Below, in pieces: positions 1 through 64,000 of a stretch of 64,000 nt of DNA. The position numbers were made by a program, and so were the translations under genes. Numbering within the stretch: the stretch's first letter is position 1; each line of letters starts with the position of its first letter. The DNA lies in the IMG/VR virus record IMGVR_UViG_3300031784_000002; one strand, written 5' to 3'. This DNA comes from a virus. Lineage: Duplodnaviria; Caudoviricetes. The notes beneath the pieces were generated by a model. The model saw only the letters and a program-made list of their open reading frames with translations. It was not told the origin of the DNA and did no database searches.

Positions 1-2
1 TC

Positions 3-767
3 AATAAATTTTATTATTATCCTGAACATGAAACAGAAAAATTCGAAAACAGTATAAAAACTTTGACTCCGTATGAGGGACAAAATTGGAATCAATCTAA
101 AATCATATCTGATGTAAAATTAATAAAAGATCAAATTTGGTTATTTAATAGTGAATCAATGTGTATAACTAATGGGGGTAATTTTGATCTCGTTGTTAAT
201 ACTGCAAGTGGATTTAAATTATTCGATATTTTTAAAAATAAAAAACTCAATAATAATGGAAAAGTTATAGTCTATGATTTTAATTCAAAAAGTTTAAGAT
301 GGTACAAACATTTTCACGGTTGGAAAAATGATGATCTAATTGATTGTATTAGAAGTTTTTCGGAAAAAGATCATTTTACTTGGATAGGTAAAACGGATTG
401 TAATTATGTTGAGGATGAATCTTTTTCAAATTTATATAAAGAACTAATTGACCACTTTGGTGGAGTTAATAATTTTGTTAAATATTGGAAAATTTTTAAA
501 AAAACTCAAGTCAAATTTGCGATGGTTGATTTATATAAAGATTCTGAAAAGTTCTCAAATATTTTTGTGGGGAAAGGAAAGAAGTTTGTCAATTTGTCAA
601 ACATTTTTTCTACAGATGCCACAACATTTTTATATGGACATGTTGAAGTTCAGACTTCACAGCAAAGGTGTTTAGCTTCTTTGTATGTTGTTGATCCTGA
701 AATACAAATTTCTATTTTTGATTTTTGGGGACGAAATTTGGTTGGTAAAGTAAAAGACATATTGTAG
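3..767 (+). CDS. Hypothetical protein, 5'-truncated by the window edge
   Basis: The frame is open from position 3 (NKFYYYPEHE...) through the track start at 63 to TAG at 765-767. AT-rich; no family recognised. Confidence 0.75.
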   Translation, partial: NKFYYYPEHETEKFENSIKTLTPYEGQNWNQSKIISDVKLIKDQIWLFNSESMCITNGGNFDLVVNTASGFKLFDIFKNKKLNNNGKVIVYDFNSKSLRWYKHFHGWKNDDLIDCIRSFSEKDHFTWIGKTDCNYVEDESFSNLYKELIDHFGGVNNFVKYWKIFKKTQVKFAMVDLYKDSEKFSNIFVGKGKKFVNLSNIFSTDATTFLYGHVEVQTSQQRCLASLYVVDPEIQISIFDFWGRNLVGKVKDIL

Positions 768-768
768 G

Positions 769-830
769 GCCAGTTTGGGAACTGTCACACCCATCTGACC
801 ATCCCCCCTTCAATGGGGTATTATAGCTTC
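769..830 (+). promoter_or_regulatory. Early-type promoter with palindromic operator-like box
   Basis: GCCAGTT-TGGG-AACTGTC (769-786), then GGTATTATAGCT with a -10-like TATTAT at 819. The same architecture recurs at 56842-56900. Confidence 0.55.
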
Positions 831-851
831 AGTTGAGAAACACACCACACA

Positions 852-1985
852 ATGCCCCGCACCAAAATGACTGACGATCAAGTTTTTGAAGGTCTTAAAT
901 CCACTTATGGAGTTGAAATTACTTCTGGAGATGTCAAGGCTTATTGTGCGATGAATAATCTTTCTTATCCTACGGTTACTCGTCGTCTGGAAAACTTCAA
1001 AACTGCTCGTGGTCGTTGGAATCTTGAAGTGACTCAAGAACGTGTTCAGGAGATTGAACGCAATTTTAATAATGTCTCGGTTCTTCCTGAAGTGCATCAA
1101 AACCTTATTCCCGATAAAGATGATACCTTCGTCCAGTTTGGTAACTTTAAAGATATTAAGCGTATTATTCAGTCCCGTCTTTTTTACCCTACGTTTATTA
1201 CGGGTCTTTCGGGTAATGGTAAAACGTTCGGTGTTGAACAAGTTTGCGCTCAACTTAAGCGTGAACTGATTCGGGTCAATATCACTATTGAAACTGACGA
1301 GGATGACCTGATTGGTGGTTTCCGTCTTGTCAATGGTGAAACTGCTTGGCACAATGGTCCCGTCGTCGAAGCTCTGGAACGCGGTGCGATTCTTTTGCTT
1401 GATGAAATTGACTTGGCTTCTAATAAGATTCTGTGTCTCCAATCTATTCTGGAAGGTAAAGGTGTCTTCCTTAAGAAGATTGGTCGCTTTGTGAAACCTG
1501 CCGCTGGTTTCAATGTGGTTGCCACTGCGAACACCAAAGGTAAGGGTTCTGATGATGGTCGCTTCATCGGCACTAACGTTCTCAATGAGGCATTCTTGGA
1601 ACGTTTCCCTGTGACCTTTGAACAGGAATATCCTTCCGTAACTAATGAAGTCAAGATTCTTGAGAAAGTTGCTCAAACTTTGAATGTCAACGATCTTGAA
1701 TTTTGCAAACGTCTTGCTGACTGGGCAGACATTATCCGCAAGACCTTCTACGATGGTGGTATTGAGGAAATTATTTCTACCCGGCGTCTGGTCCATATCA
1801 TCCGTGCCTATAGCATCTTCCAAGACAAGGCAAAGGCAATCCAAGTTTGTGTAAATCGTTTCGACGACGAAACCAAACAGTCCTTCCTGGAACTGTACGA
1901 TAAGGTGGATGCTGACTTCCAGATGCCTAATATGTCACAGGAGAATGGTGTTCCCACTCCCGTTGACTTGAACGCTCCGTTCTGA
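852..1985 (+). CDS. cobS: CobS/MoxR-like AAA+ ATPase (cyanomyovirus cobS-like)
   Basis: Walker A GLSGNGKT, Walker B LLLDE, ATAN sensor and NEAFLERF; usual position upstream of the clamp genes in cyanomyoviruses. Confidence 0.85.
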   Translation: MPRTKMTDDQVFEGLKSTYGVEITSGDVKAYCAMNNLSYPTVTRRLENFKTARGRWNLEVTQERVQEIERNFNNVSVLPEVHQNLIPDKDDTFVQFGNFKDIKRIIQSRLFYPTFITGLSGNGKTFGVEQVCAQLKRELIRVNITIETDEDDLIGGFRLVNGETAWHNGPVVEALERGAILLLDEIDLASNKILCLQSILEGKGVFLKKIGRFVKPAAGFNVVATANTKGKGSDDGRFIGTNVLNEAFLERFPVTFEQEYPSVTNEVKILEKVAQTLNVNDLEFCKRLADWADIIRKTFYDGGIEEIISTRRLVHIIRAYSIFQDKAKAIQVCVNRFDDETKQSFLELYDKVDADFQMPNMSQENGVPTPVDLNAPF

Positions 1986-1991
1986 TAGAAT
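1963..1991 (+). promoter_or_regulatory. Sigma70-like promoter overlapping the end of cobS
   Basis: TTGACT-17 nt-TAGAAT. Confidence 0.55.
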
Positions 1992-2040
1992 ATGGGGAGG
2001 TAAAAAGTGCCTCCTTTTTGTTCCTTTACTATGAATTCAA

Positions 2041-2562
2041 ATGTCTGAAAACTTTGAAAGCTTTTATGAAAGTTCTATACCAAACCAAGATTTTTGGGTA
2101 GAGGATGGAATCAGTTTGACTGGTAATCCAAATTCTTCTTCTGATGCAATTCTTATTGGTTCCGGTAATATTAATCAATTCACTCTTACTGCCAATGGTG
2201 GCGGAACACTCAATCTTGAAAAAACGCCTGTTAGTATGACCGAATCAAAAAACTACCTCTGGAAATACAATGAAGATAAAATCCTTAAAGATGTTGAGGA
2301 TTATGTGACTAGTACTTATGGTAGCCACTATTGTGGACACAACCACGCCTACAAAGATATTCAGACTATTGATTTGATGGCTGCAAAGGATCTTGCTCCT
2401 GGATTTTGTCAGGCGAATATCCTAAAATATGGAAGTCGTTATGGTGATAAAGATGGTCGTAACAAACGCGATCTTCTTAAAGTAATTCACTACGCAATGC
2501 TTCTACTCCACTTTGACGGTCATTATTCTCGCAAAGATAATGGCCTTACAGAATTCCGTTGA
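2041..2562 (+). CDS. Conserved phage protein, DUF3310/T7 gp1.7-like nucleotide kinase-related
   Basis: C-terminal YxxHY...IDL...GFCQANILKYGSRYGDKDG..DLLKVIHYA pattern. The true start may be downstream. Confidence 0.55.
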   Translation: MSENFESFYESSIPNQDFWVEDGISLTGNPNSSSDAILIGSGNINQFTLTANGGGTLNLEKTPVSMTESKNYLWKYNEDKILKDVEDYVTSTYGSHYCGHNHAYKDIQTIDLMAAKDLAPGFCQANILKYGSRYGDKDGRNKRDLLKVIHYAMLLLHFDGHYSRKDNGLTEFR

Positions 2563-3254
2563 TCATGAAACTCAAAAATACATCTATGAAACTCTCTGAA
2601 AAAACCCTCTCTCTTCTCAAGAACTTCTCTGGTATCAACCAGTCTATTCTCTTCAAGAAGGGAACCAAACTCCGCACCATTTCTGTGATGAAGAATATTC
2701 TCGCAGAAGTTGAAGTAGAGGAAGAGTTTGAAAAAGACTTTGGTATTTACGATCTAAACCAGTTCCTAAATGCAATGTCTCTCTATCAAAATCCCCAACT
2801 GAAGTTTGCTAACGACAGTTATGTGACTATCAATGAGGGTAATGCACGATCCAAGTATTTCTTTGCAGATCCTGCTGTGATTGTGACTCCTCCCGAAAAG
2901 TCCATTACACTCCCGTCTGAGGATGTTTGTTTTGAGGTAAATACTCAACAACTAGATAAACTCCTCAAGGCTGCAGCAGTCTATGGTGTCCCTGACCTTT
3001 CTGTGGTTGGTGAGGCTGGTGTTGTTAAGCTTGTTGTTCGTGACAAAAAGAATGATACTTCTAATGAGTATTCTCTTGTTGTTGGTGAGACTACTGGAAC
3101 TTTTGTTCTTAACTTCAAAGTTGAGAATATTAAAATTCTCCCTGGTTCTTATGAGGTTGTGATCTCCAAGAAACTTCTTTCTCGTTTCCAGTCAGAAGAT
3201 AAGAATCTTACATATTACATTGCTTTGGAACCAGACTCAACCTATGATGAGTGA
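2559..3254 (+). CDS. gp45: Sliding clamp (T4 gp45)
   Basis: MKLSEKTLSLLKNFSGINQSI, FGIYDLNQFL, YYIALE motifs. Confidence 0.95.
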   Translation: MIMKLKNTSMKLSEKTLSLLKNFSGINQSILFKKGTKLRTISVMKNILAEVEVEEEFEKDFGIYDLNQFLNAMSLYQNPQLKFANDSYVTINEGNARSKYFFADPAVIVTPPEKSITLPSEDVCFEVNTQQLDKLLKAAAVYGVPDLSVVGEAGVVKLVVRDKKNDTSNEYSLVVGETTGTFVLNFKVENIKILPGSYEVVISKKLLSRFQSEDKNLTYYIALEPDSTYDE

Positions 3255-3271
3255 GGTAACTCACCTATATT

Positions 3272-3784
3272 ATGAACATCTTTGTGACTTCTCCCTGGCC
3301 CGCTGAAAGTGCCGTATGTCTCCCCGATAAACATATTGTCAAGATGCCTTTGGAGTGCTGTCAAATGCTCTCCATTGTTGCTTCTGAAAAGTGGGGTCAT
3401 AACTACGGCACTCTGCCTAAGACTGACGGCACTCCCTACAGAACTGAAAAGGGTGCGTTTCGTAATCATCCCTGTACCAGGTGGGCAATGGATAGTATCC
3501 ACAATGCCTATTGGTTGATTAAGTGGGGAATGAACTTGTGTGATGAGTACCAACTACGCTATAATAAAACTCACTCCTGTTACAAGACTCTTGTAGATGC
3601 TTACTATCTTTTCCCTAAAGGAAAGATCACAGAAGTGACTCCATTCGCTCGAGCGATGCCAGAAGAATGGAAATTTGATGATAGTATTGATACCTTTACT
3701 GCTTATAAAAGGTACATTGCTTCAAAACCTTGGGTATCGGACAACTACCTCCGTATGCCTGAACGTAAACCCGATTGGATTTGA
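3272..3784 (+). CDS. Pyrimidine-dimer DNA glycosylase-like protein (DenV-related family)
   Basis: MNIFV...DKHIVKMPLECCQML, NHPCTRW, AYKRYIASK pattern. Confidence 0.7.
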   Translation: MNIFVTSPWPAESAVCLPDKHIVKMPLECCQMLSIVASEKWGHNYGTLPKTDGTPYRTEKGAFRNHPCTRWAMDSIHNAYWLIKWGMNLCDEYQLRYNKTHSCYKTLVDAYYLFPKGKITEVTPFARAMPEEWKFDDSIDTFTAYKRYIASKPWVSDNYLRMPERKPDWI

Positions 3785-3786
3785 TT

Positions 3787-4737
3787 ATGAGTCGTGATGA
3801 ATTTCTGTGGGTAGAGAAATACCGCCCACGCAAGATTGAAGATTGTATTCTCCCAGATGCTAACAAGAAGACATTTTTGGAGTTTCTAAATAACAAAGAA
3901 ATTCCGAACCTGATGCTTGCTGGCCCTGCAGGGTGCGGAAAAACTACAGTTGCAAAAGCTCTGTGTGAAGAACTAGGAGTAGATTACTATGTTATTAATG
4001 GATCTGACGAAGGACGATTTCTGGACACGGTACGGAACCAGGCAAAGAACTTTGCTTCGACCGTCTCACTTTCTGCGGGTGATGCAAAACACAAAGTCAT
4101 CATCATTGATGAGGCTGACAACACAACCCACGATGTACAACTCCTTCTGCGGGCTAATATTGAGGCGTTTTATAACAACTGTCGATTCATCTTCACTTGC
4201 AACTACAAGAACAAGATCATCGAACCCCTACACTCTCGATGTGCAGTCGTTGAGTTCAGTATCAAAGGGAAAGAAAAAGCCCAGTTGGCAGGATCCTTCT
4301 TCAAGCGTCTACAGAACATCCTGGATGCGGAAGGTGTACAATACGATCCTAAAGTCCTTGCAGAACTCATCAACAAACATTTCCCCGACTGGCGACGAGT
4401 CCTAAACGAATGTCAGAGGTATTCTGCTGGTGGTAAAGTTGACTCTGCAATTCTTGCTGAATTTTCTGATGTAAATGTAAATGAACTTATCAAGAATCTC
4501 AAAACTAAAAACTTTACTGAAGTCCGAAAGTGGGTGGTCGGGAACCTGGACAACGATGCTTCTGGTTTACTTCGCAGGGTTTATGACGCCTCTTTTGATC
4601 ATTTTTCACCTTCATCTATCCCTGCTGCCGTTCTTATTATTGCTAAGTATCAATACCAATGTGCGTTCGTGGCTGACCAGGAAGTAAATCTTCTTGCAGC
4701 ATTAACTGAAATTATGTGTGAGGTTGAATTCAAATGA
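3787..4737 (+). CDS. gp44: Clamp loader large subunit (T4 gp44)
   Basis: LWVEKYRP, Walker A GPAGCGKTT, IIIDEAD, SRC motif. Confidence 0.96.
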   Translation: MSRDEFLWVEKYRPRKIEDCILPDANKKTFLEFLNNKEIPNLMLAGPAGCGKTTVAKALCEELGVDYYVINGSDEGRFLDTVRNQAKNFASTVSLSAGDAKHKVIIIDEADNTTHDVQLLLRANIEAFYNNCRFIFTCNYKNKIIEPLHSRCAVVEFSIKGKEKAQLAGSFFKRLQNILDAEGVQYDPKVLAELINKHFPDWRRVLNECQRYSAGGKVDSAILAEFSDVNVNELIKNLKTKNFTEVRKWVVGNLDNDASGLLRRVYDASFDHFSPSSIPAAVLIIAKYQYQCAFVADQEVNLLAALTEIMCEVEFK

Positions 4738-5030
4738 TTGATGTAAAACTATTTCGTATTGCAACTGGTGAAGAAGTTGTCGCTGAGTTGGTATCTCAGG
4801 ATGATAACTTTGTAACAGTAAAAAATGGCCTGGTTGTTCTTCCTAGTCCGGATGGTCGTGTGGGATTTGCTCCATGGGCTTCCGTAATTGATAAAACAAT
4901 TCCCGATCTTATTATTGCTAAAAATCATATTGTTTATATTGCAGAAGTTGATCCACAAGTCAAAAACAAGTATAATGAAATTTATGGGAGTAAACTAGTA
5001 ACTCCTGGTGAAAAGAAATTGATTCTCTGA
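4734..5030 (+). CDS. Conserved small hypothetical protein
   Basis: ATGA-coupled to gp44; KLFRIATGEEVVAEL start resembles ORFs at 7814 and 8214. Confidence 0.75.
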   Translation: MIDVKLFRIATGEEVVAELVSQDDNFVTVKNGLVVLPSPDGRVGFAPWASVIDKTIPDLIIAKNHIVYIAEVDPQVKNKYNEIYGSKLVTPGEKKLIL

Positions 5031-5031
5031 T

Positions 5032-6153
5032 ATGCAATTAGAACTTGATGATGCTGTTTACGCAGCCGATAAATTCATTGATTACTTTTCTAACATGGGA
5101 AGGATTGATGAATATCTGCGTAACATTAAACTTGAACGAATGGAACAAATGCCTTCATCCATTCTTGGGATTGGTCCTGAGGATGATATGTTTGATGCAT
5201 TTGACATGCACCCACAGGACATGAACTTTAAAGTTTATACTGCGGGGGAGAGGGGTGGATTTACAAATGAATATTTTAATGAGAGGTTGCAGATTACTAC
5301 CTCTCACGCGATTGAGGATAGTATTCCTGGTAAGTCTCTGAAGTGGATTGTACAAGAAACTAACACACAGAAGATTGTTGGTTTCTGTCGGTTTGGTTCT
5401 CCCACAATCAACTCTAAACCTCGCAATGATTGGCTTGGACAAACTCCCCAGTTGTCTAGGTTTAATCGTCATGCAATCATGGGATTCATTATTGTCCCAA
5501 CCCAACCTTTTGGTTTCAACTATCTGGGAGGTAAACTCCTTGCACTTCTTTGTTGTTCTCATACTGCTCGTGAGACGTTAAATAAGAAGTATGGATCAGA
5601 TATTTGTTCTTTTGAGACCACTTCTCTTTATGGTTCCACTAAGGCCTCATCTCAGTATGATGGTCTGAAACCTTATATGAGGTATAAGGGTCTAACTCAA
5701 AGTGATTTTACTCCTCTGCTCCATGACGAGATCTTTCAGGACTTAAACAAATGGTTTATTCAGAGGAACGACAATCAATCTCTGGTGAAGGAGGACGCAT
5801 CCAGTCGGAAACTCAAGACACAACAAAAGATGATCTCAATCATCAAGAAAAGCTTACCTTCTCAAAAGGTTGTGGAGTTCCAGACTGCGATTGCAAATGC
5901 AAAAAATCTGACTGAACAGAAGAGATTTTATATTTCAGATTATGGTTTTGAGAATGCTCGTGAAGTCATTCTTGGACAAGATGAAGTTCTGCGTCCTGGT
6001 CAAAACTATGACAAGTTTCACTTTGACCATCTTGTGAACTGGTGGAAGAAAAAGGCTTCTAATCGTTATGAAAATTTGAAGTCCGAAGGTCGTCTTCGTA
6101 CTGAACTTGAGACTTGGAACAAGAACCCCGAATCGATTGATATTATCCGATGA
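5032..6153 (+). CDS. Conserved protein, possibly DUF4338 (DruA/Mom-like GNAT-fold) family
   Basis: 373 aa; KIVGFCRFGSP, PRNDWLG, FGFNYLGGKLLA, ETTSLYG. The family call is from memory of motif pattern only. Confidence 0.5.
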   Translation: MQLELDDAVYAADKFIDYFSNMGRIDEYLRNIKLERMEQMPSSILGIGPEDDMFDAFDMHPQDMNFKVYTAGERGGFTNEYFNERLQITTSHAIEDSIPGKSLKWIVQETNTQKIVGFCRFGSPTINSKPRNDWLGQTPQLSRFNRHAIMGFIIVPTQPFGFNYLGGKLLALLCCSHTARETLNKKYGSDICSFETTSLYGSTKASSQYDGLKPYMRYKGLTQSDFTPLLHDEIFQDLNKWFIQRNDNQSLVKEDASSRKLKTQQKMISIIKKSLPSQKVVEFQTAIANAKNLTEQKRFYISDYGFENAREVILGQDEVLRPGQNYDKFHFDHLVNWWKKKASNRYENLKSEGRLRTELETWNKNPESIDIIR

Positions 6154-6539
6154 GTTACGAACTAAAAGATTATCTCAACTCCATCAACTTCGCAAAGGAT
6201 TATTTGATGGATGATGGAGATCCTCAGTGGGAGAAGAAGTATCCGGCATTTGTCGTCAACAAATGTATGTCAGGTCACATTGATACGATCATGTTTGCAA
6301 ATGAGATGAACATGAACCATCAATTACCTTCAAGACTTCAATATGATTTTTTACTAAATAGTGTCAGGAAACGGAAAAGATTTTCTCCGTGGCTTAAAAA
6401 AGAGAAGATTCAAGATCTTGATGCAGTCAAATCATACTATGGTTATAGTAATGAAAAGGCCCAACAAGCACTGAAAATTCTAACAAAAGACCAAATTAAT
6501 TATATTAAATCTAAACTTGATGTTGGAGGCAAAAGATGA
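6150..6539 (+). CDS. gp62: Clamp loader small subunit (T4 gp62)
   Basis: LKDYLNSIN, YPAFVVN, QYDFLLNSVRKRKRFSPW, YYGYSNEKA. Confidence 0.93.
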   Translation: MSYELKDYLNSINFAKDYLMDDGDPQWEKKYPAFVVNKCMSGHIDTIMFANEMNMNHQLPSRLQYDFLLNSVRKRKRFSPWLKKEKIQDLDAVKSYYGYSNEKAQQALKILTKDQINYIKSKLDVGGKR

Positions 6540-6967
6540 GTACCTTTGTTGAACCAGAAGTCAATTGGTCACAAGACCAAATGGTGGAAGTGGTTCTGAA
6601 TGAACCAGACGATTTTCTAAAAGTCCGTGAGACACTCACTCGTATCGGTGTTGCCTCTCGTAAGGAAAAGAAAATCTACCAGTCCTGTCATATTCTTCAT
6701 AAACAGGGACGCTACTATATCGTTCATTTTAAAGAGTTGTTTGCACTTGACGGCAAACATGCAAATCTTACTGTGAATGATGTACAAAGACGTAACAGGA
6801 TTATTAATCTAATTTCTGATTGGGGATTAGTCACTATTATTAAACCAGATTCCGTAACAGATGTTGCACCTTTGAATCAAATTAAAGTTCTTTCCTATAA
6901 GGATAAGGGTGATTGGGTTCTTGAGAGTAAGTATAATATCGGTAAGAAAAAGAAACCGGAAGCCTAA
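6536..6967 (+). CDS. regA: Translational repressor RegA
   Basis: DDFLKVRETLTRIGVAS, QSCHILHKQGRYYIVHFKELF. Confidence 0.97.
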   Translation: MSTFVEPEVNWSQDQMVEVVLNEPDDFLKVRETLTRIGVASRKEKKIYQSCHILHKQGRYYIVHFKELFALDGKHANLTVNDVQRRNRIINLISDWGLVTIIKPDSVTDVAPLNQIKVLSYKDKGDWVLESKYNIGKKKKPEA

Positions 6968-7096
6968 GTTTTTCGGTATACCACACAAAAGAGGATCGGT
7001 TTTGCACCCCTCCTCTTTTTTAATGTCTTGATATATAATAAGTGCGGAGTCTTCGGATCCGCAATTTAATCTAACAGACGCTTAAGGAGGTCTATC

Positions 7097-7534
7097 ATGT
7101 TACTCGCAAAGTACAACACGGCTAACATTGACAAATTTTTAAATGATATTGAAAAATATAGTATTGGAATGGATGAGTGGTTTAATCGATTTGGGACCGC
7201 ACATGAGTCCTATCACAACTACCCACCATACAATTTGATTAAGGAGAGTGAGACGGAGTTCCGTTTAGAGATCGCTCTTGCAGGATACAAAAAGGAAGAT
7301 TTTGAAGTTTTCACTGAATGGAATAAACTCTTCGTTGAAGCGAAGAAGTCGGAAACTTCTGATGTAGGGGAATATCTTCACAATGGTCTTGCAAAGAGGG
7401 CTTTTACAAGAACCTGGACACTATCTGACGATGTTAAAGTCTCTGATGTCAAGTTTGAGGATGGTCTACTCCATGTCAAACTAAATAGGATTATCCCTGA
7501 GCATCAGAAACGAAAGGTGTATGAAATCCTTTAA
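7097..7534 (+). CDS. hsp20: Small heat-shock protein Hsp20
   Basis: NYPPYNL, EIALAG, YLHNGLAKRAFTRTW, FEDGLL alpha-crystallin motifs; strong AAGGAGG RBS. Confidence 0.95.
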   Translation: MLLAKYNTANIDKFLNDIEKYSIGMDEWFNRFGTAHESYHNYPPYNLIKESETEFRLEIALAGYKKEDFEVFTEWNKLFVEAKKSETSDVGEYLHNGLAKRAFTRTWTLSDDVKVSDVKFEDGLLHVKLNRIIPEHQKRKVYEIL

Positions 7535-7709
7535 GCAGTTCTTAGAACAAGTCGGAAACATTAAACAGATTTCTTACCCTGCTGCCGTTAGGCATAAAAT
7601 CTACAATCCGTTGACTGGAAAATCAAAAGTAGTCCCTGCAGGAAAAGCTGTGCCTAAGAATCCAGGCGGGGGTGGATCTGGTAATTCCGCAGATGGTGAT
7701 GGAGCCTAA
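7521..7709 (+). CDS. Small protein with capsid-targeting-like N-terminus
   Basis: Starts MKSFKQFLEQ, like ORFs at 15947 and 20314. Confidence 0.6.
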   Translation: MKSFKQFLEQVGNIKQISYPAAVRHKIYNPLTGKSKVVPAGKAVPKNPGGGGSGNSADGDGA

Positions 7710-7740
7710 ATAATACGGGCTACCAAATATCGTCGTCGCT

Positions 7741-7782
7741 GGGGTTCAACTGGCAAAATCCAGTTGACACCCCCCTTTTTTT
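7741..7782 (+). terminator. Rho-independent terminator with embedded TTGACA
   Basis: GGGGTTCAACTGG-CAAAAT-CCAGTTGACACCCC followed by a T run; TTGACA at 7764. Confidence 0.7.
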
Positions 7783-7813
7783 GTGTTATCGTATTAGGAG
7801 GTATGGAGTAGTT

Positions 7814-8224
7814 ATGGCTATTAAATTGGCCCTTTTAAAATCGGGTGAAACTGTAATTGCAGATATTATGGAGTTGGTGGATGAAAACGAAAAGGTAGTT
7901 TCCTTAGTTTTTTCAAGTCCTTTCAATGTACGACTATTAACTCCAGAATTGTTGATGGAAAATAGTACTGGAGTACAAGGCGAAGTTGAACATAGAGTCT
8001 CATTTTATCCATGGATAGTTTTATCTGAAGATAAAAAGATTGCAGTTGATCCTACGTGGGTAGTTAGTGTAGTAAATCCGCATGAATGGATTCGGACTTC
8101 CTATGAAGAAAAAATGAATTCAAACACAGAAGAAGTTCAAACAAAAGACCTAGAAGAATCAAATAATACAGAAACTTTGATTGAAAATTTTGAAGTAATT
8201 CAGGAAGAAAACGATGGAGAGTGA
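7814..8224 (+). CDS. Conserved hypothetical protein
   Basis: GGAG RBS, start MAIKLALLKSGETVIA; the track start at 7781 is probably too long. Confidence 0.75.
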   Translation: MAIKLALLKSGETVIADIMELVDENEKVVSLVFSSPFNVRLLTPELLMENSTGVQGEVEHRVSFYPWIVLSEDKKIAVDPTWVVSVVNPHEWIRTSYEEKMNSNTEEVQTKDLEESNNTETLIENFEVIQEENDGE

Positions 8225-8471
8225 AGTTCAAGTCATTGTTCTAGTTAGTGGAACAATAATTATTTCAAGAATTGCTGCAGTTGTATCTGAACTTGGGGAA
8301 CCGGATTGTAAGCTTATTAATCCATATCAAATAATGGATGGTAAACTTATTCCATGGCTGGATGAGTTGACTGATTCAACTGATGCAATTATGATCTCTT
8401 CAGACAAAATTTTAACTTTGGTTGATCCCAAAGATACTCTACTTAATGATTATTTGACTCTTATTAAATGA
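8214..8471 (+). CDS. Conserved hypothetical protein
   Basis: Overlaps neighbours; immediately upstream of gp43. Confidence 0.75.
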   Translation: MESEVQVIVLVSGTIIISRIAAVVSELGEPDCKLINPYQIMDGKLIPWLDELTDSTDAIMISSDKILTLVDPKDTLLNDYLTLIK

Positions 8472-10966
8472 AGTTTTACACGAATGTCTTTCAACTAGGT
8501 AATGATATCCTTGTCCGAGGTTATGAAAATGGAAAACATTTTACAAACAGGGAAGAGTTTTATCCCACGTTTTACGTCCCATCAAAGAAAGAAAGTAAAT
8601 ACAAAACCCTTGATGGAGTAAATGTCGAACCTATTCGTCCTGGCACCATTCGAGATTGCAGAGATTTTCTGGAAAAATATGAAGGTGTAAATGGATTTAG
8701 GGTCTATGGGAATGATCGGTTCATCTATCAATATATTGGGGAAAAGTATCCAGAGGATGAGATTAAGTTTGATATCAACAAGATCAAACTTGTAACAATT
8801 GACATTGAGGTTGCTGCGGAAAGTGGATTTCCAGATGTATTCAATTGTGCAGAAGAACTTCTTTTGGTTACAGTTCAGGATTATAACACTAAACAGATCA
8901 CTACCTTTGGTTCTCGTCCTGCACAAGTTTCCCAAGAAAATGTGAAATACATTTATTGTAAAGATGAGTATGCACTCATCAATACTTTCATGGATTGGTG
9001 GCAAAACAATACTCCAGAAGTAGTGACTGGATGGAACTGTGAACTCTATGATATTCCATATTTGATCGGCCGTATTAGCCGACTTATGGGAGAGAAAGTT
9101 GCTAAAAGATTTTCTCCTTGGAATATTGTAAAGGTAAAAGAAGTTCAAATTTCTGGTCGTAAACAATTGAGTTGTGAGATTGCAGGCGTTTCTATTATTG
9201 ACTATCTTGATCTTTATAAGAAATCTCCTGCAACTCCAAACCAAGAAAGTTACCGACTAGATCATATTGCCTTCATGGAGTTGTCTCAAAATAAGTTGGA
9301 TCACTCCGAATATGATACTTTCCGTGACTTCTATACCAATAATTGGCAGAAGTTTGTAGAGTACAACATCGTTGACGTAGAACTGGTAGACCGACTTGAG
9401 GATAAACTTAAGTTGATTGACCTCTGTTTCACCCGTGCATTTGACGCAAAGGTGAACTTTAACGATATTGCATATCAAGTTCGCACTTGGGACGCAATCA
9501 TTTATAACTATCTTCTTAAGAAGAATATTGTGATCCCTCAAAAAGAACGCAATACTAAAGATGAAAAGTATGCAGGTGCATATGTAAAAGAACCTATTCC
9601 AGGTTCTTATGATTGGGTAGTTAACTTTGACCTTAACTCCCTGTATCCGCATTTGATTATGCAATATAACATCAGCCCCGAAACTCTTCTTGATAATCGT
9701 CACCCCAATGTGACAGTTGATAAGGTATTGAAAAAGGAACTGACTTTTGAGATGTATAAGGACTATGCGGTATGTGCCAATGGTGCAATGTATCGCAAAG
9801 ATATTCGTGGGTTTCTCCCAGAACTCATGGAAAAAATGTACAATGAACGAGTCATCTTTAAAAAGAAGATGATTGAGGCGAAGAAGGCCTATGAGAAGAC
9901 TCCGACTAAAGAATTGGAGAAGGAGATCTCTCGTTGCGATAATATCCAAATGGCTAAAAAGATTGCACTTAACTCTGCTTATGGTGCAATCGGTAATGAA
10001 TACTTCCGTTACTACAAACTTGCAAATGCAGAAGCGATTACTCTGTCTGGTCAAGTAGCCATTCAATGGATTGAAGAGAAGATGAACTCTTACATGAATA
10101 AGGTTCTCAAAACTGAGGAAGTTGATTATGTCATTGCTATGGATACTGACTCCATTTATATTAATATGGGTCCTTTTGTTGACGCTGTATTCAAGGGGAG
10201 AGAGAAAACTACTGATGAAATTGTCAATTTCCTTGATAAGGTGTGTAACTTGGAACTTGAAAAGTATATTGAAGGTTCTTACCAAGAATTGGCCGACTAC
10301 TTGAATGCTTATGACCAGAAGATGTACATGAAACGTGAGAACATTGCGGAACGTGGTATTTGGACTGGTAAGAAGCGTTATATCCTTCGTGTGTGGGACT
10401 CCGAGGGTGTTCGATACAAGGAACCAAAACTTAAGATGATGGGTATTGAAGCCATCAAAACATCTACTCCTGCACCTTGTCGTAAAATGATTAAGGATGC
10501 AATCCAAATCATTATGACTAAAGATGAGGATGATGTGATTGAGTTTATTGAGAATTGTCGTAAGGAATTCAAATCACTGAAACCAGAAGAGATTGCATTT
10601 CCTAGAAGTGTATCTGAAATTAATAAGTGGATGTCTAGAACAACCCTTTATAATAAAGGAGTTCCAATTCATGTACGAGGTGTGATTTTATATAATCATC
10701 ATACCAAACTCCAAAACTTGGATAAGAAATATCCTCCTATTCAGAGTGGGGAGAAAATTAAATTTGTGTATCTTAAGATTCCGAATTCTATTCAAGAAAA
10801 TGTATTTTCCTTTATTCAAGATTTTCCTAGGGAGTTGGGTTTGGAGAAATATGTAGATTATGACACTCAATTTGATAAATCTTTTGTTGAACCATTGAGA
10901 ATTATTCTTGATTCTATTGGATGGTCAGTTGAGAAGACAATTAGTTTGGAGAGTTTCTTTTCATGA
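8468..10966 (+). CDS. gp43: Family B DNA polymerase (T4 gp43)
   Basis: Exonuclease DIE and YNIVDV; polymerase FDLNSLYPH, KIALNSAYG, DTDS. No intein visible. Confidence 0.98.
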   Translation: MKFYTNVFQLGNDILVRGYENGKHFTNREEFYPTFYVPSKKESKYKTLDGVNVEPIRPGTIRDCRDFLEKYEGVNGFRVYGNDRFIYQYIGEKYPEDEIKFDINKIKLVTIDIEVAAESGFPDVFNCAEELLLVTVQDYNTKQITTFGSRPAQVSQENVKYIYCKDEYALINTFMDWWQNNTPEVVTGWNCELYDIPYLIGRISRLMGEKVAKRFSPWNIVKVKEVQISGRKQLSCEIAGVSIIDYLDLYKKSPATPNQESYRLDHIAFMELSQNKLDHSEYDTFRDFYTNNWQKFVEYNIVDVELVDRLEDKLKLIDLCFTRAFDAKVNFNDIAYQVRTWDAIIYNYLLKKNIVIPQKERNTKDEKYAGAYVKEPIPGSYDWVVNFDLNSLYPHLIMQYNISPETLLDNRHPNVTVDKVLKKELTFEMYKDYAVCANGAMYRKDIRGFLPELMEKMYNERVIFKKKMIEAKKAYEKTPTKELEKEISRCDNIQMAKKIALNSAYGAIGNEYFRYYKLANAEAITLSGQVAIQWIEEKMNSYMNKVLKTEEVDYVIAMDTDSIYINMGPFVDAVFKGREKTTDEIVNFLDKVCNLELEKYIEGSYQELADYLNAYDQKMYMKRENIAERGIWTGKKRYILRVWDSEGVRYKEPKLKMMGIEAIKTSTPAPCRKMIKDAIQIIMTKDEDDVIEFIENCRKEFKSLKPEEIAFPRSVSEINKWMSRTTLYNKGVPIHVRGVILYNHHTKLQNLDKKYPPIQSGEKIKFVYLKIPNSIQENVFSFIQDFPRELGLEKYVDYDTQFDKSFVEPLRIILDSIGWSVEKTISLESFFS

Positions 10967-11124
10967 GTAAATATGTGGTGGTTTGGGCTGAACCTGGAGA
11001 ATTATCTCCAGTCAAAAACAGGAAGATGTTTGATTCACCATCCACCGCATATTGGTTTGCAAATGAGCTAAAAAAGAAGTATAATTGGGTTATCTGCACT
11101 GAGTCAAAAAATTTAGAGGAGTAA
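10963..11124 (+). CDS. Small hypothetical protein (53 aa)
   Basis: Read manually: MSKYVVVWAEPGE...NLEE, ATGA-coupled to the gp43 stop; below the track cut-off. Confidence 0.6.
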   Translation: MSKYVVVWAEPGELSPVKNRKMFDSPSTAYWFANELKKKYNWVICTESKNLEE

Positions 11125-11125
11125 T

Positions 11126-11290
11126 ATGGATTTGCCTATTAATGACCAAGAATTAAATACAATTATCAGTGCTATGGCTCTTGGTGGAGATACTGCATTA
11201 TTTCAAAAACTAAAACTTGTAAAGGAACTCCGAGAACAAGGACTTCCATATAAAAAAATCTTACGTGAAGAATACGGGATGGTGGCTTGA
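11126..11290 (+). CDS. Small hypothetical protein (54 aa)
   Basis: Read manually: [10 protein letters not shown]...YGMVA; GAGGAG RBS; stop overlaps the uvsX start. Confidence 0.65.
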
Positions 11291-12291
11291 TGGACTTTTT
11301 AAAAGATATTGTAAAAGAAATTGGTGGGGAATATACCAAACTTGCTTCAGATATAGACGAGACCGAGAGTTATGTGGATACGGGTTCATACATTTTTAAC
11401 GCACTGGTTTCAGGTTCTATATTTGGCGGTGTATCTGGGAATAAGATTACTGCTATTGCTGGAGAGTCTTCTACTGGAAAAACTTTCTTCTCTCTCGCTG
11501 TGGTTAAGAATTTTCTTGATACTAACCCCGATGGTTATTGTCTCTACTTTGATACTGAAGCTGCTATTACCAAATCTCTCGTAGAATCTCGTGGAATTGA
11601 TACTACTCGTCTTGTTGTTGTTAATGTTGTTACAGTGGAGGAGTTCCGTGGTAAGGCGCTCAAAGCGGTAGACCTATACTTAAAAAAACCCGAATCAGAA
11701 CGCAAACCCTGTATGTTTGTGTTGGACTCTTTGGGTATGCTTTCAACTGAGAAAGAAATTACTGATGCTCTGAATGACAAACAAGTTCGTGATATGACCA
11801 AATCACAACTGATTAAAGGTGCATTCCGTATGCTTACTCTTAAGTTGGGTCAAGCGCAAATTCCAATGATTGTAACCAATCACACTTATGATGTCATCGG
11901 TGCTTACGTTCCTACTAAGGAAATGGGTGGTGGTAGTGGACTTAAGTATGCGGCTTCTACTATTATTCATCTTTCTAAGAAAAAAGAAAAAGATGGAACG
12001 GATGTTATTGGAAACATTATTAAATGCAAAACTGCTAAGTCTCGTTTAAGTAAGGAGAATCAACAAGTTGAAGTTCGTTTGTATTACGATGAGCGTGGTC
12101 TTGATCGTTATTACGGTCTTCTTGAACTCGGTGAGATTGGCGGACTTTGGAAAAATGTCGCAGGTAGATATGAAATTGATGGAAAGAAAATCTACGCAAA
12201 ACAAATCCTCGCAAATCCAGAGGAATATTTCACTCCAGAAGTAATGCAGGCTTTAGATGAAATTGCTCAGAAAGAGTTTTGTTATGGATGA
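11287..12291 (+). CDS. uvsX: RecA-like recombinase UvsX
   Basis: Walker [40 protein letters not shown]. Confidence 0.96.
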
Positions 12292-12823
12292 TTTTATCAA
12301 GATCTATGATAATGTTCTTCCCCAAGAAACATGTCAGATCTTGATCAATCTCTTTGACCTGAGTGGATATAAGGAGATTGTCAATAACAAAGGAACTCCA
12401 AACTTTACACAATTAAATATCAATCAAAAACATCCAGATAGTGTCAAACAACTATCTCAAGTTACTATGAGTGTACTGAGCCTTTACAAAAAAGAGTTCT
12501 CAGACTACACTAGATGGTATCCACCACGACTCTTCTTAGAAGAGTTTCGTATTAAGAAGTATCATTCTAGGAGTCATGATAGATTTGATATTCATGTTGA
12601 TGTTGAAGATCATGCCTCTTCAAGAAGGTATCTAGCTTTCTTGTATTATCTAAATGATGATTTCACTGGTGGTGAAACTGAGTTTCCTCATCACAATAAA
12701 AAGATTGTTCCTAAACAAGGATCAGTCATGGTGTTTCCTCCAACTTGGCAGTATCCTCATGCGGGATTGCGAGTCAATAAAGGAGTAAAGTATATTATGT
12801 CCACTTATTGTCACTATTACTAA
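12284..12823 (+). CDS. 2OG-Fe(II) oxygenase (prolyl-hydroxylase-like)
   Basis: HVD (HxD), [24 protein letters not shown] motifs. Confidence 0.9.
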
Positions 12824-14205
12824 TGGAACGGGTTGAAACTACTATTCTTAGGAGTCTTGCATTCAATGAAGAATATTCTAGAAAGGTTCTACCTTTTATC
12901 CGAACTGAATATTTCACTGACTACACTGAGAAAGTAGTTTTTGAAGAGATCTGTCAGTTTATTTTTAAGTACAATAAACTTCCTACTCAAGAGATTCTCA
13001 AAGTTGAAGTAGATAATCGTACAGATTTGAATGAGAATTCTTATAAAGAACTTGTAGAGTATATTGCAAATCTTGATAATTCTCAACTAGATACATCTTG
13101 GTTGTGTGATACTACTGAAAAATGGTGTCGTGATAAAGCCATTTATTTGGCATTGATGGAATCTATTGCCATTGTCGATGGTAAGGATTCTAAGAAGACC
13201 AAAGATGCAATTCCATCCATCCTCTCTGATGCACTTGCAGTCAGTTTTGATACGAATGTAGGTCACGATTATCTTCACGACTATGAAGAACGATACGAAT
13301 TCTACCATCAGACTGAGGAAAAAATTCCTTTCGATCTGGAGTTCTTCAACAAGATTACAAAGGGTGGACTTCCTAATAAAACTCTCAACATTGCTCTTGC
13401 AGGCACTGGTGTTGGTAAGTCTCTATTCATGTGCCATTTTGCTGCTTCTGTTCTTCTCAGGGGTAAAAATGTACTCTATATTACTATGGAGATGGCTGAA
13501 GAAAGAATTGCAGAAAGGATTGATGCAAATCTTTTGAATGTCAATATTCAGGAGATCACAAATCTTCCCCGTAAAATGTTTGAAACTAAAGTTTCTAATA
13601 TTGCAAAGAAGACACAAGGAACTCTTATAATTAAAGAGTATCCCACTGCATCAGCGCATAGTGGCCACTTCAAGTCACTTCTTAATGAACTTGCACTTAA
13701 GAAGTCATTTAAGCCTGATATTATTTTCATTGACTACCTTAATATTTGTGCTTCCTCTCGGTATAAGGGAAACCTTTCTGTCAATTCTTATTCATATATC
13801 AAAGCTATTGCTGAGGAACTTAGGGGACTCGCCGTTGAGTTTAACCTCCCGATTGTCTCCGCTACTCAGACCACTCGTTCAGGTTATGGTTCTTCTGATG
13901 TTGAACTTACTGATACTTCTGAGTCCTTTGGTCTCCCTGCTACTGCTGATCTTATGTTTGCCCTTATTGGCACTGAAGAGCTCGAGGAGTTGGGACAGAT
14001 CATGGTAAAACAATTGAAAAATCGTTATAATGACCCTACCATCAATAAAAGGTTCGTTGTTGGTATTGATCGTGCAAAAATGAGACTCTATGATTGTGAA
14101 CAGAGTGCTCAAGCTGACATACTTGACTCTGGACAAGAAGAAGAGTATACTTATGAAGAAAAGAAAACTGGACCTAAAAAATCATTCGAGGGATTTAAAT
14201 TCTGA
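12823..14205 (+). CDS. gp41: Replicative helicase (T4 gp41)
   Basis: LAGTGVGKS Walker A, IDYLNI, SATQTTR, SESFGLPATAD, KQLKNRY. Confidence 0.96.
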   Translation: MERVETTILRSLAFNEEYSRKVLPFIRTEYFTDYTEKVVFEEICQFIFKYNKLPTQEILKVEVDNRTDLNENSYKELVEYIANLDNSQLDTSWLCDTTEKWCRDKAIYLALMESIAIVDGKDSKKTKDAIPSILSDALAVSFDTNVGHDYLHDYEERYEFYHQTEEKIPFDLEFFNKITKGGLPNKTLNIALAGTGVGKSLFMCHFAASVLLRGKNVLYITMEMAEERIAERIDANLLNVNIQEITNLPRKMFETKVSNIAKKTQGTLIIKEYPTASAHSGHFKSLLNELALKKSFKPDIIFIDYLNICASSRYKGNLSVNSYSYIKAIAEELRGLAVEFNLPIVSATQTTRSGYGSSDVELTDTSESFGLPATADLMFALIGTEELEELGQIMVKQLKNRYNDPTINKRFVVGIDRAKMRLYDCEQSAQADILDSGQEEEYTYEEKKTGPKKSFEGFKF

Positions 14206-14615
14206 TGACTAAAAATATTGACTTTAACAAGTACACCCAATTTGTAGATGCAGTAACTTCTGAAGCATCTACTGATTTCCTTGCTCTTTCAAATCGTCTA
14301 GTAGAACTTGATGAAAAGGGTGCCAATATTGAACGACTTCTTACTGCTGGTGTTGGCATCAACGCTGAGGGTGGTGAGTTTCTTGAGATCATCAAGAAAA
14401 TGATCTTTCAAGGTAAGCCATGGAATGCAGTTAACAAAGAACACCTGATTATTGAACTTGGTGATATTATGTGGTATGTTGCACAAGCTTGTATGGCACT
14501 TGGAGTTACCATTGATGAAGTGGTTGCAGGAAATGTAACTAAACTTGAAAAACGTTATCCTGGTGGATCTTTTGATGTTTATTATTCCGAAAATCGTGCG
14601 GAGGATGATCTGTGA
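14205..14615 (+). CDS. mazG: MazG nucleotide pyrophosphohydrolase
   Basis: EGGEFLEIIKK, ELGDIMWY, KLEKRYP. Confidence 0.93.
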   Translation: MTKNIDFNKYTQFVDAVTSEASTDFLALSNRLVELDEKGANIERLLTAGVGINAEGGEFLEIIKKMIFQGKPWNAVNKEHLIIELGDIMWYVAQACMALGVTIDEVVAGNVTKLEKRYPGGSFDVYYSENRAEDDL

Positions 14616-14791
14616 GTACTAAAGTAATTCTTGAAATGAGTCTTGAAGAAGCTGGTATAGTTCTTATGACTCTAGTTGATTCTCAAAAAGGTTATACTAA
14701 TGGACCTGCAATTCCTGAACGTATTTTTAATCTTCGTGAAGTGATTGTAAATCTAGATTCTGCAATGGAAGATGCAGTAAAAACCAAATAA
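14612..14791 (+). CDS. Small hypothetical protein (59 aa)
   Basis: Read manually from a GTG overlapping the mazG stop: MSTKVILEMS...AVKTK. Confidence 0.55.
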   Translation: MSTKVILEMSLEEAGIVLMTLVDSQKGYTNGPAIPERIFNLREVIVNLDSAMEDAVKTK

Positions 14792-14835
14792 TAAATGACC
14801 CTTCCATAAATATTTGGAAGGGTTTTTTTGTACCT

Positions 14836-15906
14836 ATGGCAAAGTTAAATGAAGGAGATGTGATGGAGGGCGTTTTTGCCATCTGTCTTGCAGAACTATT
14901 TGCAAATGGTACGATTAACAAAGCTAATGTTAACAAGTGGAGAAGACAGATTGATCCTGGTATTTTCAGGAATGGTAGATCAGAGATTGTAGTTAGAGAA
15001 TTTAAAGACGGTCGCCCACAAGATCAAATTAAAGTCACCTTGATTATTAGATTAAAATATGAATCTACAAATATGGCATTTGGTGCAAACTATGCACCTC
15101 TTTATGAGAAAAGTGCAGATGTGGGAAATATTGATAGAAAAATTGATAACTTAATTACTTTTACTAAAACACATTATCAAGACCTTATTCGCAGAACAAA
15201 GGATAGTTACTTAAAAAATAATAAATCAGATAAAGTTGATATTCTTATTAACGCTGATGGTATTGCTGGAGAATCTTCTGGTGGAGATATAAAAGGTGAC
15301 TTGGAAGTTGTCGTAACTATGAATGGCCAAAAACAACTTGATAGAACATTAAATTTCTCTTTGAAATCCGGAAGTAAAACATTGGCCAACCTAAGTCCAT
15401 TTAATGGAATGATGGATATCGTAAGAAGATTTGGGGTCACACTTCCAAATGAAACTAAGTATCGAAAAGTATTAGGCGAACAACTTGCACAAGCCAGAAC
15501 TCCTTTAGAAAAGAAATTAAAAGTAGATACTATTAAAGAATTATATAAAGAGACTTTAGAAGCCCTTGAAGACGCTTCGAGAAGTTCTTCTTTTAAAGAT
15601 CAAGCATTTGAATTATTTAAATCAATGACCTTTGGCTCCGATCTTGCTAATGTTGTTGACATTGATAAATCAAAAATAAAAGAAATAACCGTAGATTATA
15701 TAAACGAACTTCAGAAAAATACAACATCAATAGATGTACAAAAAAGTGGAGACAATTTAAAATTTAAAGTAGTTCCTGGAAATAAAGAACTATTTCAATT
15801 GAGATTTAAAAAAAGAGTTGCTGGAAGTGGAGAAGATTTCCAAATTAAAGAATTAAAATTCTATGTTGAAGCTGGTCCTGCGGCTTATACACCAAAGGAA
15901 AAATAA
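14836..15906 (+). CDS. Hypothetical late protein, possible PD-(D/E)xK nuclease
   Basis: TAAATA at 14807; E(GVFA)...KGDLEV...FSLK spacing resembles a restriction-like catalytic motif. Confidence 0.5.
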   Translation: MAKLNEGDVMEGVFAICLAELFANGTINKANVNKWRRQIDPGIFRNGRSEIVVREFKDGRPQDQIKVTLIIRLKYESTNMAFGANYAPLYEKSADVGNIDRKIDNLITFTKTHYQDLIRRTKDSYLKNNKSDKVDILINADGIAGESSGGDIKGDLEVVVTMNGQKQLDRTLNFSLKSGSKTLANLSPFNGMMDIVRRFGVTLPNETKYRKVLGEQLAQARTPLEKKLKVDTIKELYKETLEALEDASRSSSFKDQAFELFKSMTFGSDLANVVDIDKSKIKEITVDYINELQKNTTSIDVQKSGDNLKFKVVPGNKELFQLRFKKRVAGSGEDFQIKELKFYVEAGPAAYTPKEK

Positions 15907-15946
15907 TAAATACCTTTATGGTTAAGGAATCCTAACTCGATTAATA

Positions 15947-17206
15947 ATGAAGAATTTTACTCAGTTCCTCACTGAAGCTAGAGAAACCTCTGCATCTACA
16001 GAAGCCAAGAGACTTGGTTTAACTGGAGATGGTCACGGTGGTTGGTATGATAAGAATGGAGAGTTTGTTGCAAAAACTGTTGCTGGTAAACTAAAGTTCT
16101 TTGGTAGTGACAACACTCCAGGACAAAAGGATTCCCCATCACAATCAACTGCACAAGCAACTCCACAACCTGCAGCCGCAGAAGTTCCTGCAACTGCCGC
16201 ACAACCAACGCAACAAGTTTCTGCACCTTCATCAGAACAACCTGCACAACAACAAGTTGCACCAGAACAACAACCTGAAGAAGTGCCAGTTCCAGAAGCG
16301 CCTGGTGTTGTTGTAGTATTTGGTAGATTCAATCCACCCACCATTGGTCACGAAAAACTTCTAAAGAGAGCCGCAAAGGAAGCGGAAAAGAGAGGTTACG
16401 AGTTAAGAATTTATCCTTCTAGATCACAAGACGCTAAAAAGAATCCTCTGACTCCACAAATGAAGATCTCTTACATGCGTCAGATGTTCCCTGATTATGC
16501 TGGCAGTATTGTTGACGACAAGGGTGCAAAGACTATTTTCAATGTACTCACCGGTGCAAATGGAGAAGGTCATACCAACATGATCATTATGGTTGGTCAA
16601 GATAGATTGGGGGAATTCCAAGGTTTAAGTCACAAGTATAATGGTGAACTTTATAATTATGATCAACTTGAAGTAGTTTCTGCTGGAGATAGAGATCCAG
16701 ATTCCGATGATGTAACTGGAATGTCTGCATCTAAACTTCGTCTTGCTGCAGCAGAGGGTGACTTTAAGAAGTTCGCAAAAGGTGTTCCCGATACTCTTGG
16801 TAATACTGAGAAGATGGAACTTTTCAATGTTCTTCGTAGATCTATGAATATTGAAGAGGGGACTGAAGTATGGGAAGTTGCTCCTAAACTAGATGAAGAA
16901 GCTCTTAGAGATGCATATCTAGTAGATCGCATTTATGAAGTTGGTAACCTTGTTGAAAATATGAACACCGGTCTCAAAGGAGAAGTGATTCGTAGGGGAA
17001 CAAACTATGTGATTTGTGTGAGTGAAGATGGAATCATGTTCAAATCTTGGTTGAAGGATCTTATTGAGAATCCTCATGAGATTGGTACTGATGAGTATAG
17101 AGAATACCTTCAGTCATTAACTCCAGGTCAAGAAGTTAAGAGTTACACTGGTGTAAAGATTGCATCTATTTACGATAAATTCCGTAAGGGCAAAAAGAAT
17201 AAATAA
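15947..17206 (+). CDS. HIGH-motif nucleotidyltransferase (cytidyltransferase-like) with capsid-targeting-like N-terminus
   Basis: VVFGRFNPPTIGH, VGQDR, MSASKLR; N-terminus MKNFTQFLTE-A; TAAATA at 15907. Confidence 0.85.
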   Translation: MKNFTQFLTEARETSASTEAKRLGLTGDGHGGWYDKNGEFVAKTVAGKLKFFGSDNTPGQKDSPSQSTAQATPQPAAAEVPATAAQPTQQVSAPSSEQPAQQQVAPEQQPEEVPVPEAPGVVVVFGRFNPPTIGHEKLLKRAAKEAEKRGYELRIYPSRSQDAKKNPLTPQMKISYMRQMFPDYAGSIVDDKGAKTIFNVLTGANGEGHTNMIIMVGQDRLGEFQGLSHKYNGELYNYDQLEVVSAGDRDPDSDDVTGMSASKLRLAAAEGDFKKFAKGVPDTLGNTEKMELFNVLRRSMNIEEGTEVWEVAPKLDEEALRDAYLVDRIYEVGNLVENMNTGLKGEVIRRGTNYVICVSEDGIMFKSWLKDLIENPHEIGTDEYREYLQSLTPGQEVKSYTGVKIASIYDKFRKGKKNK

Positions 17207-17231
17207 AACTAGCAGTATTTTTTACAAATAA

Positions 17232-20200
17232 ATGGCTAGTTGGGAAGAATTTTCACGTATTGTTGCAGAAGCTAAATCTGTTAAGAAGTTAGATCCTGTC
17301 GGTCATGAAGATGACGACGTTGATAATGATGGTGATTCGGACTCTTCCGATACTTACCTCAAGAAGAGAAGAGCTACTGTTGGAGCTGCCATTGCTGCAG
17401 ACAAGAAGAGAAAAGTTGAAGAAGCAAAACAACTAGATCCAGTTGGTAAAGAAGACAAAGATATCGATAATGATGGTGATCACGATAAGTCTGATAAGTA
17501 TCTTTTAAATCGTAGAAAAGTTAGATCAAAAATTATTGATCCTCAGGAAAGATTGAAGACTGATAGAGATATGTTTAATATCCCTAAGTCTGAACAGGAA
17601 GCTGCTCGTGAGAGAATTCTTGCGAAGACAAAGGCAAAGAGAATGAAAGAGGAAGTAGAACAGATTGATGAAATTGCGCCTTTAGTTGCTGCTGGACTTG
17701 CTGCTGGTGGCGCCGCTCTTGCTGGTGCAGCTATTAATAGAGCAAAAAAAGCTGCAGATTCTGGAGTTGATGCTGCGAATAAAGGTCTAAAAGTTAAGAA
17801 TCCTGGAACTGGTATCGCAGGTGCTGCATACGGAATGCAAAAAAGAAATAATGCATTAAATGATGCAATGAAACAACTTCGACAGTCTTATGAATTTGAG
17901 GGTGAAATAGTTGATGAAGATAAAGAATACCGTCGTGAGATGGCAAAGGCTGCTGCAAGAGAAAGAGCAGAAGAGAAGAGATCTGAAGAGAACTATAGAA
18001 CTAAAGGTAGAATTGGTAAAAAGAAAGCAGGTCCCAAGTTGAGTACAACTCCACATAGGGAATCCGAATCAAAAAATTATGCTGATAAAGAAGTGGGTTC
18101 TATTAAACTATATGATAAACTTACAAAGAAAAATAAGAATGTTGTAGGTCTCGTTACTAAAGAAGAGAACGAGATTGAAGAAGGCATGTCCATGAAGGAC
18201 TTCAAAGCAAATCGTCAGAAGAATAAAAGAAGAGCTGCTTCTGCCGATGCTGAGAAGAGAGGTCATGTAGGTAAGGAATGGTACAACAGTGGTAGAAAGT
18301 ATTCTCCCGATGAAGCAAAGAGAAGTCGTGCAAACATGGATGATGAAGAAAGACGTACAAGACATCGTAGTGCTGTAGATCCTGATAATGAGGATGATAA
18401 TAATTACTCTGCAGACAAGACGAAGAATCCTAAGAAACTTCGCAAACAAAAAGCGATGGGAGAGGGATACCTTGCAGAGAAATCTCTAAGTAGAGCACAA
18501 CAGAGATTCATGGGCATGGTTTATGCTGCAAAGAAAGGTGAAACTCCTGCATCACCTGAGGTTGCCAAGGCTGCATCTGGAATGAGTAAGAAAGCTGCAA
18601 GAGATTTTGCAAAGACAAAACATGAAGGTCTTCCAGAAAAGAAAGAAGAATTTTCTTTGGTGGATAGATTAGTCATGGAGTTTTCCCCATTAAGTGAAGG
18701 TAAACTTGATGATCTTCTTGCTGATATTCGTTCAGAAGATGATGGAAATAAAAAAAAACCTCAATCAAAAAAATCTGAACCTGTAAAAAAACCTCAAGCA
18801 AAAAAGTCTGAACCTGTAAAAAAGCCTCAAGCAAAAAAATCTGAATCAGAGAGAAAAGAACAATCGAAAGAAGAAGTAAAAACCAGAAATACTGCAACTG
18901 AAAGAGCTGCAAGAACTTCTGCTGCTTCTAGGATTCGTGCTGCAAGAATTGCAAGAGAAACTGAAAAGGAAAAAGAAGCCGCTAGGACTGAAAGACAACG
19001 TGAAAGAATGAGTTATGCTGAGAAAAATAAAGAATCTAAGGCAAAACAAAAAGAGTTAGAGAGTAAGAAAAAAGAGGAATCTAGCGCAGCTAAAGCAAAA
19101 CAAAAAGAGGACGATAAAAAAAGAAAGGAACAAGCTAGTGCCGCAAAAGAATCAGCAAAAGCAAAACAAAAAGAAGCAAAAGACAGGCAAAGTGAATTAG
19201 AAAAAAAGGAAAGAGAGAAAAAGAATCAACTGAAAGCAAAAGAGGATTCTAGAAAACAGAGAAGATCTGAATTGGCTCGAGATGTTAAGTCTGCTTGGAG
19301 TGGATCAACAAAAGTTGCTGGTGATAAAAAAGATACTGAAGCAGTAGCTGCAGGTATGAGTAATGTGGGAAGTTTAGTATCTGGTGTTGCTAAAACTGGA
19401 CTTGCTCTTGGAAAATATGCTTATAAGAAGGCAAAAGAAAAAAGAGCGGAGAAAACATCAGAAACTCCTAGTTCAAATCAACCAGAAAAAAAGGAACCAA
19501 CAAAACCAGAGGCACCACAATCCACTAGTAGTGCAACTCAAAAAGCTCCTACTACAACAAAACCAGATACGACTCAGAAAAAGTTAACTGGAACTCCAGA
19601 GAGAACAAAGTTGACTGCAACTCCAGAAAGAAAAAAATTAGTTCCATCAACAAAACGACTTCCTCCTGCAGGTCAAACAACTACAAATGCTTCTCCGAAA
19701 AGAGAAACTGGAATGACATTGGGACAAAGAGCTAGAAGAAATCCAGCATTGAAGTCCGCATTAATGAAAAATAGAATGGAAGAGTATTCAAATTGGAGAG
19801 AGGAGTTTATTTTTGAAGTAGACGATCAAACAGTACAAAATCAAAAACAAAAAGTTATTGATGTTTCCAAAAAGAAGAATAAAATTGAAATTAATCCAAC
19901 AATGAGTGAAGGATGTGGTTGTGATGAAAAAGAAAATGAAAAGGAAACTCCAAAAAAAGATATGAGAGATTTACCTACTAAAGTAAATCTTTTGAAAACC
20001 AAACTAAGATCAGCGGGAGTTAGAAATCCTATTGTAATGGTTGGAGTTAAAGAGGATTGGCAATCGGTAAATCGCAAAGATAAAACTGATGGTCTCAGTC
20101 AGAAAGCTGTAGATGTTTATCGTCGTGAGAATCCAGGTTCAAAACTTCAGACTGCAGTAACCGAAAAAAAGCCTACGGGCAAAAGGGCTGAACGCCGTAA

Positions 20201-20312
20201 GTCCTTTTGCTCAAGAATGAACGGCATGAAGGATAGACTAACTTCCGCAGAAACCGCAAGAGATCCAGATTCAAACATCAACAAAGCCCTTCGTCGTTGG
20301 AACTGTAACTAA
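17232..20312 (+). CDS. Large modular, highly charged probable internal virion protein
   Basis: 1026 aa, K/E-rich; duplicated LDPVG..DNDGD module; repeated hydrophobic-x-E junctions; TAAATA at 17200. Confidence 0.75.
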   Translation: MASWEEFSRIVAEAKSVKKLDPVGHEDDDVDNDGDSDSSDTYLKKRRATVGAAIAADKKRKVEEAKQLDPVGKEDKDIDNDGDHDKSDKYLLNRRKVRSKIIDPQERLKTDRDMFNIPKSEQEAARERILAKTKAKRMKEEVEQIDEIAPLVAAGLAAGGAALAGAAINRAKKAADSGVDAANKGLKVKNPGTGIAGAAYGMQKRNNALNDAMKQLRQSYEFEGEIVDEDKEYRREMAKAAARERAEEKRSEENYRTKGRIGKKKAGPKLSTTPHRESESKNYADKEVGSIKLYDKLTKKNKNVVGLVTKEENEIEEGMSMKDFKANRQKNKRRAASADAEKRGHVGKEWYNSGRKYSPDEAKRSRANMDDEERRTRHRSAVDPDNEDDNNYSADKTKNPKKLRKQKAMGEGYLAEKSLSRAQQRFMGMVYAAKKGETPASPEVAKAASGMSKKAARDFAKTKHEGLPEKKEEFSLVDRLVMEFSPLSEGKLDDLLADIRSEDDGNKKKPQSKKSEPVKKPQAKKSEPVKKPQAKKSESERKEQSKEEVKTRNTATERAARTSAASRIRAARIARETEKEKEAARTERQRERMSYAEKNKESKAKQKELESKKKEESSAAKAKQKEDDKKRKEQASAAKESAKAKQKEAKDRQSELEKKEREKKNQLKAKEDSRKQRRSELARDVKSAWSGSTKVAGDKKDTEAVAAGMSNVGSLVSGVAKTGLALGKYAYKKAKEKRAEKTSETPSSNQPEKKEPTKPEAPQSTSSATQKAPTTTKPDTTQKKLTGTPERTKLTATPERKKLVPSTKRLPPAGQTTTNASPKRETGMTLGQRARRNPALKSALMKNRMEEYSNWREEFIFEVDDQTVQNQKQKVIDVSKKKNKIEINPTMSEGCGCDEKENEKETPKKDMRDLPTKVNLLKTKLRSAGVRNPIVMVGVKEDWQSVNRKDKTDGLSQKAVDVYRRENPGSKLQTAVTEKKPTGKRAERRKSFCSRMNGMKDRLTSAETARDPDSNINKALRRWNCN
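18753..18846 (+). repeat. 33-bp tandem repeat x3 (KKPQ[S/A]KKSEPV)
   Basis: AAACCTCAAGCAAAAAAGTCTGAACCTGTAAAA-type units seen directly. Confidence 0.85.
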
Positions 20313-20313
20313 A

Positions 20314-20631
20314 ATGAAATCCTTCAAACAATTTTTATCAGAATCTATCAATATTGCTGGTGACTTTAACGGCAACCTATACGTCAATGGTTCTGAACCA
20401 CAATCGCAACCAGTTGGAGAGTCTTTCTTTGCTGATGTAATGTGGGAAGGAAAGATTTATAGACTGGAAGTGGAGGGTTCTATGATGGATAAGAACGCTC
20501 TTGCTGAACAACTTCAGGATGAGTATCCTGGAGCAATTGTTCACAACATTTATCCATCACAATCACAAAGTTCTTTAAGAATTAAAAATACGCAAAGATA
20601 TCAACCAGAAAGACTAACTTGGACTGATTAA
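20314..20631 (+). CDS. Small protein with capsid-targeting-like N-terminus
   Basis: Starts MKSFKQFLSE-S. Confidence 0.75.
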   Translation: MKSFKQFLSESINIAGDFNGNLYVNGSEPQSQPVGESFFADVMWEGKIYRLEVEGSMMDKNALAEQLQDEYPGAIVHNIYPSQSQSSLRIKNTQRYQPERLTWTD

Positions 20632-20633
20632 TT

Positions 20634-21908
20634 ATGGCACAATGGAATAAGAAAACACAAGACTTCTTAGATCAAGAAAGAAGTCTCTTTGAGGTTTATA
20701 ATATCGCAGATCACTGGGGAAACCAGACGGACTGGAGACCTCAATTTACTAACAACAACAGATTTAAAATATCTCCATATCAAACAGTATTCTTCAACAC
20801 CTTCCAGTACGGTAAAGAAACTGATGTATGGGATGAAAGAGTAGTTGGAGTTGGAACTGCAACTCATAATGCATCGTCCAGTAATGTGATAATGCAAGTT
20901 GGATCAACTGCAGGAAGTAAAGTTATTCGTCAAACCAAGAATGTGATGAGATACATTCCTGGTAGAGGTGCAACTCTTGCATTTGCGATTCGTCTTGATA
21001 CTCCACAGGTAGGTATTCGCAGAAGATTTGGATTGTTTGATGATTATAATGGGGCATTCTTTGAGAATGATGGACTTACATACTCATATGTAATTCGCAG
21101 TACTGTAAGTGGAATTACTACAGAAACCAGAGTATACAGAGATGATTGGAATGGTGAGAAGTTTGATGGTAATGGATGGACTGGAGTGACTGCAGATCCA
21201 ACAAAACAACAAATGATTTCCATCAATTATGAATGGTATGGTGCTGGCATTGTGCAATTTGCTTGGTTGATGAAGAATGAGACTGTTGTATCTCATACTT
21301 TTGAGAACTCAAATACAAATCCAGGAGTTTGGTGTTCTACTCCATTCTTACCTATTAGACTTGAGATAGAAAATGTAACTGGTGTTGCAGGAACTCATTA
21401 CATGTATCAAGGTTCTAATTCTCTTATTCAAGAGGGAGAACCAGAAAAACTTGGAACTCTTTTGAGTATATCCAATCCCATCACAGGGACAACGATGGCA
21501 GCGGCAAATACATTTTATCCAATTATAAGTCTTCGTCTCAAATCTAATAACCTAACTGGTGTGATGCTTTTGAGATCATTACAGGCAGCAACAAATGATA
21601 ATACGAATGTGTATTGGAAACTTCTACAAAATGCAACACTGACTGGAGGGACTTGGGTGGATCATCCAGATCCAAACTCCTTTATGCAGTATAATATAAC
21701 TCAAACAGCAGTATCTGGTGGAAGCGATCTTTTGAGTGGTTTTGTGATTGCTGGTGGTGGGGCATTAGTTGATCTTGATGTTAGAGCAGCACTACAGATA
21801 GGTAGAAGTGGTATTGGAACAATCAGTGACACTTATACTCTTGCTTGTGCAAGTCCCAATAGTAACAAAGCAGCACTTGCAGTTCTGAACTGGATTGAAC
21901 AGAGGTAA
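20634..21908 (+). CDS. Probable virion structural protein (beta-rich)
   Basis: 424 aa rich in G/T/N and aromatic residues; lies in the late block; no catalytic motif recognised. Confidence 0.65.
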   Translation: MAQWNKKTQDFLDQERSLFEVYNIADHWGNQTDWRPQFTNNNRFKISPYQTVFFNTFQYGKETDVWDERVVGVGTATHNASSSNVIMQVGSTAGSKVIRQTKNVMRYIPGRGATLAFAIRLDTPQVGIRRRFGLFDDYNGAFFENDGLTYSYVIRSTVSGITTETRVYRDDWNGEKFDGNGWTGVTADPTKQQMISINYEWYGAGIVQFAWLMKNETVVSHTFENSNTNPGVWCSTPFLPIRLEIENVTGVAGTHYMYQGSNSLIQEGEPEKLGTLLSISNPITGTTMAAANTFYPIISLRLKSNNLTGVMLLRSLQAATNDNTNVYWKLLQNATLTGGTWVDHPDPNSFMQYNITQTAVSGGSDLLSGFVIAGGGALVDLDVRAALQIGRSGIGTISDTYTLACASPNSNKAALAVLNWIEQR

Positions 21909-21910
21909 CA

Positions 21911-22063
21911 ATGAATCAGTTTCCTTGGGGAGTAATAGTGATACTGGGCTCTGGACTCATATTCACTTGTTATTGTATCTACTACATATTAAAGTTAGCT
22001 CATGAGGAAATGAAAGATGAAGAACCTGGCTCTCATTCTATCAACAACAAGTCTAGTCATTAG
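21911..22063 (+). CDS. Small membrane protein (50 aa)
   Basis: Read manually: MNQFPWGVIVILGSGLIFTCYCIYYILK...; GAGG RBS. Confidence 0.5.
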   Translation: MNQFPWGVIVILGSGLIFTCYCIYYILKLAHEEMKDEEPGSHSINNKSSH

Positions 22064-22229
22064 TGGAGTACTTTGTTATGGTGCTTATGTGACCTATCAG
22101 AAAGCACAGAAAATTCTGGATAACCCAGAAGAGTTTGTTGGAGCTGTTGTAGAAAAACAAGTCACCAAGGCATTTGAGAAACTGCCCATTCCTAAACTAA
22201 ATACTGAGAAGTTTAAATTACCTTTCTAA
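22017..22229 (+). CDS. Small N-terminally anchored protein
   Basis: Hydrophobic N-terminus; GAGGA RBS. Confidence 0.65.
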   Translation: MKNLALILSTTSLVISGVLCYGAYVTYQKAQKILDNPEEFVGAVVEKQVTKAFEKLPIPKLNTEKFKLPF

Positions 22230-22642
22230 TGTCTGATAAAGATCCTTATATTTACCGTATTCGTTCGGTACATAAAGTTGTCGATGGAGATACGATAGAT
22301 GCTGACATTGATTTGGGCTTTGATATTTCTCTCACTAAGCGAATTCGCCTTGCTGGGGTTGATACTCCTGAGTCACGTACTACAGATGCGAATGAAAAGA
22401 AACTCGGACTGGAATCAAAGGAATGGTTGAAACATCGTCTTGAAGGTGCAAAAGATATCATTATCAAAACAGAACTTCCAGACTCTACCGAAAAGTATGG
22501 TCGTATTATTGGTCACCTTTTTATCAATGGAGAAGGAACCTCTCTTAATAATCAGATGATCACTGAAGGATACGCTTGGCTGTACGATGGTGGTACAAAG
22601 AAAAAGGACTTTGTGGAACTTTTAAGTAGAAGGAAACCATAA
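22229..22642 (+). CDS. Staphylococcal-nuclease-like (thermonuclease) protein
   Basis: KVVDGDTIDA, RIRLAGVDTPE, KYGRIIG, NNQMITEGYA. Confidence 0.9.
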   Translation: MSDKDPYIYRIRSVHKVVDGDTIDADIDLGFDISLTKRIRLAGVDTPESRTTDANEKKLGLESKEWLKHRLEGAKDIIIKTELPDSTEKYGRIIGHLFINGEGTSLNNQMITEGYAWLYDGGTKKKDFVELLSRRKP

Positions 22643-22670
22643 ATACGGCTGCCTATACATAGAGGTCATC

Positions 22671-22844
22671 ATGGGAGCAGTTGTCGCTGTAGTAAAACCA
22701 CTTCTTTTACAACTTGCTGCAAGTCCAGCAGTTAAGAATCTCGTTATTTCTCTTCTTGAGAAGTATGTAAAGTCCACTGATAATAGTGTTGATGATGTAC
22801 TTTTTGCAACAGTTAAAGAAGCACTCTTTAAACCACAAGCATGA
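22671..22844 (+). CDS. Small hypothetical protein (57 aa)
   Basis: Read manually: MGAVVAVVKPLLL...LFKPQA; TAAATA at 22640, GAGG RBS. Confidence 0.6.
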   Translation: MGAVVAVVKPLLLQLAASPAVKNLVISLLEKYVKSTDNSVDDVLFATVKEALFKPQA

Positions 22845-23005
22845 TTACTTGTTTAGTAACCAATTGGGGAGTAACCATCGTTCTTGGATTACTCCTCTCT
22901 CTTTCTGAGTGGTTATCCAAAACAAAAAGAACGGAAGCGAATGGTATTATAGACTTTATAACATTATTTTTAAGAACAGTACTCAACAAAGGCCCTAAGA
23001 ACTAG
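22841..23005 (+). CDS. Small membrane protein (54 aa), holin-like candidate
   Basis: Read manually: MITCLVTNWGVTIVLGLLLSLSEWL...; ATGA-coupled; followed by a GGCCCTA/TAGGGTC hairpin and T run. Confidence 0.5.
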   Translation: MITCLVTNWGVTIVLGLLLSLSEWLSKTKRTEANGIIDFITLFLRTVLNKGPKN

Positions 23006-23059
23006 GGTCTATTTTTTTATAAATAAGATTTAGATAAGACAATAATTTGGAGAAAACCG

Positions 23060-23617
23060 ATGCCTCTTTGGGGAAATTCTACTTCAGACGAATCAAGACC
23101 TAAGTGGTTACGCGCAGGCGATAAACCAGCTAATGATCTCAATGAGTGTTTTGCTGATGAGAGAGGTTGGGTGATCAGACATGCAGATGGTAACGAAGAG
23201 GTTCTTTGTGCAATCGGTGGACTAGCTGGTGCAGGTTCTACAACTGCTGGTCTTGGTAACGCAACTATCGTTCGTGTATACCTTGGTGCAACTGGTTATT
23301 CAACATCTTCTACTGGAACAGTTTACGTTCAGTATAATGAGAAAGTAGACGTTAAGAATCTTGCCGCTACTCTCAATGTAACCGCGTCTATTGCAGGTAC
23401 TTTAGTTGCTTATGCAACCACAACTACTGCAAACAAGACTGTAGGGTTTGCGTTCACAACTCCTGCTGCTGCACAAACTCTTGTAGTCGCTGGCCAAACA
23501 ATCGCTGGTATCATCACTGATACTTCAACCGCAGTTGCTTCTGATAAGATCTTTATCTCTACTGAAGTAACCGGTGCTGGTGGTAGTGGAATCGTAACAA
23601 CATCCGCAGTTTCCTGA
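23060..23617 (+). CDS. Probable virion structural protein
   Basis: TATAAATA at 23018; A/T/G-rich, Ig-like composition. Confidence 0.65.
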   Translation: MPLWGNSTSDESRPKWLRAGDKPANDLNECFADERGWVIRHADGNEEVLCAIGGLAGAGSTTAGLGNATIVRVYLGATGYSTSSTGTVYVQYNEKVDVKNLAATLNVTASIAGTLVAYATTTTANKTVGFAFTTPAAAQTLVVAGQTIAGIITDTSTAVASDKIFISTEVTGAGGSGIVTTSAVS

Positions 23618-23632
23618 TAATATGATTAGATT

Positions 23633-24004
23633 ATGAGATTTAATGAATTGAACGAAGATAATTATATAATGTTTGCAATAAAACATTACGAGAATCCTCA
23701 TGCGGTGACGCAAGAGGATTTTTATGAAGATTTAAAAAGATTTAAGTGGGTGAAGAGACTTTTAAAAAGGTATAAAACTACTGGTATTTTAAAGTCTCAT
23801 CTCCTTATGAATCATTTTATTATTCTTTATAATGTTTTTGGAGAAGCCGCAACTCCTCTTTTATTCTACAAAATTGATAGGGATTTGTGGCCAGTTATAA
23901 AAAGTTTTGTAGTATATCTTGGAAGACTACCTGAATATCCAAGATCAACATTACATGATATTCCACTAGATGAAGATTGTCTCAGAGATCTCAATAGAAT
24001 ATGA
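23633..24004 (+). CDS. Conserved T4-like phage hypothetical protein
   Basis: FAIKHYENP...EDLKRFKWVKRLL...NHFIILYNVFG pattern typical upstream of primase. Confidence 0.8.
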   Translation: MRFNELNEDNYIMFAIKHYENPHAVTQEDFYEDLKRFKWVKRLLKRYKTTGILKSHLLMNHFIILYNVFGEAATPLLFYKIDRDLWPVIKSFVVYLGRLPEYPRSTLHDIPLDEDCLRDLNRI

Positions 24005-24216
24005 AAGACCACGTTCTCCAAAATGCAATTAATATTATCCGTAACCTCATGGAAGAGGGTATGGTTGTTGGTACTGGAGGATTTACGGGTTCTGCAGATC
24101 CAAAAGGTCCAGTTGCTGGATTTGATCCTATGATGAAACCTGATGGTAGAAGTAAAATAATGAGAAGATTGCCTCCCCAATATAGAAAATCATTAACATC
24201 TAAGAAGAAGGTATAG
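24001..24216 (+). CDS. Small hypothetical protein
   Basis: LMEE-G junction followed by a Gly-rich segment. Confidence 0.65.
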   Translation: MKDHVLQNAINIIRNLMEEGMVVGTGGFTGSADPKGPVAGFDPMMKPDGRSKIMRRLPPQYRKSLTSKKKV

Positions 24217-24220
24217 TACG

Positions 24221-24643
24221 ATGTTCTCCCAAGAATCAAAACTAGCGGTTCTTGAATCTAAACTTAACATTTATGAAGACCTGTCCCGCGAAATGTTATC
24301 TAAGTTAGAGTCAGCGGTAGATAAAATTTCGGAAGGAAATAATCGTATTGCAATGATTCTTGCAAAACATGATGAAAGAATAGAACAGAGTATAAAGTCA
24401 GATACCTTAATCATTAAAATGATTGAGGATATGAAAGAAGAAAATAAAGAAGATCATGTAACGGTAATTAAAAGAATTGAAAAAATAGAAACATCAGTAG
24501 AAGAACTTAAAAAATTTAAATGGCAAATGGGTGGAATTGCTGCAATCGCAGTGGTAGTCGTTGGAATTCTTCCCCATTTCATTGACAGGATCCTTCCACC
24601 GCAGTATAATGGATCAACACAGATCCAAAATACTACACGATGA
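24221..24643 (+). CDS. Coiled-coil protein with C-terminal TM segment
   Basis: Heptad-rich body, then GGIAAIAVVVVGIL. Confidence 0.75.
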   Translation: MFSQESKLAVLESKLNIYEDLSREMLSKLESAVDKISEGNNRIAMILAKHDERIEQSIKSDTLIIKMIEDMKEENKEDHVTVIKRIEKIETSVEELKKFKWQMGGIAAIAVVVVGILPHFIDRILPPQYNGSTQIQNTTR

Positions 24644-25644
24644 GTCTTATTGACACCAAATACATTGGATTAGTTTCGGTCAAACTCCAGAAATTTGCAA
24701 AAAAGAAGACAGGTTTATATAACTTTCGTTGTCCATATTGCGGAGATTCTGAAAGACATAAAAATAAAGCCAGGGGATATCTGTATCAACTGAAGAACGA
24801 TCATAACTTCAAGTGTCACAACTGTGGCGTCTCCAGAACCTTCACAAACTTCCTGAAGGATGTTGACCCCGCATTGCATGATCAATACGTCTTTGAGAGG
24901 TATAAGGCTGGTGCCACCGGCAAAGGATCAAACACTCCAGAACCCCAAGTGTTTAAATTTGATAAACCAGTTTTTACTCAAAAGGATTTTGATCTGCCAA
25001 AAATTTCAGAACTAAATACAACACACCCCGCAAGACAATTTTTAGACAACCGAAGAATTCCCGTTAAGTATCTGGGCGAACTTTACTTCGCCGAAAAGTT
25101 CAAGGAATGGACTAATTCTCAAAAATATACTTTTGAAAATCTAAAGAATGAAGAACCAAGGATCATAATTCCCTTAAAGAATCACGGAAAGATATTCGGG
25201 TTTCAGGGGAGATCGCTCAATCCAAAATCAAAACTTAAGTACATCACAATCATTTTGGATGACCACCACCCCAAGATCTATGGTTTGGATAAGGTTGACT
25301 GGAATAAAACGGTTTATATTGTAGAAGGCCCTTTTGATAGTATGTTCATTGATAACTCTATTGCAATGGTCGGTGCAGATATAGACAAGATGTTTTTCGT
25401 TTCAAACTTTGAAACAGAATTTGTGATGGTTTACGATAATGAAAAACGAAACAAACAAATTGTTGATAGAATGGAGAAGGCGATAGATTGGAAATTTCCA
25501 ATTGTCATTTGGCCTGACACAATACAACAAAAAGACATTAACGATATGATTTTATCTGGACTTAACGTTCAATCTATGATAGAATCCAATGTCTATAGTG
25601 GATTACAAGCTAAAACAAAACTTACTAGTTGGAAGAAGACATGA
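24640..25644 (+). CDS. gp61: DNA primase (T4 gp61)
   Basis: Zn finger CPYCGD...CHNC; TOPRIM IVEGPFDSMF, YDNE; KDINDM. Confidence 0.96.
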   Translation: MSLIDTKYIGLVSVKLQKFAKKKTGLYNFRCPYCGDSERHKNKARGYLYQLKNDHNFKCHNCGVSRTFTNFLKDVDPALHDQYVFERYKAGATGKGSNTPEPQVFKFDKPVFTQKDFDLPKISELNTTHPARQFLDNRRIPVKYLGELYFAEKFKEWTNSQKYTFENLKNEEPRIIIPLKNHGKIFGFQGRSLNPKSKLKYITIILDDHHPKIYGLDKVDWNKTVYIVEGPFDSMFIDNSIAMVGADIDKMFFVSNFETEFVMVYDNEKRNKQIVDRMEKAIDWKFPIVIWPDTIQQKDINDMILSGLNVQSMIESNVYSGLQAKTKLTSWKKT

Positions 25645-27950
25645 GTAACGGGACCAAAGTTGTAAAAAGAAACGGAAATACTGAGAACCTGAACCTAGAC
25701 AAAATTCATAAGATGGTAGAAGAAGCGTGCAGCGGTCTCGCTGGTGTTTCTGCATCTCAAGTGGAAATGCAGTCAGGTATCCAATTTTATGATGGTATTA
25801 CCACTGCAGAGATTCAGGAAATCCTGATTCGTTCTGCATCCGATCTTATTGATCTTGAGACACCTAATTACCAATTTGTTGCGGCTAGACTTCTTCTGTT
25901 TGGACTTTACAAACAGGTGTTCGGCCCTTCGTGGAATCAAGGTTTTCCTCATATCTATAATCACCTAATGCATGGTGCTTGTAGTGGAATTTATGACAAA
26001 CTTCTCCCCGCAAAGTATTCTGATGAGGAGTGGGAGAAGATTAATTCATGGATTGATCATGACCGTGACTTCTTGTTCACTTATGCAGGCCTACGTCAGG
26101 TAGTTGACAAGTACCTTGTGCAAGATAGAAGTTCTGGGAATCTTTATGAGACTCCCCAGTATATGTACATGTTGATTTCTGCAACAATTTTTGCAGAATA
26201 TCCCAAAGAGAATAGACTGGACTACGTTCGTAGGTACTACAATGCAATCTCCAAACACCGAATCAACATCCCCACTCCCATCATGGCAGGAGTTAGAACA
26301 CCACTTCGACAATTTGCTAGTTGTGTTCTTGTTGATGTTGATGACACCCTCGATTCTATCTTTAGCTCTGATATGGCTATTGGTAGGTATGTCGCACAAA
26401 GGGCGGGTATCGGTATCAACGCAGGTCGCATCAGGGGCATCAACGCTAAAATCAGAGGTGGAGAAGTACAGCATACAGGCGTTGTTCCATTTCTCAAAAA
26501 GTTTGAAGCAACTGTCCGATGCTGCACTCAAAATGGCATCCGAGGTGGATCAGCAACTGTCCACTTCCCAATCTGGCACAAAGAAATAGAAGATATTATT
26601 GTTCTTAAGAATAATAAAGGAACCGAAGATAATCGTGTTCGTAAACTAGATTATTCAATTCAATTCTCCAGACTTTTTTATGAAAGATTCATTAATGATG
26701 AGGAAATGTCCCTCTTCTCACCTCATGATGTACAGTCAGTTTCTGATGCTTTCGGGCTTCCTGAGTTTGATGATCTCTATTTGGCTGCAGAACGAGATGA
26801 GTCTATTCCAAGAAAAACTGTCCGCGCTCAAGAACTTATTCTGAGTATTCTAAAAGAACGTGCGGAAACGGGTCGTATTTACATTATGAATATTGACCAT
26901 TGTAACTCTCACTCATCGTTCATTGATAAGGTGTGGATGAGTAATCTCTGTCAGGAAATCACTCTTCCTACAGATCCCATTCAACATATTGATGATGCTG
27001 CGGGTGAGATTGCGCTTTGTATTCTTTCTGCAGTTAACGTTGGTAAGATTCGTGAACTTGATGATCTTGAAGAACTTTGTGATCTTGCAGTTCGTAGTCT
27101 TGAAGAGTTGATTGATTATCAGGAGTACCCAGTTAATGCTGCAGAACTTGCTACCAAAGCTCGCAGGTCTCTTGGAGTTGGATACATTGGACTTGCACAC
27201 TACTTTGCAAAACATGGAGTCAAGTATGATTCTCAACAAGCTTGGGACATGACTCATGAGTTGACTGAATCATTCCAGTACTATCTACTCAAATCTTCTA
27301 ATCAGTTGGCCAAAGAAAAGGGTGCTTGTACTGACTTCAATCGTACAAAATATTTTGAGGGACATCTTCCTATTGATACATACAAGAAGGACGTAGACGA
27401 AATTTCATCCGTCGATTACAATCATGATTGGGAAAGTCTTAGAACATCCATCCTGGAACACGGTCTCAGGCACTCAACATTGTCCGCACAGATGCCATCG
27501 GAGAGCAGTTCCGTTGTGTCAAATGCAACCAACGGTATCGAACCACCTCGCGGATACTTGTCCGTTAAGAAGTCTAAGAAAGGTCCACTCAAACAAATCG
27601 TACCTCAGTATGGATCACTCAAAAATAATTATACTCTTCTATGGGACATGCCTGACAACACTGGTTATATTAACGTCGTTGCCGTCATGCAAAAGTTTTT
27701 TGACCAAGCCATCAGTGGAAACTGGTCCTACAATCCAGAAAACTACGCAGACAATGAAGTTCCAGTCTCAGTAATGGCTCAAGATCTTCTCAGAACTTAC
27801 AAGTTTGGATGGAAGACGAGTTATTATCAGAACACTTATGATCATAAGACTGATGAGGTAAAAGAAGATACCACTAAACAACAGTTGGATAAATTAGTTG
27901 AGGAAATTATGAATTCTAGTGAGGAAGATTGTGAAAGTTGCAAAATCTAG
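25641..27950 (+). CDS. nrdA: Ribonucleotide reductase class Ia alpha subunit
   Basis: N-terminal ATP cone (VVKRNG), PTPIMAG, SNLCQEI, C-terminal CESCKI. Confidence 0.97.
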   Translation: MSNGTKVVKRNGNTENLNLDKIHKMVEEACSGLAGVSASQVEMQSGIQFYDGITTAEIQEILIRSASDLIDLETPNYQFVAARLLLFGLYKQVFGPSWNQGFPHIYNHLMHGACSGIYDKLLPAKYSDEEWEKINSWIDHDRDFLFTYAGLRQVVDKYLVQDRSSGNLYETPQYMYMLISATIFAEYPKENRLDYVRRYYNAISKHRINIPTPIMAGVRTPLRQFASCVLVDVDDTLDSIFSSDMAIGRYVAQRAGIGINAGRIRGINAKIRGGEVQHTGVVPFLKKFEATVRCCTQNGIRGGSATVHFPIWHKEIEDIIVLKNNKGTEDNRVRKLDYSIQFSRLFYERFINDEEMSLFSPHDVQSVSDAFGLPEFDDLYLAAERDESIPRKTVRAQELILSILKERAETGRIYIMNIDHCNSHSSFIDKVWMSNLCQEITLPTDPIQHIDDAAGEIALCILSAVNVGKIRELDDLEELCDLAVRSLEELIDYQEYPVNAAELATKARRSLGVGYIGLAHYFAKHGVKYDSQQAWDMTHELTESFQYYLLKSSNQLAKEKGACTDFNRTKYFEGHLPIDTYKKDVDEISSVDYNHDWESLRTSILEHGLRHSTLSAQMPSESSSVVSNATNGIEPPRGYLSVKKSKKGPLKQIVPQYGSLKNNYTLLWDMPDNTGYINVVAVMQKFFDQAISGNWSYNPENYADNEVPVSVMAQDLLRTYKFGWKTSYYQNTYDHKTDEVKEDTTKQQLDKLVEEIMNSSEEDCESCKI

Positions 27951-29115
27951 TAAAGAACAGGAGTTACAAATGGTACAAGGAATGACCGTATTCAACACCA
28001 GCACCGATGTTGATACCCGCAAACAACCAATGTTTTTTGGACAACCACTAGGTTTGCAACGTTATGATCACTACAAATATCCAGTATTCGACAAGTTGAC
28101 CCAACAACAACTTGGATATTTCTGGAGGCCTGAAGAGGTCTCCCTCCAAAAGGATCGTGGTGATTATCAATCTCTTCGTCCTGAACAGAAACACATCTTC
28201 ACTTCTAACTTGAAGTATCAGATCATGCTCGATTCTGTTCAGGGTCGTGGTCCTGGTATGGCATTCATTCCTTATTGTTCTCTTCCTGAACTAGAGGCAT
28301 GTATGGAAGTGTGGGGGTTTATGGAGATGATTCATAGCCGTTCATATACTTACATCATCAAAAACATTTATTCTGACCCCAGTGAAGTGTTTGATACAAT
28401 TCTAGATGATGAAAAAATTATGAGCCGTGCAACTAATGTCACCGGTGCTTATGATGATTTCATTAATTCCGCACAAGAATATGGAACTTCTAATGCATGG
28501 AAGTTTGCACAAGAGGGTGCAGGATATTCTAGAGATGAACGTATGGAATTAAAAAGAAAACTTTATCGTGCTATCGCAAATGTCAATATTCTCGAAGGTA
28601 TCAGGTTTTACGTCTCGTTCGCTTGCAGCTTTGCGTTTGGTGAACTCAAGCTTATGGAAGGATCCGCTAAAATTATCTCTCTCATCGCAAGAGACGAAAA
28701 TCAGCACCTTGTCATTACTCAGAACATCCTCAATAAGTGGCGCGAAGGCGATGATCCAGAAATGCAACAAATTGCTAGAGAAGAGGAGGCGTGGGTAAAT
28801 ACTGCGTTTGAAAATTGCGTTAATGAGGAAAAGTCTTGGGCCAAGTATTTGTTCAAAGATGGTTCTATGATTGGTTTGAATGATAAACTTCTCAATAATT
28901 ATGTTGAGTGGATTGCAAATCGTCGTATGAAGTCGATTGGATTGAAACCACTTTACGATATTCCTGCAAAGAACAATCCACTTCCTTGGACTGAACACTG
29001 GATTTCTTCTAAGGGTCTTCAGGTAGCCCCACAAGAAACAGAAGTTGAGTCTTATGTTGTCGGTGGCATCAAACAGGATGTAAAAAAAGATACTTTTGCA
29101 GGATTCAAACTCTGA
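27919..29115 (+). CDS. nrdB: Ribonucleotide reductase class Ia beta subunit (start uncertain)
   Basis: FWRPEEV, DSVQGR, EMIHSRSY, EGIRFY, RDENQH, APQETE. Confidence 0.97.
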   Translation: MRKIVKVAKSSKEQELQMVQGMTVFNTSTDVDTRKQPMFFGQPLGLQRYDHYKYPVFDKLTQQQLGYFWRPEEVSLQKDRGDYQSLRPEQKHIFTSNLKYQIMLDSVQGRGPGMAFIPYCSLPELEACMEVWGFMEMIHSRSYTYIIKNIYSDPSEVFDTILDDEKIMSRATNVTGAYDDFINSAQEYGTSNAWKFAQEGAGYSRDERMELKRKLYRAIANVNILEGIRFYVSFACSFAFGELKLMEGSAKIISLIARDENQHLVITQNILNKWREGDDPEMQQIAREEEAWVNTAFENCVNEEKSWAKYLFKDGSMIGLNDKLLNNYVEWIANRRMKSIGLKPLYDIPAKNNPLPWTEHWISSKGLQVAPQETEVESYVVGGIKQDVKKDTFAGFKL

Positions 29116-29152
29116 TCTAAATATTAGTAACAACTGAATTGAAATAAGTTTT

Positions 29153-29719
29153 ATGTCTACTCAAACCAAAATTCCGAGGGTAGTTTCAGAAGAACTACCC
29201 TCAAATCCTTTTACATTTGAAGTTCTTGCTCTTGCAGCAAAACAGAAATCAAATACAAAAAAGTCAGAAATTCTCCAAAAATATTCTGATCCATCACTCA
29301 AAACAATTTTAATTTGGAACTTTGATGAAACGATTGTTTCTCTTCTTCCAGAAGGATTAGTTCCTTATTCAAGTGTAGGTCAACAAAATGTGAGTTCTGG
29401 AAATTTAAGTGATAACATCCAGAGATCTGTTGAAATGATGAGTGACTTAGGTTCTAATTCTATTGGATCTCAGGATCAGGGTAGGACTTCTATCAGAAAA
29501 GAATATACTTACTTTTATAATTTTGTAAAAGGTGGAAATGATCGTCTTTCAAGTATGAAGAGAGAGACTATGTTTATTAGTATTCTTGAAGGTCTTCATC
29601 CTCTTGAGGCTGAAATTCTTATGCTTGTTAAGGATAAGAAACTTCAAACTAAGTATAATATTTCTAAAGAAAATGTCTCGGCTGCCTATTCGGATATCCA
29701 ATGGGGTGGGAGATCATAA
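29153..29719 (+). CDS. Conserved T4-like hypothetical protein
   Basis: LKTILIWNFD...LPEG...KRETMFISILEGLHPLEAE pattern typical after nrdB. Confidence 0.8.
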   Translation: MSTQTKIPRVVSEELPSNPFTFEVLALAAKQKSNTKKSEILQKYSDPSLKTILIWNFDETIVSLLPEGLVPYSSVGQQNVSSGNLSDNIQRSVEMMSDLGSNSIGSQDQGRTSIRKEYTYFYNFVKGGNDRLSSMKRETMFISILEGLHPLEAEILMLVKDKKLQTKYNISKENVSAAYSDIQWGGRS

Positions 29720-29748
29720 ATATCTTTAGAAACAGTATCTGAAAGAAT

Positions 29749-32700
29749 ATGGCCAGACAGGGTATTAATACGGGAACAAGTCCTAATGATGGATTGGGTG
29801 ATTCCCTGTTAACTGGTGCTATTAAAATAAACTCAAATTTTTCTGAGATTTATAATACTTTTGGAGATGGGAATAACCTAGTGAGTTACTCAAACTCTTC
29901 GGGTATATCAACGTATTCAAACATTTCTGGCGTATCCACATATTCAATTACTTCAGGTATTGCAACTTACTCCCCAACTTCTGGAGTAAGTACTTATGCA
30001 TCTATTGCAGGATATTCTACATCTTCCGGAATATCTACAGTTTCACAAGGACTTACAGGAACACCTAATCTCAATGTTGGTGTTGTAACTGCAACTTCCT
30101 ATATCGGATCAGGATCAAATCTAACAGGAGTCATAACATCATTAGTTGCAGGATCCAACGTTACAATTACTCAGTCATCTGGAATTGCAACAATAAGTGC
30201 TTCTGGAAGTGGTGGAGGTGGATCTGGAGATTATTCTATAATTGCTGGATATTCAACATCTTCTGGAATTTCTACCGTCGCACAAGGACTTACCGGAACT
30301 CCAAGTATTAATGTGTACAATGTGGGAGTTGCTTCTGCGATTAATGTTGGTGCAGCCTCAACATTCCAAAAATCTGTTCATTTCGAAAGTACTCTATTGA
30401 TCGGAGATACTGATGAATTGCAGATTTTTCATGACGGAAATAATAGTTATATCGATAATTCAAGTGTAGGTAACTTAATAATCCGAGATAGTGGTACTGG
30501 AATCCAATTAAAGAAGACTTCTGGTGCTTTGATGGGAGTCTTCAATAATGATGCTGGAGTTGAGTTATATTATAACGGAGTATTAAAATTCCAAACTTTC
30601 CAGAACGGAGTCGCAATTAATGAATCTGTAGGTATTGGAAGCACTGCAGGTAACCCACCATACAGACTTACAGTGAGTGGTGTGGGTGCAACTATTACTC
30701 AAGGTCTTGCGAATGCAATTGCTGATTTTACTTCTAGTGTTAATGGGTATGGTCAGGTAAATGTAAGAAACTCATTATCTGGTGCAAATGCTTCTGGTGA
30801 TATTGTTGTAACTGCAAATAGTGGCACAGACACATCTAATTTTATTGATCTTGGTATTAATAACGCAGGATTTACCACAACTAGTTGGACAATTAATGGT
30901 GCATTAGATGGATACTTATATACCTCTGATGGGAACCTATCAATAGGTGCAGCGTCTGCAAGTAAATATCTTTCTTTATTTGCTGGTGGAACTTTAGCCG
31001 CAAATGAACAAGTAAGAGTAACTTCTACAGGTGTTGGTATAGGCACCACAAATCCAACTAGTAAATTAACAGTTACTGGTGATGTTAATATTACTGGTGT
31101 CGTCACCGCAACATCATTCTCTGGTTCTGGTTCTGGATTAACCAATATTCCATCAGGTCAATTAACAGGAGCACTTCCTGCGATTGATGGTAGTGCTCTT
31201 ACTGGTATTGTTGCGAGTAGTACTGGTGTTAATATTAGGGATGATGGGTCTTCAGTAGGAACAGCAACAACTATTGATTTTGGAGCAAACTTAAGTGTAA
31301 GTTTTGCTTCTGGTACTGCTACTATTACTGGATCTAGTGGTGGTGGATCTCAAACTCTTGATACTACATTAGGTCTTGGAAATACTTCTTCACTTGGAAT
31401 GAGTGTTGGTGTAGTGACTGCTACAGAATTCATAGGTGGTGGAAGTGATTTAAGAAACCTACCAGGAACTCATTTAGTATCCTATGCTTCTCATAGTGAA
31501 ACTTCTAATTCTGCTTTAAGTATTGCTGGTAGTTCATTTAATCAGGTAGGAATTCTTACTGGTTCTCTTGCGAGTGCTTCTGGTGATAACTTTGGATATT
31601 CAGTAGCAACAAGTGCCGATGGTAAGACGATTATTGTTGGTGCTTATAATGATGAGCAAACAGGTTCTGGTGATAGTTCTGGTGTTGTTTATGTCTATGA
31701 CCGTATAGGTAGTTCATTTAATCAGGTAGGAATTCTTACTGGTTCTCTTGCGGTTAATTCTTTTGATTACTTTGGATGGTCAGTAGCAACAAGTGCCGAT
31801 GGTAAGACGATTATTGTTGGTGCTTATGGTGATGAGCAAACAGGTTCTGGTGATGCTTCTGGTGTTGTTTATGTCTTTGACCGTGTAGGAAACTCATTTA
31901 ATCAGGTAGGAATTTTAACTGGTTCTCTTGCGAGTGATGATGATGATAGATTTGGATATTCAGTAACAACAAGTGCCGATGGTAAGACGATTGTTGTTGG
32001 TGCTAGTCGGGATGAACAAACAGGTTCTGGTTCTGCAGCTGGTGTTGTTTATGTCTTTGACCGTATAGGAAACTCATTCAATCAAGTAGGAATTCTTACT
32101 GGTTCTCTTGCGGTTGATGCTTCTGATAACTTTGGATGGTCAGTAGCAACAAGTGCCGATGGTAAGACGATTGTTGTTGGTGTTTTGTTTGATGAACAAG
32201 CAGGTTCTGGTGCTAGTTCTGGTGTTGTTTATGTCTATGACCGTGTAGGAAACTCATTCAATCAGGTAGGAATTCTTACTGGTTCTCTTGCTGTTAATTC
32301 TGGTGATTTCTTTGGATATTCAGTAGCAACAAGTGCCGATGGTAAGACGATTGTTGTTGGTGCTAGATCTGATGAAATAGGTGCTACTACTGGAACTGGT
32401 GTTGTTTATGTCTATGACCGTGTAGGAAACTCATTCAATCAGGTAGGAATTCTTACTGGTTCTCTTGCTGTTGATTCTGATGATTGGTTTGGATATTCAG
32501 TAGCAACAAGTGCCGATGGTAAAACGATTGTTGTTAATGCTTATCAAGATGAACAAACAGGTTCTGGTGCTAGTTCTGGTGTTGTTTATATTTTTAAAAG
32601 ACAAGGAAACTCATTTAATCAAGTAGGAATTCTTACTGGTTCTCTTGCGGTTGATGCTTCTGATAACTTTGGAAGATCAGTAGCAATAAGTGCCGATGGT

Positions 32701-33027
32701 AAGACGATTATTGTTGGTGCTAGTTCTGATGAAATAGGTGCTACTACTGGAACTGGTGTTGTTTATGTCTTTGATGAAACCAGAAATACTTATGTACATT
32801 CTGGACCCACTGGTAATATCGGTATAGGAACCACAAATGCAACATCAAAACTTACTATAGGTGGTGATGTGATTATTACAGGAATTACTACAGTAGGACT
32901 TGCAAATACATCGACTCCACCAAGTAATTCTCAAATGAGTTTTGAACTAACAAGTAACACAAACTTAAGAATCAAAGTTCGTGGTACAGATGGTGTGTTG
33001 AGATCTGCAAACATTACACTTGCATAA
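29749..33027 (+). CDS. Tail fibre/baseplate-attached adhesin with 7 FG-GAP repeats
   Basis: N-terminus resembles T4 gp9/gp10 (INTG..PNDGLGD.L..GAIKINSNF.EIY); seven FGxSVATSADGKTIxVGA repeats; TAAATA at 29717. Confidence 0.85.
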   Translation: MARQGINTGTSPNDGLGDSLLTGAIKINSNFSEIYNTFGDGNNLVSYSNSSGISTYSNISGVSTYSITSGIATYSPTSGVSTYASIAGYSTSSGISTVSQGLTGTPNLNVGVVTATSYIGSGSNLTGVITSLVAGSNVTITQSSGIATISASGSGGGGSGDYSIIAGYSTSSGISTVAQGLTGTPSINVYNVGVASAINVGAASTFQKSVHFESTLLIGDTDELQIFHDGNNSYIDNSSVGNLIIRDSGTGIQLKKTSGALMGVFNNDAGVELYYNGVLKFQTFQNGVAINESVGIGSTAGNPPYRLTVSGVGATITQGLANAIADFTSSVNGYGQVNVRNSLSGANASGDIVVTANSGTDTSNFIDLGINNAGFTTTSWTINGALDGYLYTSDGNLSIGAASASKYLSLFAGGTLAANEQVRVTSTGVGIGTTNPTSKLTVTGDVNITGVVTATSFSGSGSGLTNIPSGQLTGALPAIDGSALTGIVASSTGVNIRDDGSSVGTATTIDFGANLSVSFASGTATITGSSGGGSQTLDTTLGLGNTSSLGMSVGVVTATEFIGGGSDLRNLPGTHLVSYASHSETSNSALSIAGSSFNQVGILTGSLASASGDNFGYSVATSADGKTIIVGAYNDEQTGSGDSSGVVYVYDRIGSSFNQVGILTGSLAVNSFDYFGWSVATSADGKTIIVGAYGDEQTGSGDASGVVYVFDRVGNSFNQVGILTGSLASDDDDRFGYSVTTSADGKTIVVGASRDEQTGSGSAAGVVYVFDRIGNSFNQVGILTGSLAVDASDNFGWSVATSADGKTIVVGVLFDEQAGSGASSGVVYVYDRVGNSFNQVGILTGSLAVNSGDFFGYSVATSADGKTIVVGARSDEIGATTGTGVVYVYDRVGNSFNQVGILTGSLAVDSDDWFGYSVATSADGKTIVVNAYQDEQTGSGASSGVVYIFKRQGNSFNQVGILTGSLAVDASDNFGRSVAISADGKTIIVGASSDEIGATTGTGVVYVFDETRNTYVHSGPTGNIGIGTTNATSKLTIGGDVIITGITTVGLANTSTPPSNSQMSFELTSNTNLRIKVRGTDGVLRSANITLA
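31534..32780 (+). repeat. Seven near-identical 177-180 bp in-frame tandem repeats
   Basis: Units start TCATT(T/C)AATCA(G/A)GTAGGAATT at 31534, 31714, 31894, 32074, 32254, 32431 and 32611. Confidence 0.95.
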
Positions 33028-33061
33028 TCCTAAATAGCAAGGTGTCGCAAAAAATAGTACT

Positions 33062-33733
33062 ATGACCCTAGATCTTCATAACTTTTTTAAGTTTTATGAT
33101 GAGAAGAACGCCAACCATGTTGCAGCCGTTCAGTGGTTGGAAGATAAACTTCCAGAAAAATTCCTAGACGATGCAGAAACTGATTGGATTGGTATTTTTA
33201 GAACTAAGCCACCAACTCCAGAAGTTCTTGCAGTTCCATACTTTAACCAAGTAGACAACTACAGAGATGCACATAGAACTTGCAACAGTTCATCGTGTGC
33301 TATGTGCCTCGCTTTCCTCAAGCCAGGTAGCATCAAAGGCGATGACGAATACGTTAAGAAAGTATTTGCGATTGGCGATACTACAGACCATGCGGTACAA
33401 ACGAAGGTACTTGCAGGTTATGGAGTTAAGTCACACTTTAGTTACAATCTTTCTTTTGTTGACGTTGATAAAAGTCTCGATGCTGGCAAACCTGTTGTTA
33501 TTGGTATCCTGCATCGCGGTTCTCTTTCTGCACCTACTGGTGGGCACATGTGTGTTGTAATCGGTAAGACACCAGACGGTAAAGGATACTATGTAAATGA
33601 TCCATATGGTTCGTTGAACGATAACTATACTGGTCCAGTTACAAATGGTAAGAAGACCATTTACACCAAAGCAGTTCTTAAGCATCGCTGGTGCCCAGGT
33701 GGCAACGATGGTTGGGGTCGTATTTTTGACTGA
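33062..33733 (+). CDS. C39-like cysteine peptidase with shared N-terminal module
   Basis: VPYFNQ...TCNSSSCAM (catalytic Cys), GGHMCVVIG (His), YYVNDPYG (Asp); TAAATA at 33031. Confidence 0.8.
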   Translation: MTLDLHNFFKFYDEKNANHVAAVQWLEDKLPEKFLDDAETDWIGIFRTKPPTPEVLAVPYFNQVDNYRDAHRTCNSSSCAMCLAFLKPGSIKGDDEYVKKVFAIGDTTDHAVQTKVLAGYGVKSHFSYNLSFVDVDKSLDAGKPVVIGILHRGSLSAPTGGHMCVVIGKTPDGKGYYVNDPYGSLNDNYTGPVTNGKKTIYTKAVLKHRWCPGGNDGWGRIFD

Positions 33734-33751
33734 TACTAAAGGAGAACAATC

Positions 33752-34423
33752 ATGGCAAGAGTAGATTTACACAACTTCTTTCAATTCTATGATGAAAGAA
33801 ATCCTAATCATGTTAAAGCAGTACAGTGGTTAGAGGACAACCTTCCAGTTGAATATCTTGGTGATAACGTAGAGTGGGCTGACATTTATCGCGGAAAAAA
33901 GACTAGTGCTGCACCAGCATCTGTTCCCGCTGTTGCAGCTCCCGTAACTGGTGGCGATGATATGCCTATGATGGGCATCAAACTCATTAAAGAGTTTGAA
34001 GGATGTCATTTAAAAGCATATCCAGATCCTCTGACTGGTGGACTTCCAATCACAATTGGTTGGGGATCCACCCGTAAGAAAGATGGGTCGCCATTTAAAA
34101 TGGGAGATACTTTGACCCAACAGGAAGCAGATGAACTTTTAATTGAACAATGTAAGAGAGAGTTTCTTCCTGCACTTCGTAAAATCCCACATTGGAATGA
34201 AATGTCAGATGGAAAAAGAGGCGCTCTGCTCAGCTTTGCTTATAATCTTGGTGCCGGTTTTTACGGTGGCGATAACTTTAATACTATTACTAAACGCCTG
34301 AAAAATAAGGAGTGGGACTTAGTTCCAGATGCTCTTTATCTCTACCGCAATCCTGGTTCTAATGTTGAAGCAGGTCTTGCACGTAGAAGAAAATCAGAAG
34401 GTGAAGCCTGGAAAAAGGGATAA
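33752..34423 (+). CDS. GH24 phage lysozyme (endolysin) with shared N-terminal module
   Basis: LIKEFEGCHLKAYPDP...TIGWGST, ALLSFAYNLG, GLARRR. Confidence 0.9.
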   Translation: MARVDLHNFFQFYDERNPNHVKAVQWLEDNLPVEYLGDNVEWADIYRGKKTSAAPASVPAVAAPVTGGDDMPMMGIKLIKEFEGCHLKAYPDPLTGGLPITIGWGSTRKKDGSPFKMGDTLTQQEADELLIEQCKREFLPALRKIPHWNEMSDGKRGALLSFAYNLGAGFYGGDNFNTITKRLKNKEWDLVPDALYLYRNPGSNVEAGLARRRKSEGEAWKKG

Positions 34424-34441
34424 ATAGTTACAATCATAACT

Positions 34442-34549
34442 GATTCTTGATCTTAACTGGTCTGAATCTACATAACCCAAGTCCTCTGTGACTTGGTGAA
34501 TACTTTACTTTTAAACAACTTCGGTTTGTTTTTGTTTAGTACACACTAA
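34442..34549 (+). ncRNA. Candidate structured 5' leader (four hairpins)
   Basis: GATTC/GAATC, CCAAGTC/GACTTGG, AAACAAC-TTCG-GTTTGTTT and TTAGT/ACTAA stems between TAAATA (34421) and the RBS. Confidence 0.45.
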
Positions 34550-34566
34550 GTAATAGAGGACTTTCT

Positions 34567-36636
34567 ATGTCTTACGCTACAAGGGCGCTTGCTGTAGCGT
34601 CTGCTCTTTTGATGGGAGCACCAACAGCATTCGCAGATACAATTTCTGGTACAGATTTTGAGACTGGAAATACTTCAGGATGGAATACTGGAACTCAAAC
34701 GGGAACCTTAGATAGTACTATCACTGGAGGAGGAACTGGTGTTAGTGTTGTTGATAATCCAGTTATCTTCAATGCTGGTTCTTTTCCTGCAGTAGGGAGT
34801 CCAACGTTACAAGACGGTTCTCCTAACCCATACCATGCACCTGCAGTAACCCCAACCACTTGGGAGTTTGCTCCTTATGGAACTGCTGGTGCTGCACTAC
34901 AACCGAACGGTCAACAAACATTTAACCAAGCAACAGAATCACTTGGTTTAACACCAGAACAAAATCAAGCAATAAGAGACCTTCTTACTCAACAACAACA
35001 AGCATCAGGTCTTGGAAATCCAAACCCCACTGATGCTTCTTGGATTACAAAATCAGTCACTTTGGAAACTGGAAAAGTTTATACGATGTCTTGGAATTAT
35101 ATTGGAACTGACTATGTTCCTTTCAATGATGGTTCTATTACTTCACTTGTTTATCAAGGTGCAGGTTCATCCCCGTCAGTAACAGTTAATAACCAACTTC
35201 AAAACTATGCATTGCTTGGATTTACTAATCCGGGAACAGGTGATTATTCAACAGGTTCTTTTGGTTCTACTGGATGGCAGTATTCAACTTATCAAGTAGG
35301 TGCTGATGGTGACTATCTCTTAGGATTTGCAGTGTTTAACCTTGGAGATACTGCACTATCACCAGTTCTTTTAGTTGATAGTCAACCTGGAACTGCAACA
35401 GCAAATGGTCAATCATTTACTCCTGTTGCACCAAACAATCCAGATGCTCCCTCTGTTGATGAGGTAGCACCAACTCCAACTCCAACACCTGAACCGGAAC
35501 CTACTCCAGAACCAGAACCTACACCAGAGCCAACTCCTGAACCTACTCCAGAACCAGAACCTACACCAGAGCCAACTCCTGAACCTACACCAGAGCCAAC
35601 TCCTGAACCGCAACCACAACCACCAACACTATTAAACTCTGTGACTGTTCCCGCACCAGGACTTCCAGTTGTTGTTACTACTGAGGTAACTCATAATGTA
35701 TCTGAAGAGGATGGATCTCAAAAGATTAGAAGAGACTTTGCAACTACGACTCAAACTCCATTATTGAAACAAGATACTTATAGTGATGGAACAGTTGTAA
35801 CATCATTACTTCTTTCCGTTGATACTGAAAATACTAACGATGTCCTTTCTGGTCGTGTAGATCAACACGAAGTTATGGATGCGATGGGTGAAGGATTGCA
35901 AGGTCTTCTGAATCACGAACCATCCGAACCAACCACTGATAGAGTCCGAGTATTCAGTAAGAACTATTATGCGTGGTCTTCTGCGGATAACGGATACTCT
36001 GCTAAGTCATTCATCTATGGTGGTGGTATTGAGATTGATATTAAACCAACCTGGACGATTGGTGCTCAATATAATAATGTAAATGTAAACTTGGATGGTG
36101 TCGATAGTACTTCTAAACTGAATAAAAGTCATATTGGAGTTTTTAATATGCTTCGTGGAAATACATTTTCACTCTTAACTAATGCTGCGATTGTTCGGAA
36201 TAAATATAATGTTTCCAGAACTGTTCAGGGTGTCTTTAATAACGAAAGTTCCACAACAGGACAAGAGTGGTGGGTGAATAACAGACTCTTCTGGCACGCA
36301 CATAAGAATATCACTCCATTTGTAGGTCACACTACTAGAAACTATGGTAGAGACGCTTTCATTGAGAGTGGATCTATTCAGTCTACAAGAAGTGTTGATG
36401 CGATAAATGAAACTTATCATACTGGTGAAATTGGACTTGTTCTTTCTCATCGTTTCGGTGGTAAGAAACAGGATCTTTTTGGAGTCAGTGTAGAAGGTTC
36501 TTATGCGACTGATAACTCTGTTGAGGTTGCTGCTTCTGTTGACTATAAGGAAATGGTATTCATCGAAGGAGTTCATCAGATTGCCAATGGTGCTTCCAAT
36601 ACATCCGTTGCTGCAAAGTTCAAATTTAGGTTCTAA
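34567..36636 (+). CDS. Autotransporter-like outer-membrane protein
   Basis: Signal peptide (ALAVASALLMGAPTAFA-D), passenger domain, Pro/Glu/Thr linker, C-terminal amphipathic beta strands ending KFKFRF. Confidence 0.75.
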   Translation: MSYATRALAVASALLMGAPTAFADTISGTDFETGNTSGWNTGTQTGTLDSTITGGGTGVSVVDNPVIFNAGSFPAVGSPTLQDGSPNPYHAPAVTPTTWEFAPYGTAGAALQPNGQQTFNQATESLGLTPEQNQAIRDLLTQQQQASGLGNPNPTDASWITKSVTLETGKVYTMSWNYIGTDYVPFNDGSITSLVYQGAGSSPSVTVNNQLQNYALLGFTNPGTGDYSTGSFGSTGWQYSTYQVGADGDYLLGFAVFNLGDTALSPVLLVDSQPGTATANGQSFTPVAPNNPDAPSVDEVAPTPTPTPEPEPTPEPEPTPEPTPEPTPEPEPTPEPTPEPTPEPTPEPQPQPPTLLNSVTVPAPGLPVVVTTEVTHNVSEEDGSQKIRRDFATTTQTPLLKQDTYSDGTVVTSLLLSVDTENTNDVLSGRVDQHEVMDAMGEGLQGLLNHEPSEPTTDRVRVFSKNYYAWSSADNGYSAKSFIYGGGIEIDIKPTWTIGAQYNNVNVNLDGVDSTSKLNKSHIGVFNMLRGNTFSLLTNAAIVRNKYNVSRTVQGVFNNESSTTGQEWWVNNRLFWHAHKNITPFVGHTTRNYGRDAFIESGSIQSTRSVDAINETYHTGEIGLVLSHRFGGKKQDLFGVSVEGSYATDNSVEVAASVDYKEMVFIEGVHQIANGASNTSVAAKFKFRF
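35471..35622 (+). repeat. PEPT/PEPE low-complexity repeat linker
   Basis: CC(A/T/G)GAACC(T/A/G)AC-type 12-nt units seen directly. Confidence 0.9.
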
Positions 36637-36670
36637 TTTATAAATAAAAAGGACATCATCACACGGACTG

Positions 36671-37015
36671 ATGACTAACAAGAAAAACGAAAATGCTATG
36701 GGACAACTAATTCGTATATGTATTTTGGGTTGGTCTGCTGCTCTCCTTACTGCAAGTTATGCGGGTACTCTGTCTAAGATGGACCCCACATTTATTGCAA
36801 CAGTCTTCACTGCATCTGCTGCCACTTTTGGCATCAATACAATGAAAAAAGGTGGTGATGAGGAAGATGAAAAGAAGGAAGAACCAAAAAGAGAAGAGTT
36901 TGTAGAAACTCCTCCTGAACCACCTGCAACAGAACTTTCTGTTGCAGAACCAACTCTTGAAGAAAGAGTTGAGGCACTTGAAGAGGGTCAAGTCACACCT
37001 CGCACAGGAGCATGA
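36671..37015 (+). CDS. Two-TM membrane protein with acidic tail (holin-like candidate)
   Basis: Two hydrophobic segments then an acidic Pro-rich tail; TATAAATA at 36638. Confidence 0.65.
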   Translation: MTNKKNENAMGQLIRICILGWSAALLTASYAGTLSKMDPTFIATVFTASAATFGINTMKKGGDEEDEKKEEPKREEFVETPPEPPATELSVAEPTLEERVEALEEGQVTPRTGA

Positions 37016-37131
37016 TGTCCAAGTCTGCAAACAAGGGTAAGAAAGGTTCCTCTGGAAGTCAAAAAAATTCTAAACAGAATCAGGGCAACGCCACCGCTAA
37101 AAAAGCGAAGAATGGTGGCAAAAAGAAATGA
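37015..37131 (+). CDS. Small basic peptide (38 aa)
   Basis: Read manually: MSKSANKGKKGSSGSQKNSKQNQGNATAKKAKNGGKKK; GGAG RBS. Confidence 0.5.
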   Translation: MSKSANKGKKGSSGSQKNSKQNQGNATAKKAKNGGKKK

Positions 37132-37234
37132 TTGAATTTATTGCTTTTATGATTGTTGGTTATATCGAGATCAGTCCCGGTCAATGCCAATTGGAATATT
37201 TTCGTTATGATGATATACACTCACTTATAATACC

Positions 37235-37435
37235 GTGCCAAGAGAATGGAACACCCCTAAAAGGGAGTGTTGGAATGCTCCAATCCATCAAATACTCAAA
37301 GCCATAGATAATCACACCCGACTCTGGATGGAGACGGGTGATTTTTGGCATGAGGAGCAAGCTCAAATATTACGAAATTATGTCAAAAATTTGAAAGTCT
37401 GGATACATAAAGAAGAAGGATGGTGGGATGAATGA
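37235..37435 (+). CDS. Conserved small hypothetical protein
   Basis: REWNTP.RE.WNAPIHQILKAID pattern. Confidence 0.7.
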   Translation: MPREWNTPKRECWNAPIHQILKAIDNHTRLWMETGDFWHEEQAQILRNYVKNLKVWIHKEEGWWDE

Positions 37436-38178
37436 AAAAACTCCTAATGTCAATTAGTTTATCAATGTCTTTAGTACTTCCAGTAAGTGCGAATACATTA
37501 GTCAAGAAACAACCAACCGTAAAGGCGAATAGTCTTGCGGCGATGGGATGTATGATCCTTTTGGAATGTACTGAAGGTGTAGAACAACTCACTCCACAAT
37601 CAAAAATCCTAGAAAATAAAGACTTTGACCCATTCAGAGAAGAGATCAAAGCAATTCTGACTGCGCTAGATAAAGTGAATGTCCCTGTGTATGTTGGACC
37701 ATCACGTTACTTCACTCCAAGAACTGTAGGACTATACAAACCAGAATATAATAGGTTCTTTGTGAATGAAGATCTTGCTAAAGATCCTAGAGAGTTTCTT
37801 GGAACGATGAGACATGAAGGATGGCATGTCGTTCAAGATTGTATGGGCGGTGGGATCAAAACATCTTTCATGGCACAGGTTCATCAGGATAGTGAGATCC
37901 CTGCTTGGTTGATGAAGATGACAAGAGCTTCATATGAGAGCATGGGAATGTCCCGTGCTGTGCCCTGGGAAGCAGATGCTAACTGGGCAGAAGAACAATC
38001 AAACACTACAGTCAAGCACCTAGAGATGTGTGCTAATGGTCCTCTATGGGAACAGGTGAGACCTACACCTATGACGATGGAATGGTTGATTGGTTGTGGA
38101 TGGATGAAACCACAGGAAGGTCTGTATCCATACTATCCAAACAAGAAATCAGAGTATTGTACAGAGGGTAAGTATTGA
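37432..38178 (+). CDS. Secreted zinc metallopeptidase-like protein
   Basis: Signal peptide; HEGWH (HExxH) with downstream WEADA. Confidence 0.7.
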   Translation: MKKLLMSISLSMSLVLPVSANTLVKKQPTVKANSLAAMGCMILLECTEGVEQLTPQSKILENKDFDPFREEIKAILTALDKVNVPVYVGPSRYFTPRTVGLYKPEYNRFFVNEDLAKDPREFLGTMRHEGWHVVQDCMGGGIKTSFMAQVHQDSEIPAWLMKMTRASYESMGMSRAVPWEADANWAEEQSNTTVKHLEMCANGPLWEQVRPTPMTMEWLIGCGWMKPQEGLYPYYPNKKSEYCTEGKY

Positions 38179-38694
38179 TTACCTTTTCCATTCTGCATAA
38201 ATTCTGTTATTTGTATCAATCTTTGTTTCTATACACTCAAATCCAAAATGTTTAGATAGTTCATAATGATCTTCAACATTCCAAGGATAAAAAGTTATTT
38301 TTCTACAATCTTCGTTTTGGTGATCAAATAATCCTGGATTACATCTCCAATAAATCCTTGAACTTGAATTTAATAGGTTTACAATAAGTTGAATTTGAGT
38401 TATAATTTTAGTCTTATCGCCAAAATTAATACTCCCAAGACAAAAGGCAACATCAAATTTTTGATTGGTTTCAAATTTTTCTAGGGACACTTTAAAATCA
38501 GCCTCATTAAATGCTGGATCTATTCCAATTAAATTTTTAATTTTACCTTTAAATGGATTTGGACCACAACCAACATCCAATACCCATTCATTATCAAAAA
38601 CATTATTCACTAAATTCCAACCAGAATATAGATACTGATCTAAATTGCTAGTCCATTTGGTTGCAAAGTATTCATTCAATTGTTCTTGATTCAT
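38179..38694 (-). CDS. Class I SAM-dependent methyltransferase-like protein
   Basis: VLDVGCGPN (motif I), IGIDP, FDVAFC. Confidence 0.75.
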   Translation of the reverse strand: MNQEQLNEYFATKWTSNLDQYLYSGWNLVNNVFDNEWVLDVGCGPNPFKGKIKNLIGIDPAFNEADFKVSLEKFETNQKFDVAFCLGSINFGDKTKIITQIQLIVNLLNSSSRIYWRCNPGLFDHQNEDCRKITFYPWNVEDHYELSKHFGFECIETKIDTNNRIYAEWKR

Positions 38695-38725
38695 TTAGAT
38701 TGTCCAAAATACTATTTTATATGTT

Positions 38726-39448
38726 ATGAATTATCTAGATAAAGTATATAATTTGGATTGGAAAAAATATAACGATCTTGTTTATAACTCAATATCTTTT
38801 AAATATTTTCCAAAAGAAGAATTTGAAATTGAGACTATAACACCTGTAGATATTCTTTATGAATTGGAAGAAGAAAAAATAATTTATATACCAATTTCAA
38901 AAAATGCTTCTACATCAATTACAAATTCTTTAAACTTTAGACCAGTAACTACTTTTGTGCCCCCAAATTCTAAATTTTATCTAGATTATATAGATATCCC
39001 CGAAAAGTATAGAAGTGGTTATAAGTTTTTAGTCATTACTAGAGATCCGCAAAAAAGGTGGATTTCTGGAATAAATGAATTTTTGAATGAAAGGCCAGAT
39101 TTTGATGAGGATGATATAAAATCCTATGATAAATTTATCATAGAACTAAAAAATAATAAATTTATATTTGACTGCCATACTAGACCGCAATTTTCATGGA
39201 TAGATTTTTGTTTTAGATATGATCTTGATATAACTTTTTTAAAACTTGATGAAAATTTGAATGAAAAAATATCAAACATATTGGGAAGACAAGTCACAAT
39301 AAATCACTATAATCCTATTCAAAAGTATGAATCAAAAATAAAAAATTATAAATTTTGTTATGATATTTTAACTAAGTATTGTATGAAAAATAAAAATTTT
39401 TTAAATTTACATGAGATGGATTTTTATCTCTATAATAATTCTCTTTAA
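38726..39448 (+). CDS. Sulfotransferase family 2-like protein
   Basis: IYIPISKNASTSI (5'-PSB), ITRDPQKRWISG (3'-PB), HTRPQ. Confidence 0.8.
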   Translation: MNYLDKVYNLDWKKYNDLVYNSISFKYFPKEEFEIETITPVDILYELEEEKIIYIPISKNASTSITNSLNFRPVTTFVPPNSKFYLDYIDIPEKYRSGYKFLVITRDPQKRWISGINEFLNERPDFDEDDIKSYDKFIIELKNNKFIFDCHTRPQFSWIDFCFRYDLDITFLKLDENLNEKISNILGRQVTINHYNPIQKYESKIKNYKFCYDILTKYCMKNKNFLNLHEMDFYLYNNSL

Positions 39449-39453
39449 TAATT

Positions 39454-40029
39454 GTGTATTTACCTAATAGAATATTTTTTACTGGAGTTCCTGGATCCCG
39501 TTGGAGTGGTATCGCACAGACGTTAGAAACGATGTCTGGTATGAATACCTCTGACCGCACACCTGAGCGTGAATACGTTCATCATAGTTATACTGGACAC
39601 AGAGGAGCGTATTTTGGACCTGGTATGGAGTTTGAACCAATTCTTGATCCAGATTATATTGATCAGGCATGGATTGAACCTCAGGGATGCAAACTTATTA
39701 AAAGTCATGAATGGTCTTATTATCTAGATCAAATACAAAAGAAGTTTCCTAATGATCGGATATTAATGGTATATCGTCCAGATATGGTTAGTTATGCTTG
39801 GTGGCATGAAGCTGGAGGATTTCAAATTCAATATCCAAATTATAGTGCATATAAAAACAGTGGCACAATGTTAAGTGAGATCATGAAACAAAATTCTTGT
39901 ATGTTAGAATTTGGGATGTTAAATAAATGTAAGTGGGAATACTTTACATCTGAATGGATATACAATAATTTTGGACAAAGTATTGTAGTTAATAAAACAT
40001 TTTCGGACATCTTGGTTACATTGATATGA
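39454..40029 (+). CDS. P-loop/sulfotransferase-like protein
   Basis: IFFTGVPGSRWSG, LIKSH, LMVYRP pattern. Confidence 0.55.
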   Translation: MYLPNRIFFTGVPGSRWSGIAQTLETMSGMNTSDRTPEREYVHHSYTGHRGAYFGPGMEFEPILDPDYIDQAWIEPQGCKLIKSHEWSYYLDQIQKKFPNDRILMVYRPDMVSYAWWHEAGGFQIQYPNYSAYKNSGTMLSEIMKQNSCMLEFGMLNKCKWEYFTSEWIYNNFGQSIVVNKTFSDILVTLI

Positions 40030-40988
40030 CTAATAACAATATTTTAATTGGACATTTGGGTTGGGATGGATGTCATTTTTTGGGAGCTTGTCTCACTATG
40101 AGTGACAAAGTGTATTTTAATAATTGTACTCTTCGCGGCAAAGTGGAGTATTATCATAAAAATATGTCTGACATTAGTTGGGTAAACGGTGAACCCATCT
40201 GGTCAGATGTTTTTATGTTTTATGGTACTTCCTATGAGACAGATGGACATATTCATTATCGACATGCATGGTGTAATGATCCCAATCATCACCCTGAACA
40301 GTTTTCATCGGATTATGGATTAAAACAAAAAATTAGAATATCTAGATTACACGTACCCGTATATTATCCATTAAAAGAAATGTTGGAAAAAAATATTTCA
40401 CATCCAATGATGGACATGTTTAAGTGCAAATATTTTATTTGTTTAATGAATACAAGTCTTTTTTGTACACTAAGATCTATAAAAGTTGAACATGATGATA
40501 ACGTTGGTGTTAGTTGGGATAATGGACATGCTCCAATTCCAGATATGAAATGGTTTTCTGGGCCATTAACAGAAATAGATAAGTTAACAAATTCGTTAAC
40601 TGTTAGTGGATTTCAAAAATTATCAGAAGAATCACAAAAAAGAATTAAAGATCATCACAATAAAAACTTAGATCATTTGTTTAATCTAACTAAATTAAAC
40701 AAATCGGATAATGATTTATTAAAGACAATGATTACACATCAGTGGGATTGTAATTGGTTCTTAAATGAAGATGAAACTATTAACGGTCTTAAAGTTTTAT
40801 ATTCTGAGATGAAATTAGGCAAATTAAATGAAAATTTAATACGTAAAATGTATAGAATTTGGATTAACAAAATAGATTTCATTAAAAATTGGTATGTATT
40901 GAATGGATTTTCTAATGATGATGTGGAAGTAGTAAAAGTTAAATCTACAGATATGACTCCAATAAACCAGGAAATGTTTATGAAATAA
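40026..40988 (+). CDS. Hypothetical protein (possible divergent P-loop fold)
   Basis: ILIGHLGWDGCHFL N-terminal strand-loop; ATGA-coupled. Confidence 0.6.
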   Translation: MTNNNILIGHLGWDGCHFLGACLTMSDKVYFNNCTLRGKVEYYHKNMSDISWVNGEPIWSDVFMFYGTSYETDGHIHYRHAWCNDPNHHPEQFSSDYGLKQKIRISRLHVPVYYPLKEMLEKNISHPMMDMFKCKYFICLMNTSLFCTLRSIKVEHDDNVGVSWDNGHAPIPDMKWFSGPLTEIDKLTNSLTVSGFQKLSEESQKRIKDHHNKNLDHLFNLTKLNKSDNDLLKTMITHQWDCNWFLNEDETINGLKVLYSEMKLGKLNENLIRKMYRIWINKIDFIKNWYVLNGFSNDDVEVVKVKSTDMTPINQEMFMK

Positions 40989-41061
40989 AAATATTATAGT
41001 TTTTACAAAAAGAGTTTAAGTCTTTGTAAATACCAAATATAAATAATTGCAAGTATATAAC

Positions 41062-41736
41062 ATGAATAAAATGTTAACAGGAAAAGAATTCGTAAATAAA
41101 ATTAAAAAAGATAACGCTGAACTTTTTGAACAATCTCGTTTGAATGTTCGTCGTTTCTTTGATTCAAATCCAAGTAAAGAACATATGGTCAATCATTTCC
41201 GTGGTCGTATGGTAAACGAAGCAATGAACATGAAGGCAATCGCTGCTGAGGTTGCTTCTGCTCCTGCATCTATGGATGTTACCGAACTTGAATTATTAAC
41301 AAAACAAGCACAAGATGAAGCAAAACACTTCCGTATGGTTAAGGAAGTAATTGAACATATCTCTGGTGAGAAGGTAGATGTTGATGCTGCTTTCGCTGCA
41401 GAAGCTGCATCGCCCCAGGCTAAGGGTGCCACTCTCCTAGATAAGTATGAAGCATCATCTGACCCCGCTGCTCTTGCTGCATACCAACTCGTCGCTGAGG
41501 GTCGTGCAGAGGCAGTATGGAACGAAATGGCTGAGTGTGTAGAAGATGAGTTTATTTCTTCTCGTTACGCTGCTATTGCTAAAGACGAAGGTTTCCATGC
41601 CAACATTGGTGGTTGGAAACTTGAAAAACTTGTAGAAGGTGCTGCAGAAGTTCAAGAACGTATTTTAGAAATGGTAGATCAAATGCGTGTTGATCTTCTT
41701 GAAATTAGCAATAAAAATACTGCCATTGCTGTCTGA
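41062..41736 (+). CDS. Ferritin-like di-iron carboxylate protein
   Basis: E(NEA)...DEAKH...E(AEG)...DEGFH ligand set; TATAAATA at 41038. Confidence 0.8.
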   Translation: MNKMLTGKEFVNKIKKDNAELFEQSRLNVRRFFDSNPSKEHMVNHFRGRMVNEAMNMKAIAAEVASAPASMDVTELELLTKQAQDEAKHFRMVKEVIEHISGEKVDVDAAFAAEAASPQAKGATLLDKYEASSDPAALAAYQLVAEGRAEAVWNEMAECVEDEFISSRYAAIAKDEGFHANIGGWKLEKLVEGAAEVQERILEMVDQMRVDLLEISNKNTAIAV

Positions 41737-41752
41737 TAATTAATAATATATT

Positions 41753-42007
41753 ATGAGTACTCTTGAAACAAGGCGCCGCAAAGATAAAACTCGTGTAATC
41801 AAATGGGTTAGTGCTTGTACAATACTCATCGCAATGGTGTTTCATGTACTGGGACTAACCCCTTGGAATAGCATCCTACAACTAATCGGAGCATCTGGTT
41901 GGACTTATGTGGGATTTAAGTGGAAAGAACGTTCAATTATAATGAACTTCCTTCCACAATTTTTTATTATCATACCAGGATTAATTTATTTGTTATTTCT
42001 AAAATGA
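41753..42007 (+). CDS. Small three-TM membrane protein
   Basis: Three hydrophobic segments in 84 aa. Confidence 0.75.
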   Translation: MSTLETRRRKDKTRVIKWVSACTILIAMVFHVLGLTPWNSILQLIGASGWTYVGFKWKERSIIMNFLPQFFIIIPGLIYLLFLK

Positions 42008-42624
42008 AAAAAATGGTAATTCTTACTGGACCACAAGGGTCTGGTAATCATCTTTGGTCTAAAATATTTTCACTTCATCCTGAAGTATTCGGGTGGAAGA
42101 CTTTACTTGAAAACTATTGGGAAGCACATAGATTTGCTGAACCATTTTGTGAGTATTGGAAAGATCCTTCAAGACTCAAAGATTTTGATTGGTCTACTCA
42201 CGACTATTTTTTTACAAGTATTAGTGTTCCTCTCGGTATCCAAGAGAAAAAGTGGGAACCAAATATTATGTTATTTGCCAATGAAGTCAAAAAACTTGGC
42301 ATCGAAGCTCAAATATTGGTAATTGGTAGAGATCAAAACATTCTTAGACATCAGCAAAATCGTCTTAGAAAAGAAAATACCTTGACTCTGTTCATGAATC
42401 AACTGCCTACATTTACTAATCCAATCTTCTTAAGTTATGAATTGTTATATCTTTATAAACAAGAGTATTTAAAAAGTTTAGATCTCAACATTCCAATTGC
42501 TTGGGATGATTCTAGGGTAGATAAAATTTTGTCCAATGACCCTAATGATAAATACGTCCATCATGTGGAAGAATATTTCTTAGATAATTGCAACAAAACT
42601 GGCATACCTCTTAAGTCATTATGA
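42004..42624 (+). CDS. P-loop/sulfotransferase-like protein (paralog 1)
   Basis: ILTGPQGSGNHLWSKIF, IGRDQN; start at the ATGA overlap. Confidence 0.65.
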   Translation: MKKMVILTGPQGSGNHLWSKIFSLHPEVFGWKTLLENYWEAHRFAEPFCEYWKDPSRLKDFDWSTHDYFFTSISVPLGIQEKKWEPNIMLFANEVKKLGIEAQILVIGRDQNILRHQQNRLRKENTLTLFMNQLPTFTNPIFLSYELLYLYKQEYLKSLDLNIPIAWDDSRVDKILSNDPNDKYVHHVEEYFLDNCNKTGIPLKSL

Positions 42625-43277
42625 AGAAACTAGTAATTATTACAGGTCCACAAGGATCTGGTAATCATTTTTTTAGTAGAGTTTTTAGTACTCACCCCAA
42701 AGTGGGTGGATGGAAATCTCTTTTAGATAAGTATTGGGTTCCAAGTGATGAAGAATATTTTGCTAAGTATTGGGTAAATCCGGAGGAACTATCGGAGAAT
42801 GATTTTAGGGGATATGACTATTGGTTGGCAAATGTAAGTTGCCCATTTTATTATGATGGAGTAAGATATATTCCAAAGGTTCGAGAATTTGCAGAAAAAG
42901 CCCAGTCTTTAGGAATTGATGTTCAAATTTGTATAATTGTACGAGACCAAAACATCAATTCAGAACAACAAAAAAGAGTACGTGGTGAGGTAACTTTGCC
43001 AATCGCAATGCATTACTATCAAAATAACATAATTGGAAAAAATTTTAAAGTTCATTTTTTAGATAATGAAGCATTTTTCCTTCACAAACAATATTATTTA
43101 AAGTGGATAAGTGAACTACTAGATTTTCCCATTGACTATAATAATCCCGATATTTTCAAATTCATTACTGAAGATCCCAATAAAAAATATATTAAATATG
43201 TTAGTGAACATTGGTTAGATAAATCAGTATGGGATGGCATTAAGCCAAAAACAGATAGAAACATCAAAATGGTATGA
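42621..43277 (+). CDS. P-loop/sulfotransferase-like protein (paralog 2)
   Basis: IITGPQGSGNHFFSRVF, IVRDQN; alignable by eye to the preceding ORF. Confidence 0.65.
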   Translation: MKKLVIITGPQGSGNHFFSRVFSTHPKVGGWKSLLDKYWVPSDEEYFAKYWVNPEELSENDFRGYDYWLANVSCPFYYDGVRYIPKVREFAEKAQSLGIDVQICIIVRDQNINSEQQKRVRGEVTLPIAMHYYQNNIIGKNFKVHFLDNEAFFLHKQYYLKWISELLDFPIDYNNPDIFKFITEDPNKKYIKYVSEHWLDKSVWDGIKPKTDRNIKMV

Positions 43278-44662
43278 TTGATATGAACAAGACTTTTTGC
43301 ATGGCTCCATGGACTCACATGAACATTGGTCCTAACGGAGATGTTTATCCATGTTGTATGATGCCTATAACTGGCACAGAAGGAATTCCTGATGAAAAGA
43401 AAAAAGAACCTCCTATAATTGTTGATACAGATAATCTAGATGATGAGTATGATCTGGATGGTTTGAAAGAACTTATTGGCAGTATGCAAGAAATTGCTGA
43501 GCCAATAAATCCTTTGGAAATTGTTGCTACTGAATGTGAAGGGACTCCAAGAGATTTTAAAATGGGTTCTCTCCTAGATGAATCACTAAAAGACATCTGG
43601 AACGGTGAGAAGATGAGAGAACTTCGTAGAAACATGATAGCAGGTGAAAAGTGCAGTTATTGTACATCATGTTATAAAGAGGAAGAAATCGGTCATGGAT
43701 CTCTAAGACTTCACATGAATAAGACGTATGCAAAACATTATGACTACGTTAAAGAAACTAAAGAAGACGGAACCTTTGATAGATTCAATCTGGTCTACTG
43801 GGATTTCAGATTAAATAATATCTGCAACTTTAAATGTAGAATGTGTAGTCCTGGGTACAGTAGTGCTTGGGAACAAGAGATGAGAAAAGAATTCAATATT
43901 GAAGGTGAGTATCCCAAAATTGATGTAGATATGGTGCATCAAGATATCGAACCTCTCTACGATATTGTAGAAGAAGTTTATTTTGCTGGAGGTGAACCTC
44001 TAATTTCAGATCACCATTACAAGATTCTACGCAAATTAATTCAGAAAAAGAGAAACACTGTCGTTAGATTGTCATACAATACCAACTTCAGTACACTAAA
44101 ATATAAGAACAATAATGTTCTAGACCTATGGAAAAAATTTCCGAATCTTTCTTTATCTGTAAGCTTTGATGGTACAGAAAAAAGAGGAGAACTAATTCGA
44201 AAAGGATTCGATTGGCAAAAGTTTCTGGATAATTTTAGATTGTTTAGAAGTAAGTTTCCCCATACAAGCGTAAAGATCAACTACGTTTTCCAGGCTTTGA
44301 ATTGTTTTCATGCCATGGATGCTCATAGAGAACTTTATTTAAGAGGAATTATTACTGACTGGAATGACTTCTCTTTGTGCATCTTACATAATCCGGATTA
44401 TATGTCGGTTCTAATTCTTGATTCCGAATCAAGGAGATTGTTGGGCCAAAAGATTAAATATCATATTGAAAATTATCTTGCTCCAGCAAAAGCTCATGAG
44501 TCCATTAAACAATACATTTCTGTTCTCAAACTTTTGTCTGAAGAGAAGAGAGATCATCTAGTTCCATACTTCAAATCTTATATGTCTGCACTAGATTCCA
44601 TAAGAAACGAAAATTCTCTAGAAATTTTTCCTGAACTAGAAAGGATTTTGAGCGATGATTGA
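43274..44662 (+). CDS. Radical SAM enzyme with N-terminal twitch/SPASM domain
   Basis: FCMAPW...GDVYPCC...CSYCTSC; core CNFKCRMC (CX3CX2C); YFAGGEP. Confidence 0.9.
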   Translation: MIDMNKTFCMAPWTHMNIGPNGDVYPCCMMPITGTEGIPDEKKKEPPIIVDTDNLDDEYDLDGLKELIGSMQEIAEPINPLEIVATECEGTPRDFKMGSLLDESLKDIWNGEKMRELRRNMIAGEKCSYCTSCYKEEEIGHGSLRLHMNKTYAKHYDYVKETKEDGTFDRFNLVYWDFRLNNICNFKCRMCSPGYSSAWEQEMRKEFNIEGEYPKIDVDMVHQDIEPLYDIVEEVYFAGGEPLISDHHYKILRKLIQKKRNTVVRLSYNTNFSTLKYKNNNVLDLWKKFPNLSLSVSFDGTEKRGELIRKGFDWQKFLDNFRLFRSKFPHTSVKINYVFQALNCFHAMDAHRELYLRGIITDWNDFSLCILHNPDYMSVLILDSESRRLLGQKIKYHIENYLAPAKAHESIKQYISVLKLLSEEKRDHLVPYFKSYMSALDSIRNENSLEIFPELERILSDD

Positions 44663-45890
44663 TAAGAAAAAAATTAAAACAAAGGGTGAAGTTTTTTGTA
44701 TAGCCCCTTGGTTAGCTCTAGACATTCGACAAGATGGTGAAGTTAAACCATGTTGTGTTTCTGAGTATACTTATGGGGATATTAAAGAAAAGCCTTTATG
44801 GGAAATCTGGAATGATGAGCCAATAAGAAAACTCCGCGAGAATATGATTAATGAAATACCTAGCGAAAGTTGTCAGGTATGTTATAATAATCAAGCTGCA
44901 GGAAAAAGTTCCTTAAGACAAGATCTCATTAATAATTTGTTCTATGAAAATAGAAAGTTAGTATATGGTACAAATGATGATTACACTGTTAATGAACCTG
45001 GATTTGTTTGGTGGGACTTAAAACTCAGCAACAAATGCAATTTCAAATGTAGAATGTGTAGTTGGACCTCAAGCTCTACTTTTGAATTAGAACAAAATGG
45101 TGTAATCTCTGGTAGATGGAACGCATCTGAAAAAACTTATGAAGAGACTGAACCCTACCTTAATATGGTAAAACACCTATATTTTTCTGGAGGTGAATCT
45201 TTAATTATAGATGAACATTGGAAAATACTTGATAAACTAATTGAGTTAGGTAGAAATGATAAAGTTACTTTAGCTTACAATAGTAACTTTAGTAATCTTG
45301 TTTATAAAGGTAGACACATTTTTGATATGTGGGATAAGTTCAACAAGAGTGTAGAAGTACACATTAGCGTTGACGGTATTGGATCAAGAGGTGAGTTAAT
45401 CCGAAAAGGATTCAATTGGGATAGATTTGTATCTCATGCGGAGCAGTTCAGAGAAAGATTCAAAAATAAACCAATTACACATGAATTGCATTTTGATTGT
45501 ACAGTCCAAGCGTTAAACATTTTTGAAGTAGTTAAGTTGCATCAATATTTGTATAATAGTGGACTGATGAAGGATATAGATTTTTTCTTCTTAAACTTTA
45601 TGCAATATCCAAGAGAAATGTCCGTTTGGATTTTAGATAAAAAAACAAAGGAAACAGCAAAAGAAAATATAAGAAATCATATTGACAATTTCTTAATTCC
45701 TAATGGTTCAAAAAGGTCTGTAATATTCTATGAAAGTCTGATAAAGTATATTGATTTATATCAGGAACAACTTTTAATTCCAGAATTCTTGAAGTCAATG
45801 AGAAAATTTGACAAATTGAGGAATGAAAATGTAGTGGAAACTTTCCCAGAACTTCAAAGAATATGGAACGTAATTAAAAAGAAAGCCTAG
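44655..45890 (+). CDS. Radical SAM enzyme with N-terminal twitch/SPASM domain (paralog)
   Basis: FCIAPW...GEVKPCC...SCQVC; CNFKCRMC; YFSGGES. Confidence 0.9.
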   Translation: MIDKKKIKTKGEVFCIAPWLALDIRQDGEVKPCCVSEYTYGDIKEKPLWEIWNDEPIRKLRENMINEIPSESCQVCYNNQAAGKSSLRQDLINNLFYENRKLVYGTNDDYTVNEPGFVWWDLKLSNKCNFKCRMCSWTSSSTFELEQNGVISGRWNASEKTYEETEPYLNMVKHLYFSGGESLIIDEHWKILDKLIELGRNDKVTLAYNSNFSNLVYKGRHIFDMWDKFNKSVEVHISVDGIGSRGELIRKGFNWDRFVSHAEQFRERFKNKPITHELHFDCTVQALNIFEVVKLHQYLYNSGLMKDIDFFFLNFMQYPREMSVWILDKKTKETAKENIRNHIDNFLIPNGSKRSVIFYESLIKYIDLYQEQLLIPEFLKSMRKFDKLRNENVVETFPELQRIWNVIKKKA

Positions 45891-46731
45891 CCGACAATTT
45901 CTTTGCCACTTTCTTTGCAGGAGCAAACAGAGGTTTAAATCTTTTCTGACCTTCTTTTGTAAACTTGTCTGCGATGACATCATCGATAATAATTTTGTTG
46001 TCTATTTCGTAGAGAGCATTGATATCTACTTGATCACGGATATATTGTTCTATGTTATCCACTTGTTCTACTAGACGAGTTCCTTCAGAGGAGTATTCAA
46101 AGACATCTATATGACCCGATTCGGCTAGTACATAATGTAATACGGGTTTAACTTGTTTGATTTTAATTTTGAATTTGTTTTTGGTTGCTTCTTTAATAAA
46201 AGGTTCAGCAGCATTTTTAAGAGCGTTCAACACCGTTGTACTAGCAATTGTAGCTGCTGTAGTTACCACAGCAACAGCTCCTGCAGTAGCAACTAAAGAA
46301 GGATCCGGTAGATCGATATTCAATCCAGCAACTTGTAATCTAGGTTTCTCTGGAACTTCTATTACTGGAGTGGGCGCTTGAGTAGGGGGGGTTTGAACCG
46401 CAGCAGGCAATTGAGGAGGGAGGGTAGTATCTGGAAGTCCTCTTGATTTATCTAGTTGTTCTTGCGCTTGTTTTTCTCTTTCTGCCTTAACTGCAGCATC
46501 AAACTCTTCTTGTGTTGGGACATTAATTACGGGATAATTAATAGAGGGGTCTGGTGACTGGAAAATAGGAAGAGCCAGACCTTTAATTACAGGAATTTCA
46601 GTTGATCTTGTTACTGGTGGATCTATAGTTGGAATTATACTAGGACCTTGAATTCCAATTTTAGGGATTCCACCAGTAGGTATTTGTACGTTGTTAATTC
46701 CTTTGGCATTAATCGTCGGTATCTCATTCAT
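45874..46731 (-). CDS. Pro-rich membrane-anchored hypothetical protein
   Basis: Pro-rich N-half, hydrophobic ATAGAVAVVTTAAT segment, soluble C-domain. Confidence 0.75.
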   Translation of the reverse strand: MNEIPTINAKGINNVQIPTGGIPKIGIQGPSIIPTIDPPVTRSTEIPVIKGLALPIFQSPDPSINYPVINVPTQEEFDAAVKAEREKQAQEQLDKSRGLPDTTLPPQLPAAVQTPPTQAPTPVIEVPEKPRLQVAGLNIDLPDPSLVATAGAVAVVTTAATIASTTVLNALKNAAEPFIKEATKNKFKIKIKQVKPVLHYVLAESGHIDVFEYSSEGTRLVEQVDNIEQYIRDQVDINALYEIDNKIIIDDVIADKFTKEGQKRFKPLFAPAKKVAKKLSARLSF

Positions 46732-47297
46732 TGTGCCGCTGCTTGTTTTACAGAGGGATATTTCACGACAACATCAGCACAGACTTTATGGTATGGACTA
46801 TCTGGATGAAAACTAATTCCACTTTTAATAGCTTCACCACACTTAAGAAGTCGAACTAATTCGAAATCAAGTCTTGCTTTGTCTGCTTCTGCTTGTTGTC
46901 TTGCAATTTCAACCTTTGCTCTTGTTTTGCAGATCTCCTGAAGTGATCCATCAAGAGGAAAGTTAAATCCAAGACTCATACCAAAGTTGCCATTATGAGA
47001 TTGATAAGACGTTGGATCTTTACTTCCATTGAAACTCCCTAAAGCAAAGGGAGACAAACTCATCGTTGGTCCTTGACAACTAACCCCTCCGCCATAGGTG
47101 TTGAGAGCAAACGGTCCTTGTAAGACTTGGACAGCTTGGTTAGTAACATTACCTGTAGCGGAAGCACTAGGACCAGCGATATTAGTATTAGAAGGAGCAG
47201 ATTGAGCGTAAACTTTGCCATGACAAAGTACTCCTATTGCGTAAAGACAGACACAGAGTTTGTAGTAGACTGTGTTTCTGTGGTGCGATCTATCCAT
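46728..47297 (-). CDS. Exported hypothetical protein (true start probably about 47250)
   Basis: Signal-like segment ending VYA-Q; three Cys after SCQG; beta-strand ending LGFNFPL. Confidence 0.7.
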   Translation of the reverse strand: MDRSHHRNTVYYKLCVCLYAIGVLCHGKVYAQSAPSNTNIAGPSASATGNVTNQAVQVLQGPFALNTYGGGVSCQGPTMSLSPFALGSFNGSKDPTSYQSHNGNFGMSLGFNFPLDGSLQEICKTRAKVEIARQQAEADKARLDFELVRLLKCGEAIKSGISFHPDSPYHKVCADVVVKYPSVKQAAAQ

Positions 47298-47599
47298 GTT
47301 TCTTTAGCCACTCCAGGACCGAGATAGGTTTCACTGAACTGGAATGGAGCACCCTGAGTCATGATACTATAATTTGAATCCTGGTTTGGTTTTCCAGGAA
47401 TGTTAATATTAGTTCCAGTCACAGTGTATGATGTGCCAGTTGTGTATTCAACTTGGCGAATTGCTTCTATAATCTTTGTAGTAGATTCTGTGGTTGCTGT
47501 AATTGTGCCACGAGTAAAATTAGGCACAACACTCTCAGCATAAACGGGAGTACAAATGACTCCCGATGCTAAAAGCAAAACGGGAGTTAAGTGTCTCAT
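47234..47599 (-). CDS. Exported hypothetical protein
   Basis: Signal peptide ending PVYA-E; T-rich; ends SVFTQ. Confidence 0.75.
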   Translation of the reverse strand: MRHLTPVLLLASGVICTPVYAESVVPNFTRGTITATTESTTKIIEAIRQVEYTTGTSYTVTGTNINIPGKPNQDSNYSIMTQGAPFQFSETYLGPGVAKETWIDRTTETQSTTNSVSVFTQ

Positions 47600-48057
47600 T
47601 TGAATACGCTTAGCTCAATAGTTCTTTGAGCAGTAGCACTTGTTCCAGCACCACCAGCAGTAACAGTAGGAACACCAGTTGGGGAAAGAGTACCTGCAAG
47701 AGTTCCTTTCTCACCACCAACTTGAGTTACACTATCTCCATAGAGATTTGGTGTTCCAATAACACCATTAGTAACTGTTTGAGTAGTAACAGGAGTATCA
47801 GCAGCATTGATAGTTTCTGAGAAACTAAATGCTTGACCTGGAGTATTGATATCATAGGTTCCAGCACCACCAACACCACCAAAGGATGTAGATTGGATAT
47901 TGGTTCCTGATGCGGAATAGGAAGCACCGATTCGGGTTGATTGAACTGCAGCACCATCAACTTTCAATTGAACGGAATCAGTAATTTTTGATGTAATTTC
48001 AGCAGCATTAACTGGGATAGCGAAGAATAACGAAAAGACAAGAAATAATCTTTTCAT
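47596..48057 (-). CDS. Exported hypothetical protein
   Basis: Signal peptide ending PVNA-A; G/T-rich; ends SVFK; minus-strand TAAATA at 48083-48088. Confidence 0.8.
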   Translation of the reverse strand: MKRLFLVFSLFFAIPVNAAEITSKITDSVQLKVDGAAVQSTRIGASYSASGTNIQSTSFGGVGGAGTYDINTPGQAFSFSETINAADTPVTTQTVTNGVIGTPNLYGDSVTQVGGEKGTLAGTLSPTGVPTVTAGGAGTSATAQRTIELSVFK

Positions 48058-48105
48058 TGTTCTTATGATTTTTTGGGCAGCTTATTTAGGAATTTACAAA
48101 ATATT

Positions 48106-50793
48106 TTATTGTATGGTTATCCCACTTAAAGTAAATGCACCAGAAATTCTAAGACTATATCCTTCTGGTTCATTTCCAGTTAAAGCATCCCATATTACTA
48201 TGGGTCTCCCACCTTCTAAACTATTCACATCAATCCAATTCTCATCAGTTGCAGTCGTGGATTCAGTTCCAGTATAAAATTGATCAGTATTAGCATCATC
48301 AACAACTGTCTTCAACCAGTTTCGTATATCTAACCAAGTCCAATCTCTATTAAATTGCAATTTAGTTGCAATTAACCCACAAGCAACGGGACATGCCGAA
48401 CTAGTTCCACTAAATTTGCCATCATATGGCGTTAATGTAAGTCCCGGATAGATATCTGCTCTGAGGTAGGTCCCAACAGGAGCTTGTGCTGTTAATGTGC
48501 CATCTGCGGGGGCATAACAGTCTATTTCATTACCCATATCACTATAAGTAACTTTCCTCTCTTTACCTCCTGGATCAAAGGAATCATCAAGAGCTCCAAT
48601 ATTAATTACAGGATAAACAACATTTCCATCTGTTCCAATAAATTTACCGAGTTGTTGTGGAAATCCTCTTCTATTTGTTGAATTATATGCAGTGACTCCA
48701 AATTCATCGTGAGTTGAGGCATAAAAACTAGATGCGGAACCTAAACCAGAAGAGTATCTATTGTTGACACCCATGTGGATGTCAATTTTTGTAGGTAAAT
48801 TTTCATAAAAAACAGCTTCATAAACCATCCCAGGTGATCCTAAAACTCCACCTGTAGAAGCATTTCCTTCATATCTTATTCTATAAGTTCTATTGGGAGT
48901 AGATCCTTCTACACCATAGTATAATCTTTGACAAGAATTATCTGCACAGGACATCATAATTTTGTGGAAAGGTGGATTACTAAAACTCAATCCACTATAA
49001 ACCTGCGATCCTCCACCAAAAGTAATGTATGTATTAGTTCCTGGATAAATTACGTTTGTAGTAAGACCCCCAAACTGAATACTAAAGGGTAAAGTTAAAA
49101 TCCAATATCCATCGTCATTATTTCCAACTGATGGAGTTGTTGATGATGTAAGAGATCCAGCTCCCAATAAACTATTCGTTATACTTGTTACAATACCACT
49201 GCTTCCATTGGTAATAATTCTTTTAGAAGTATTGCTCTGTGCAGAAAAATTTGTAGTTCCTGGAAGTTCTGCATTGGGTAATGCTAGTCCAGTAATCCCC
49301 AAATCTCCACCAACAATACTCCAGAAATTGTTATAATCCGGATGATCAGAACTTACTTGTTTTTGGTTACTGTTGCCCGCAGCTGCAACAAAAATAACTC
49401 CTGCATCTATTAACTCTTCTCCGGCAGATAGATATGAATTAGGCAGGTGTTCACCTTTCATTCTATTTCCATCCCCATATACTCCCACGTACCTCATAAA
49501 GTTTGGGAGTGATGATGATGTATAACTTGTTCCTATCCCAAGACCTAAAGTATTAAGACCTACTCTATGGAAATAAGATCCATTAGTTCTATGAGATGTT
49601 GAACGATATCCCCAACTGTTACTACTAATTGTGGGATCTTTTGTTCCATATTTTGGATTTATAGGTTTATATAAATGAAACAATTTCATTATATTAAAAT
49701 ACTGTTCTATGTCAGACCCACTATTTCCATAAGCGTTTATGACCCATTTGTTACAATTAAATGCCCATCCTTGAGTTCTTCCAAAAGTATTTGCAGCACA
49801 ATCTGTTCCATGGTCGGTGCCATTAGTTGGTCTAGCTGTGTTACTTCCCAAACAAGAAACTCTAGTATAATTTGTAGTGACTCCTACGATTCCTATCGTA
49901 GAAAATCCAACAGATCTTTGAGAAGAATCTCCCCACCAAGATCTTGCAACATTTTCGACAGGAACTTTTGTTCCATCCCAACGAGTTATTAATCTTGTAC
50001 TAGGTGAAGACTCAAACCATTCTGGGTCTATGTAATATGGTGCATCTAAAACTAGATCCAGAATATCACAAGTCCCTGTAGTTGAAGAATTTGAAAATCC
50101 ACTTTTCAATACATTTCCACCAATATACTTTGTTGGACCCCCTCCTGTTGCGTTACTTTGAAATTCTACGTGACCTATCCAAAATCCTTCATCTCCAACA
50201 ATTACGTCAACATCTGATCCATCACCATAATATTGAATTTTATCTGAAAGAATTTGATTTGAACCTGTACTTAGTCCAGTGTGCCAAGGATTCTCTTTGT
50301 TCACACATCTAAAAAGTTGATAACCACTTCGATTCAAATCCGAACTGTTTGGTGAAGTTGGAAGTTGATTATTATCAAACCAGTTTCTATATTGCTTTGT
50401 CGGGGTCTCATATCTATAGTTTCTGAGAGCACTAAACTTCAGTTCTTCTGGTGGTGCTTTATATTTTTGAGGATAACTTTCAAAGTTTTCATGTACATAT
50501 TGCACTCTCGGATGATTACGGAGTTCCTTAGCTTCTTCATCATTCAATAAGTAAACTGCCCTTGTGGGACTGTGTTCTTTGTAATCTATACACTCCACAC
50601 ATTCACACGGTATATTATCTTCGAGAGTTCCATCTCGAATTAAAACTTCATGAATATATTCCCAGTCTTCTGCAGAATAACATCCAACCGCATATAGTTT
50701 TTTTGCATTTAGTTCTGTAGGATACTCTATCCCCAATCCAATTTGATCATTATGAAATGAATAATCGTATTGTTTTTTGTTTTCAGATTCCAT
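48106..50793 (-). CDS. Subtilisin-like (S8) serine protease, probably virion-associated
   Basis: VIVGDEG (Asp), DHGTDCA (His), VAAAGNS (oxyanion Asn), FSGTSSACP (Ser). Confidence 0.88.
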   Translation of the reverse strand: MESENKKQYDYSFHNDQIGLGIEYPTELNAKKLYAVGCYSAEDWEYIHEVLIRDGTLEDNIPCECVECIDYKEHSPTRAVYLLNDEEAKELRNHPRVQYVHENFESYPQKYKAPPEELKFSALRNYRYETPTKQYRNWFDNNQLPTSPNSSDLNRSGYQLFRCVNKENPWHTGLSTGSNQILSDKIQYYGDGSDVDVIVGDEGFWIGHVEFQSNATGGGPTKYIGGNVLKSGFSNSSTTGTCDILDLVLDAPYYIDPEWFESSPSTRLITRWDGTKVPVENVARSWWGDSSQRSVGFSTIGIVGVTTNYTRVSCLGSNTARPTNGTDHGTDCAANTFGRTQGWAFNCNKWVINAYGNSGSDIEQYFNIMKLFHLYKPINPKYGTKDPTISSNSWGYRSTSHRTNGSYFHRVGLNTLGLGIGTSYTSSSLPNFMRYVGVYGDGNRMKGEHLPNSYLSAGEELIDAGVIFVAAAGNSNQKQVSSDHPDYNNFWSIVGGDLGITGLALPNAELPGTTNFSAQSNTSKRIITNGSSGIVTSITNSLLGAGSLTSSTTPSVGNNDDGYWILTLPFSIQFGGLTTNVIYPGTNTYITFGGGSQVYSGLSFSNPPFHKIMMSCADNSCQRLYYGVEGSTPNRTYRIRYEGNASTGGVLGSPGMVYEAVFYENLPTKIDIHMGVNNRYSSGLGSASSFYASTHDEFGVTAYNSTNRRGFPQQLGKFIGTDGNVVYPVINIGALDDSFDPGGKERKVTYSDMGNEIDCYAPADGTLTAQAPVGTYLRADIYPGLTLTPYDGKFSGTSSACPVACGLIATKLQFNRDWTWLDIRNWLKTVVDDANTDQFYTGTESTTATDENWIDVNSLEGGRPIVIWDALTGNEPEGYSLRISGAFTLSGITIQ

Positions 50794-50800
50794 GATCTTC

Positions 50801-52459
50801 TTAGAATAAAGTTAAAGTAGTTGATCCTATTCCTACTGCCGTGAAGGTTAGTTGATTACCTACGAGTGAGATTTGTATCGGGGTTGTATTTCCAACGCTA
50901 ATAAAACCTCCAGTTGAAGTTACAACACCAGAAACATTTGCGTTTCTCCCCACAGTTAAATCGGTACTCACCCCAACCGTTATTGTATCTAGTTTAATAG
51001 AAGTTGCTGCACCGATAGTAGGAGTTCCTGCAGGTAGGCTTTCAAATCTTGTTGCGGTAACAATTCCGAGTGTTATGTCTGGAGTGCCCGCAAGGCCTGT
51101 AGCATTTCCTGTAACATTGCCAGTAACATTTCCCTCTAGGTTGCCACTAAAAGTTGGTGCTGTAATTATTCCACTTTGGCCATTTATTGTAATAGCAGCG
51201 CCCACTGAAATTGTGGCTTTTCCGCCATCTATGAAAACATTGGGATAAAGAACTGGATTACCATCCCTAGAATAAAAAGATGTACCAATTTGTAAGGTTC
51301 TCGTAAACTTACCAGAATAACGAATTTCAAATGGTTCGTCATTTAATTGGTTATCTTGTATTGCGCTGAAATATCCATTGCCAGCACCACCTACTGTGTT
51401 TTGGAAATTTGGCATCAAGAATTTGTTAAATAATCCGTTATTAGTGGTCCTAAATCCCACATTATTGATTATACTGAATCCTTCAACATCAATTCCTTCA
51501 CGTACATATAACCCAAAGTAATTATCTGATGATGTTGTATTAATACCGACTTTTTTTGTTGTATGGATACCTAATACGTCAGATGACCAATAACTTTCTC
51601 CAACGCCTCCTCCTCCTCCAATAGCATTTATTGTAGCAATACCAGCGGACTGCAAAATACTTATATTTACTCCTGCAACTAGTGAGGTAATAACTCCAGT
51701 TAATCTGGATCCAGATCCGTTGTAGGAATCTGCGGTTACAACTCCAACTACAATGTTAGGTGTTCCAGTGATTCCAAAAGCTATTGTAGATATACCTGAT
51801 ACATCTGCATATCCAGAAATTGAAGATTGAGTTGCAATACCAGAAAAATCTGAGTAACTAGAAATTCCTGAAACAAATGAGTAATTACTTGTATTTGTTG
51901 TCTCTGCAAATCCAGCATTTATGGAAATAGTTGCAATACCAGCAACATCTGCATAACTAGAAATACCAGCACTATCTGCATATGTAGCTGATGCAACAAT
52001 GGAGGGAACTGAGATTGTTACTCTTCCAACTCCATCTGGGCCTGTAGATATAATATTTTCACCAAAGTTTAGTTCTCTTGCGACTCCCTTTCTTACACTA
52101 TCATCTAAAACTTCAAGACCACCAACAAGTGCAGTTACGTTAGTAAGTTGTGAACCATCCCCAACAAATTGAGTTGCAGTAACTACTCCCGTAGATTTAA
52201 TATTTCTTACTTCAATATGTTCTGTTGTGGTAATACCAGTGTTTAAGATACCACTGACATTAATTCTTGGAGAACCTGTTAAATTTTGTGCAAGTGTTGA
52301 TATTCCTGCGGTACTTGCATAACTTACAAGATCAAATCCGTTTCCAATTGTATTATATATTTCTAAAAAGTTGCTATTGATTTTACCCATTGCAACTCTT
52401 AATGGATCCCCCTGACCATCATTTGGGTTATTACCAGTGCTGATCCCGAGTCTAGACAT
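50801..52459 (-). CDS. Tail fibre-like protein with gp9/gp10-like N-terminus
   Basis: ISTGNNPNDGQGDPLR..MGKINSNFLEIY; SGIST/GVVTAT repeats shared with 29749; minus-strand TAAATA at 52489-52494. Confidence 0.8.
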   Translation of the reverse strand: MSRLGISTGNNPNDGQGDPLRVAMGKINSNFLEIYNTIGNGFDLVSYASTAGISTLAQNLTGSPRINVSGILNTGITTTEHIEVRNIKSTGVVTATQFVGDGSQLTNVTALVGGLEVLDDSVRKGVARELNFGENIISTGPDGVGRVTISVPSIVASATYADSAGISSYADVAGIATISINAGFAETTNTSNYSFVSGISSYSDFSGIATQSSISGYADVSGISTIAFGITGTPNIVVGVVTADSYNGSGSRLTGVITSLVAGVNISILQSAGIATINAIGGGGGVGESYWSSDVLGIHTTKKVGINTTSSDNYFGLYVREGIDVEGFSIINNVGFRTTNNGLFNKFLMPNFQNTVGGAGNGYFSAIQDNQLNDEPFEIRYSGKFTRTLQIGTSFYSRDGNPVLYPNVFIDGGKATISVGAAITINGQSGIITAPTFSGNLEGNVTGNVTGNATGLAGTPDITLGIVTATRFESLPAGTPTIGAATSIKLDTITVGVSTDLTVGRNANVSGVVTSTGGFISVGNTTPIQISLVGNQLTFTAVGIGSTTLTLF

Positions 52460-52531
52460 TAATTTTCCTCAGTCTTTCCCTATTTTTATATTTATTGGTT
52501 CTTATAAGTAGTAATAGAACTACTTATTACC

Positions 52532-52948
52532 ATGCAGTTTAATTTTAATTTTGGTAAAAAGAAACCAACTATAGTTCAATACGCAGTAATTGGAGTGGTT
52601 TTATCAGCCATTATAACATCTTTTTCTTCATGTACCAAGATTTCAGAATCAAAACTTTGGGATTTGTTAGACGAGATTCAAAGGACTTTGAAAATTGATA
52701 TCTTAAATGATTTTATTGTCAATGATCCAGAAAAACTTGGTAGAAGAATCGAAAGAGATGTGGATAAGGCTATAAGTAATGTCACGAAAGAGTATGATCA
52801 TATCATTGAAGAGACGAATAAAAAATATAAACCAAAATATATGGATGAAAAAAATGATGAGACTTTATGTTATACCGAAGACTGCAAGAAACTTTCACCT
52901 CCCATGAGAATATGTTCTCCAGTGTTTGAAGGTATTGATTGTCATTAA
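52532..52948 (+). CDS. Membrane-anchored, possibly lipoprotein-like hypothetical protein
   Basis: Basic N-terminus, hydrophobic stretch ending FSSC, helical body, three Cys at the C-terminus. Confidence 0.6.
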   Translation: MQFNFNFGKKKPTIVQYAVIGVVLSAIITSFSSCTKISESKLWDLLDEIQRTLKIDILNDFIVNDPEKLGRRIERDVDKAISNVTKEYDHIIEETNKKYKPKYMDEKNDETLCYTEDCKKLSPPMRICSPVFEGIDCH

Positions 52949-53000
52949 AGTCACGTAAGCGATAAATAATATCATACAAAACCGATATATTGTATCTAAC

Positions 53001-53792
53001 ATGGAATCACATCAAGTCAAGGCCCTAGTCGAAGCTTATTCTAAAGTTTATGAAACCCCAGAATTAATTGAAGAAGATTTAATTTGGGAAGATTATCTTT
53101 GGGAAGAAGTTCTTACTGAAGAGTTTATTACAAATGCATATTTCGTTGTTGCCGAACATCTAGTCAACGTAGGAATGGCGGAAAACACTGATGATGCTCA
53201 GATCATCATGTCGGCTATGAATGAAAATTGGATTGATGAGATCCTTGTTGCTGAAGAACTATTAGATTCTTCTATTCTACAAGAAGGATTTTTTGGAGAT
53301 CTTGCAAGTAAAGCAATCGGTGGTGCAAAAAAAGTTGCTAGTGCTGGTGCAGGAGCAGTAAGATCTGGTGCAGGAGCTTTAGATAAGGGTGTCTCTGCAG
53401 CAGGTAAAGCAGCAAAAGCAGTCGGTGGTGCAGCAAAAGCAGTAGGACAAACTGCTGTTGGAACCGCAGTTCGCGCAGGACGTGCAGCGGGTAATGTAGC
53501 ACAAAAAGCGGGACAAGCTGCTGGATCTACAGCAAGAAGAGTTGCAACACCTGTTGCGAAAGCAGTTAAGACTGCTGCACAAACAGCAGTAGGAACTGGA
53601 GTAAGAGCAGCTCAAGCCGCAGGTAGAACTGCTGGTGCAGTAGGACGAGCAGCTGGTGGTGCTGCAAGAGCAGGAGCAAAAGCAGTTGGTGGTGCAGTTA
53701 AGAGTGCAGGTAAAGCTGCACAAAAAGTTGGTAGAGCAGTAGGAAATGAACTTGCTGTCAGTAGAAAAGTTGGAGCGCAAGTCGTCAGATAA
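53001..53792 (+). CDS. Probable internal virion protein, Ala/Gly/Lys-rich
   Basis: TAAATA at 52963; LVEAYSKVYE N-motif, acidic leader, ILQE-G junction, then basic AG-rich repeats. Confidence 0.7.
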   Translation: MESHQVKALVEAYSKVYETPELIEEDLIWEDYLWEEVLTEEFITNAYFVVAEHLVNVGMAENTDDAQIIMSAMNENWIDEILVAEELLDSSILQEGFFGDLASKAIGGAKKVASAGAGAVRSGAGALDKGVSAAGKAAKAVGGAAKAVGQTAVGTAVRAGRAAGNVAQKAGQAAGSTARRVATPVAKAVKTAAQTAVGTGVRAAQAAGRTAGAVGRAAGGAARAGAKAVGGAVKSAGKAAQKVGRAVGNELAVSRKVGAQVVR

Positions 53793-53803
53793 GGGATTAG
53801 CCC

Positions 53804-53832
53804 TTGACAAAAAAATGGGAATTGGTTAGTAT
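53804..53832 (+). promoter_or_regulatory. Sigma70-like promoter
   Basis: TTGACA-17 nt-TAGTAT. Confidence 0.65.
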
Positions 53833-53856
53833 ACGAGTTGTTTCACCAACTTTATT

Positions 53857-54003
53857 ATGACTAACCTTCTCTCCACAGATACATTTAAAATTGCTCTTAT
53901 CGGTTCTTTTGTTACTGTTATTTCTCTTGCTATTTGCGGAACAGTCATTACACTTAATGAACCAACTGTTCAACAAGTTCAATCAACTAACGTCGCAAAA
54001 TAA
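53857..54003 (+). CDS. Small single-TM protein (48 aa)
   Basis: Read manually: MTNLLSTDTFKIALIGSFVTVISLAICGTVITLNEPTVQQVQSTNVAK; lies between the promoter and terminator. Confidence 0.55.
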   Translation: MTNLLSTDTFKIALIGSFVTVISLAICGTVITLNEPTVQQVQSTNVAK

Positions 54004-54010
54004 TCAAGTA

Positions 54011-54036
54011 GGGGGGTCTTAGGACCCCCTTTTTTT
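54011..54036 (+). terminator. Rho-independent terminator
   Basis: GGGGGGTC-TTAG-GACCCCC then a T run. Confidence 0.8.
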
Positions 54037-54073
54037 ATAAATAGAAAATAGGAAACGTTTTCTATTTAATAAA

Positions 54074-54994
54074 ATGTCAGAACAAATTAAAGGTTTGTAT
54101 GAATCATATGCTTCAATTTATCAAATTGATTCGGATTTAGAAGAACTCAATGAGAGTTCCGAACAACTTGATGAACTGAATGTAGGTAAAGTAGCGGGTG
54201 GAGTTCTTGGTGGAGCTCTAGGTGCTGTTGGTGGACCTCTTGGAGCCCTTGCTGGGGGTTATCTTGGATCCAAAGCAGGAGAAGGATTTTCCAGAGGATT
54301 ATCGGGTGGTAATAAACCAAAACCTGCTGCACCATCAAAACCCGTTGCAACAAAACCAACTCCAACAAAGCCTGCGCCAGCAAGACCAACTTCGACACCT
54401 GCTGCTTCAAGACCAGCGCCTGCAACAGCGGCTGCAAAACCAACCGCAGCGGCAAAACCAACTGCACCAGCAAAACCTGCAGGATCTCCAATGGATCAGT
54501 GGGCAAAAGCAAATCCAAAACTAGCTGCTGCAAAAGCGGAAAGAGATCGTACAAGAGGAACAAGTGCAACTACCAATCCTCTCATGAAAGATATGAAGGA
54601 TAGACTTCCTGCTCCTAAGTCTCCATCACCTACAACTGCAAAGACAGGTTTTGACCTTGCTAAAAAGGGAGTCAATCTTGCTGCTGATGTAGATATCTTC
54701 GATCTAGTCAAAGGACATCTTCTAGACGAAGGTTATGCGGACTCAGAAGAGGGTGCAATGGTCATCATGATCAACATGAGTGAAGAGTGGAGAACGTCCA
54801 TTCTAGAGTCTTATGGCGTCGAATTGGATGAAGCTCAAGAATCTCGTGAAAACCCAGAAAAACATGAAGAGGGTGAAAAGAAAGAACATGAGAAAAAGTA
54901 TGGTCATGTTCGCGGTGAAAAAACTCCTATGCCACCAAGAGGTGATAAGCGTAGAGAAGATTTTGAAAAGTGGTATGCTAAGAATGTTCGCTGA
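54074..54994 (+). CDS. Probable internal virion protein, Pro/Ala-rich
   Basis: TATAAATA at 54036; LYESYASIY N-motif; LDE-L, ILE-S and LDE-A junctions. Confidence 0.7.
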   Translation: MSEQIKGLYESYASIYQIDSDLEELNESSEQLDELNVGKVAGGVLGGALGAVGGPLGALAGGYLGSKAGEGFSRGLSGGNKPKPAAPSKPVATKPTPTKPAPARPTSTPAASRPAPATAAAKPTAAAKPTAPAKPAGSPMDQWAKANPKLAAAKAERDRTRGTSATTNPLMKDMKDRLPAPKSPSPTTAKTGFDLAKKGVNLAADVDIFDLVKGHLLDEGYADSEEGAMVIMINMSEEWRTSILESYGVELDEAQESRENPEKHEEGEKKEHEKKYGHVRGEKTPMPPRGDKRREDFEKWYAKNVR

Positions 54995-55012
54995 TACAAT
55001 TTAAAATAATTC

Positions 55013-55051
55013 AAGAGTCCGCTTGACGGACTCTTTTTTTATGGGTAAAAT
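55013..55051 (+). terminator. Terminator hairpin with overlapping sigma70 promoter
   Basis: AAGAGTCC-GCTTGAC-GGACTCTT plus a T run; TTGACG(55023)-17 nt-TAAAAT(55046). Confidence 0.65.
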
Positions 55052-55103
55052 AACTCTGTCGGGGTTCAAAGGATAAATAAGGCTCATATAATTTTAGAGC
55101 TTT

Positions 55104-55541
55104 ATGAGTTATGAAAATCCTTGGCTCTACAATGGAGAGGTTTTTGAGTCTGATTATATTCAAGATCATTTTGGTTTTGTTTATCGTATTGACTGCCTTG
55201 AAAATAATCGGAGTTACTTTGGTAGGAAATATTTCTGGAGCTTCAGAAAGAAAAAAGGTGCTACTAGAAGAAGTAAATCAGAGTCTGATTGGAAAAAATA
55301 TTACGGATCCTGTCCAGAACTCAAAGAAGATGTAAAGAAGTTTGGAAAGGATAAGTTTAAAAGAACAATTATATCTCTACATGATACTGTAGGTAAAACG
55401 AATTACGAAGAGACTCGTCAATTATTTTTAAACAATGTCCTGACGGAGGCCCTTGACACAGGGGAACCGAGATACTACAATAGTAATGTTCTTGGTCGTT
55501 ACTACAGGAAGGATTACTTTCATGGAAAACCAACTGATTGA
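55104..55541 (+). CDS. GIY-YIG-like nuclease, conserved in T4-like phages
   Basis: GFVYRI...SYFGRK...WKKYYGS...YYNSNV; catalytic domain only. Confidence 0.7.
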   Translation: MSYENPWLYNGEVFESDYIQDHFGFVYRIDCLENNRSYFGRKYFWSFRKKKGATRRSKSESDWKKYYGSCPELKEDVKKFGKDKFKRTIISLHDTVGKTNYEETRQLFLNNVLTEALDTGEPRYYNSNVLGRYYRKDYFHGKPTD

Positions 55542-55691
55542 AAATGTTGAAGATCTAAAAGATAGTATTATTGACCGAATTCATTATCTAGCTGACATTG
55601 GTGACTATTTGAATGCTTGTGCAGTTTATGAGGAGTTCAGAGAAACGATTCAAGAAACAAATAAGTGATCTTTAGTAACAAAACTAAATAA

Positions 55692-55801
55692 TCACTTATA
55701 ATGATCTTCGTCATGAGACTTTGAAGTGACAATTAGAGCCGTGGAAAGTGCCCTTTGAAAATTGGGTGTACCCCCTTTCTATACGGATGTAGAGTTCAAT
55801 T
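55692..55801 (+). ncRNA. Candidate structured 5' leader RNA
   Basis: TCACTT/AAGTGA, ATGA/TCAT, CCGT/ACGG, GGAAAG/CTTTCT, GCCC/GGGT and AATT.GAGC/GTTCAATT stems after TAAATA (55685). Confidence 0.5.
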
Positions 55802-55808
55802 AATTTTA

Positions 55809-56474
55809 ATGCTTAACTTCTTTACTGTAGCCGTTCCTCTCGTGGCAATGGTTACAACCAACACGGCAACACTGCCATTCCAGAATTACAAGATGCAAGG
55901 GCCGCCACCTCCAGTTGAGGAACAAGTGCCCTTTTCTATTATAAAGGAATTTGATCTTGTTAATGGTCAGAAGACAGCAATCCGCGAGGTTGCATTACCA
56001 AAACTAAAAGAGAAAAGGCTAATTTGTAAAGGGTGTAATGAACAAGAGAATGTCGCCTTGGATTATTTCCAAGATCGTGGTATTAAAGACAGAAACGCCC
56101 TTGCTACTATCATGGGCAATATTAGACAGGAATCAACATTCGTGCCTAACATTTGCGAAGGTGGTAGCAGAACCAGTTGGAGTAACTGCGGTCGCGGTTA
56201 CGGACTGATTCAATGGACATCTGCCAATCGTTATTATGGATTGGGTGATTTTGCTAAGAAGTATGGTGGTTCGCCATCAGAACTTCATACGCAACTTCGT
56301 TATCTAACGACTGAAATCCAATGGCAACGAATAGAGGACAGGATGAAAACTCCTGGTAAGTCTATCAATCGTTACATGGACTATGCGTATAGTTGGATTG
56401 GTTGGGGGCATCATGGTGCTCGTACATCATATGCACATGATTATGCCAACCGACTGATCACGGTAGAAGTTTGA
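55809..56474 (+). CDS. Exported phage-tail-lysozyme-like cell-wall hydrolase
   Basis: Signal-like N-terminus; ALATIMGNIRQES, GYGLIQWT, QLRYL. Confidence 0.75.
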   Translation: MLNFFTVAVPLVAMVTTNTATLPFQNYKMQGPPPPVEEQVPFSIIKEFDLVNGQKTAIREVALPKLKEKRLICKGCNEQENVALDYFQDRGIKDRNALATIMGNIRQESTFVPNICEGGSRTSWSNCGRGYGLIQWTSANRYYGLGDFAKKYGGSPSELHTQLRYLTTEIQWQRIEDRMKTPGKSINRYMDYAYSWIGWGHHGARTSYAHDYANRLITVEV

Positions 56475-56498
56475 TACAATAGAATAGGTTGGGAGGGG

Positions 56499-56527
56499 TT
56501 GACAAAAAACTTCTCCCCCACTATAAT
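56499..56527 (+). promoter_or_regulatory. Consensus sigma70 promoter heading the tRNA cluster
   Basis: TTGACA-17 nt-TATAAT. Confidence 0.85.
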
Positions 56528-56544
56528 AACTACATACTAAACAT

Positions 56545-56618
56545 GCCTCAGTAACTCAGTGGACTAGAGTATCCGCCTTCTAAGCGGTTAGTCGTTGGTT
56601 CGAATCCAACCTGAGGCG
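56545..56618 (+). tRNA. tRNA-Arg(TCT)
   Basis: GCCTCAG/CTGAGGC acceptor; CT-TCT-AA loop; TTCGAAT T-loop. Confidence 0.92.
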
Positions 56619-56670
56619 TTTGACTTTTTAACAAAAAAGTCTTATAAATAAATCACTTAGGTCGAAAACA

Positions 56671-56772
56671 ATGTCTTTTCAAATGAACAACAAACAGATT
56701 AACATTCTTGATTGCCGCTATTGGCATATCGAGGGTACTCCCCTGTTTGCTGACATGGAAAGACATATGTAA
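56671..56772 (+). CDS. 33-aa peptide with its own promoter and terminator
   Basis: MSFQMNNKQINILDCRYWHIEGTPLFADMERHM; TTGACT-17-TATAAATA upstream; GGGGAG..GAAAC/GTTTCCTCCCC-T run downstream. Confidence 0.45.
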   Translation: MSFQMNNKQINILDCRYWHIEGTPLFADMERHM

Positions 56773-56948
56773 GATGTAATCCATAAAAGCAAAAGACAGG
56801 GGAGAGAAACCAAAAGTTTCCTCCCCTTTTTTGTTGTCTGTGACAGTTTCTTAAGTGTCCACCAGTCCATCCTAAGAGACCGAACGGTGGTATTCTAGCT
56901 AAGTGGTCGAGAGAGACCACGATTCGAACCTTGAAAATTTAACTCTTT

Positions 56949-57020
56949 GGGACATTAACTCAGCGGTAGAGTATCCGGCTTTTAACCGGTTAGTCCTCGG
57001 TTCGAATCCGAGATGTCCCA
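56949..57020 (+). tRNA. tRNA-Lys(TTT)
   Basis: GGGACAT/ATGTCCC; CT-TTT-AA. Confidence 0.92.
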
Positions 57021-57058
57021 TAGACCGCCGCAGTTCGGTCTCTAAACATAAACTGTTC

Positions 57059-57140
57059 GGGAGGATTTCCGAGTGGTTAAAGGAATCTGACTGTAAATCA
57101 GACGGCTCTGCCTTCACAGGTTCAAATCCTGTTCCTCCCA
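57059..57140 (+). tRNA. tRNA-Tyr(GTA)
   Basis: GGGAGGA/TCCTCCC; CT-GTA-AA; long variable arm. Confidence 0.92.
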
Positions 57141-57144
57141 CCTT

Positions 57145-57218
57145 GACCCATTAGTGTAGCGGTCTATCACGCCACCCTGTCACGGTGGAGATCACGGGTT
57201 CGAATCCCGTATGGGTCG
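57145..57218 (+). tRNA. tRNA-Asp(GTC)
   Basis: GACCCAT/ATGGGTC; CT-GTC-AC. Confidence 0.92.
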
Positions 57219-57220
57219 TT

Positions 57221-57353
57221 GGGTTGCTGCCCGATATGAAAAACACTTCCGTTACCTAGCTAGTAACTATGGTTGTGAAAAATCGGAATTTCCTCTGCCC
57301 GTGCTCTTCGGGATGTGAATTGAGGAAAGGTAAAGGGAAGAGACAGCAACCCA
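57221..57353 (+). ncRNA. Structured non-tRNA RNA inside the tRNA operon
   Basis: Closing 9-bp GGGTTGCTG/CAGCAACCC; internal CCGAT/ATCGG, GTTAC/GTAAC, TTTCCTC/GAGGAAA and CCCG/CGGG. Confidence 0.65.
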
Positions 57354-57357
57354 TTTT

Positions 57358-57432
57358 GTTCCTATCGACTAGCGGTTAGGTCACCACCCTTTCAAGGTGG
57401 CAGCACGGGTTCGAATCCCGTTAGGAATACCA
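57358..57432 (+). tRNA. tRNA-Glu(TTC), CCA encoded
   Basis: GTTCCTA/TAGGAAT; CT-TTC-AA. Confidence 0.92.
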
Positions 57433-57433
57433 A

Positions 57434-57506
57434 GGAAACATAGCTTAGTTGGTAAAGCATTCGACTGATAATCGAAAGACCACTGGTTCAAGTCCAGTTG
57501 TTTCCA
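57434..57506 (+). tRNA. tRNA-Ile(GAT)
   Basis: GGAAACA/TGTTTCC; CT-GAT-AA. Confidence 0.92.
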
Positions 57507-57508
57507 CT

Positions 57509-57582
57509 GTGTCGTTAGCCTAGTGGTAAGGCAGTGGTTTGTGGAACCACCTAGATGGGTTCAATTCCCATACGGCACCCCA
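57509..57582 (+). tRNA. tRNA-His(GTG), CCA encoded
   Basis: GTGTCGT/ACGGCAC; TT-GTG-GA; C73 discriminator. Confidence 0.9.
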
Positions 57583-57583
57583 C

Positions 57584-57655
57584 TCTGAGGTCGCCAAGTG
57601 GTAAGGCAGCGGGTTTTGGTCCCGCCATTCGTGGGTTCGAATCCTACTCTCAGAA
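57584..57655 (+). tRNA. tRNA-Gln(TTG)
   Basis: TCTGAGG/TCTCAGA; TT-TTG-GT. Confidence 0.9.
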
Positions 57656-57659
57656 CTAT

Positions 57660-57734
57660 ACTCTCTTAGCTCAGTGGACTCAGAGCACTTGACTACGGAT
57701 CAAGGTGTCGTAGGTTCGAATCCTACAGAGAGTG
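57660..57734 (+). tRNA. tRNA-Arg(ACG)
   Basis: ACTCTCT/AGAGAGT; CT-ACG-GA. Confidence 0.9.
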
Positions 57735-57771
57735 TTGACATTCATTCTCAGTGTGGTATGATGTCTTTATT

Positions 57772-57858
57772 GGAGAGGTGTCCGAGTGGTTTAAGGAGCA
57801 GACCTGGAAAGTCTGTGTGGGGGCAACTTCACCGTGGGTTCAAATCCCACTCTCTCCG
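57772..57858 (+). tRNA. tRNA-Ser(GGA)
   Basis: GGAGAGG/TCTCTCC; CT-GGA-AA; long variable arm. Confidence 0.92.
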
Positions 57859-57887
57859 TTGACAAACTTGCAAAAGTTTGTTACTAT
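57859..57887 (+). promoter_or_regulatory. Internal sigma70 promoter
   Basis: TTGACA-17 nt-TACTAT with an inverted repeat in the spacer. Confidence 0.65.
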
Positions 57888-57951
57888 ATAAAAGGATAGA
57901 GGTTAAGTCTCTGTTATATCCTTATGAGGTATATCACACTTAATCCATCAT

Positions 57952-58023
57952 TCCCCTGTAGCTCAGCGGTAGAGTCGTCGGCTGTTAACCGATTTGTCGC
58001 AAGTTCGAATCTTGCCGGGGGAG
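57952..58023 (+). tRNA. tRNA-Asn(GTT)
   Basis: TCCCCTG/CGGGGGA; CT-GTT-AA. Confidence 0.92.
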
Positions 58024-58025
58024 TT

Positions 58026-58193
58026 GGAAGGTCTGGAAATGTTCGGGTCTTCCTACTAAATCCTAGAAATTTTTTCTAGGTCAGGGGATTGATCACCCCT
58101 GTTCGTAGGTGCCAAAACCGCTCCTCATCCCTAGTATTCTGTGGGTGAGTGAATGTAAAGAGGGATAACATAGGTAAAGTTATCCACACCTAC
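58026..58193 (+). ncRNA. Multi-stem structured RNA inside the tRNA operon (possibly manA-motif-like)
   Basis: GGAAG/CTTCC, CCTAGAAA/TTTCTAGG, CAGGGG/CCCCTG, GTAGGTG/CACCTAC enclosing CTCATCC/GGGTGAG and GGATAAC/GTTATCC. Confidence 0.6.
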
Positions 58194-58198
58194 CACAT

Positions 58199-58270
58199 CC
58201 TCTGGTAGTCTATTGGTAAGGACAGGCAGACAATGCACTTGGAAACTAGGTTCGATTCCTAGACAGAGGT
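58199..58270 (+). pseudogene. tRNA-like element with intact acceptor, D and T arms but non-canonical anticodon arm
   Basis: CCTCTG/CAGAGG; TAGTCTATTGGTAAGGAC; CTAGG-TTCGATT-CCTAG; no 5-bp stem with a 7-nt loop in the anticodon position. Confidence 0.65.
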
Positions 58271-58275
58271 AACAA

Positions 58276-58357
58276 GTCGATGTGGCGGAATTGGTAGACG
58301 CGCTGGGTTTAGGTTCCAGTGAATTTATTCGTGGAGGTTCAAGTCCTCTCATCGACA
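58276..58357 (+). tRNA. tRNA-Leu(TAG)
   Basis: GTCGATG/CATCGAC; TT-TAG-GT; variable arm. Confidence 0.92.
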
Positions 58358-58358
58358 C

Positions 58359-58387
58359 TTGCCAATCTAAACTACATAGTTTATAAT
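58359..58387 (+). promoter_or_regulatory. Internal sigma70 promoter
   Basis: TTGCCA-17 nt-TATAAT. Confidence 0.65.
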
Positions 58388-58395
58388 TGGTACAT

Positions 58396-58467
58396 GCGGA
58401 ATTAGTTCAGTGGTAGAACGCCATCCTTCCAAGTTGGATGTCACCGGTTCGAATCCGGTATTCCGCT
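58396..58467 (+). tRNA. tRNA-Gly(TCC)
   Basis: GCGGAAT/ATTCCGC; CT-TCC-AA. Confidence 0.92.
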
Positions 58468-58470
58468 CTT

Positions 58471-58542
58471 GGGCGATTAACTCAGCGGTAGAGTGGCCTC
58501 CTTACAAGTGGTAAGTCACTGGTTCGATTCCAGTATCGCCCA
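58471..58542 (+). tRNA. tRNA-Val(TAC)
   Basis: GGGCGAT/ATCGCCC; CT-TAC-AA. Confidence 0.9.
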
Positions 58543-58559
58543 TTGATAGGACGAAAAGA

Positions 58560-59513
58560 ATGGAAATAAATGTATATAATAAATTCGGTGATGTAGTTAA
58601 ATCAATTGATCTTAAAGACTCTATTGAATACATTGATGGTAGAGTTTATAAAGGAGATAAATTTTACTACAAAGGTATAGGAGTTCCATATCAATTTCAT
58701 CATATTCATCCAGACGACATGACTGATGAGTATGATTTTATTGACGTATGCGATGTTTTTTATATTGGTAATTTAGTTTCGAAAAAAGTCTTCGCAGGAA
58801 AGACTGGAATATTCCAAGAAAAATATCAAACTCATTTTACTGATTGGATAGGTGCTTGTGGTGTAAAGGAACTCAACATATTTGAAAATTTATATGATGA
58901 GAGTGGATTTGAATTCAGTGCAATTGAAGTTTTTGAATATCAAATTATTGATGAACAAAATCAACAATATTATTTGAAGGTTGATTATCCAGAAGGTAGA
59001 AATAATTACTTAACGAGTCCTGATCCAAAAAAACTTAGGCTTCTTTTGGACTATATGATTCAAAATGATTGGAACTTTCCTTGGGATAAAAATTGTCTTA
59101 CAGATATTAACTCAGAATCTAAAATAACTGACGTAGCTGATATCTTTAAGTCCTCAGATATTTCTCATAAGATTGGAACAGTTTATGCTTTGTTGCATAG
59201 TCTTTATCAAAATGATCAAAATGCATACTTTGAATTTTGTGAATCAAATTCTTTAATGCACTATAATAGAATGAGTTTTATTCTTAATACTCTTTCTATT
59301 CTTCAATATAATAATGTAGATGTTGGTCATTTATATTCAACAACTCCGGTTGAAACTTATAGAAATATAATTTATAATTACTTGATTACTGGAAAAAATT
59401 GTGGTTTCTGTGGAGTTGGTAGTTGTAAAGGAAGAAAGGATTCTAATGAATCTTATGGGGAGGAAATTCGAAACGAATATATTAAAATGGCTAAAGTTCA
59501 ATTGAACTTATAA
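58560..59513 (+). CDS. Hypothetical protein with C-terminal CxxCxxxxC
   Basis: 317 aa AT-rich ORF; CGFCGVGSC near the C-terminus. Confidence 0.75.
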   Translation: MEINVYNKFGDVVKSIDLKDSIEYIDGRVYKGDKFYYKGIGVPYQFHHIHPDDMTDEYDFIDVCDVFYIGNLVSKKVFAGKTGIFQEKYQTHFTDWIGACGVKELNIFENLYDESGFEFSAIEVFEYQIIDEQNQQYYLKVDYPEGRNNYLTSPDPKKLRLLLDYMIQNDWNFPWDKNCLTDINSESKITDVADIFKSSDISHKIGTVYALLHSLYQNDQNAYFEFCESNSLMHYNRMSFILNTLSILQYNNVDVGHLYSTTPVETYRNIIYNYLITGKNCGFCGVGSCKGRKDSNESYGEEIRNEYIKMAKVQLNL

Positions 59514-59532
59514 ATATCTCAAAAAGAGTATA

Positions 59533-60057
59533 ATGGAAACACTTTATAAACTACTTTCTGATACTCAATCGAGTCTTTTTGTCTTATTTCATAAGACTTG
59601 GGCTTATCATTGGAATGTAGTTGGAGAAGATTTTCCTCAACTTCATACTCTTTTTGGTGGTCAGTATGAGACTATGTTTGAAGAGATTGATCGTATCTCT
59701 GAACACATGAGATTTTTAAATGTAAAACCACTTAATAGTTTAGAAAGAATTCTAGAAGTTTCAAAAATTAAAACAGGTCAAAGTACAACAGATTGCCATA
59801 AGATGGTTAAGGATCTGTTGAAGTCAAATCAAGATCTTTGTGAACTTCTTACTGAGGTTGCTGAAGAAGCTGATGAACAAAAGTCAAGAGCAACTTCAAA
59901 TCTTGCAGACGATCTAAACGAAACTCATGGTAAATTTGTTTGGATGTTAAGGTCTTATTTAGAATCTTCACCTGGATTGAAAGAAGAGGTAGTTGAGATT
60001 GAAGAAACTGAGGAACAAATCACCGAAGAAATTGTAGAAGAAACTATTGAAGATTGA
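59533..60057 (+). CDS. dps: Dps (DNA-binding ferritin-like stress protein)
   Basis: KTWAYHWNVVG.DF.QLH.LF..QY...EEIDRISEH, H.K..WML ferroxidase signature; TATAAATA at 59508. Confidence 0.92.
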   Translation: METLYKLLSDTQSSLFVLFHKTWAYHWNVVGEDFPQLHTLFGGQYETMFEEIDRISEHMRFLNVKPLNSLERILEVSKIKTGQSTTDCHKMVKDLLKSNQDLCELLTEVAEEADEQKSRATSNLADDLNETHGKFVWMLRSYLESSPGLKEEVVEIEETEEQITEEIVEETIED

Positions 60058-60073
60058 TTAAAGGTACAGTACA

Positions 60074-60325
60074 ATGTTAAGAGTAAGATGTAAGGTGTGT
60101 AACACCGAGTTGGAGTCGCATCCAACTAAATCAGTATGTTGTGGATGTGATAATATGACACTTGTGAAGGGAGACACTATTACTGCTGTTGACCTAAACC
60201 AGGTTGTCATGTTAAACTCCATAAAAGAAAACAAGAATTCTGGTGTACTCAGTGCATCGGATCTTGCATATCAAGAGTCCAGAAGAGCTCGTAAAGTTCG
60301 TAAACTGGATTTTGAGGTAAAGTAA
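60074..60325 (+). CDS. Zn-ribbon small protein
   Basis: CKVC...CCGCDN. Confidence 0.75.
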   Translation: MLRVRCKVCNTELESHPTKSVCCGCDNMTLVKGDTITAVDLNQVVMLNSIKENKNSGVLSASDLAYQESRRARKVRKLDFEVK

Positions 60326-61032
60326 TGTACCAAGAAGATTTGAATCCTTATAATTCTTCTGAATATGAAAAATTTTTTAAAACTACTTTATTATACAAAA
60401 AAATCAGTAAAAATTATGATCTAGTTTCTTTTGATAATGATTTAATGCAAATTATTAATGGACTCACTACAAGAACAGTTTTATCTTTATCTATTCTCGA
60501 TGCAGCACCATTTTATTATTTGCAATATTTGACTGACTTAAATCCATCAAAAATATATGATATTGGATGTAGAGCAAATTTATTTAAAAAGTATGTTCCA
60601 AATCTAATTGGAATTGATGTTTTAGCTGCAAAAAAAGATCGAGATGCAAATGCTGATGAATATCTAAAAATAAATAATCGTTTTTATGAAGAAAATTTTG
60701 AAACAATGGAAGCAGCTTTTGCAATAAATTCATTTCATTTTTTTCCTCTTAAAAAAATTAGAGAAAGAGTGATTCAGTTTTCTTCTTTAATTTCTAAAGG
60801 TGGTAGAGGTTGGATTACTTTTAATGCAGCAATAATGTTAGAACGTCAAGTTAAATCAAAAATTAGATTAAATTCTAAAAATATACCTGAGGAAGAAGTT
60901 GAGAAACTTGAAAAATTTGTGAGAAAAGAATTGTACGATTTGCCATTTAAATTAGAAGTTTTTGAGTGTACTATAAATAAAGAACTTGATTCTCCTTTAA
61001 CTGGTAATGTACGAATTCTTTTCACAAAATAA
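60325..61032 (+). CDS. Methyltransferase-like protein, homologous to the 38179 ORF
   Basis: YDIGCRANLFKKYVPNLIGIDV versus LDVGCGPNPFKGKIKNLIGIDP. Confidence 0.65.
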   Translation: MYQEDLNPYNSSEYEKFFKTTLLYKKISKNYDLVSFDNDLMQIINGLTTRTVLSLSILDAAPFYYLQYLTDLNPSKIYDIGCRANLFKKYVPNLIGIDVLAAKKDRDANADEYLKINNRFYEENFETMEAAFAINSFHFFPLKKIRERVIQFSSLISKGGRGWITFNAAIMLERQVKSKIRLNSKNIPEEEVEKLEKFVRKELYDLPFKLEVFECTINKELDSPLTGNVRILFTK

Positions 61033-61034
61033 TT

Positions 61035-61123
61035 GGAGGATTGGCTGAGTGGTTTAAAGCAGCGGATTGCTAATCCGTCGATGTCTTTAGGGGCATCCAT
61101 TGGTTCAAATCCAATATCCTCCG
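61035..61123 (+). tRNA. tRNA-Ser(GCT)
   Basis: GGAGGAT/ATCCTCC; TT-GCT-AA; long variable arm. Confidence 0.92.
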
Positions 61124-61126
61124 TTT

Positions 61127-61211
61127 GGAAAGGTGGCCGAGTGGTTTAAGGCAACTGTCTTGAAAACAGTCGATGTGAAAGCATCCGGAGGTTCGAATCC
61201 TCTCCTTTCCG
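61127..61211 (+). tRNA. tRNA-Ser(TGA)
   Basis: GGAAAGG/CCTTTCC; CT-TGA-AA; long variable arm. Confidence 0.92.
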
Positions 61212-61324
61212 TTTAAAATTATTAAAAATTTAAGTATTTCTTAATAAGTGTGTCGTAATGAACACAAAAGGATGCCTTTTGGGCTTCCGTGATTATTATA
61301 TACTTATGTACAAGTTAGTACCTT

Positions 61325-61474
61325 ATGGATCAACATACCTACGAAAATTGGGTGAAGATCAAAGAGACCTTCGAGGCCTCAGGTAACATGAATAATATGT
61401 TCTACAAAAGAGCATGTGAAATTGTAAAAACAAAAAGAGATCCTTTAGCTAAGTTTCTTGGAGATGAGAAGTGA
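61325..61474 (+). CDS. Small hypothetical protein (49 aa)
   Basis: Read manually: MDQHTYENWVKIKETFEASGNMNNMFYKRACEIVKTKRDPL... Confidence 0.6.
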   Translation: MDQHTYENWVKIKETFEASGNMNNMFYKRACEIVKTKRDPLAKFLGDEK

Positions 61475-61674
61475 TGGAACCTCAAGACGAATTAATCAGT
61501 CGTAGAGAAGTTCAGGAGATGATTGATGATGCAATCCGTAGACACAACCGTAATGCTTCAATTATTAGTATGTGCGTCGGTTGGGTGGTTCTTGCTTTAT
61601 TTGCTGAGGGACTTCTAAGACTTATTGGAGTTATTCCACCAGTACTACCATGGCTCAACATTACCCTGAAATAA
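61471..61674 (+). CDS. Small membrane protein
   Basis: EVQEMIDDAIRRHNRNASIISM followed by a TM segment. Confidence 0.7.
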   Translation: MMEPQDELISRREVQEMIDDAIRRHNRNASIISMCVGWVVLALFAEGLLRLIGVIPPVLPWLNITLK

Positions 61675-62146
61675 TTGGTATCGTTTTCCTGTTAGTATTT
61701 GCCGCCACGATGTTCTATCAAGGCACCTGTATTATTAGAGGTCAAAGAGGATATTCCCTCAGAGACTATATGAAACAGGAAAGTGTAAACATGCGTCAAA
61801 GAATAGAAGAACTACTCAAAGACAAATGATAGTGTTAACCGAAGAGGATTTAAAAGAACTACAAGAAAGAGTTCTACATCAAAAGATGGATGAACTATTT
61901 GAAGAACCATCTACATACGAGGATGATGATGGAATGGAATGAATTCATCGACTTTTTAGGCAAACAAATTTTAATTTTTATCGTATTTGTGTGTGGTCTC
62001 ACTGTGGGATATATGTACGGACAAAGAGATGTGGGAGGTTAAATATGAATAGTTTAACTTTGTCTAGTATTTGTGTATTTGGAGCAATTGGATTATTTAT
62101 TTTTTGGGGACTGGGACACGCTTATCCATAAATTGGGAGAGGACAA

Positions 62147-62812
62147 ATGAAGATTTTTTTAGATACGGCTGACGTTTCATTTATTAAGTCAGCGTATGAC
62201 ACAGGATTATTGGATGGGGTCACTACAAATCCATCATTAATTCTTAAGAGCGGAAGACAACTTTCGGAAGTTATTCAAGAGATTTCAACCGAGTTTCCAA
62301 ACTTGCAAAGTATTTCTGCAGAGGTTGTTGCAGAAACATCAGAAGAGATGCTTTCACAAGCACAACAATATTACTCAATTGCACCTGCAGTTACAATTAA
62401 AGTTCCTTGTACAGTAGAGGGACTTAAAACATGTAAGTTTCTTTCTGATAAAGGAATTCAAACTAACGTAACTTTGGTATTCTCAGTTGCTCAGGCAATC
62501 CTTGCATCTAAAGCAGGTGCAACATTCATCTCACCTTTTGTTGGTCGTTGGATGGATAACTCTATTGATGGTATTGAGTTGATTAGAAATATCCGCAAGG
62601 CTTTTGACTACTCTGGAACATCAACAAAGATTCTCGGTGCATCTCTCCGTGATGTGAGACAGGTGGAACAATCTGCACTCTTCGGTGCAGACGTTGTTAC
62701 AATCCCGCCAGTGGTCTTCTGGGCAATGTATAAGAACATTATGACTGATAAGGGTCTAGAACTCTTCCAGAAGGACTGGGAAGAGGTGTTGAATTCTGTT
62801 GATAGAAAGTGA
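62147..62812 (+). CDS. talC: Transaldolase (TalC/FSA type)
   Basis: IFLDTAD, GVTTNPSLI, TIKVP (Schiff-base Lys), TNVTLVFS, ISPFVGR. Confidence 0.96.
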   Translation: MKIFLDTADVSFIKSAYDTGLLDGVTTNPSLILKSGRQLSEVIQEISTEFPNLQSISAEVVAETSEEMLSQAQQYYSIAPAVTIKVPCTVEGLKTCKFLSDKGIQTNVTLVFSVAQAILASKAGATFISPFVGRWMDNSIDGIELIRNIRKAFDYSGTSTKILGASLRDVRQVEQSALFGADVVTIPPVVFWAMYKNIMTDKGLELFQKDWEEVLNSVDRK

Positions 62813-63015
62813 AATCTGAACATCAGTGTTGGCATTTTGTAATGTCTTCTTTTGCAAGAATATATGGAGTTCCTCGTATAAAAATTGACGAAAGAATACA
62901 TGCGTTTGCATTACAATGGTGTGATGATCATAATTATGTTTGCGATGTTCATCTAGATAGTTTGAATAAAGTTGATGCATATTTTAGACAAGAATACGAA
63001 TCTTGGGAGGGTTAA
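62809..63015 (+). CDS. Small hypothetical protein
   Basis: GTGA-coupled to talC. Confidence 0.6.
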   Translation: MKSEHQCWHFVMSSFARIYGVPRIKIDERIHAFALQWCDDHNYVCDVHLDSLNKVDAYFRQEYESWEG

Positions 63016-64000
63016 ATGAGGGTAGGATTAATCGGACTAGGAAGAATGGGCGAAGGTATGTCTCGCCGTATGATGAAAGCAGGAATAGAAGTTTGGGGCT
63101 ATCGGAGGAATTATGAAAAAGCAAACGAAGCTTACGAAAATGGATATGTTAATGGCATTACAACTTCTATACAAAGCCTTGCTCAAGTAGTCAAGTGCAA
63201 ATATAGTGGTGTATCTGACAAATATGGTACTGGTATTTTCATGATGGTTGTACCAGCAGAAAACGTAGAGGAAACAATCAATGAGTTACTACGATATTGT
63301 AGTGAAGGTGATATTATTATTGATCATGGCAATAGCAATTTTAAAGACAGTAGGAAAAGAGCAGAGCGTCTTGCAAAATTGGGTATCCAATATATTGATT
63401 GTGGCACTAGCGGTGGTGTTTATGGTCTGGATCGTGGATACTGTCTTATGGTTGGCGGCGGAAATACTGCGGTCTCCACTTGTTCGCGTATTTTTGATGC
63501 CCTTGCCCCAGGAATCAACGCTGCCCCCAGGACTCAATTTGACTCAGACATAACTTCTGCAGAGCAAGGATGGTTGCATTGTGGTGGTCCAGGTGCGGGA
63601 CACTTTGTAAAGATGGTTCATAATGGTATTGAATATGGTATAATGCAGGCTTATGCCGAAGGATTCAATATTCTTAAGAATGCTAATGTAGGATCTAAGT
63701 ACGTCAGAGAAGGAGATGCAGAGGTTGCCCCAATGTCAGATCCAGAAAGTTATTGCTATGACATTGATGTTGCTGAAGTGGCTGAGTTATGGCGTCGTGG
63801 TAGTGTGGTTGGTTCTTGGTTACTTGACCTTACTGCTGATGTGTTACGAGGCAACAGTGAGCTTAAACAGTTCTCTGGAGGCGTATCCGACAGCGGTGAG
63901 GGTCGTTGGACTGTTTCTGCCGCTGTGGACTTGGGGGTTCCCGCTCCTGTTATCACCACTGCGCTTTATGAAAGATTTAATTCACGCAATCTGGGTACTT
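63016..64000 (+). CDS. gnd: 6-phosphogluconate dehydrogenase (decarboxylating), 3'-truncated by the window; missing from the ORF track
   Basis: Translated manually: MRVGLIGLGRMG, IIIDHGNS, IDCGTSGG, GAGHFVKMVHNGIEYG, SGEGRW. Confidence 0.95.
   Translation, partial: MRVGLIGLGRMGEGMSRRMMKAGIEVWGYRRNYEKANEAYENGYVNGITTSIQSLAQVVKCKYSGVSDKYGTGIFMMVVPAENVEETINELLRYCSEGDIIIDHGNSNFKDSRKRAERLAKLGIQYIDCGTSGGVYGLDRGYCLMVGGGNTAVSTCSRIFDALAPGINAAPRTQFDSDITSAEQGWLHCGGPGAGHFVKMVHNGIEYGIMQAYAEGFNILKNANVGSKYVREGDAEVAPMSDPESYCYDIDVAEVAELWRRGSVVGSWLLDLTADVLRGNSELKQFSGGVSDSGEGRWTVSAAVDLGVPAPVITTALYERFNSRNLGT

Follow-up and report, generated by a model that had tools for sequence, protein, structure and literature searches.

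The clustering of sulfotransferase-like, di-iron, methyltransferase and radical SAM genes in a single phage locus raises the question of whether these genes form one pathway and, if so, what that pathway acts upon. The DNA analysed here (the window) is a 64,000 nt stretch of IMG/VR record IMGVR_UViG_3300031784_000002 (Duplodnaviria; Caudoviricetes), which derives from a widespread uncultured freshwater T4-like cyanophage, and the island in question occupies positions 38179-45890. All of its ORFs are present and intact, and amount to ten genes, designated A to J, rather than the nine counted in the original prediction. ATGA start/stop overlaps at C/D, F/G, G/H and H/I bear out the couplings reported there, and I and J overlap by 8 nt. 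The island had also been described as AT-rich, which holds for A (28.5% GC), B (23%, the lowest) and D (29%) but not for E, which at 40% exceeds the 37.6% of the window. Near-identical DNA is present in 18 runs from at least 11 freshwater studies and the island genes reappear in over 100 viral contigs, a recurrence far beyond chance. Signs of expression are limited to low-depth contigs, few in number, from two RNA libraries, and these are possibly DNA carry-over.

Gene neighbourhoods divide the island into a fixed and a variable part. Co-occurrence was assessed across the 45 related viral loci in which E is flanked on either side by 3 kb or more. A G/H gene lies beside E in every one of these (45/45), at least two G/H copies are present in 44, and A is found in 41. 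This set recurs in two gene orders, one in freshwater cyanophages and the other in a distant marine T4-like lineage, where the module stands directly before the gp13/14 and gp15 genes and the adjoining gp15 shares no more than 45-48% identity with cultured relatives of the present phage. Between the freshwater and marine types, identity is 73-86% for E, 61-66% for G and 50-54% for H. In addition, protein P0131 is a natural fusion of a G/H domain with an A domain (hhalign 99.9%, E 1e-31). The fixed core is E, G, H and A, usually with C; C and F are its commoner companions but are not invariable, F occurring in freshwater-type loci only. B, however, is absent from all 45 related loci, D, I and J are missing from the vicinity of the core in 28 of 28 marine-type loci, and genes of the N_Twi_rSAM type, to which I and J belong, lie 15 to more than 85 kb away in other genomes, where the radical SAM pair is unlinked to the core. 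Some relatives also carry a class I GATase or ATP-grasp-like gene inserted within the module. The stretch is a composite of a fixed module and swappable accessories (B, the D family and I/J), and not one pathway; the suggestion that it represents a pathway rather than isolated AMGs is upheld for the core with C and fails for the island as a single unit.

The accessory genes I (43274-44662) and J (44655-45890), both on the plus strand, were correctly recognized as paralogous N-terminal-twitch radical SAM enzymes. Their products score 368.4 and 328.7 bits, respectively, against NF033640 (N_Twi_rSAM; cut-off 170), cover model positions 1-397 and 2-397, and are 38% identical to each other. Both have an N-terminal SPASM Pfam match and the motif CNFKCRMC (Cx3Cx2C), at residue 184 in I and 128 in J, together with N-terminal cysteines at 9/27/28/127/130/133 in I and 15/33/34/73/76 in J, although some 55 residues of the N-terminal region of I are missing in J. 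No assayed reaction for NF033640 emerged from the literature searched. Tandem copies of this type also occur in a Bacteriovoracia genome, but only two copies are present here and these are not tied to the core module.

Among core members, E (41047 or 41062 to 41736, plus strand) is the most conserved. Its complete E / ExxH / E / ExxH pattern (E53, E86xxH89, E146 and E176xxH179), which does not vary among 11 sequences with identities as low as 59%, supports its identification as a putative ferritin-like di-iron carboxylate protein, in agreement with the original prediction. With more than 2600 homologs, marine ones included, E constitutes a family by itself, highly conserved and nearly confined to viruses. 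Pfam matches to PaaA_PaaC, Ferritin_2 and RNR-small are weak and below threshold; among named ferritin-like families the best is PaaA_PaaC at 18.1 bits (threshold 28.5), with R2lox at 17.3 (threshold 194), and the profile search gave no match to MiaE or to aldehyde deformylating oxygenase. A PDB search yielded a weak match to a VlmB homolog (E 0.047). Upstream of the gene lies a T4-type late-promoter-like motif, TATAAATA (41038-41045, plus strand). In 67 of 73 loci (92%) the 60 nt preceding E contain the sequence NTAAATA, compared with 2-11% upstream of A, C, D or G/H and 31% upstream of the remaining ORFs.

Known ferritin-like di-iron oxygenases have small molecules, lipids, tRNA, or acyl carriers or CoA esters as their substrates and are not known to act on proteins or glycans, which counts against the surface decoration proposed below. 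The best, though weak, matches of E, namely PaaA (of the CoA-ester epoxidase family), R2-like ligand-binding oxidase and the VlmB homolog, all act on small molecules or lipids. The module might make or alter such a compound, for instance a peptide-like metabolite, or a hydroxy or sulfated lipid or an olefin derived from acyl-CoA or acyl-ACP, with the G/H fold binding the 3'-phospho-ADP of CoA instead of PAPS. The tied best structural match of H, the acyl-ACP-directed sulfotransferase domain of an olefin synthase (4gox), the dephospho-CoA kinases among the matches of D, the GATase or ATP-grasp-like insertions in relatives and the loss of a catalytic Lys/Arg from G/H (see below) are all consistent with such a role. 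The ORFs scanned around the module, however, include no carrier protein, thioesterase, NRPS/PKS or transporter, and placement in a late structural block together with the late-promoter-like motif fits morphogenesis better than small-molecule chemistry. We regard this explanation as unlikely, though one to be taken seriously.

Central to any interpretation are G (42004-42624) and H (42621-43277), both on the plus strand, which had been described as twin P-loop proteins sharing a GPQGSGNH motif. Their paralogy is clear, as they are 41% identical and have an invariant TGPQGxGNH in common (TGPQGSGNH in H, where it forms a non-canonical PSB loop); the H family is closed, with 249 representative clusters. 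Structure prediction, proposed as a means of separating PAPS-binding proteins from kinase P-loops, was run for H. Foldseek gave TPST1 as the best match of the AF2 model (pLDDT 89.4; E 5e-6), and in VIA-align sulfotransferases fill all of the top twelve rows (Z 11.1-8.9, with 160-183 of 218 residues aligned), kinases ranking below them. The Walker A Lys is absent from both proteins, with Asn at that position. On the basis of the model, G and H are an old paralog pair with a sulfotransferase fold and not a kinase fold, and they probably act together. The carbohydrate sulfotransferases 3-OST5, NDST and STF9 match H almost as well as TPST does, and because carbohydrate and acyl-ACP sulfotransferases score nearly equal to TPST, the acceptor class is not readable from the fold of H.

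Isopentenyltransferases and MiaA are also among the structural matches of H (Z 8.7-7.5), and 17 tRNA genes are located within the window. DNA hypermodification clusters of other phages, moreover, combine P-loop kinases with radical SAM enzymes. These points would favour a module that targets nucleic acid, be it the bases of the phage DNA or the many tRNAs of the phage, with E acting as a MiaE-like hydroxylase and G/H as P-loop proteins of MiaA or kinase type. Nevertheless, sulfotransferases outrank MiaA and the isopentenyltransferases for H, and do so over more residues, the Asn of G/H in place of the Walker A Lys and the want of a MiaE match for E are at odds with both assignments, the neighbours scanned include no glycosylase, thymidylate-synthase-like or DNA-transferase gene, and the module lies in the late structural region rather than with replication genes. 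Of the options originally put forward, modification of DNA or of a nucleotide is favoured least, and nucleic acid is a highly improbable target overall.

Despite its fold, the G/H pair departs from known sulfotransferases at the active site. The catalytic PSB Lys/Arg (PKxGTT / PRSGTT) is missing, its place being taken by Gln in 23 of 23 aligned sequences, a position assigned by motif register and not by superposition. An invariant R108-D-x-N-I...Q116-Q117-x-R-x-R segment occurs at the expected 3'PB place, where no invariant Ser was identified. Since Gln in G/H, and Gly in D, stand where every characterised PAPS sulfotransferase has Lys or Arg, sulfotransfer by these proteins is putative. The absence of this residue from all G/H and D sequences, the pairing of G with H and the placement of the module among fibre genes would also suit catalytically dead sulfotransferase-fold proteins whose role lies in binding, assembly or chaperoning, for instance of fibres, leaving B, where present, as the only protein to transfer sulfate. 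This we consider quite improbable: the G/H alignment has approximately 40 invariant positions, with clusters of polar residues in the loop and the 3'PB-like RDxNI...QQxRxR segment, as is typical of an active site, and G/H co-occur with an intact metallo-enzyme, E, and with the methyltransferase-like A, to which a G/H domain is fused in P0131.

The other sulfotransferase-like genes, all on the plus strand, are linked by sequence methods neither to G and H nor, in the case of C and D, to one another or to B. The rare accessory B (38726-39448, 240 aa) has no Pfam match of its own at E 0.05, but PF03567 is carried by 6 of 39 homologs (39-56% identical; precomputed matches), and Lys59 of the PSB in PIxKNASTS, Arg106 and Ser114 of the 3'PB in TRDPxxRWxSG, and His151 are invariant in the family; judged by these motifs, B is a canonical Sulfotransfer_2 relative, as its original name implied. 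C (39454-40029, 191 aa), the frequent companion of the core, is duplicated and placed upstream of A in marine-type loci. Its motifs GVPGSRWS and YRPDxxSYxWW, a weak Sulfotransfer_3 match of one family member (E 0.0055) and a protein-atlas lead to a Sulfotransfer_3/1 cluster suggest that it is probably sulfotransferase-like. D (40026-40988) belongs to an expanded, highly divergent and variable family with 0-6 copies per phage, and 28 paralogs have the motifs GxGGxFL..CL.LSD, FxNxxLFxxLR and WDxNWYLSED in common. The nine best VIA-align rows for its AF2 model (pLDDT 82) are all sulfotransferases, but only at Z 6.3-5.8, with dephospho-CoA kinases also among the matches, and Foldseek returned no significant match. 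The description of C and D as two more sulfotransferase/P-loop-like proteins is in line with these weak signals.

Of the remaining two genes, A (38179-38694, minus strand) encodes a core protein of 171 aa with an invariant motif I, VLDVGCGxNPF, and an invariant IGIDP. Pfam matches Methyltransf_31 only at E 0.082 and a PDB sequence search found no match, whilst the A-type domain of the P0131 fusion matches Methyltransf_11 at E 0.0036; the earlier label of divergent SAM methyltransferase is retained here as class I SAM methyltransferase-like, a call made from motifs. F (41753-42007, plus strand) is a small membrane protein of family DUF6552 (PF20189; 51.7 bits against a threshold of 27, E 1.1e-13, model positions 5-75 of 78), with hydropathy peaks near residues 16-38 and 61-84.

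The surroundings of the module bear on its acceptor. Nearby fibre-like ORFs from 51 loci form one family of 86 members, and the single member tested carries a tail-fibre N-terminal domain. In marine-type loci, the few further neighbours scanned include no glycosyltransferase, the only conspicuous ones being genes for fibre-like, neck and sheath proteins. Proximity to fibre genes may reflect only a recombination hot spot. Of ten records searched, one contained an APS kinase gene: that of L030, the most divergent relative, in which the gene (46 bits; cut-off 21) is located two genes beyond the C homolog. In related freshwater loci, a NodU-type carbamoyltransferase, a GT2 glycosyltransferase and fragments of DegT aminotransferase adjoin the module, as do 2OG oxygenases, the last being variable neighbours in some relatives only. 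The sugar enzymes among these point to a glycan rather than a protein acceptor. Cyanobacteria produce sulfated exopolysaccharides, and the same enzymes could remodel the envelope of the picocyanobacterial host (LPS, O-antigen or sulfated exopolysaccharide), blocking superinfection or altering aggregation, instead of modifying the virion. The membrane protein F, the many variable D paralogs, which resemble acceptor-specific glycan sulfotransferases, and the affinity of H to 3-OST5, NDST and STF9 would all accord with this. However, D, I and J are absent near the marine-type modules, where the few neighbours scanned include no glycosyltransferase either, no flippase or polymerase was seen around the module, and a late-promoter-like motif before E represents poor timing for protecting a cell about to lyse. 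On balance, envelope remodelling is a minority possibility and probably not the role of the module.

The module instead probably decorates a surface molecule late in infection. More specifically, we tentatively propose, with somewhat less than even confidence, that this fixed tailoring module carries out late hydroxylation, sulfation and methylation of a surface molecule tied to adsorption; the chemical steps, their order, the use of PAPS and the acceptor are what we infer. E, as a ferritin-like di-iron oxidase/oxygenase made from its own late promoter, would hydroxylate the acceptor late in infection, G/H would then add sulfate from host PAPS, with C, B and D helping or varying, and A would then methylate. 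As acceptor we would look first to fibre or virion proteins of the phage itself, or to a decoration that these bear.

Individual parts of this scheme have counterparts in known systems. The E / ExxH / E / ExxH pattern of E is that of the four-helix bundles of PaaA, R2-like ligand-binding oxidase and AurF/VlmB-type N-oxygenases, although all profile matches to these are below family thresholds. For H, the tied best match is the sulfotransferase domain of olefin synthase/CurM (PDB 4gox, 4gbm; Z 11.1, rmsd 3.5, 170 residues), a cyanobacterial domain whose action on acyl-ACP follows the installation of a hydroxyl; it differs in residing in a PKS module with ACP and thioesterase, none of which is present here. 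Tyrosylprotein sulfotransferases (TPSTs; human TPST1/2) rank second to fourth, tied with the first (Z 11.1-10.5, 172-183 residues). TPSTs and the bacterial RaxST, acting on RaxX, sulfate surface-destined proteins, and TPSTs work as dimers, a possible parallel to the G and H pair, but identity to H is 12-13% with no sequence-level match, and PSB Arg78 of TPST2 corresponds to Gln11. A further parallel is provided by bacterial and phage operons of a hydroxylase, sulfotransferase, methyltransferase and PAPS synthetase, predicted to act on tail-collar/collagen-like proteins (Iyer, Abhiman, de Souza, Aravind 2010, PMC2938197). Those operons, themselves only a prediction, employ a 2OG-Fe(II) double-stranded beta-helix oxygenase (beta-hydroxylase/phytanoyl-CoA-hydroxylase-type) where the present module has the ferritin-like di-iron E, and the core sulfotransferase-fold proteins here are orphan families that lack the catalytic Lys/Arg. 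In both, nevertheless, an oxygenase, sulfotransferase-fold proteins and a methyltransferase occur together; here, fibre-like ORFs flank the module in 51 loci and a PAPS-making enzyme is encoded in one relative. Both would follow a common logic in which the acceptor is hydroxylated and the new hydroxyl is then sulfated or methylated.

The window derives from a T4-like cyanomyovirus with genes for gp43 polymerase, gp41 helicase, gp61 primase and NrdAB, together with talC and gnd. In its polymerase it shares 84.7% identity with Synechococcus phage S-SCSM2R and 74% with S-SSM7. The replication region also contains a CbbQ/NorQ-type AAA+ (MoxR-like) ATPase (852-1985) and a 419-aa cytidyltransferase-like protein (15947-17206). 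The island at 38179-45890 comprises ten intact genes, one more than originally predicted: a methyltransferase-like gene (A, 38179-38694, minus strand), three sulfotransferase-like genes (B, 38726-39448; C, 39454-40029; D, 40026-40988), a di-iron ferritin-like gene (E, 41047/41062-41736), a membrane protein gene assigned to DUF6552 by Pfam (F, 41753-42007), a pair of paralogs (G, 42004-42624; H, 42621-43277) and two radical SAM genes (I, 43274-44662; J, 44655-45890). The proposed ATGA coupling is found as start/stop overlaps at four junctions (C/D, F/G, G/H and H/I), with a further 8-nt overlap between I and J. The label 'AT-rich' is apt for A, B and D (23-29% GC) but not for E, at 40% GC against 37.6% for the window. 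A second AT-rich patch (59533-61032, 29-30% GC), harbouring a true ferritin (59533-60057; PF00210, E 1e-22) and a 235-aa paralog of A (60325-61032; HMM E 3.8e-9), lies inside the tRNA region, where 17 tRNA genes are arranged in two blocks (56544-61212) and include an odd tRNA-His with anticodon ATG at 58199-58270 (ARAGORN).

Near-identical DNA to the E-H part of the island (41047-43277) is present in 18 runs from at least 11 freshwater/lake studies, and homologs in aquatic metagenomes number more than 2600 for E and about 1200 for H. Among deposited phages, megablast with the island returned no match, and tblastn found no homologs of E and H in 50,697 genomes; A-H likewise had no match in PHROGs. 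E, G, H, C, D and A belong to no described protein family. The product of the gene directly upstream of the island (37432-38178), 248 aa long, is signal-like at its N-terminus and contains an HEGWH (HExxH) motif; it has counterparts of ~40% identity, annotated only as hypothetical, in hundreds of cultured cyanophages; a search for the syntenic site in cultured relatives through this gene gave distant matches only. In one lake metagenome run, A and E-H are covered ~27x, B-D (39069-40900) are almost uncovered and a single weak joint bridges 39167-41029, which hints at co-existing strains with a different cassette at this place and is not counted here as a finding.

Neighbourhood analysis of homologs had been put forward as a check. 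Related viral loci, 31 retrieved by a search with H and 80 kept from a profile search with E, display two gene orders. The freshwater type reads A(-) C [D x 0-6] E F [D] G [D] H, often followed by I J or a carbamoyltransferase, and the marine type reads [fibre-like ORF] [C C] A E H(-) G(-) [fibre-like ORF] gp13/14 gp15. Co-occurrence was counted in the 45 loci with at least 3 kb on both sides of E (17 freshwater-type, 28 marine-type). G/H genes are present in all 45, in at least two copies in 44, and A in 41; among these loci only those of the freshwater type have D, I/J accompany the core in 7-11 of 17 freshwater-type and in none of the 28 marine-type loci, and B is found in none. Between the two types, identity is 73-86% for E, 36-46% for A and 25-34% for C, and orthologous G and H are both retained (61-66% and 50-54%, respectively). 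Furthermore, in one database protein (P0131), encoded on a single 10.4-kb contig, a G/H domain is joined to an A-type domain (hhalign 99.9%). From the co-occurrence in both types, the retained orthologs and this fusion it follows that E, G, H and A (with C) constitute a functional unit. A pathway rather than isolated auxiliary genes had been predicted, and this stands for the fixed core but not for I/J, B and D, which vary. With the core set apart from its swappable extras, experiments can concentrate on four or five small soluble proteins. Another database protein, P0162 (470 aa), carries a G/H domain and a 270-aa C-terminal extension that does not match D, and one marine-type locus has three genes between H and G (L079:2524-5706), encoding an ATP-grasp-like protein, a 379-aa protein and a TRAP-type solute-binding DctP (E 6e-46).

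The core genes are more conserved than the structural gene beside them: gp15, which adjoins the marine module, is only 45-48% identical to those of cultured cyanophages, including the closest cultured relative of this phage. Given the much higher identity of E, either very strong constraint acts on the module or it has been transferred between lineages.

The two radical SAM enzymes had been recognized as N-terminal-twitch paralogs, and both match N_Twi_rSAM (NF033640) over their full length (368 bits for I and 329 for J, cut-off 170), possess Cx3Cx2C plus N-terminal Cys clusters and are 38% identical to each other. Where relatives are complete or large, 15 to >85 kb separate their N_Twi_rSAM genes from the core, and the twin genes are therefore an abutting accessory cassette, like B and D. 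A scan of genome contigs with J yielded three loci only. Five N_Twi_rSAM genes of one Bacteriovoracia MAG score above the cut-off; three of these, two in tandem, share a 9-kb contig (C80, L033), where they adjoin a TPR protein and a pilin-like (N_methyl) protein; the neighbours in this MAG (TPR, pilin-like, histidine kinase, MBL) offered no functional clue. An assayed reaction for the family was not found in the published literature searched, and the module, if correctly read, would give it a biological setting.

G and H, described earlier as two paralogous GPQGSGNH proteins, are 41% identical and have ~40 invariant residues in common, including TGPQGxGNH and RDxNI...QQxRxR. Structure prediction had been put forward as a means of separating PAPS-binding from kinase P-loops, and the modelled fold of H matches sulfotransferases before P-loop kinases. 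With the AF2 model (pLDDT 89.4), sulfotransferases rank first in both VIA-align and Foldseek; the best 12 VIA-align rows are all sulfotransferases (Z 11.1-8.9, 160-183 residues), olefin-synthase ST, TPST1/2, 3-OST5, STF9 and NDST being among the best, and kinases follow with fewer residues aligned. B was called a 'sulfotransferase-2', a match carried by 6 of its 39 homologs but not by B itself, and its family retains the Lys of the 5'-phosphosulfate-binding (PSB) loop, the 3'-phosphate-binding (3'PB) Arg/Ser and a His. PSB-like and 3'PB-like motifs are present in C, and one family member matches Sulfotransfer_3 at E 0.0055, in addition to a protein-atlas lead. D comes from a highly divergent family of paralogs, conserved at the ends and variable in between; the nine best rows for its model (pLDDT 82) are sulfotransferases at only Z 6.3-5.8, Foldseek gave no significant match, and Pfam found nothing of note in 28 paralogs. 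Pfam matched none of B, C, D and G, profiles of the G/H, C, E and A families returned nothing significant against PDB sequences, and profile-profile comparison of A, B, C, D, E and G/H revealed no relationship between families.

The G/H PSB loop, as placed by motif register, has Gln at the catalytic Lys/Arg position, and the same loop taken as a Walker A motif has Asn where Lys is expected. The absence of the catalytic Lys/Arg from G, H and D is a main weakness of the chemistry proposed below. These three proteins might instead be non-catalytic assembly factors, which is regarded as very unlikely. E has the invariant E / ExxH / E / ExxH set of a di-iron ferritin-like enzyme, as anticipated, and its only profile matches are sub-threshold (PaaA_PaaC, Ferritin_2, RNR small chain, R2lox and a VlmB homolog). 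In A, taken to be a SAM methyltransferase, motif I is invariant but no profile match is significant. The ferritin-like di-iron oxygenases known so far favour small or lipid substrates, and this preference is the other main weakness. A small-molecule or lipid product, possibly made with CoA, would suit such an enzyme; it is considered rather unlikely.

TATAAATA is situated 16 nt before the ATG of E, and 67 of 73 loci have an NTAAATA motif in the 60 nt preceding E; such motifs precede A, C, D and G/H in 2-11% of cases and other ORFs in 31%. The likeness of the motif to T4 and cyanophage late promoters indicates that E is probably a late gene. TATAAATA motifs also occur at 59509 and 60972. Short exact contigs over E, G and I were recovered from two lake RNA libraries at very low depth, which is no proof of transcription. 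A single family of 86 ORFs lies near the module in 51 loci, and the member tested contains a domain found N-terminally in proteins annotated as tail-fibre and collagen-like tail proteins; a fibre gene is located 5 kb downstream of the island.

Among the relatives, L030 is the most divergent (59% identity in H). It encodes an APS-kinase-family protein (L030:11804-12367; 46 bits, cut-off 21) two genes after its C homolog, with one 223-aa ORF between, and a class I GATase / peptidase C26 (L030:8731-9363) between E and G. Nine other records, mostly fragments, yielded no APS kinase; they include five further viral records that are all fragments. Synechococcus elongatus, the control genome, has one, and a cyanobacterial host could therefore supply PAPS. 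Freshwater relatives carry a NodU-type carbamoyltransferase after H, with GT2, DegT fragments, 2OG oxygenases and a further radical SAM nearby, a sugar-related setting that speaks for remodelling of host envelope glycans, an alternative likewise considered rather unlikely. A 474-aa NodU/CmcH-type enzyme directly follows H at L022:10903-12327 and L018:10805-12229, and in L025 the H reading frame continues into a DegT/DnrJ aminotransferase fragment (437 aa). Modification of nucleic acid, the remaining alternative, is highly improbable.

What is shown is limited to the genes and the way they are linked, H's fold, the B motifs and the promoter-like motif, and the preferred reading builds on these. 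Late in infection, E would hydroxylate an acceptor, which G and H as a pair, joined by C and the variable enzymes B and D, would sulfate from host PAPS and A would methylate; the acceptor would be a surface molecule tied to adsorption, the first choice being the fibre/virion proteins of the phage or a decoration on these. Hydroxylation, sulfation and methylation of a surface molecule, a scheme in which we infer each chemical step, is tentatively favoured at somewhat less than an even chance, and the fibre as acceptor is itself doubtful. A more specific proposal, that aquatic T4-like phages edit their own adsorption apparatus, with a di-iron hydroxylase, a heterodimer of Gln-loop G/H sulfotransferases and a methyltransferase placing sulfate and methyl groups on fibre residues late, and D, B and radical SAM enzymes varying the pattern for host range or anti-receptor masking, is a long shot. 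If true, it would make this the first phage virion to be sulfated and would add a new catalytic variant to the sulfotransferase fold, and sulfation and a sulfotransferase site without Lys/Arg would join the ways in which phages tune their surfaces.

Literature on DUF6552, N-twitch radical SAM function, phage sulfotransferases and fibre sulfation yielded no direct precedent. The nearest described idea is that of operons combining a hydroxylase, sulfotransferase, methyltransferase and PAPS synthetase, predicted to modify tail-collar or collagen-like proteins (PMC2938197). The module differs from these operons in the class of its oxygenase and in its sulfotransferase-fold proteins, which are orphan families with a Gln-loop.
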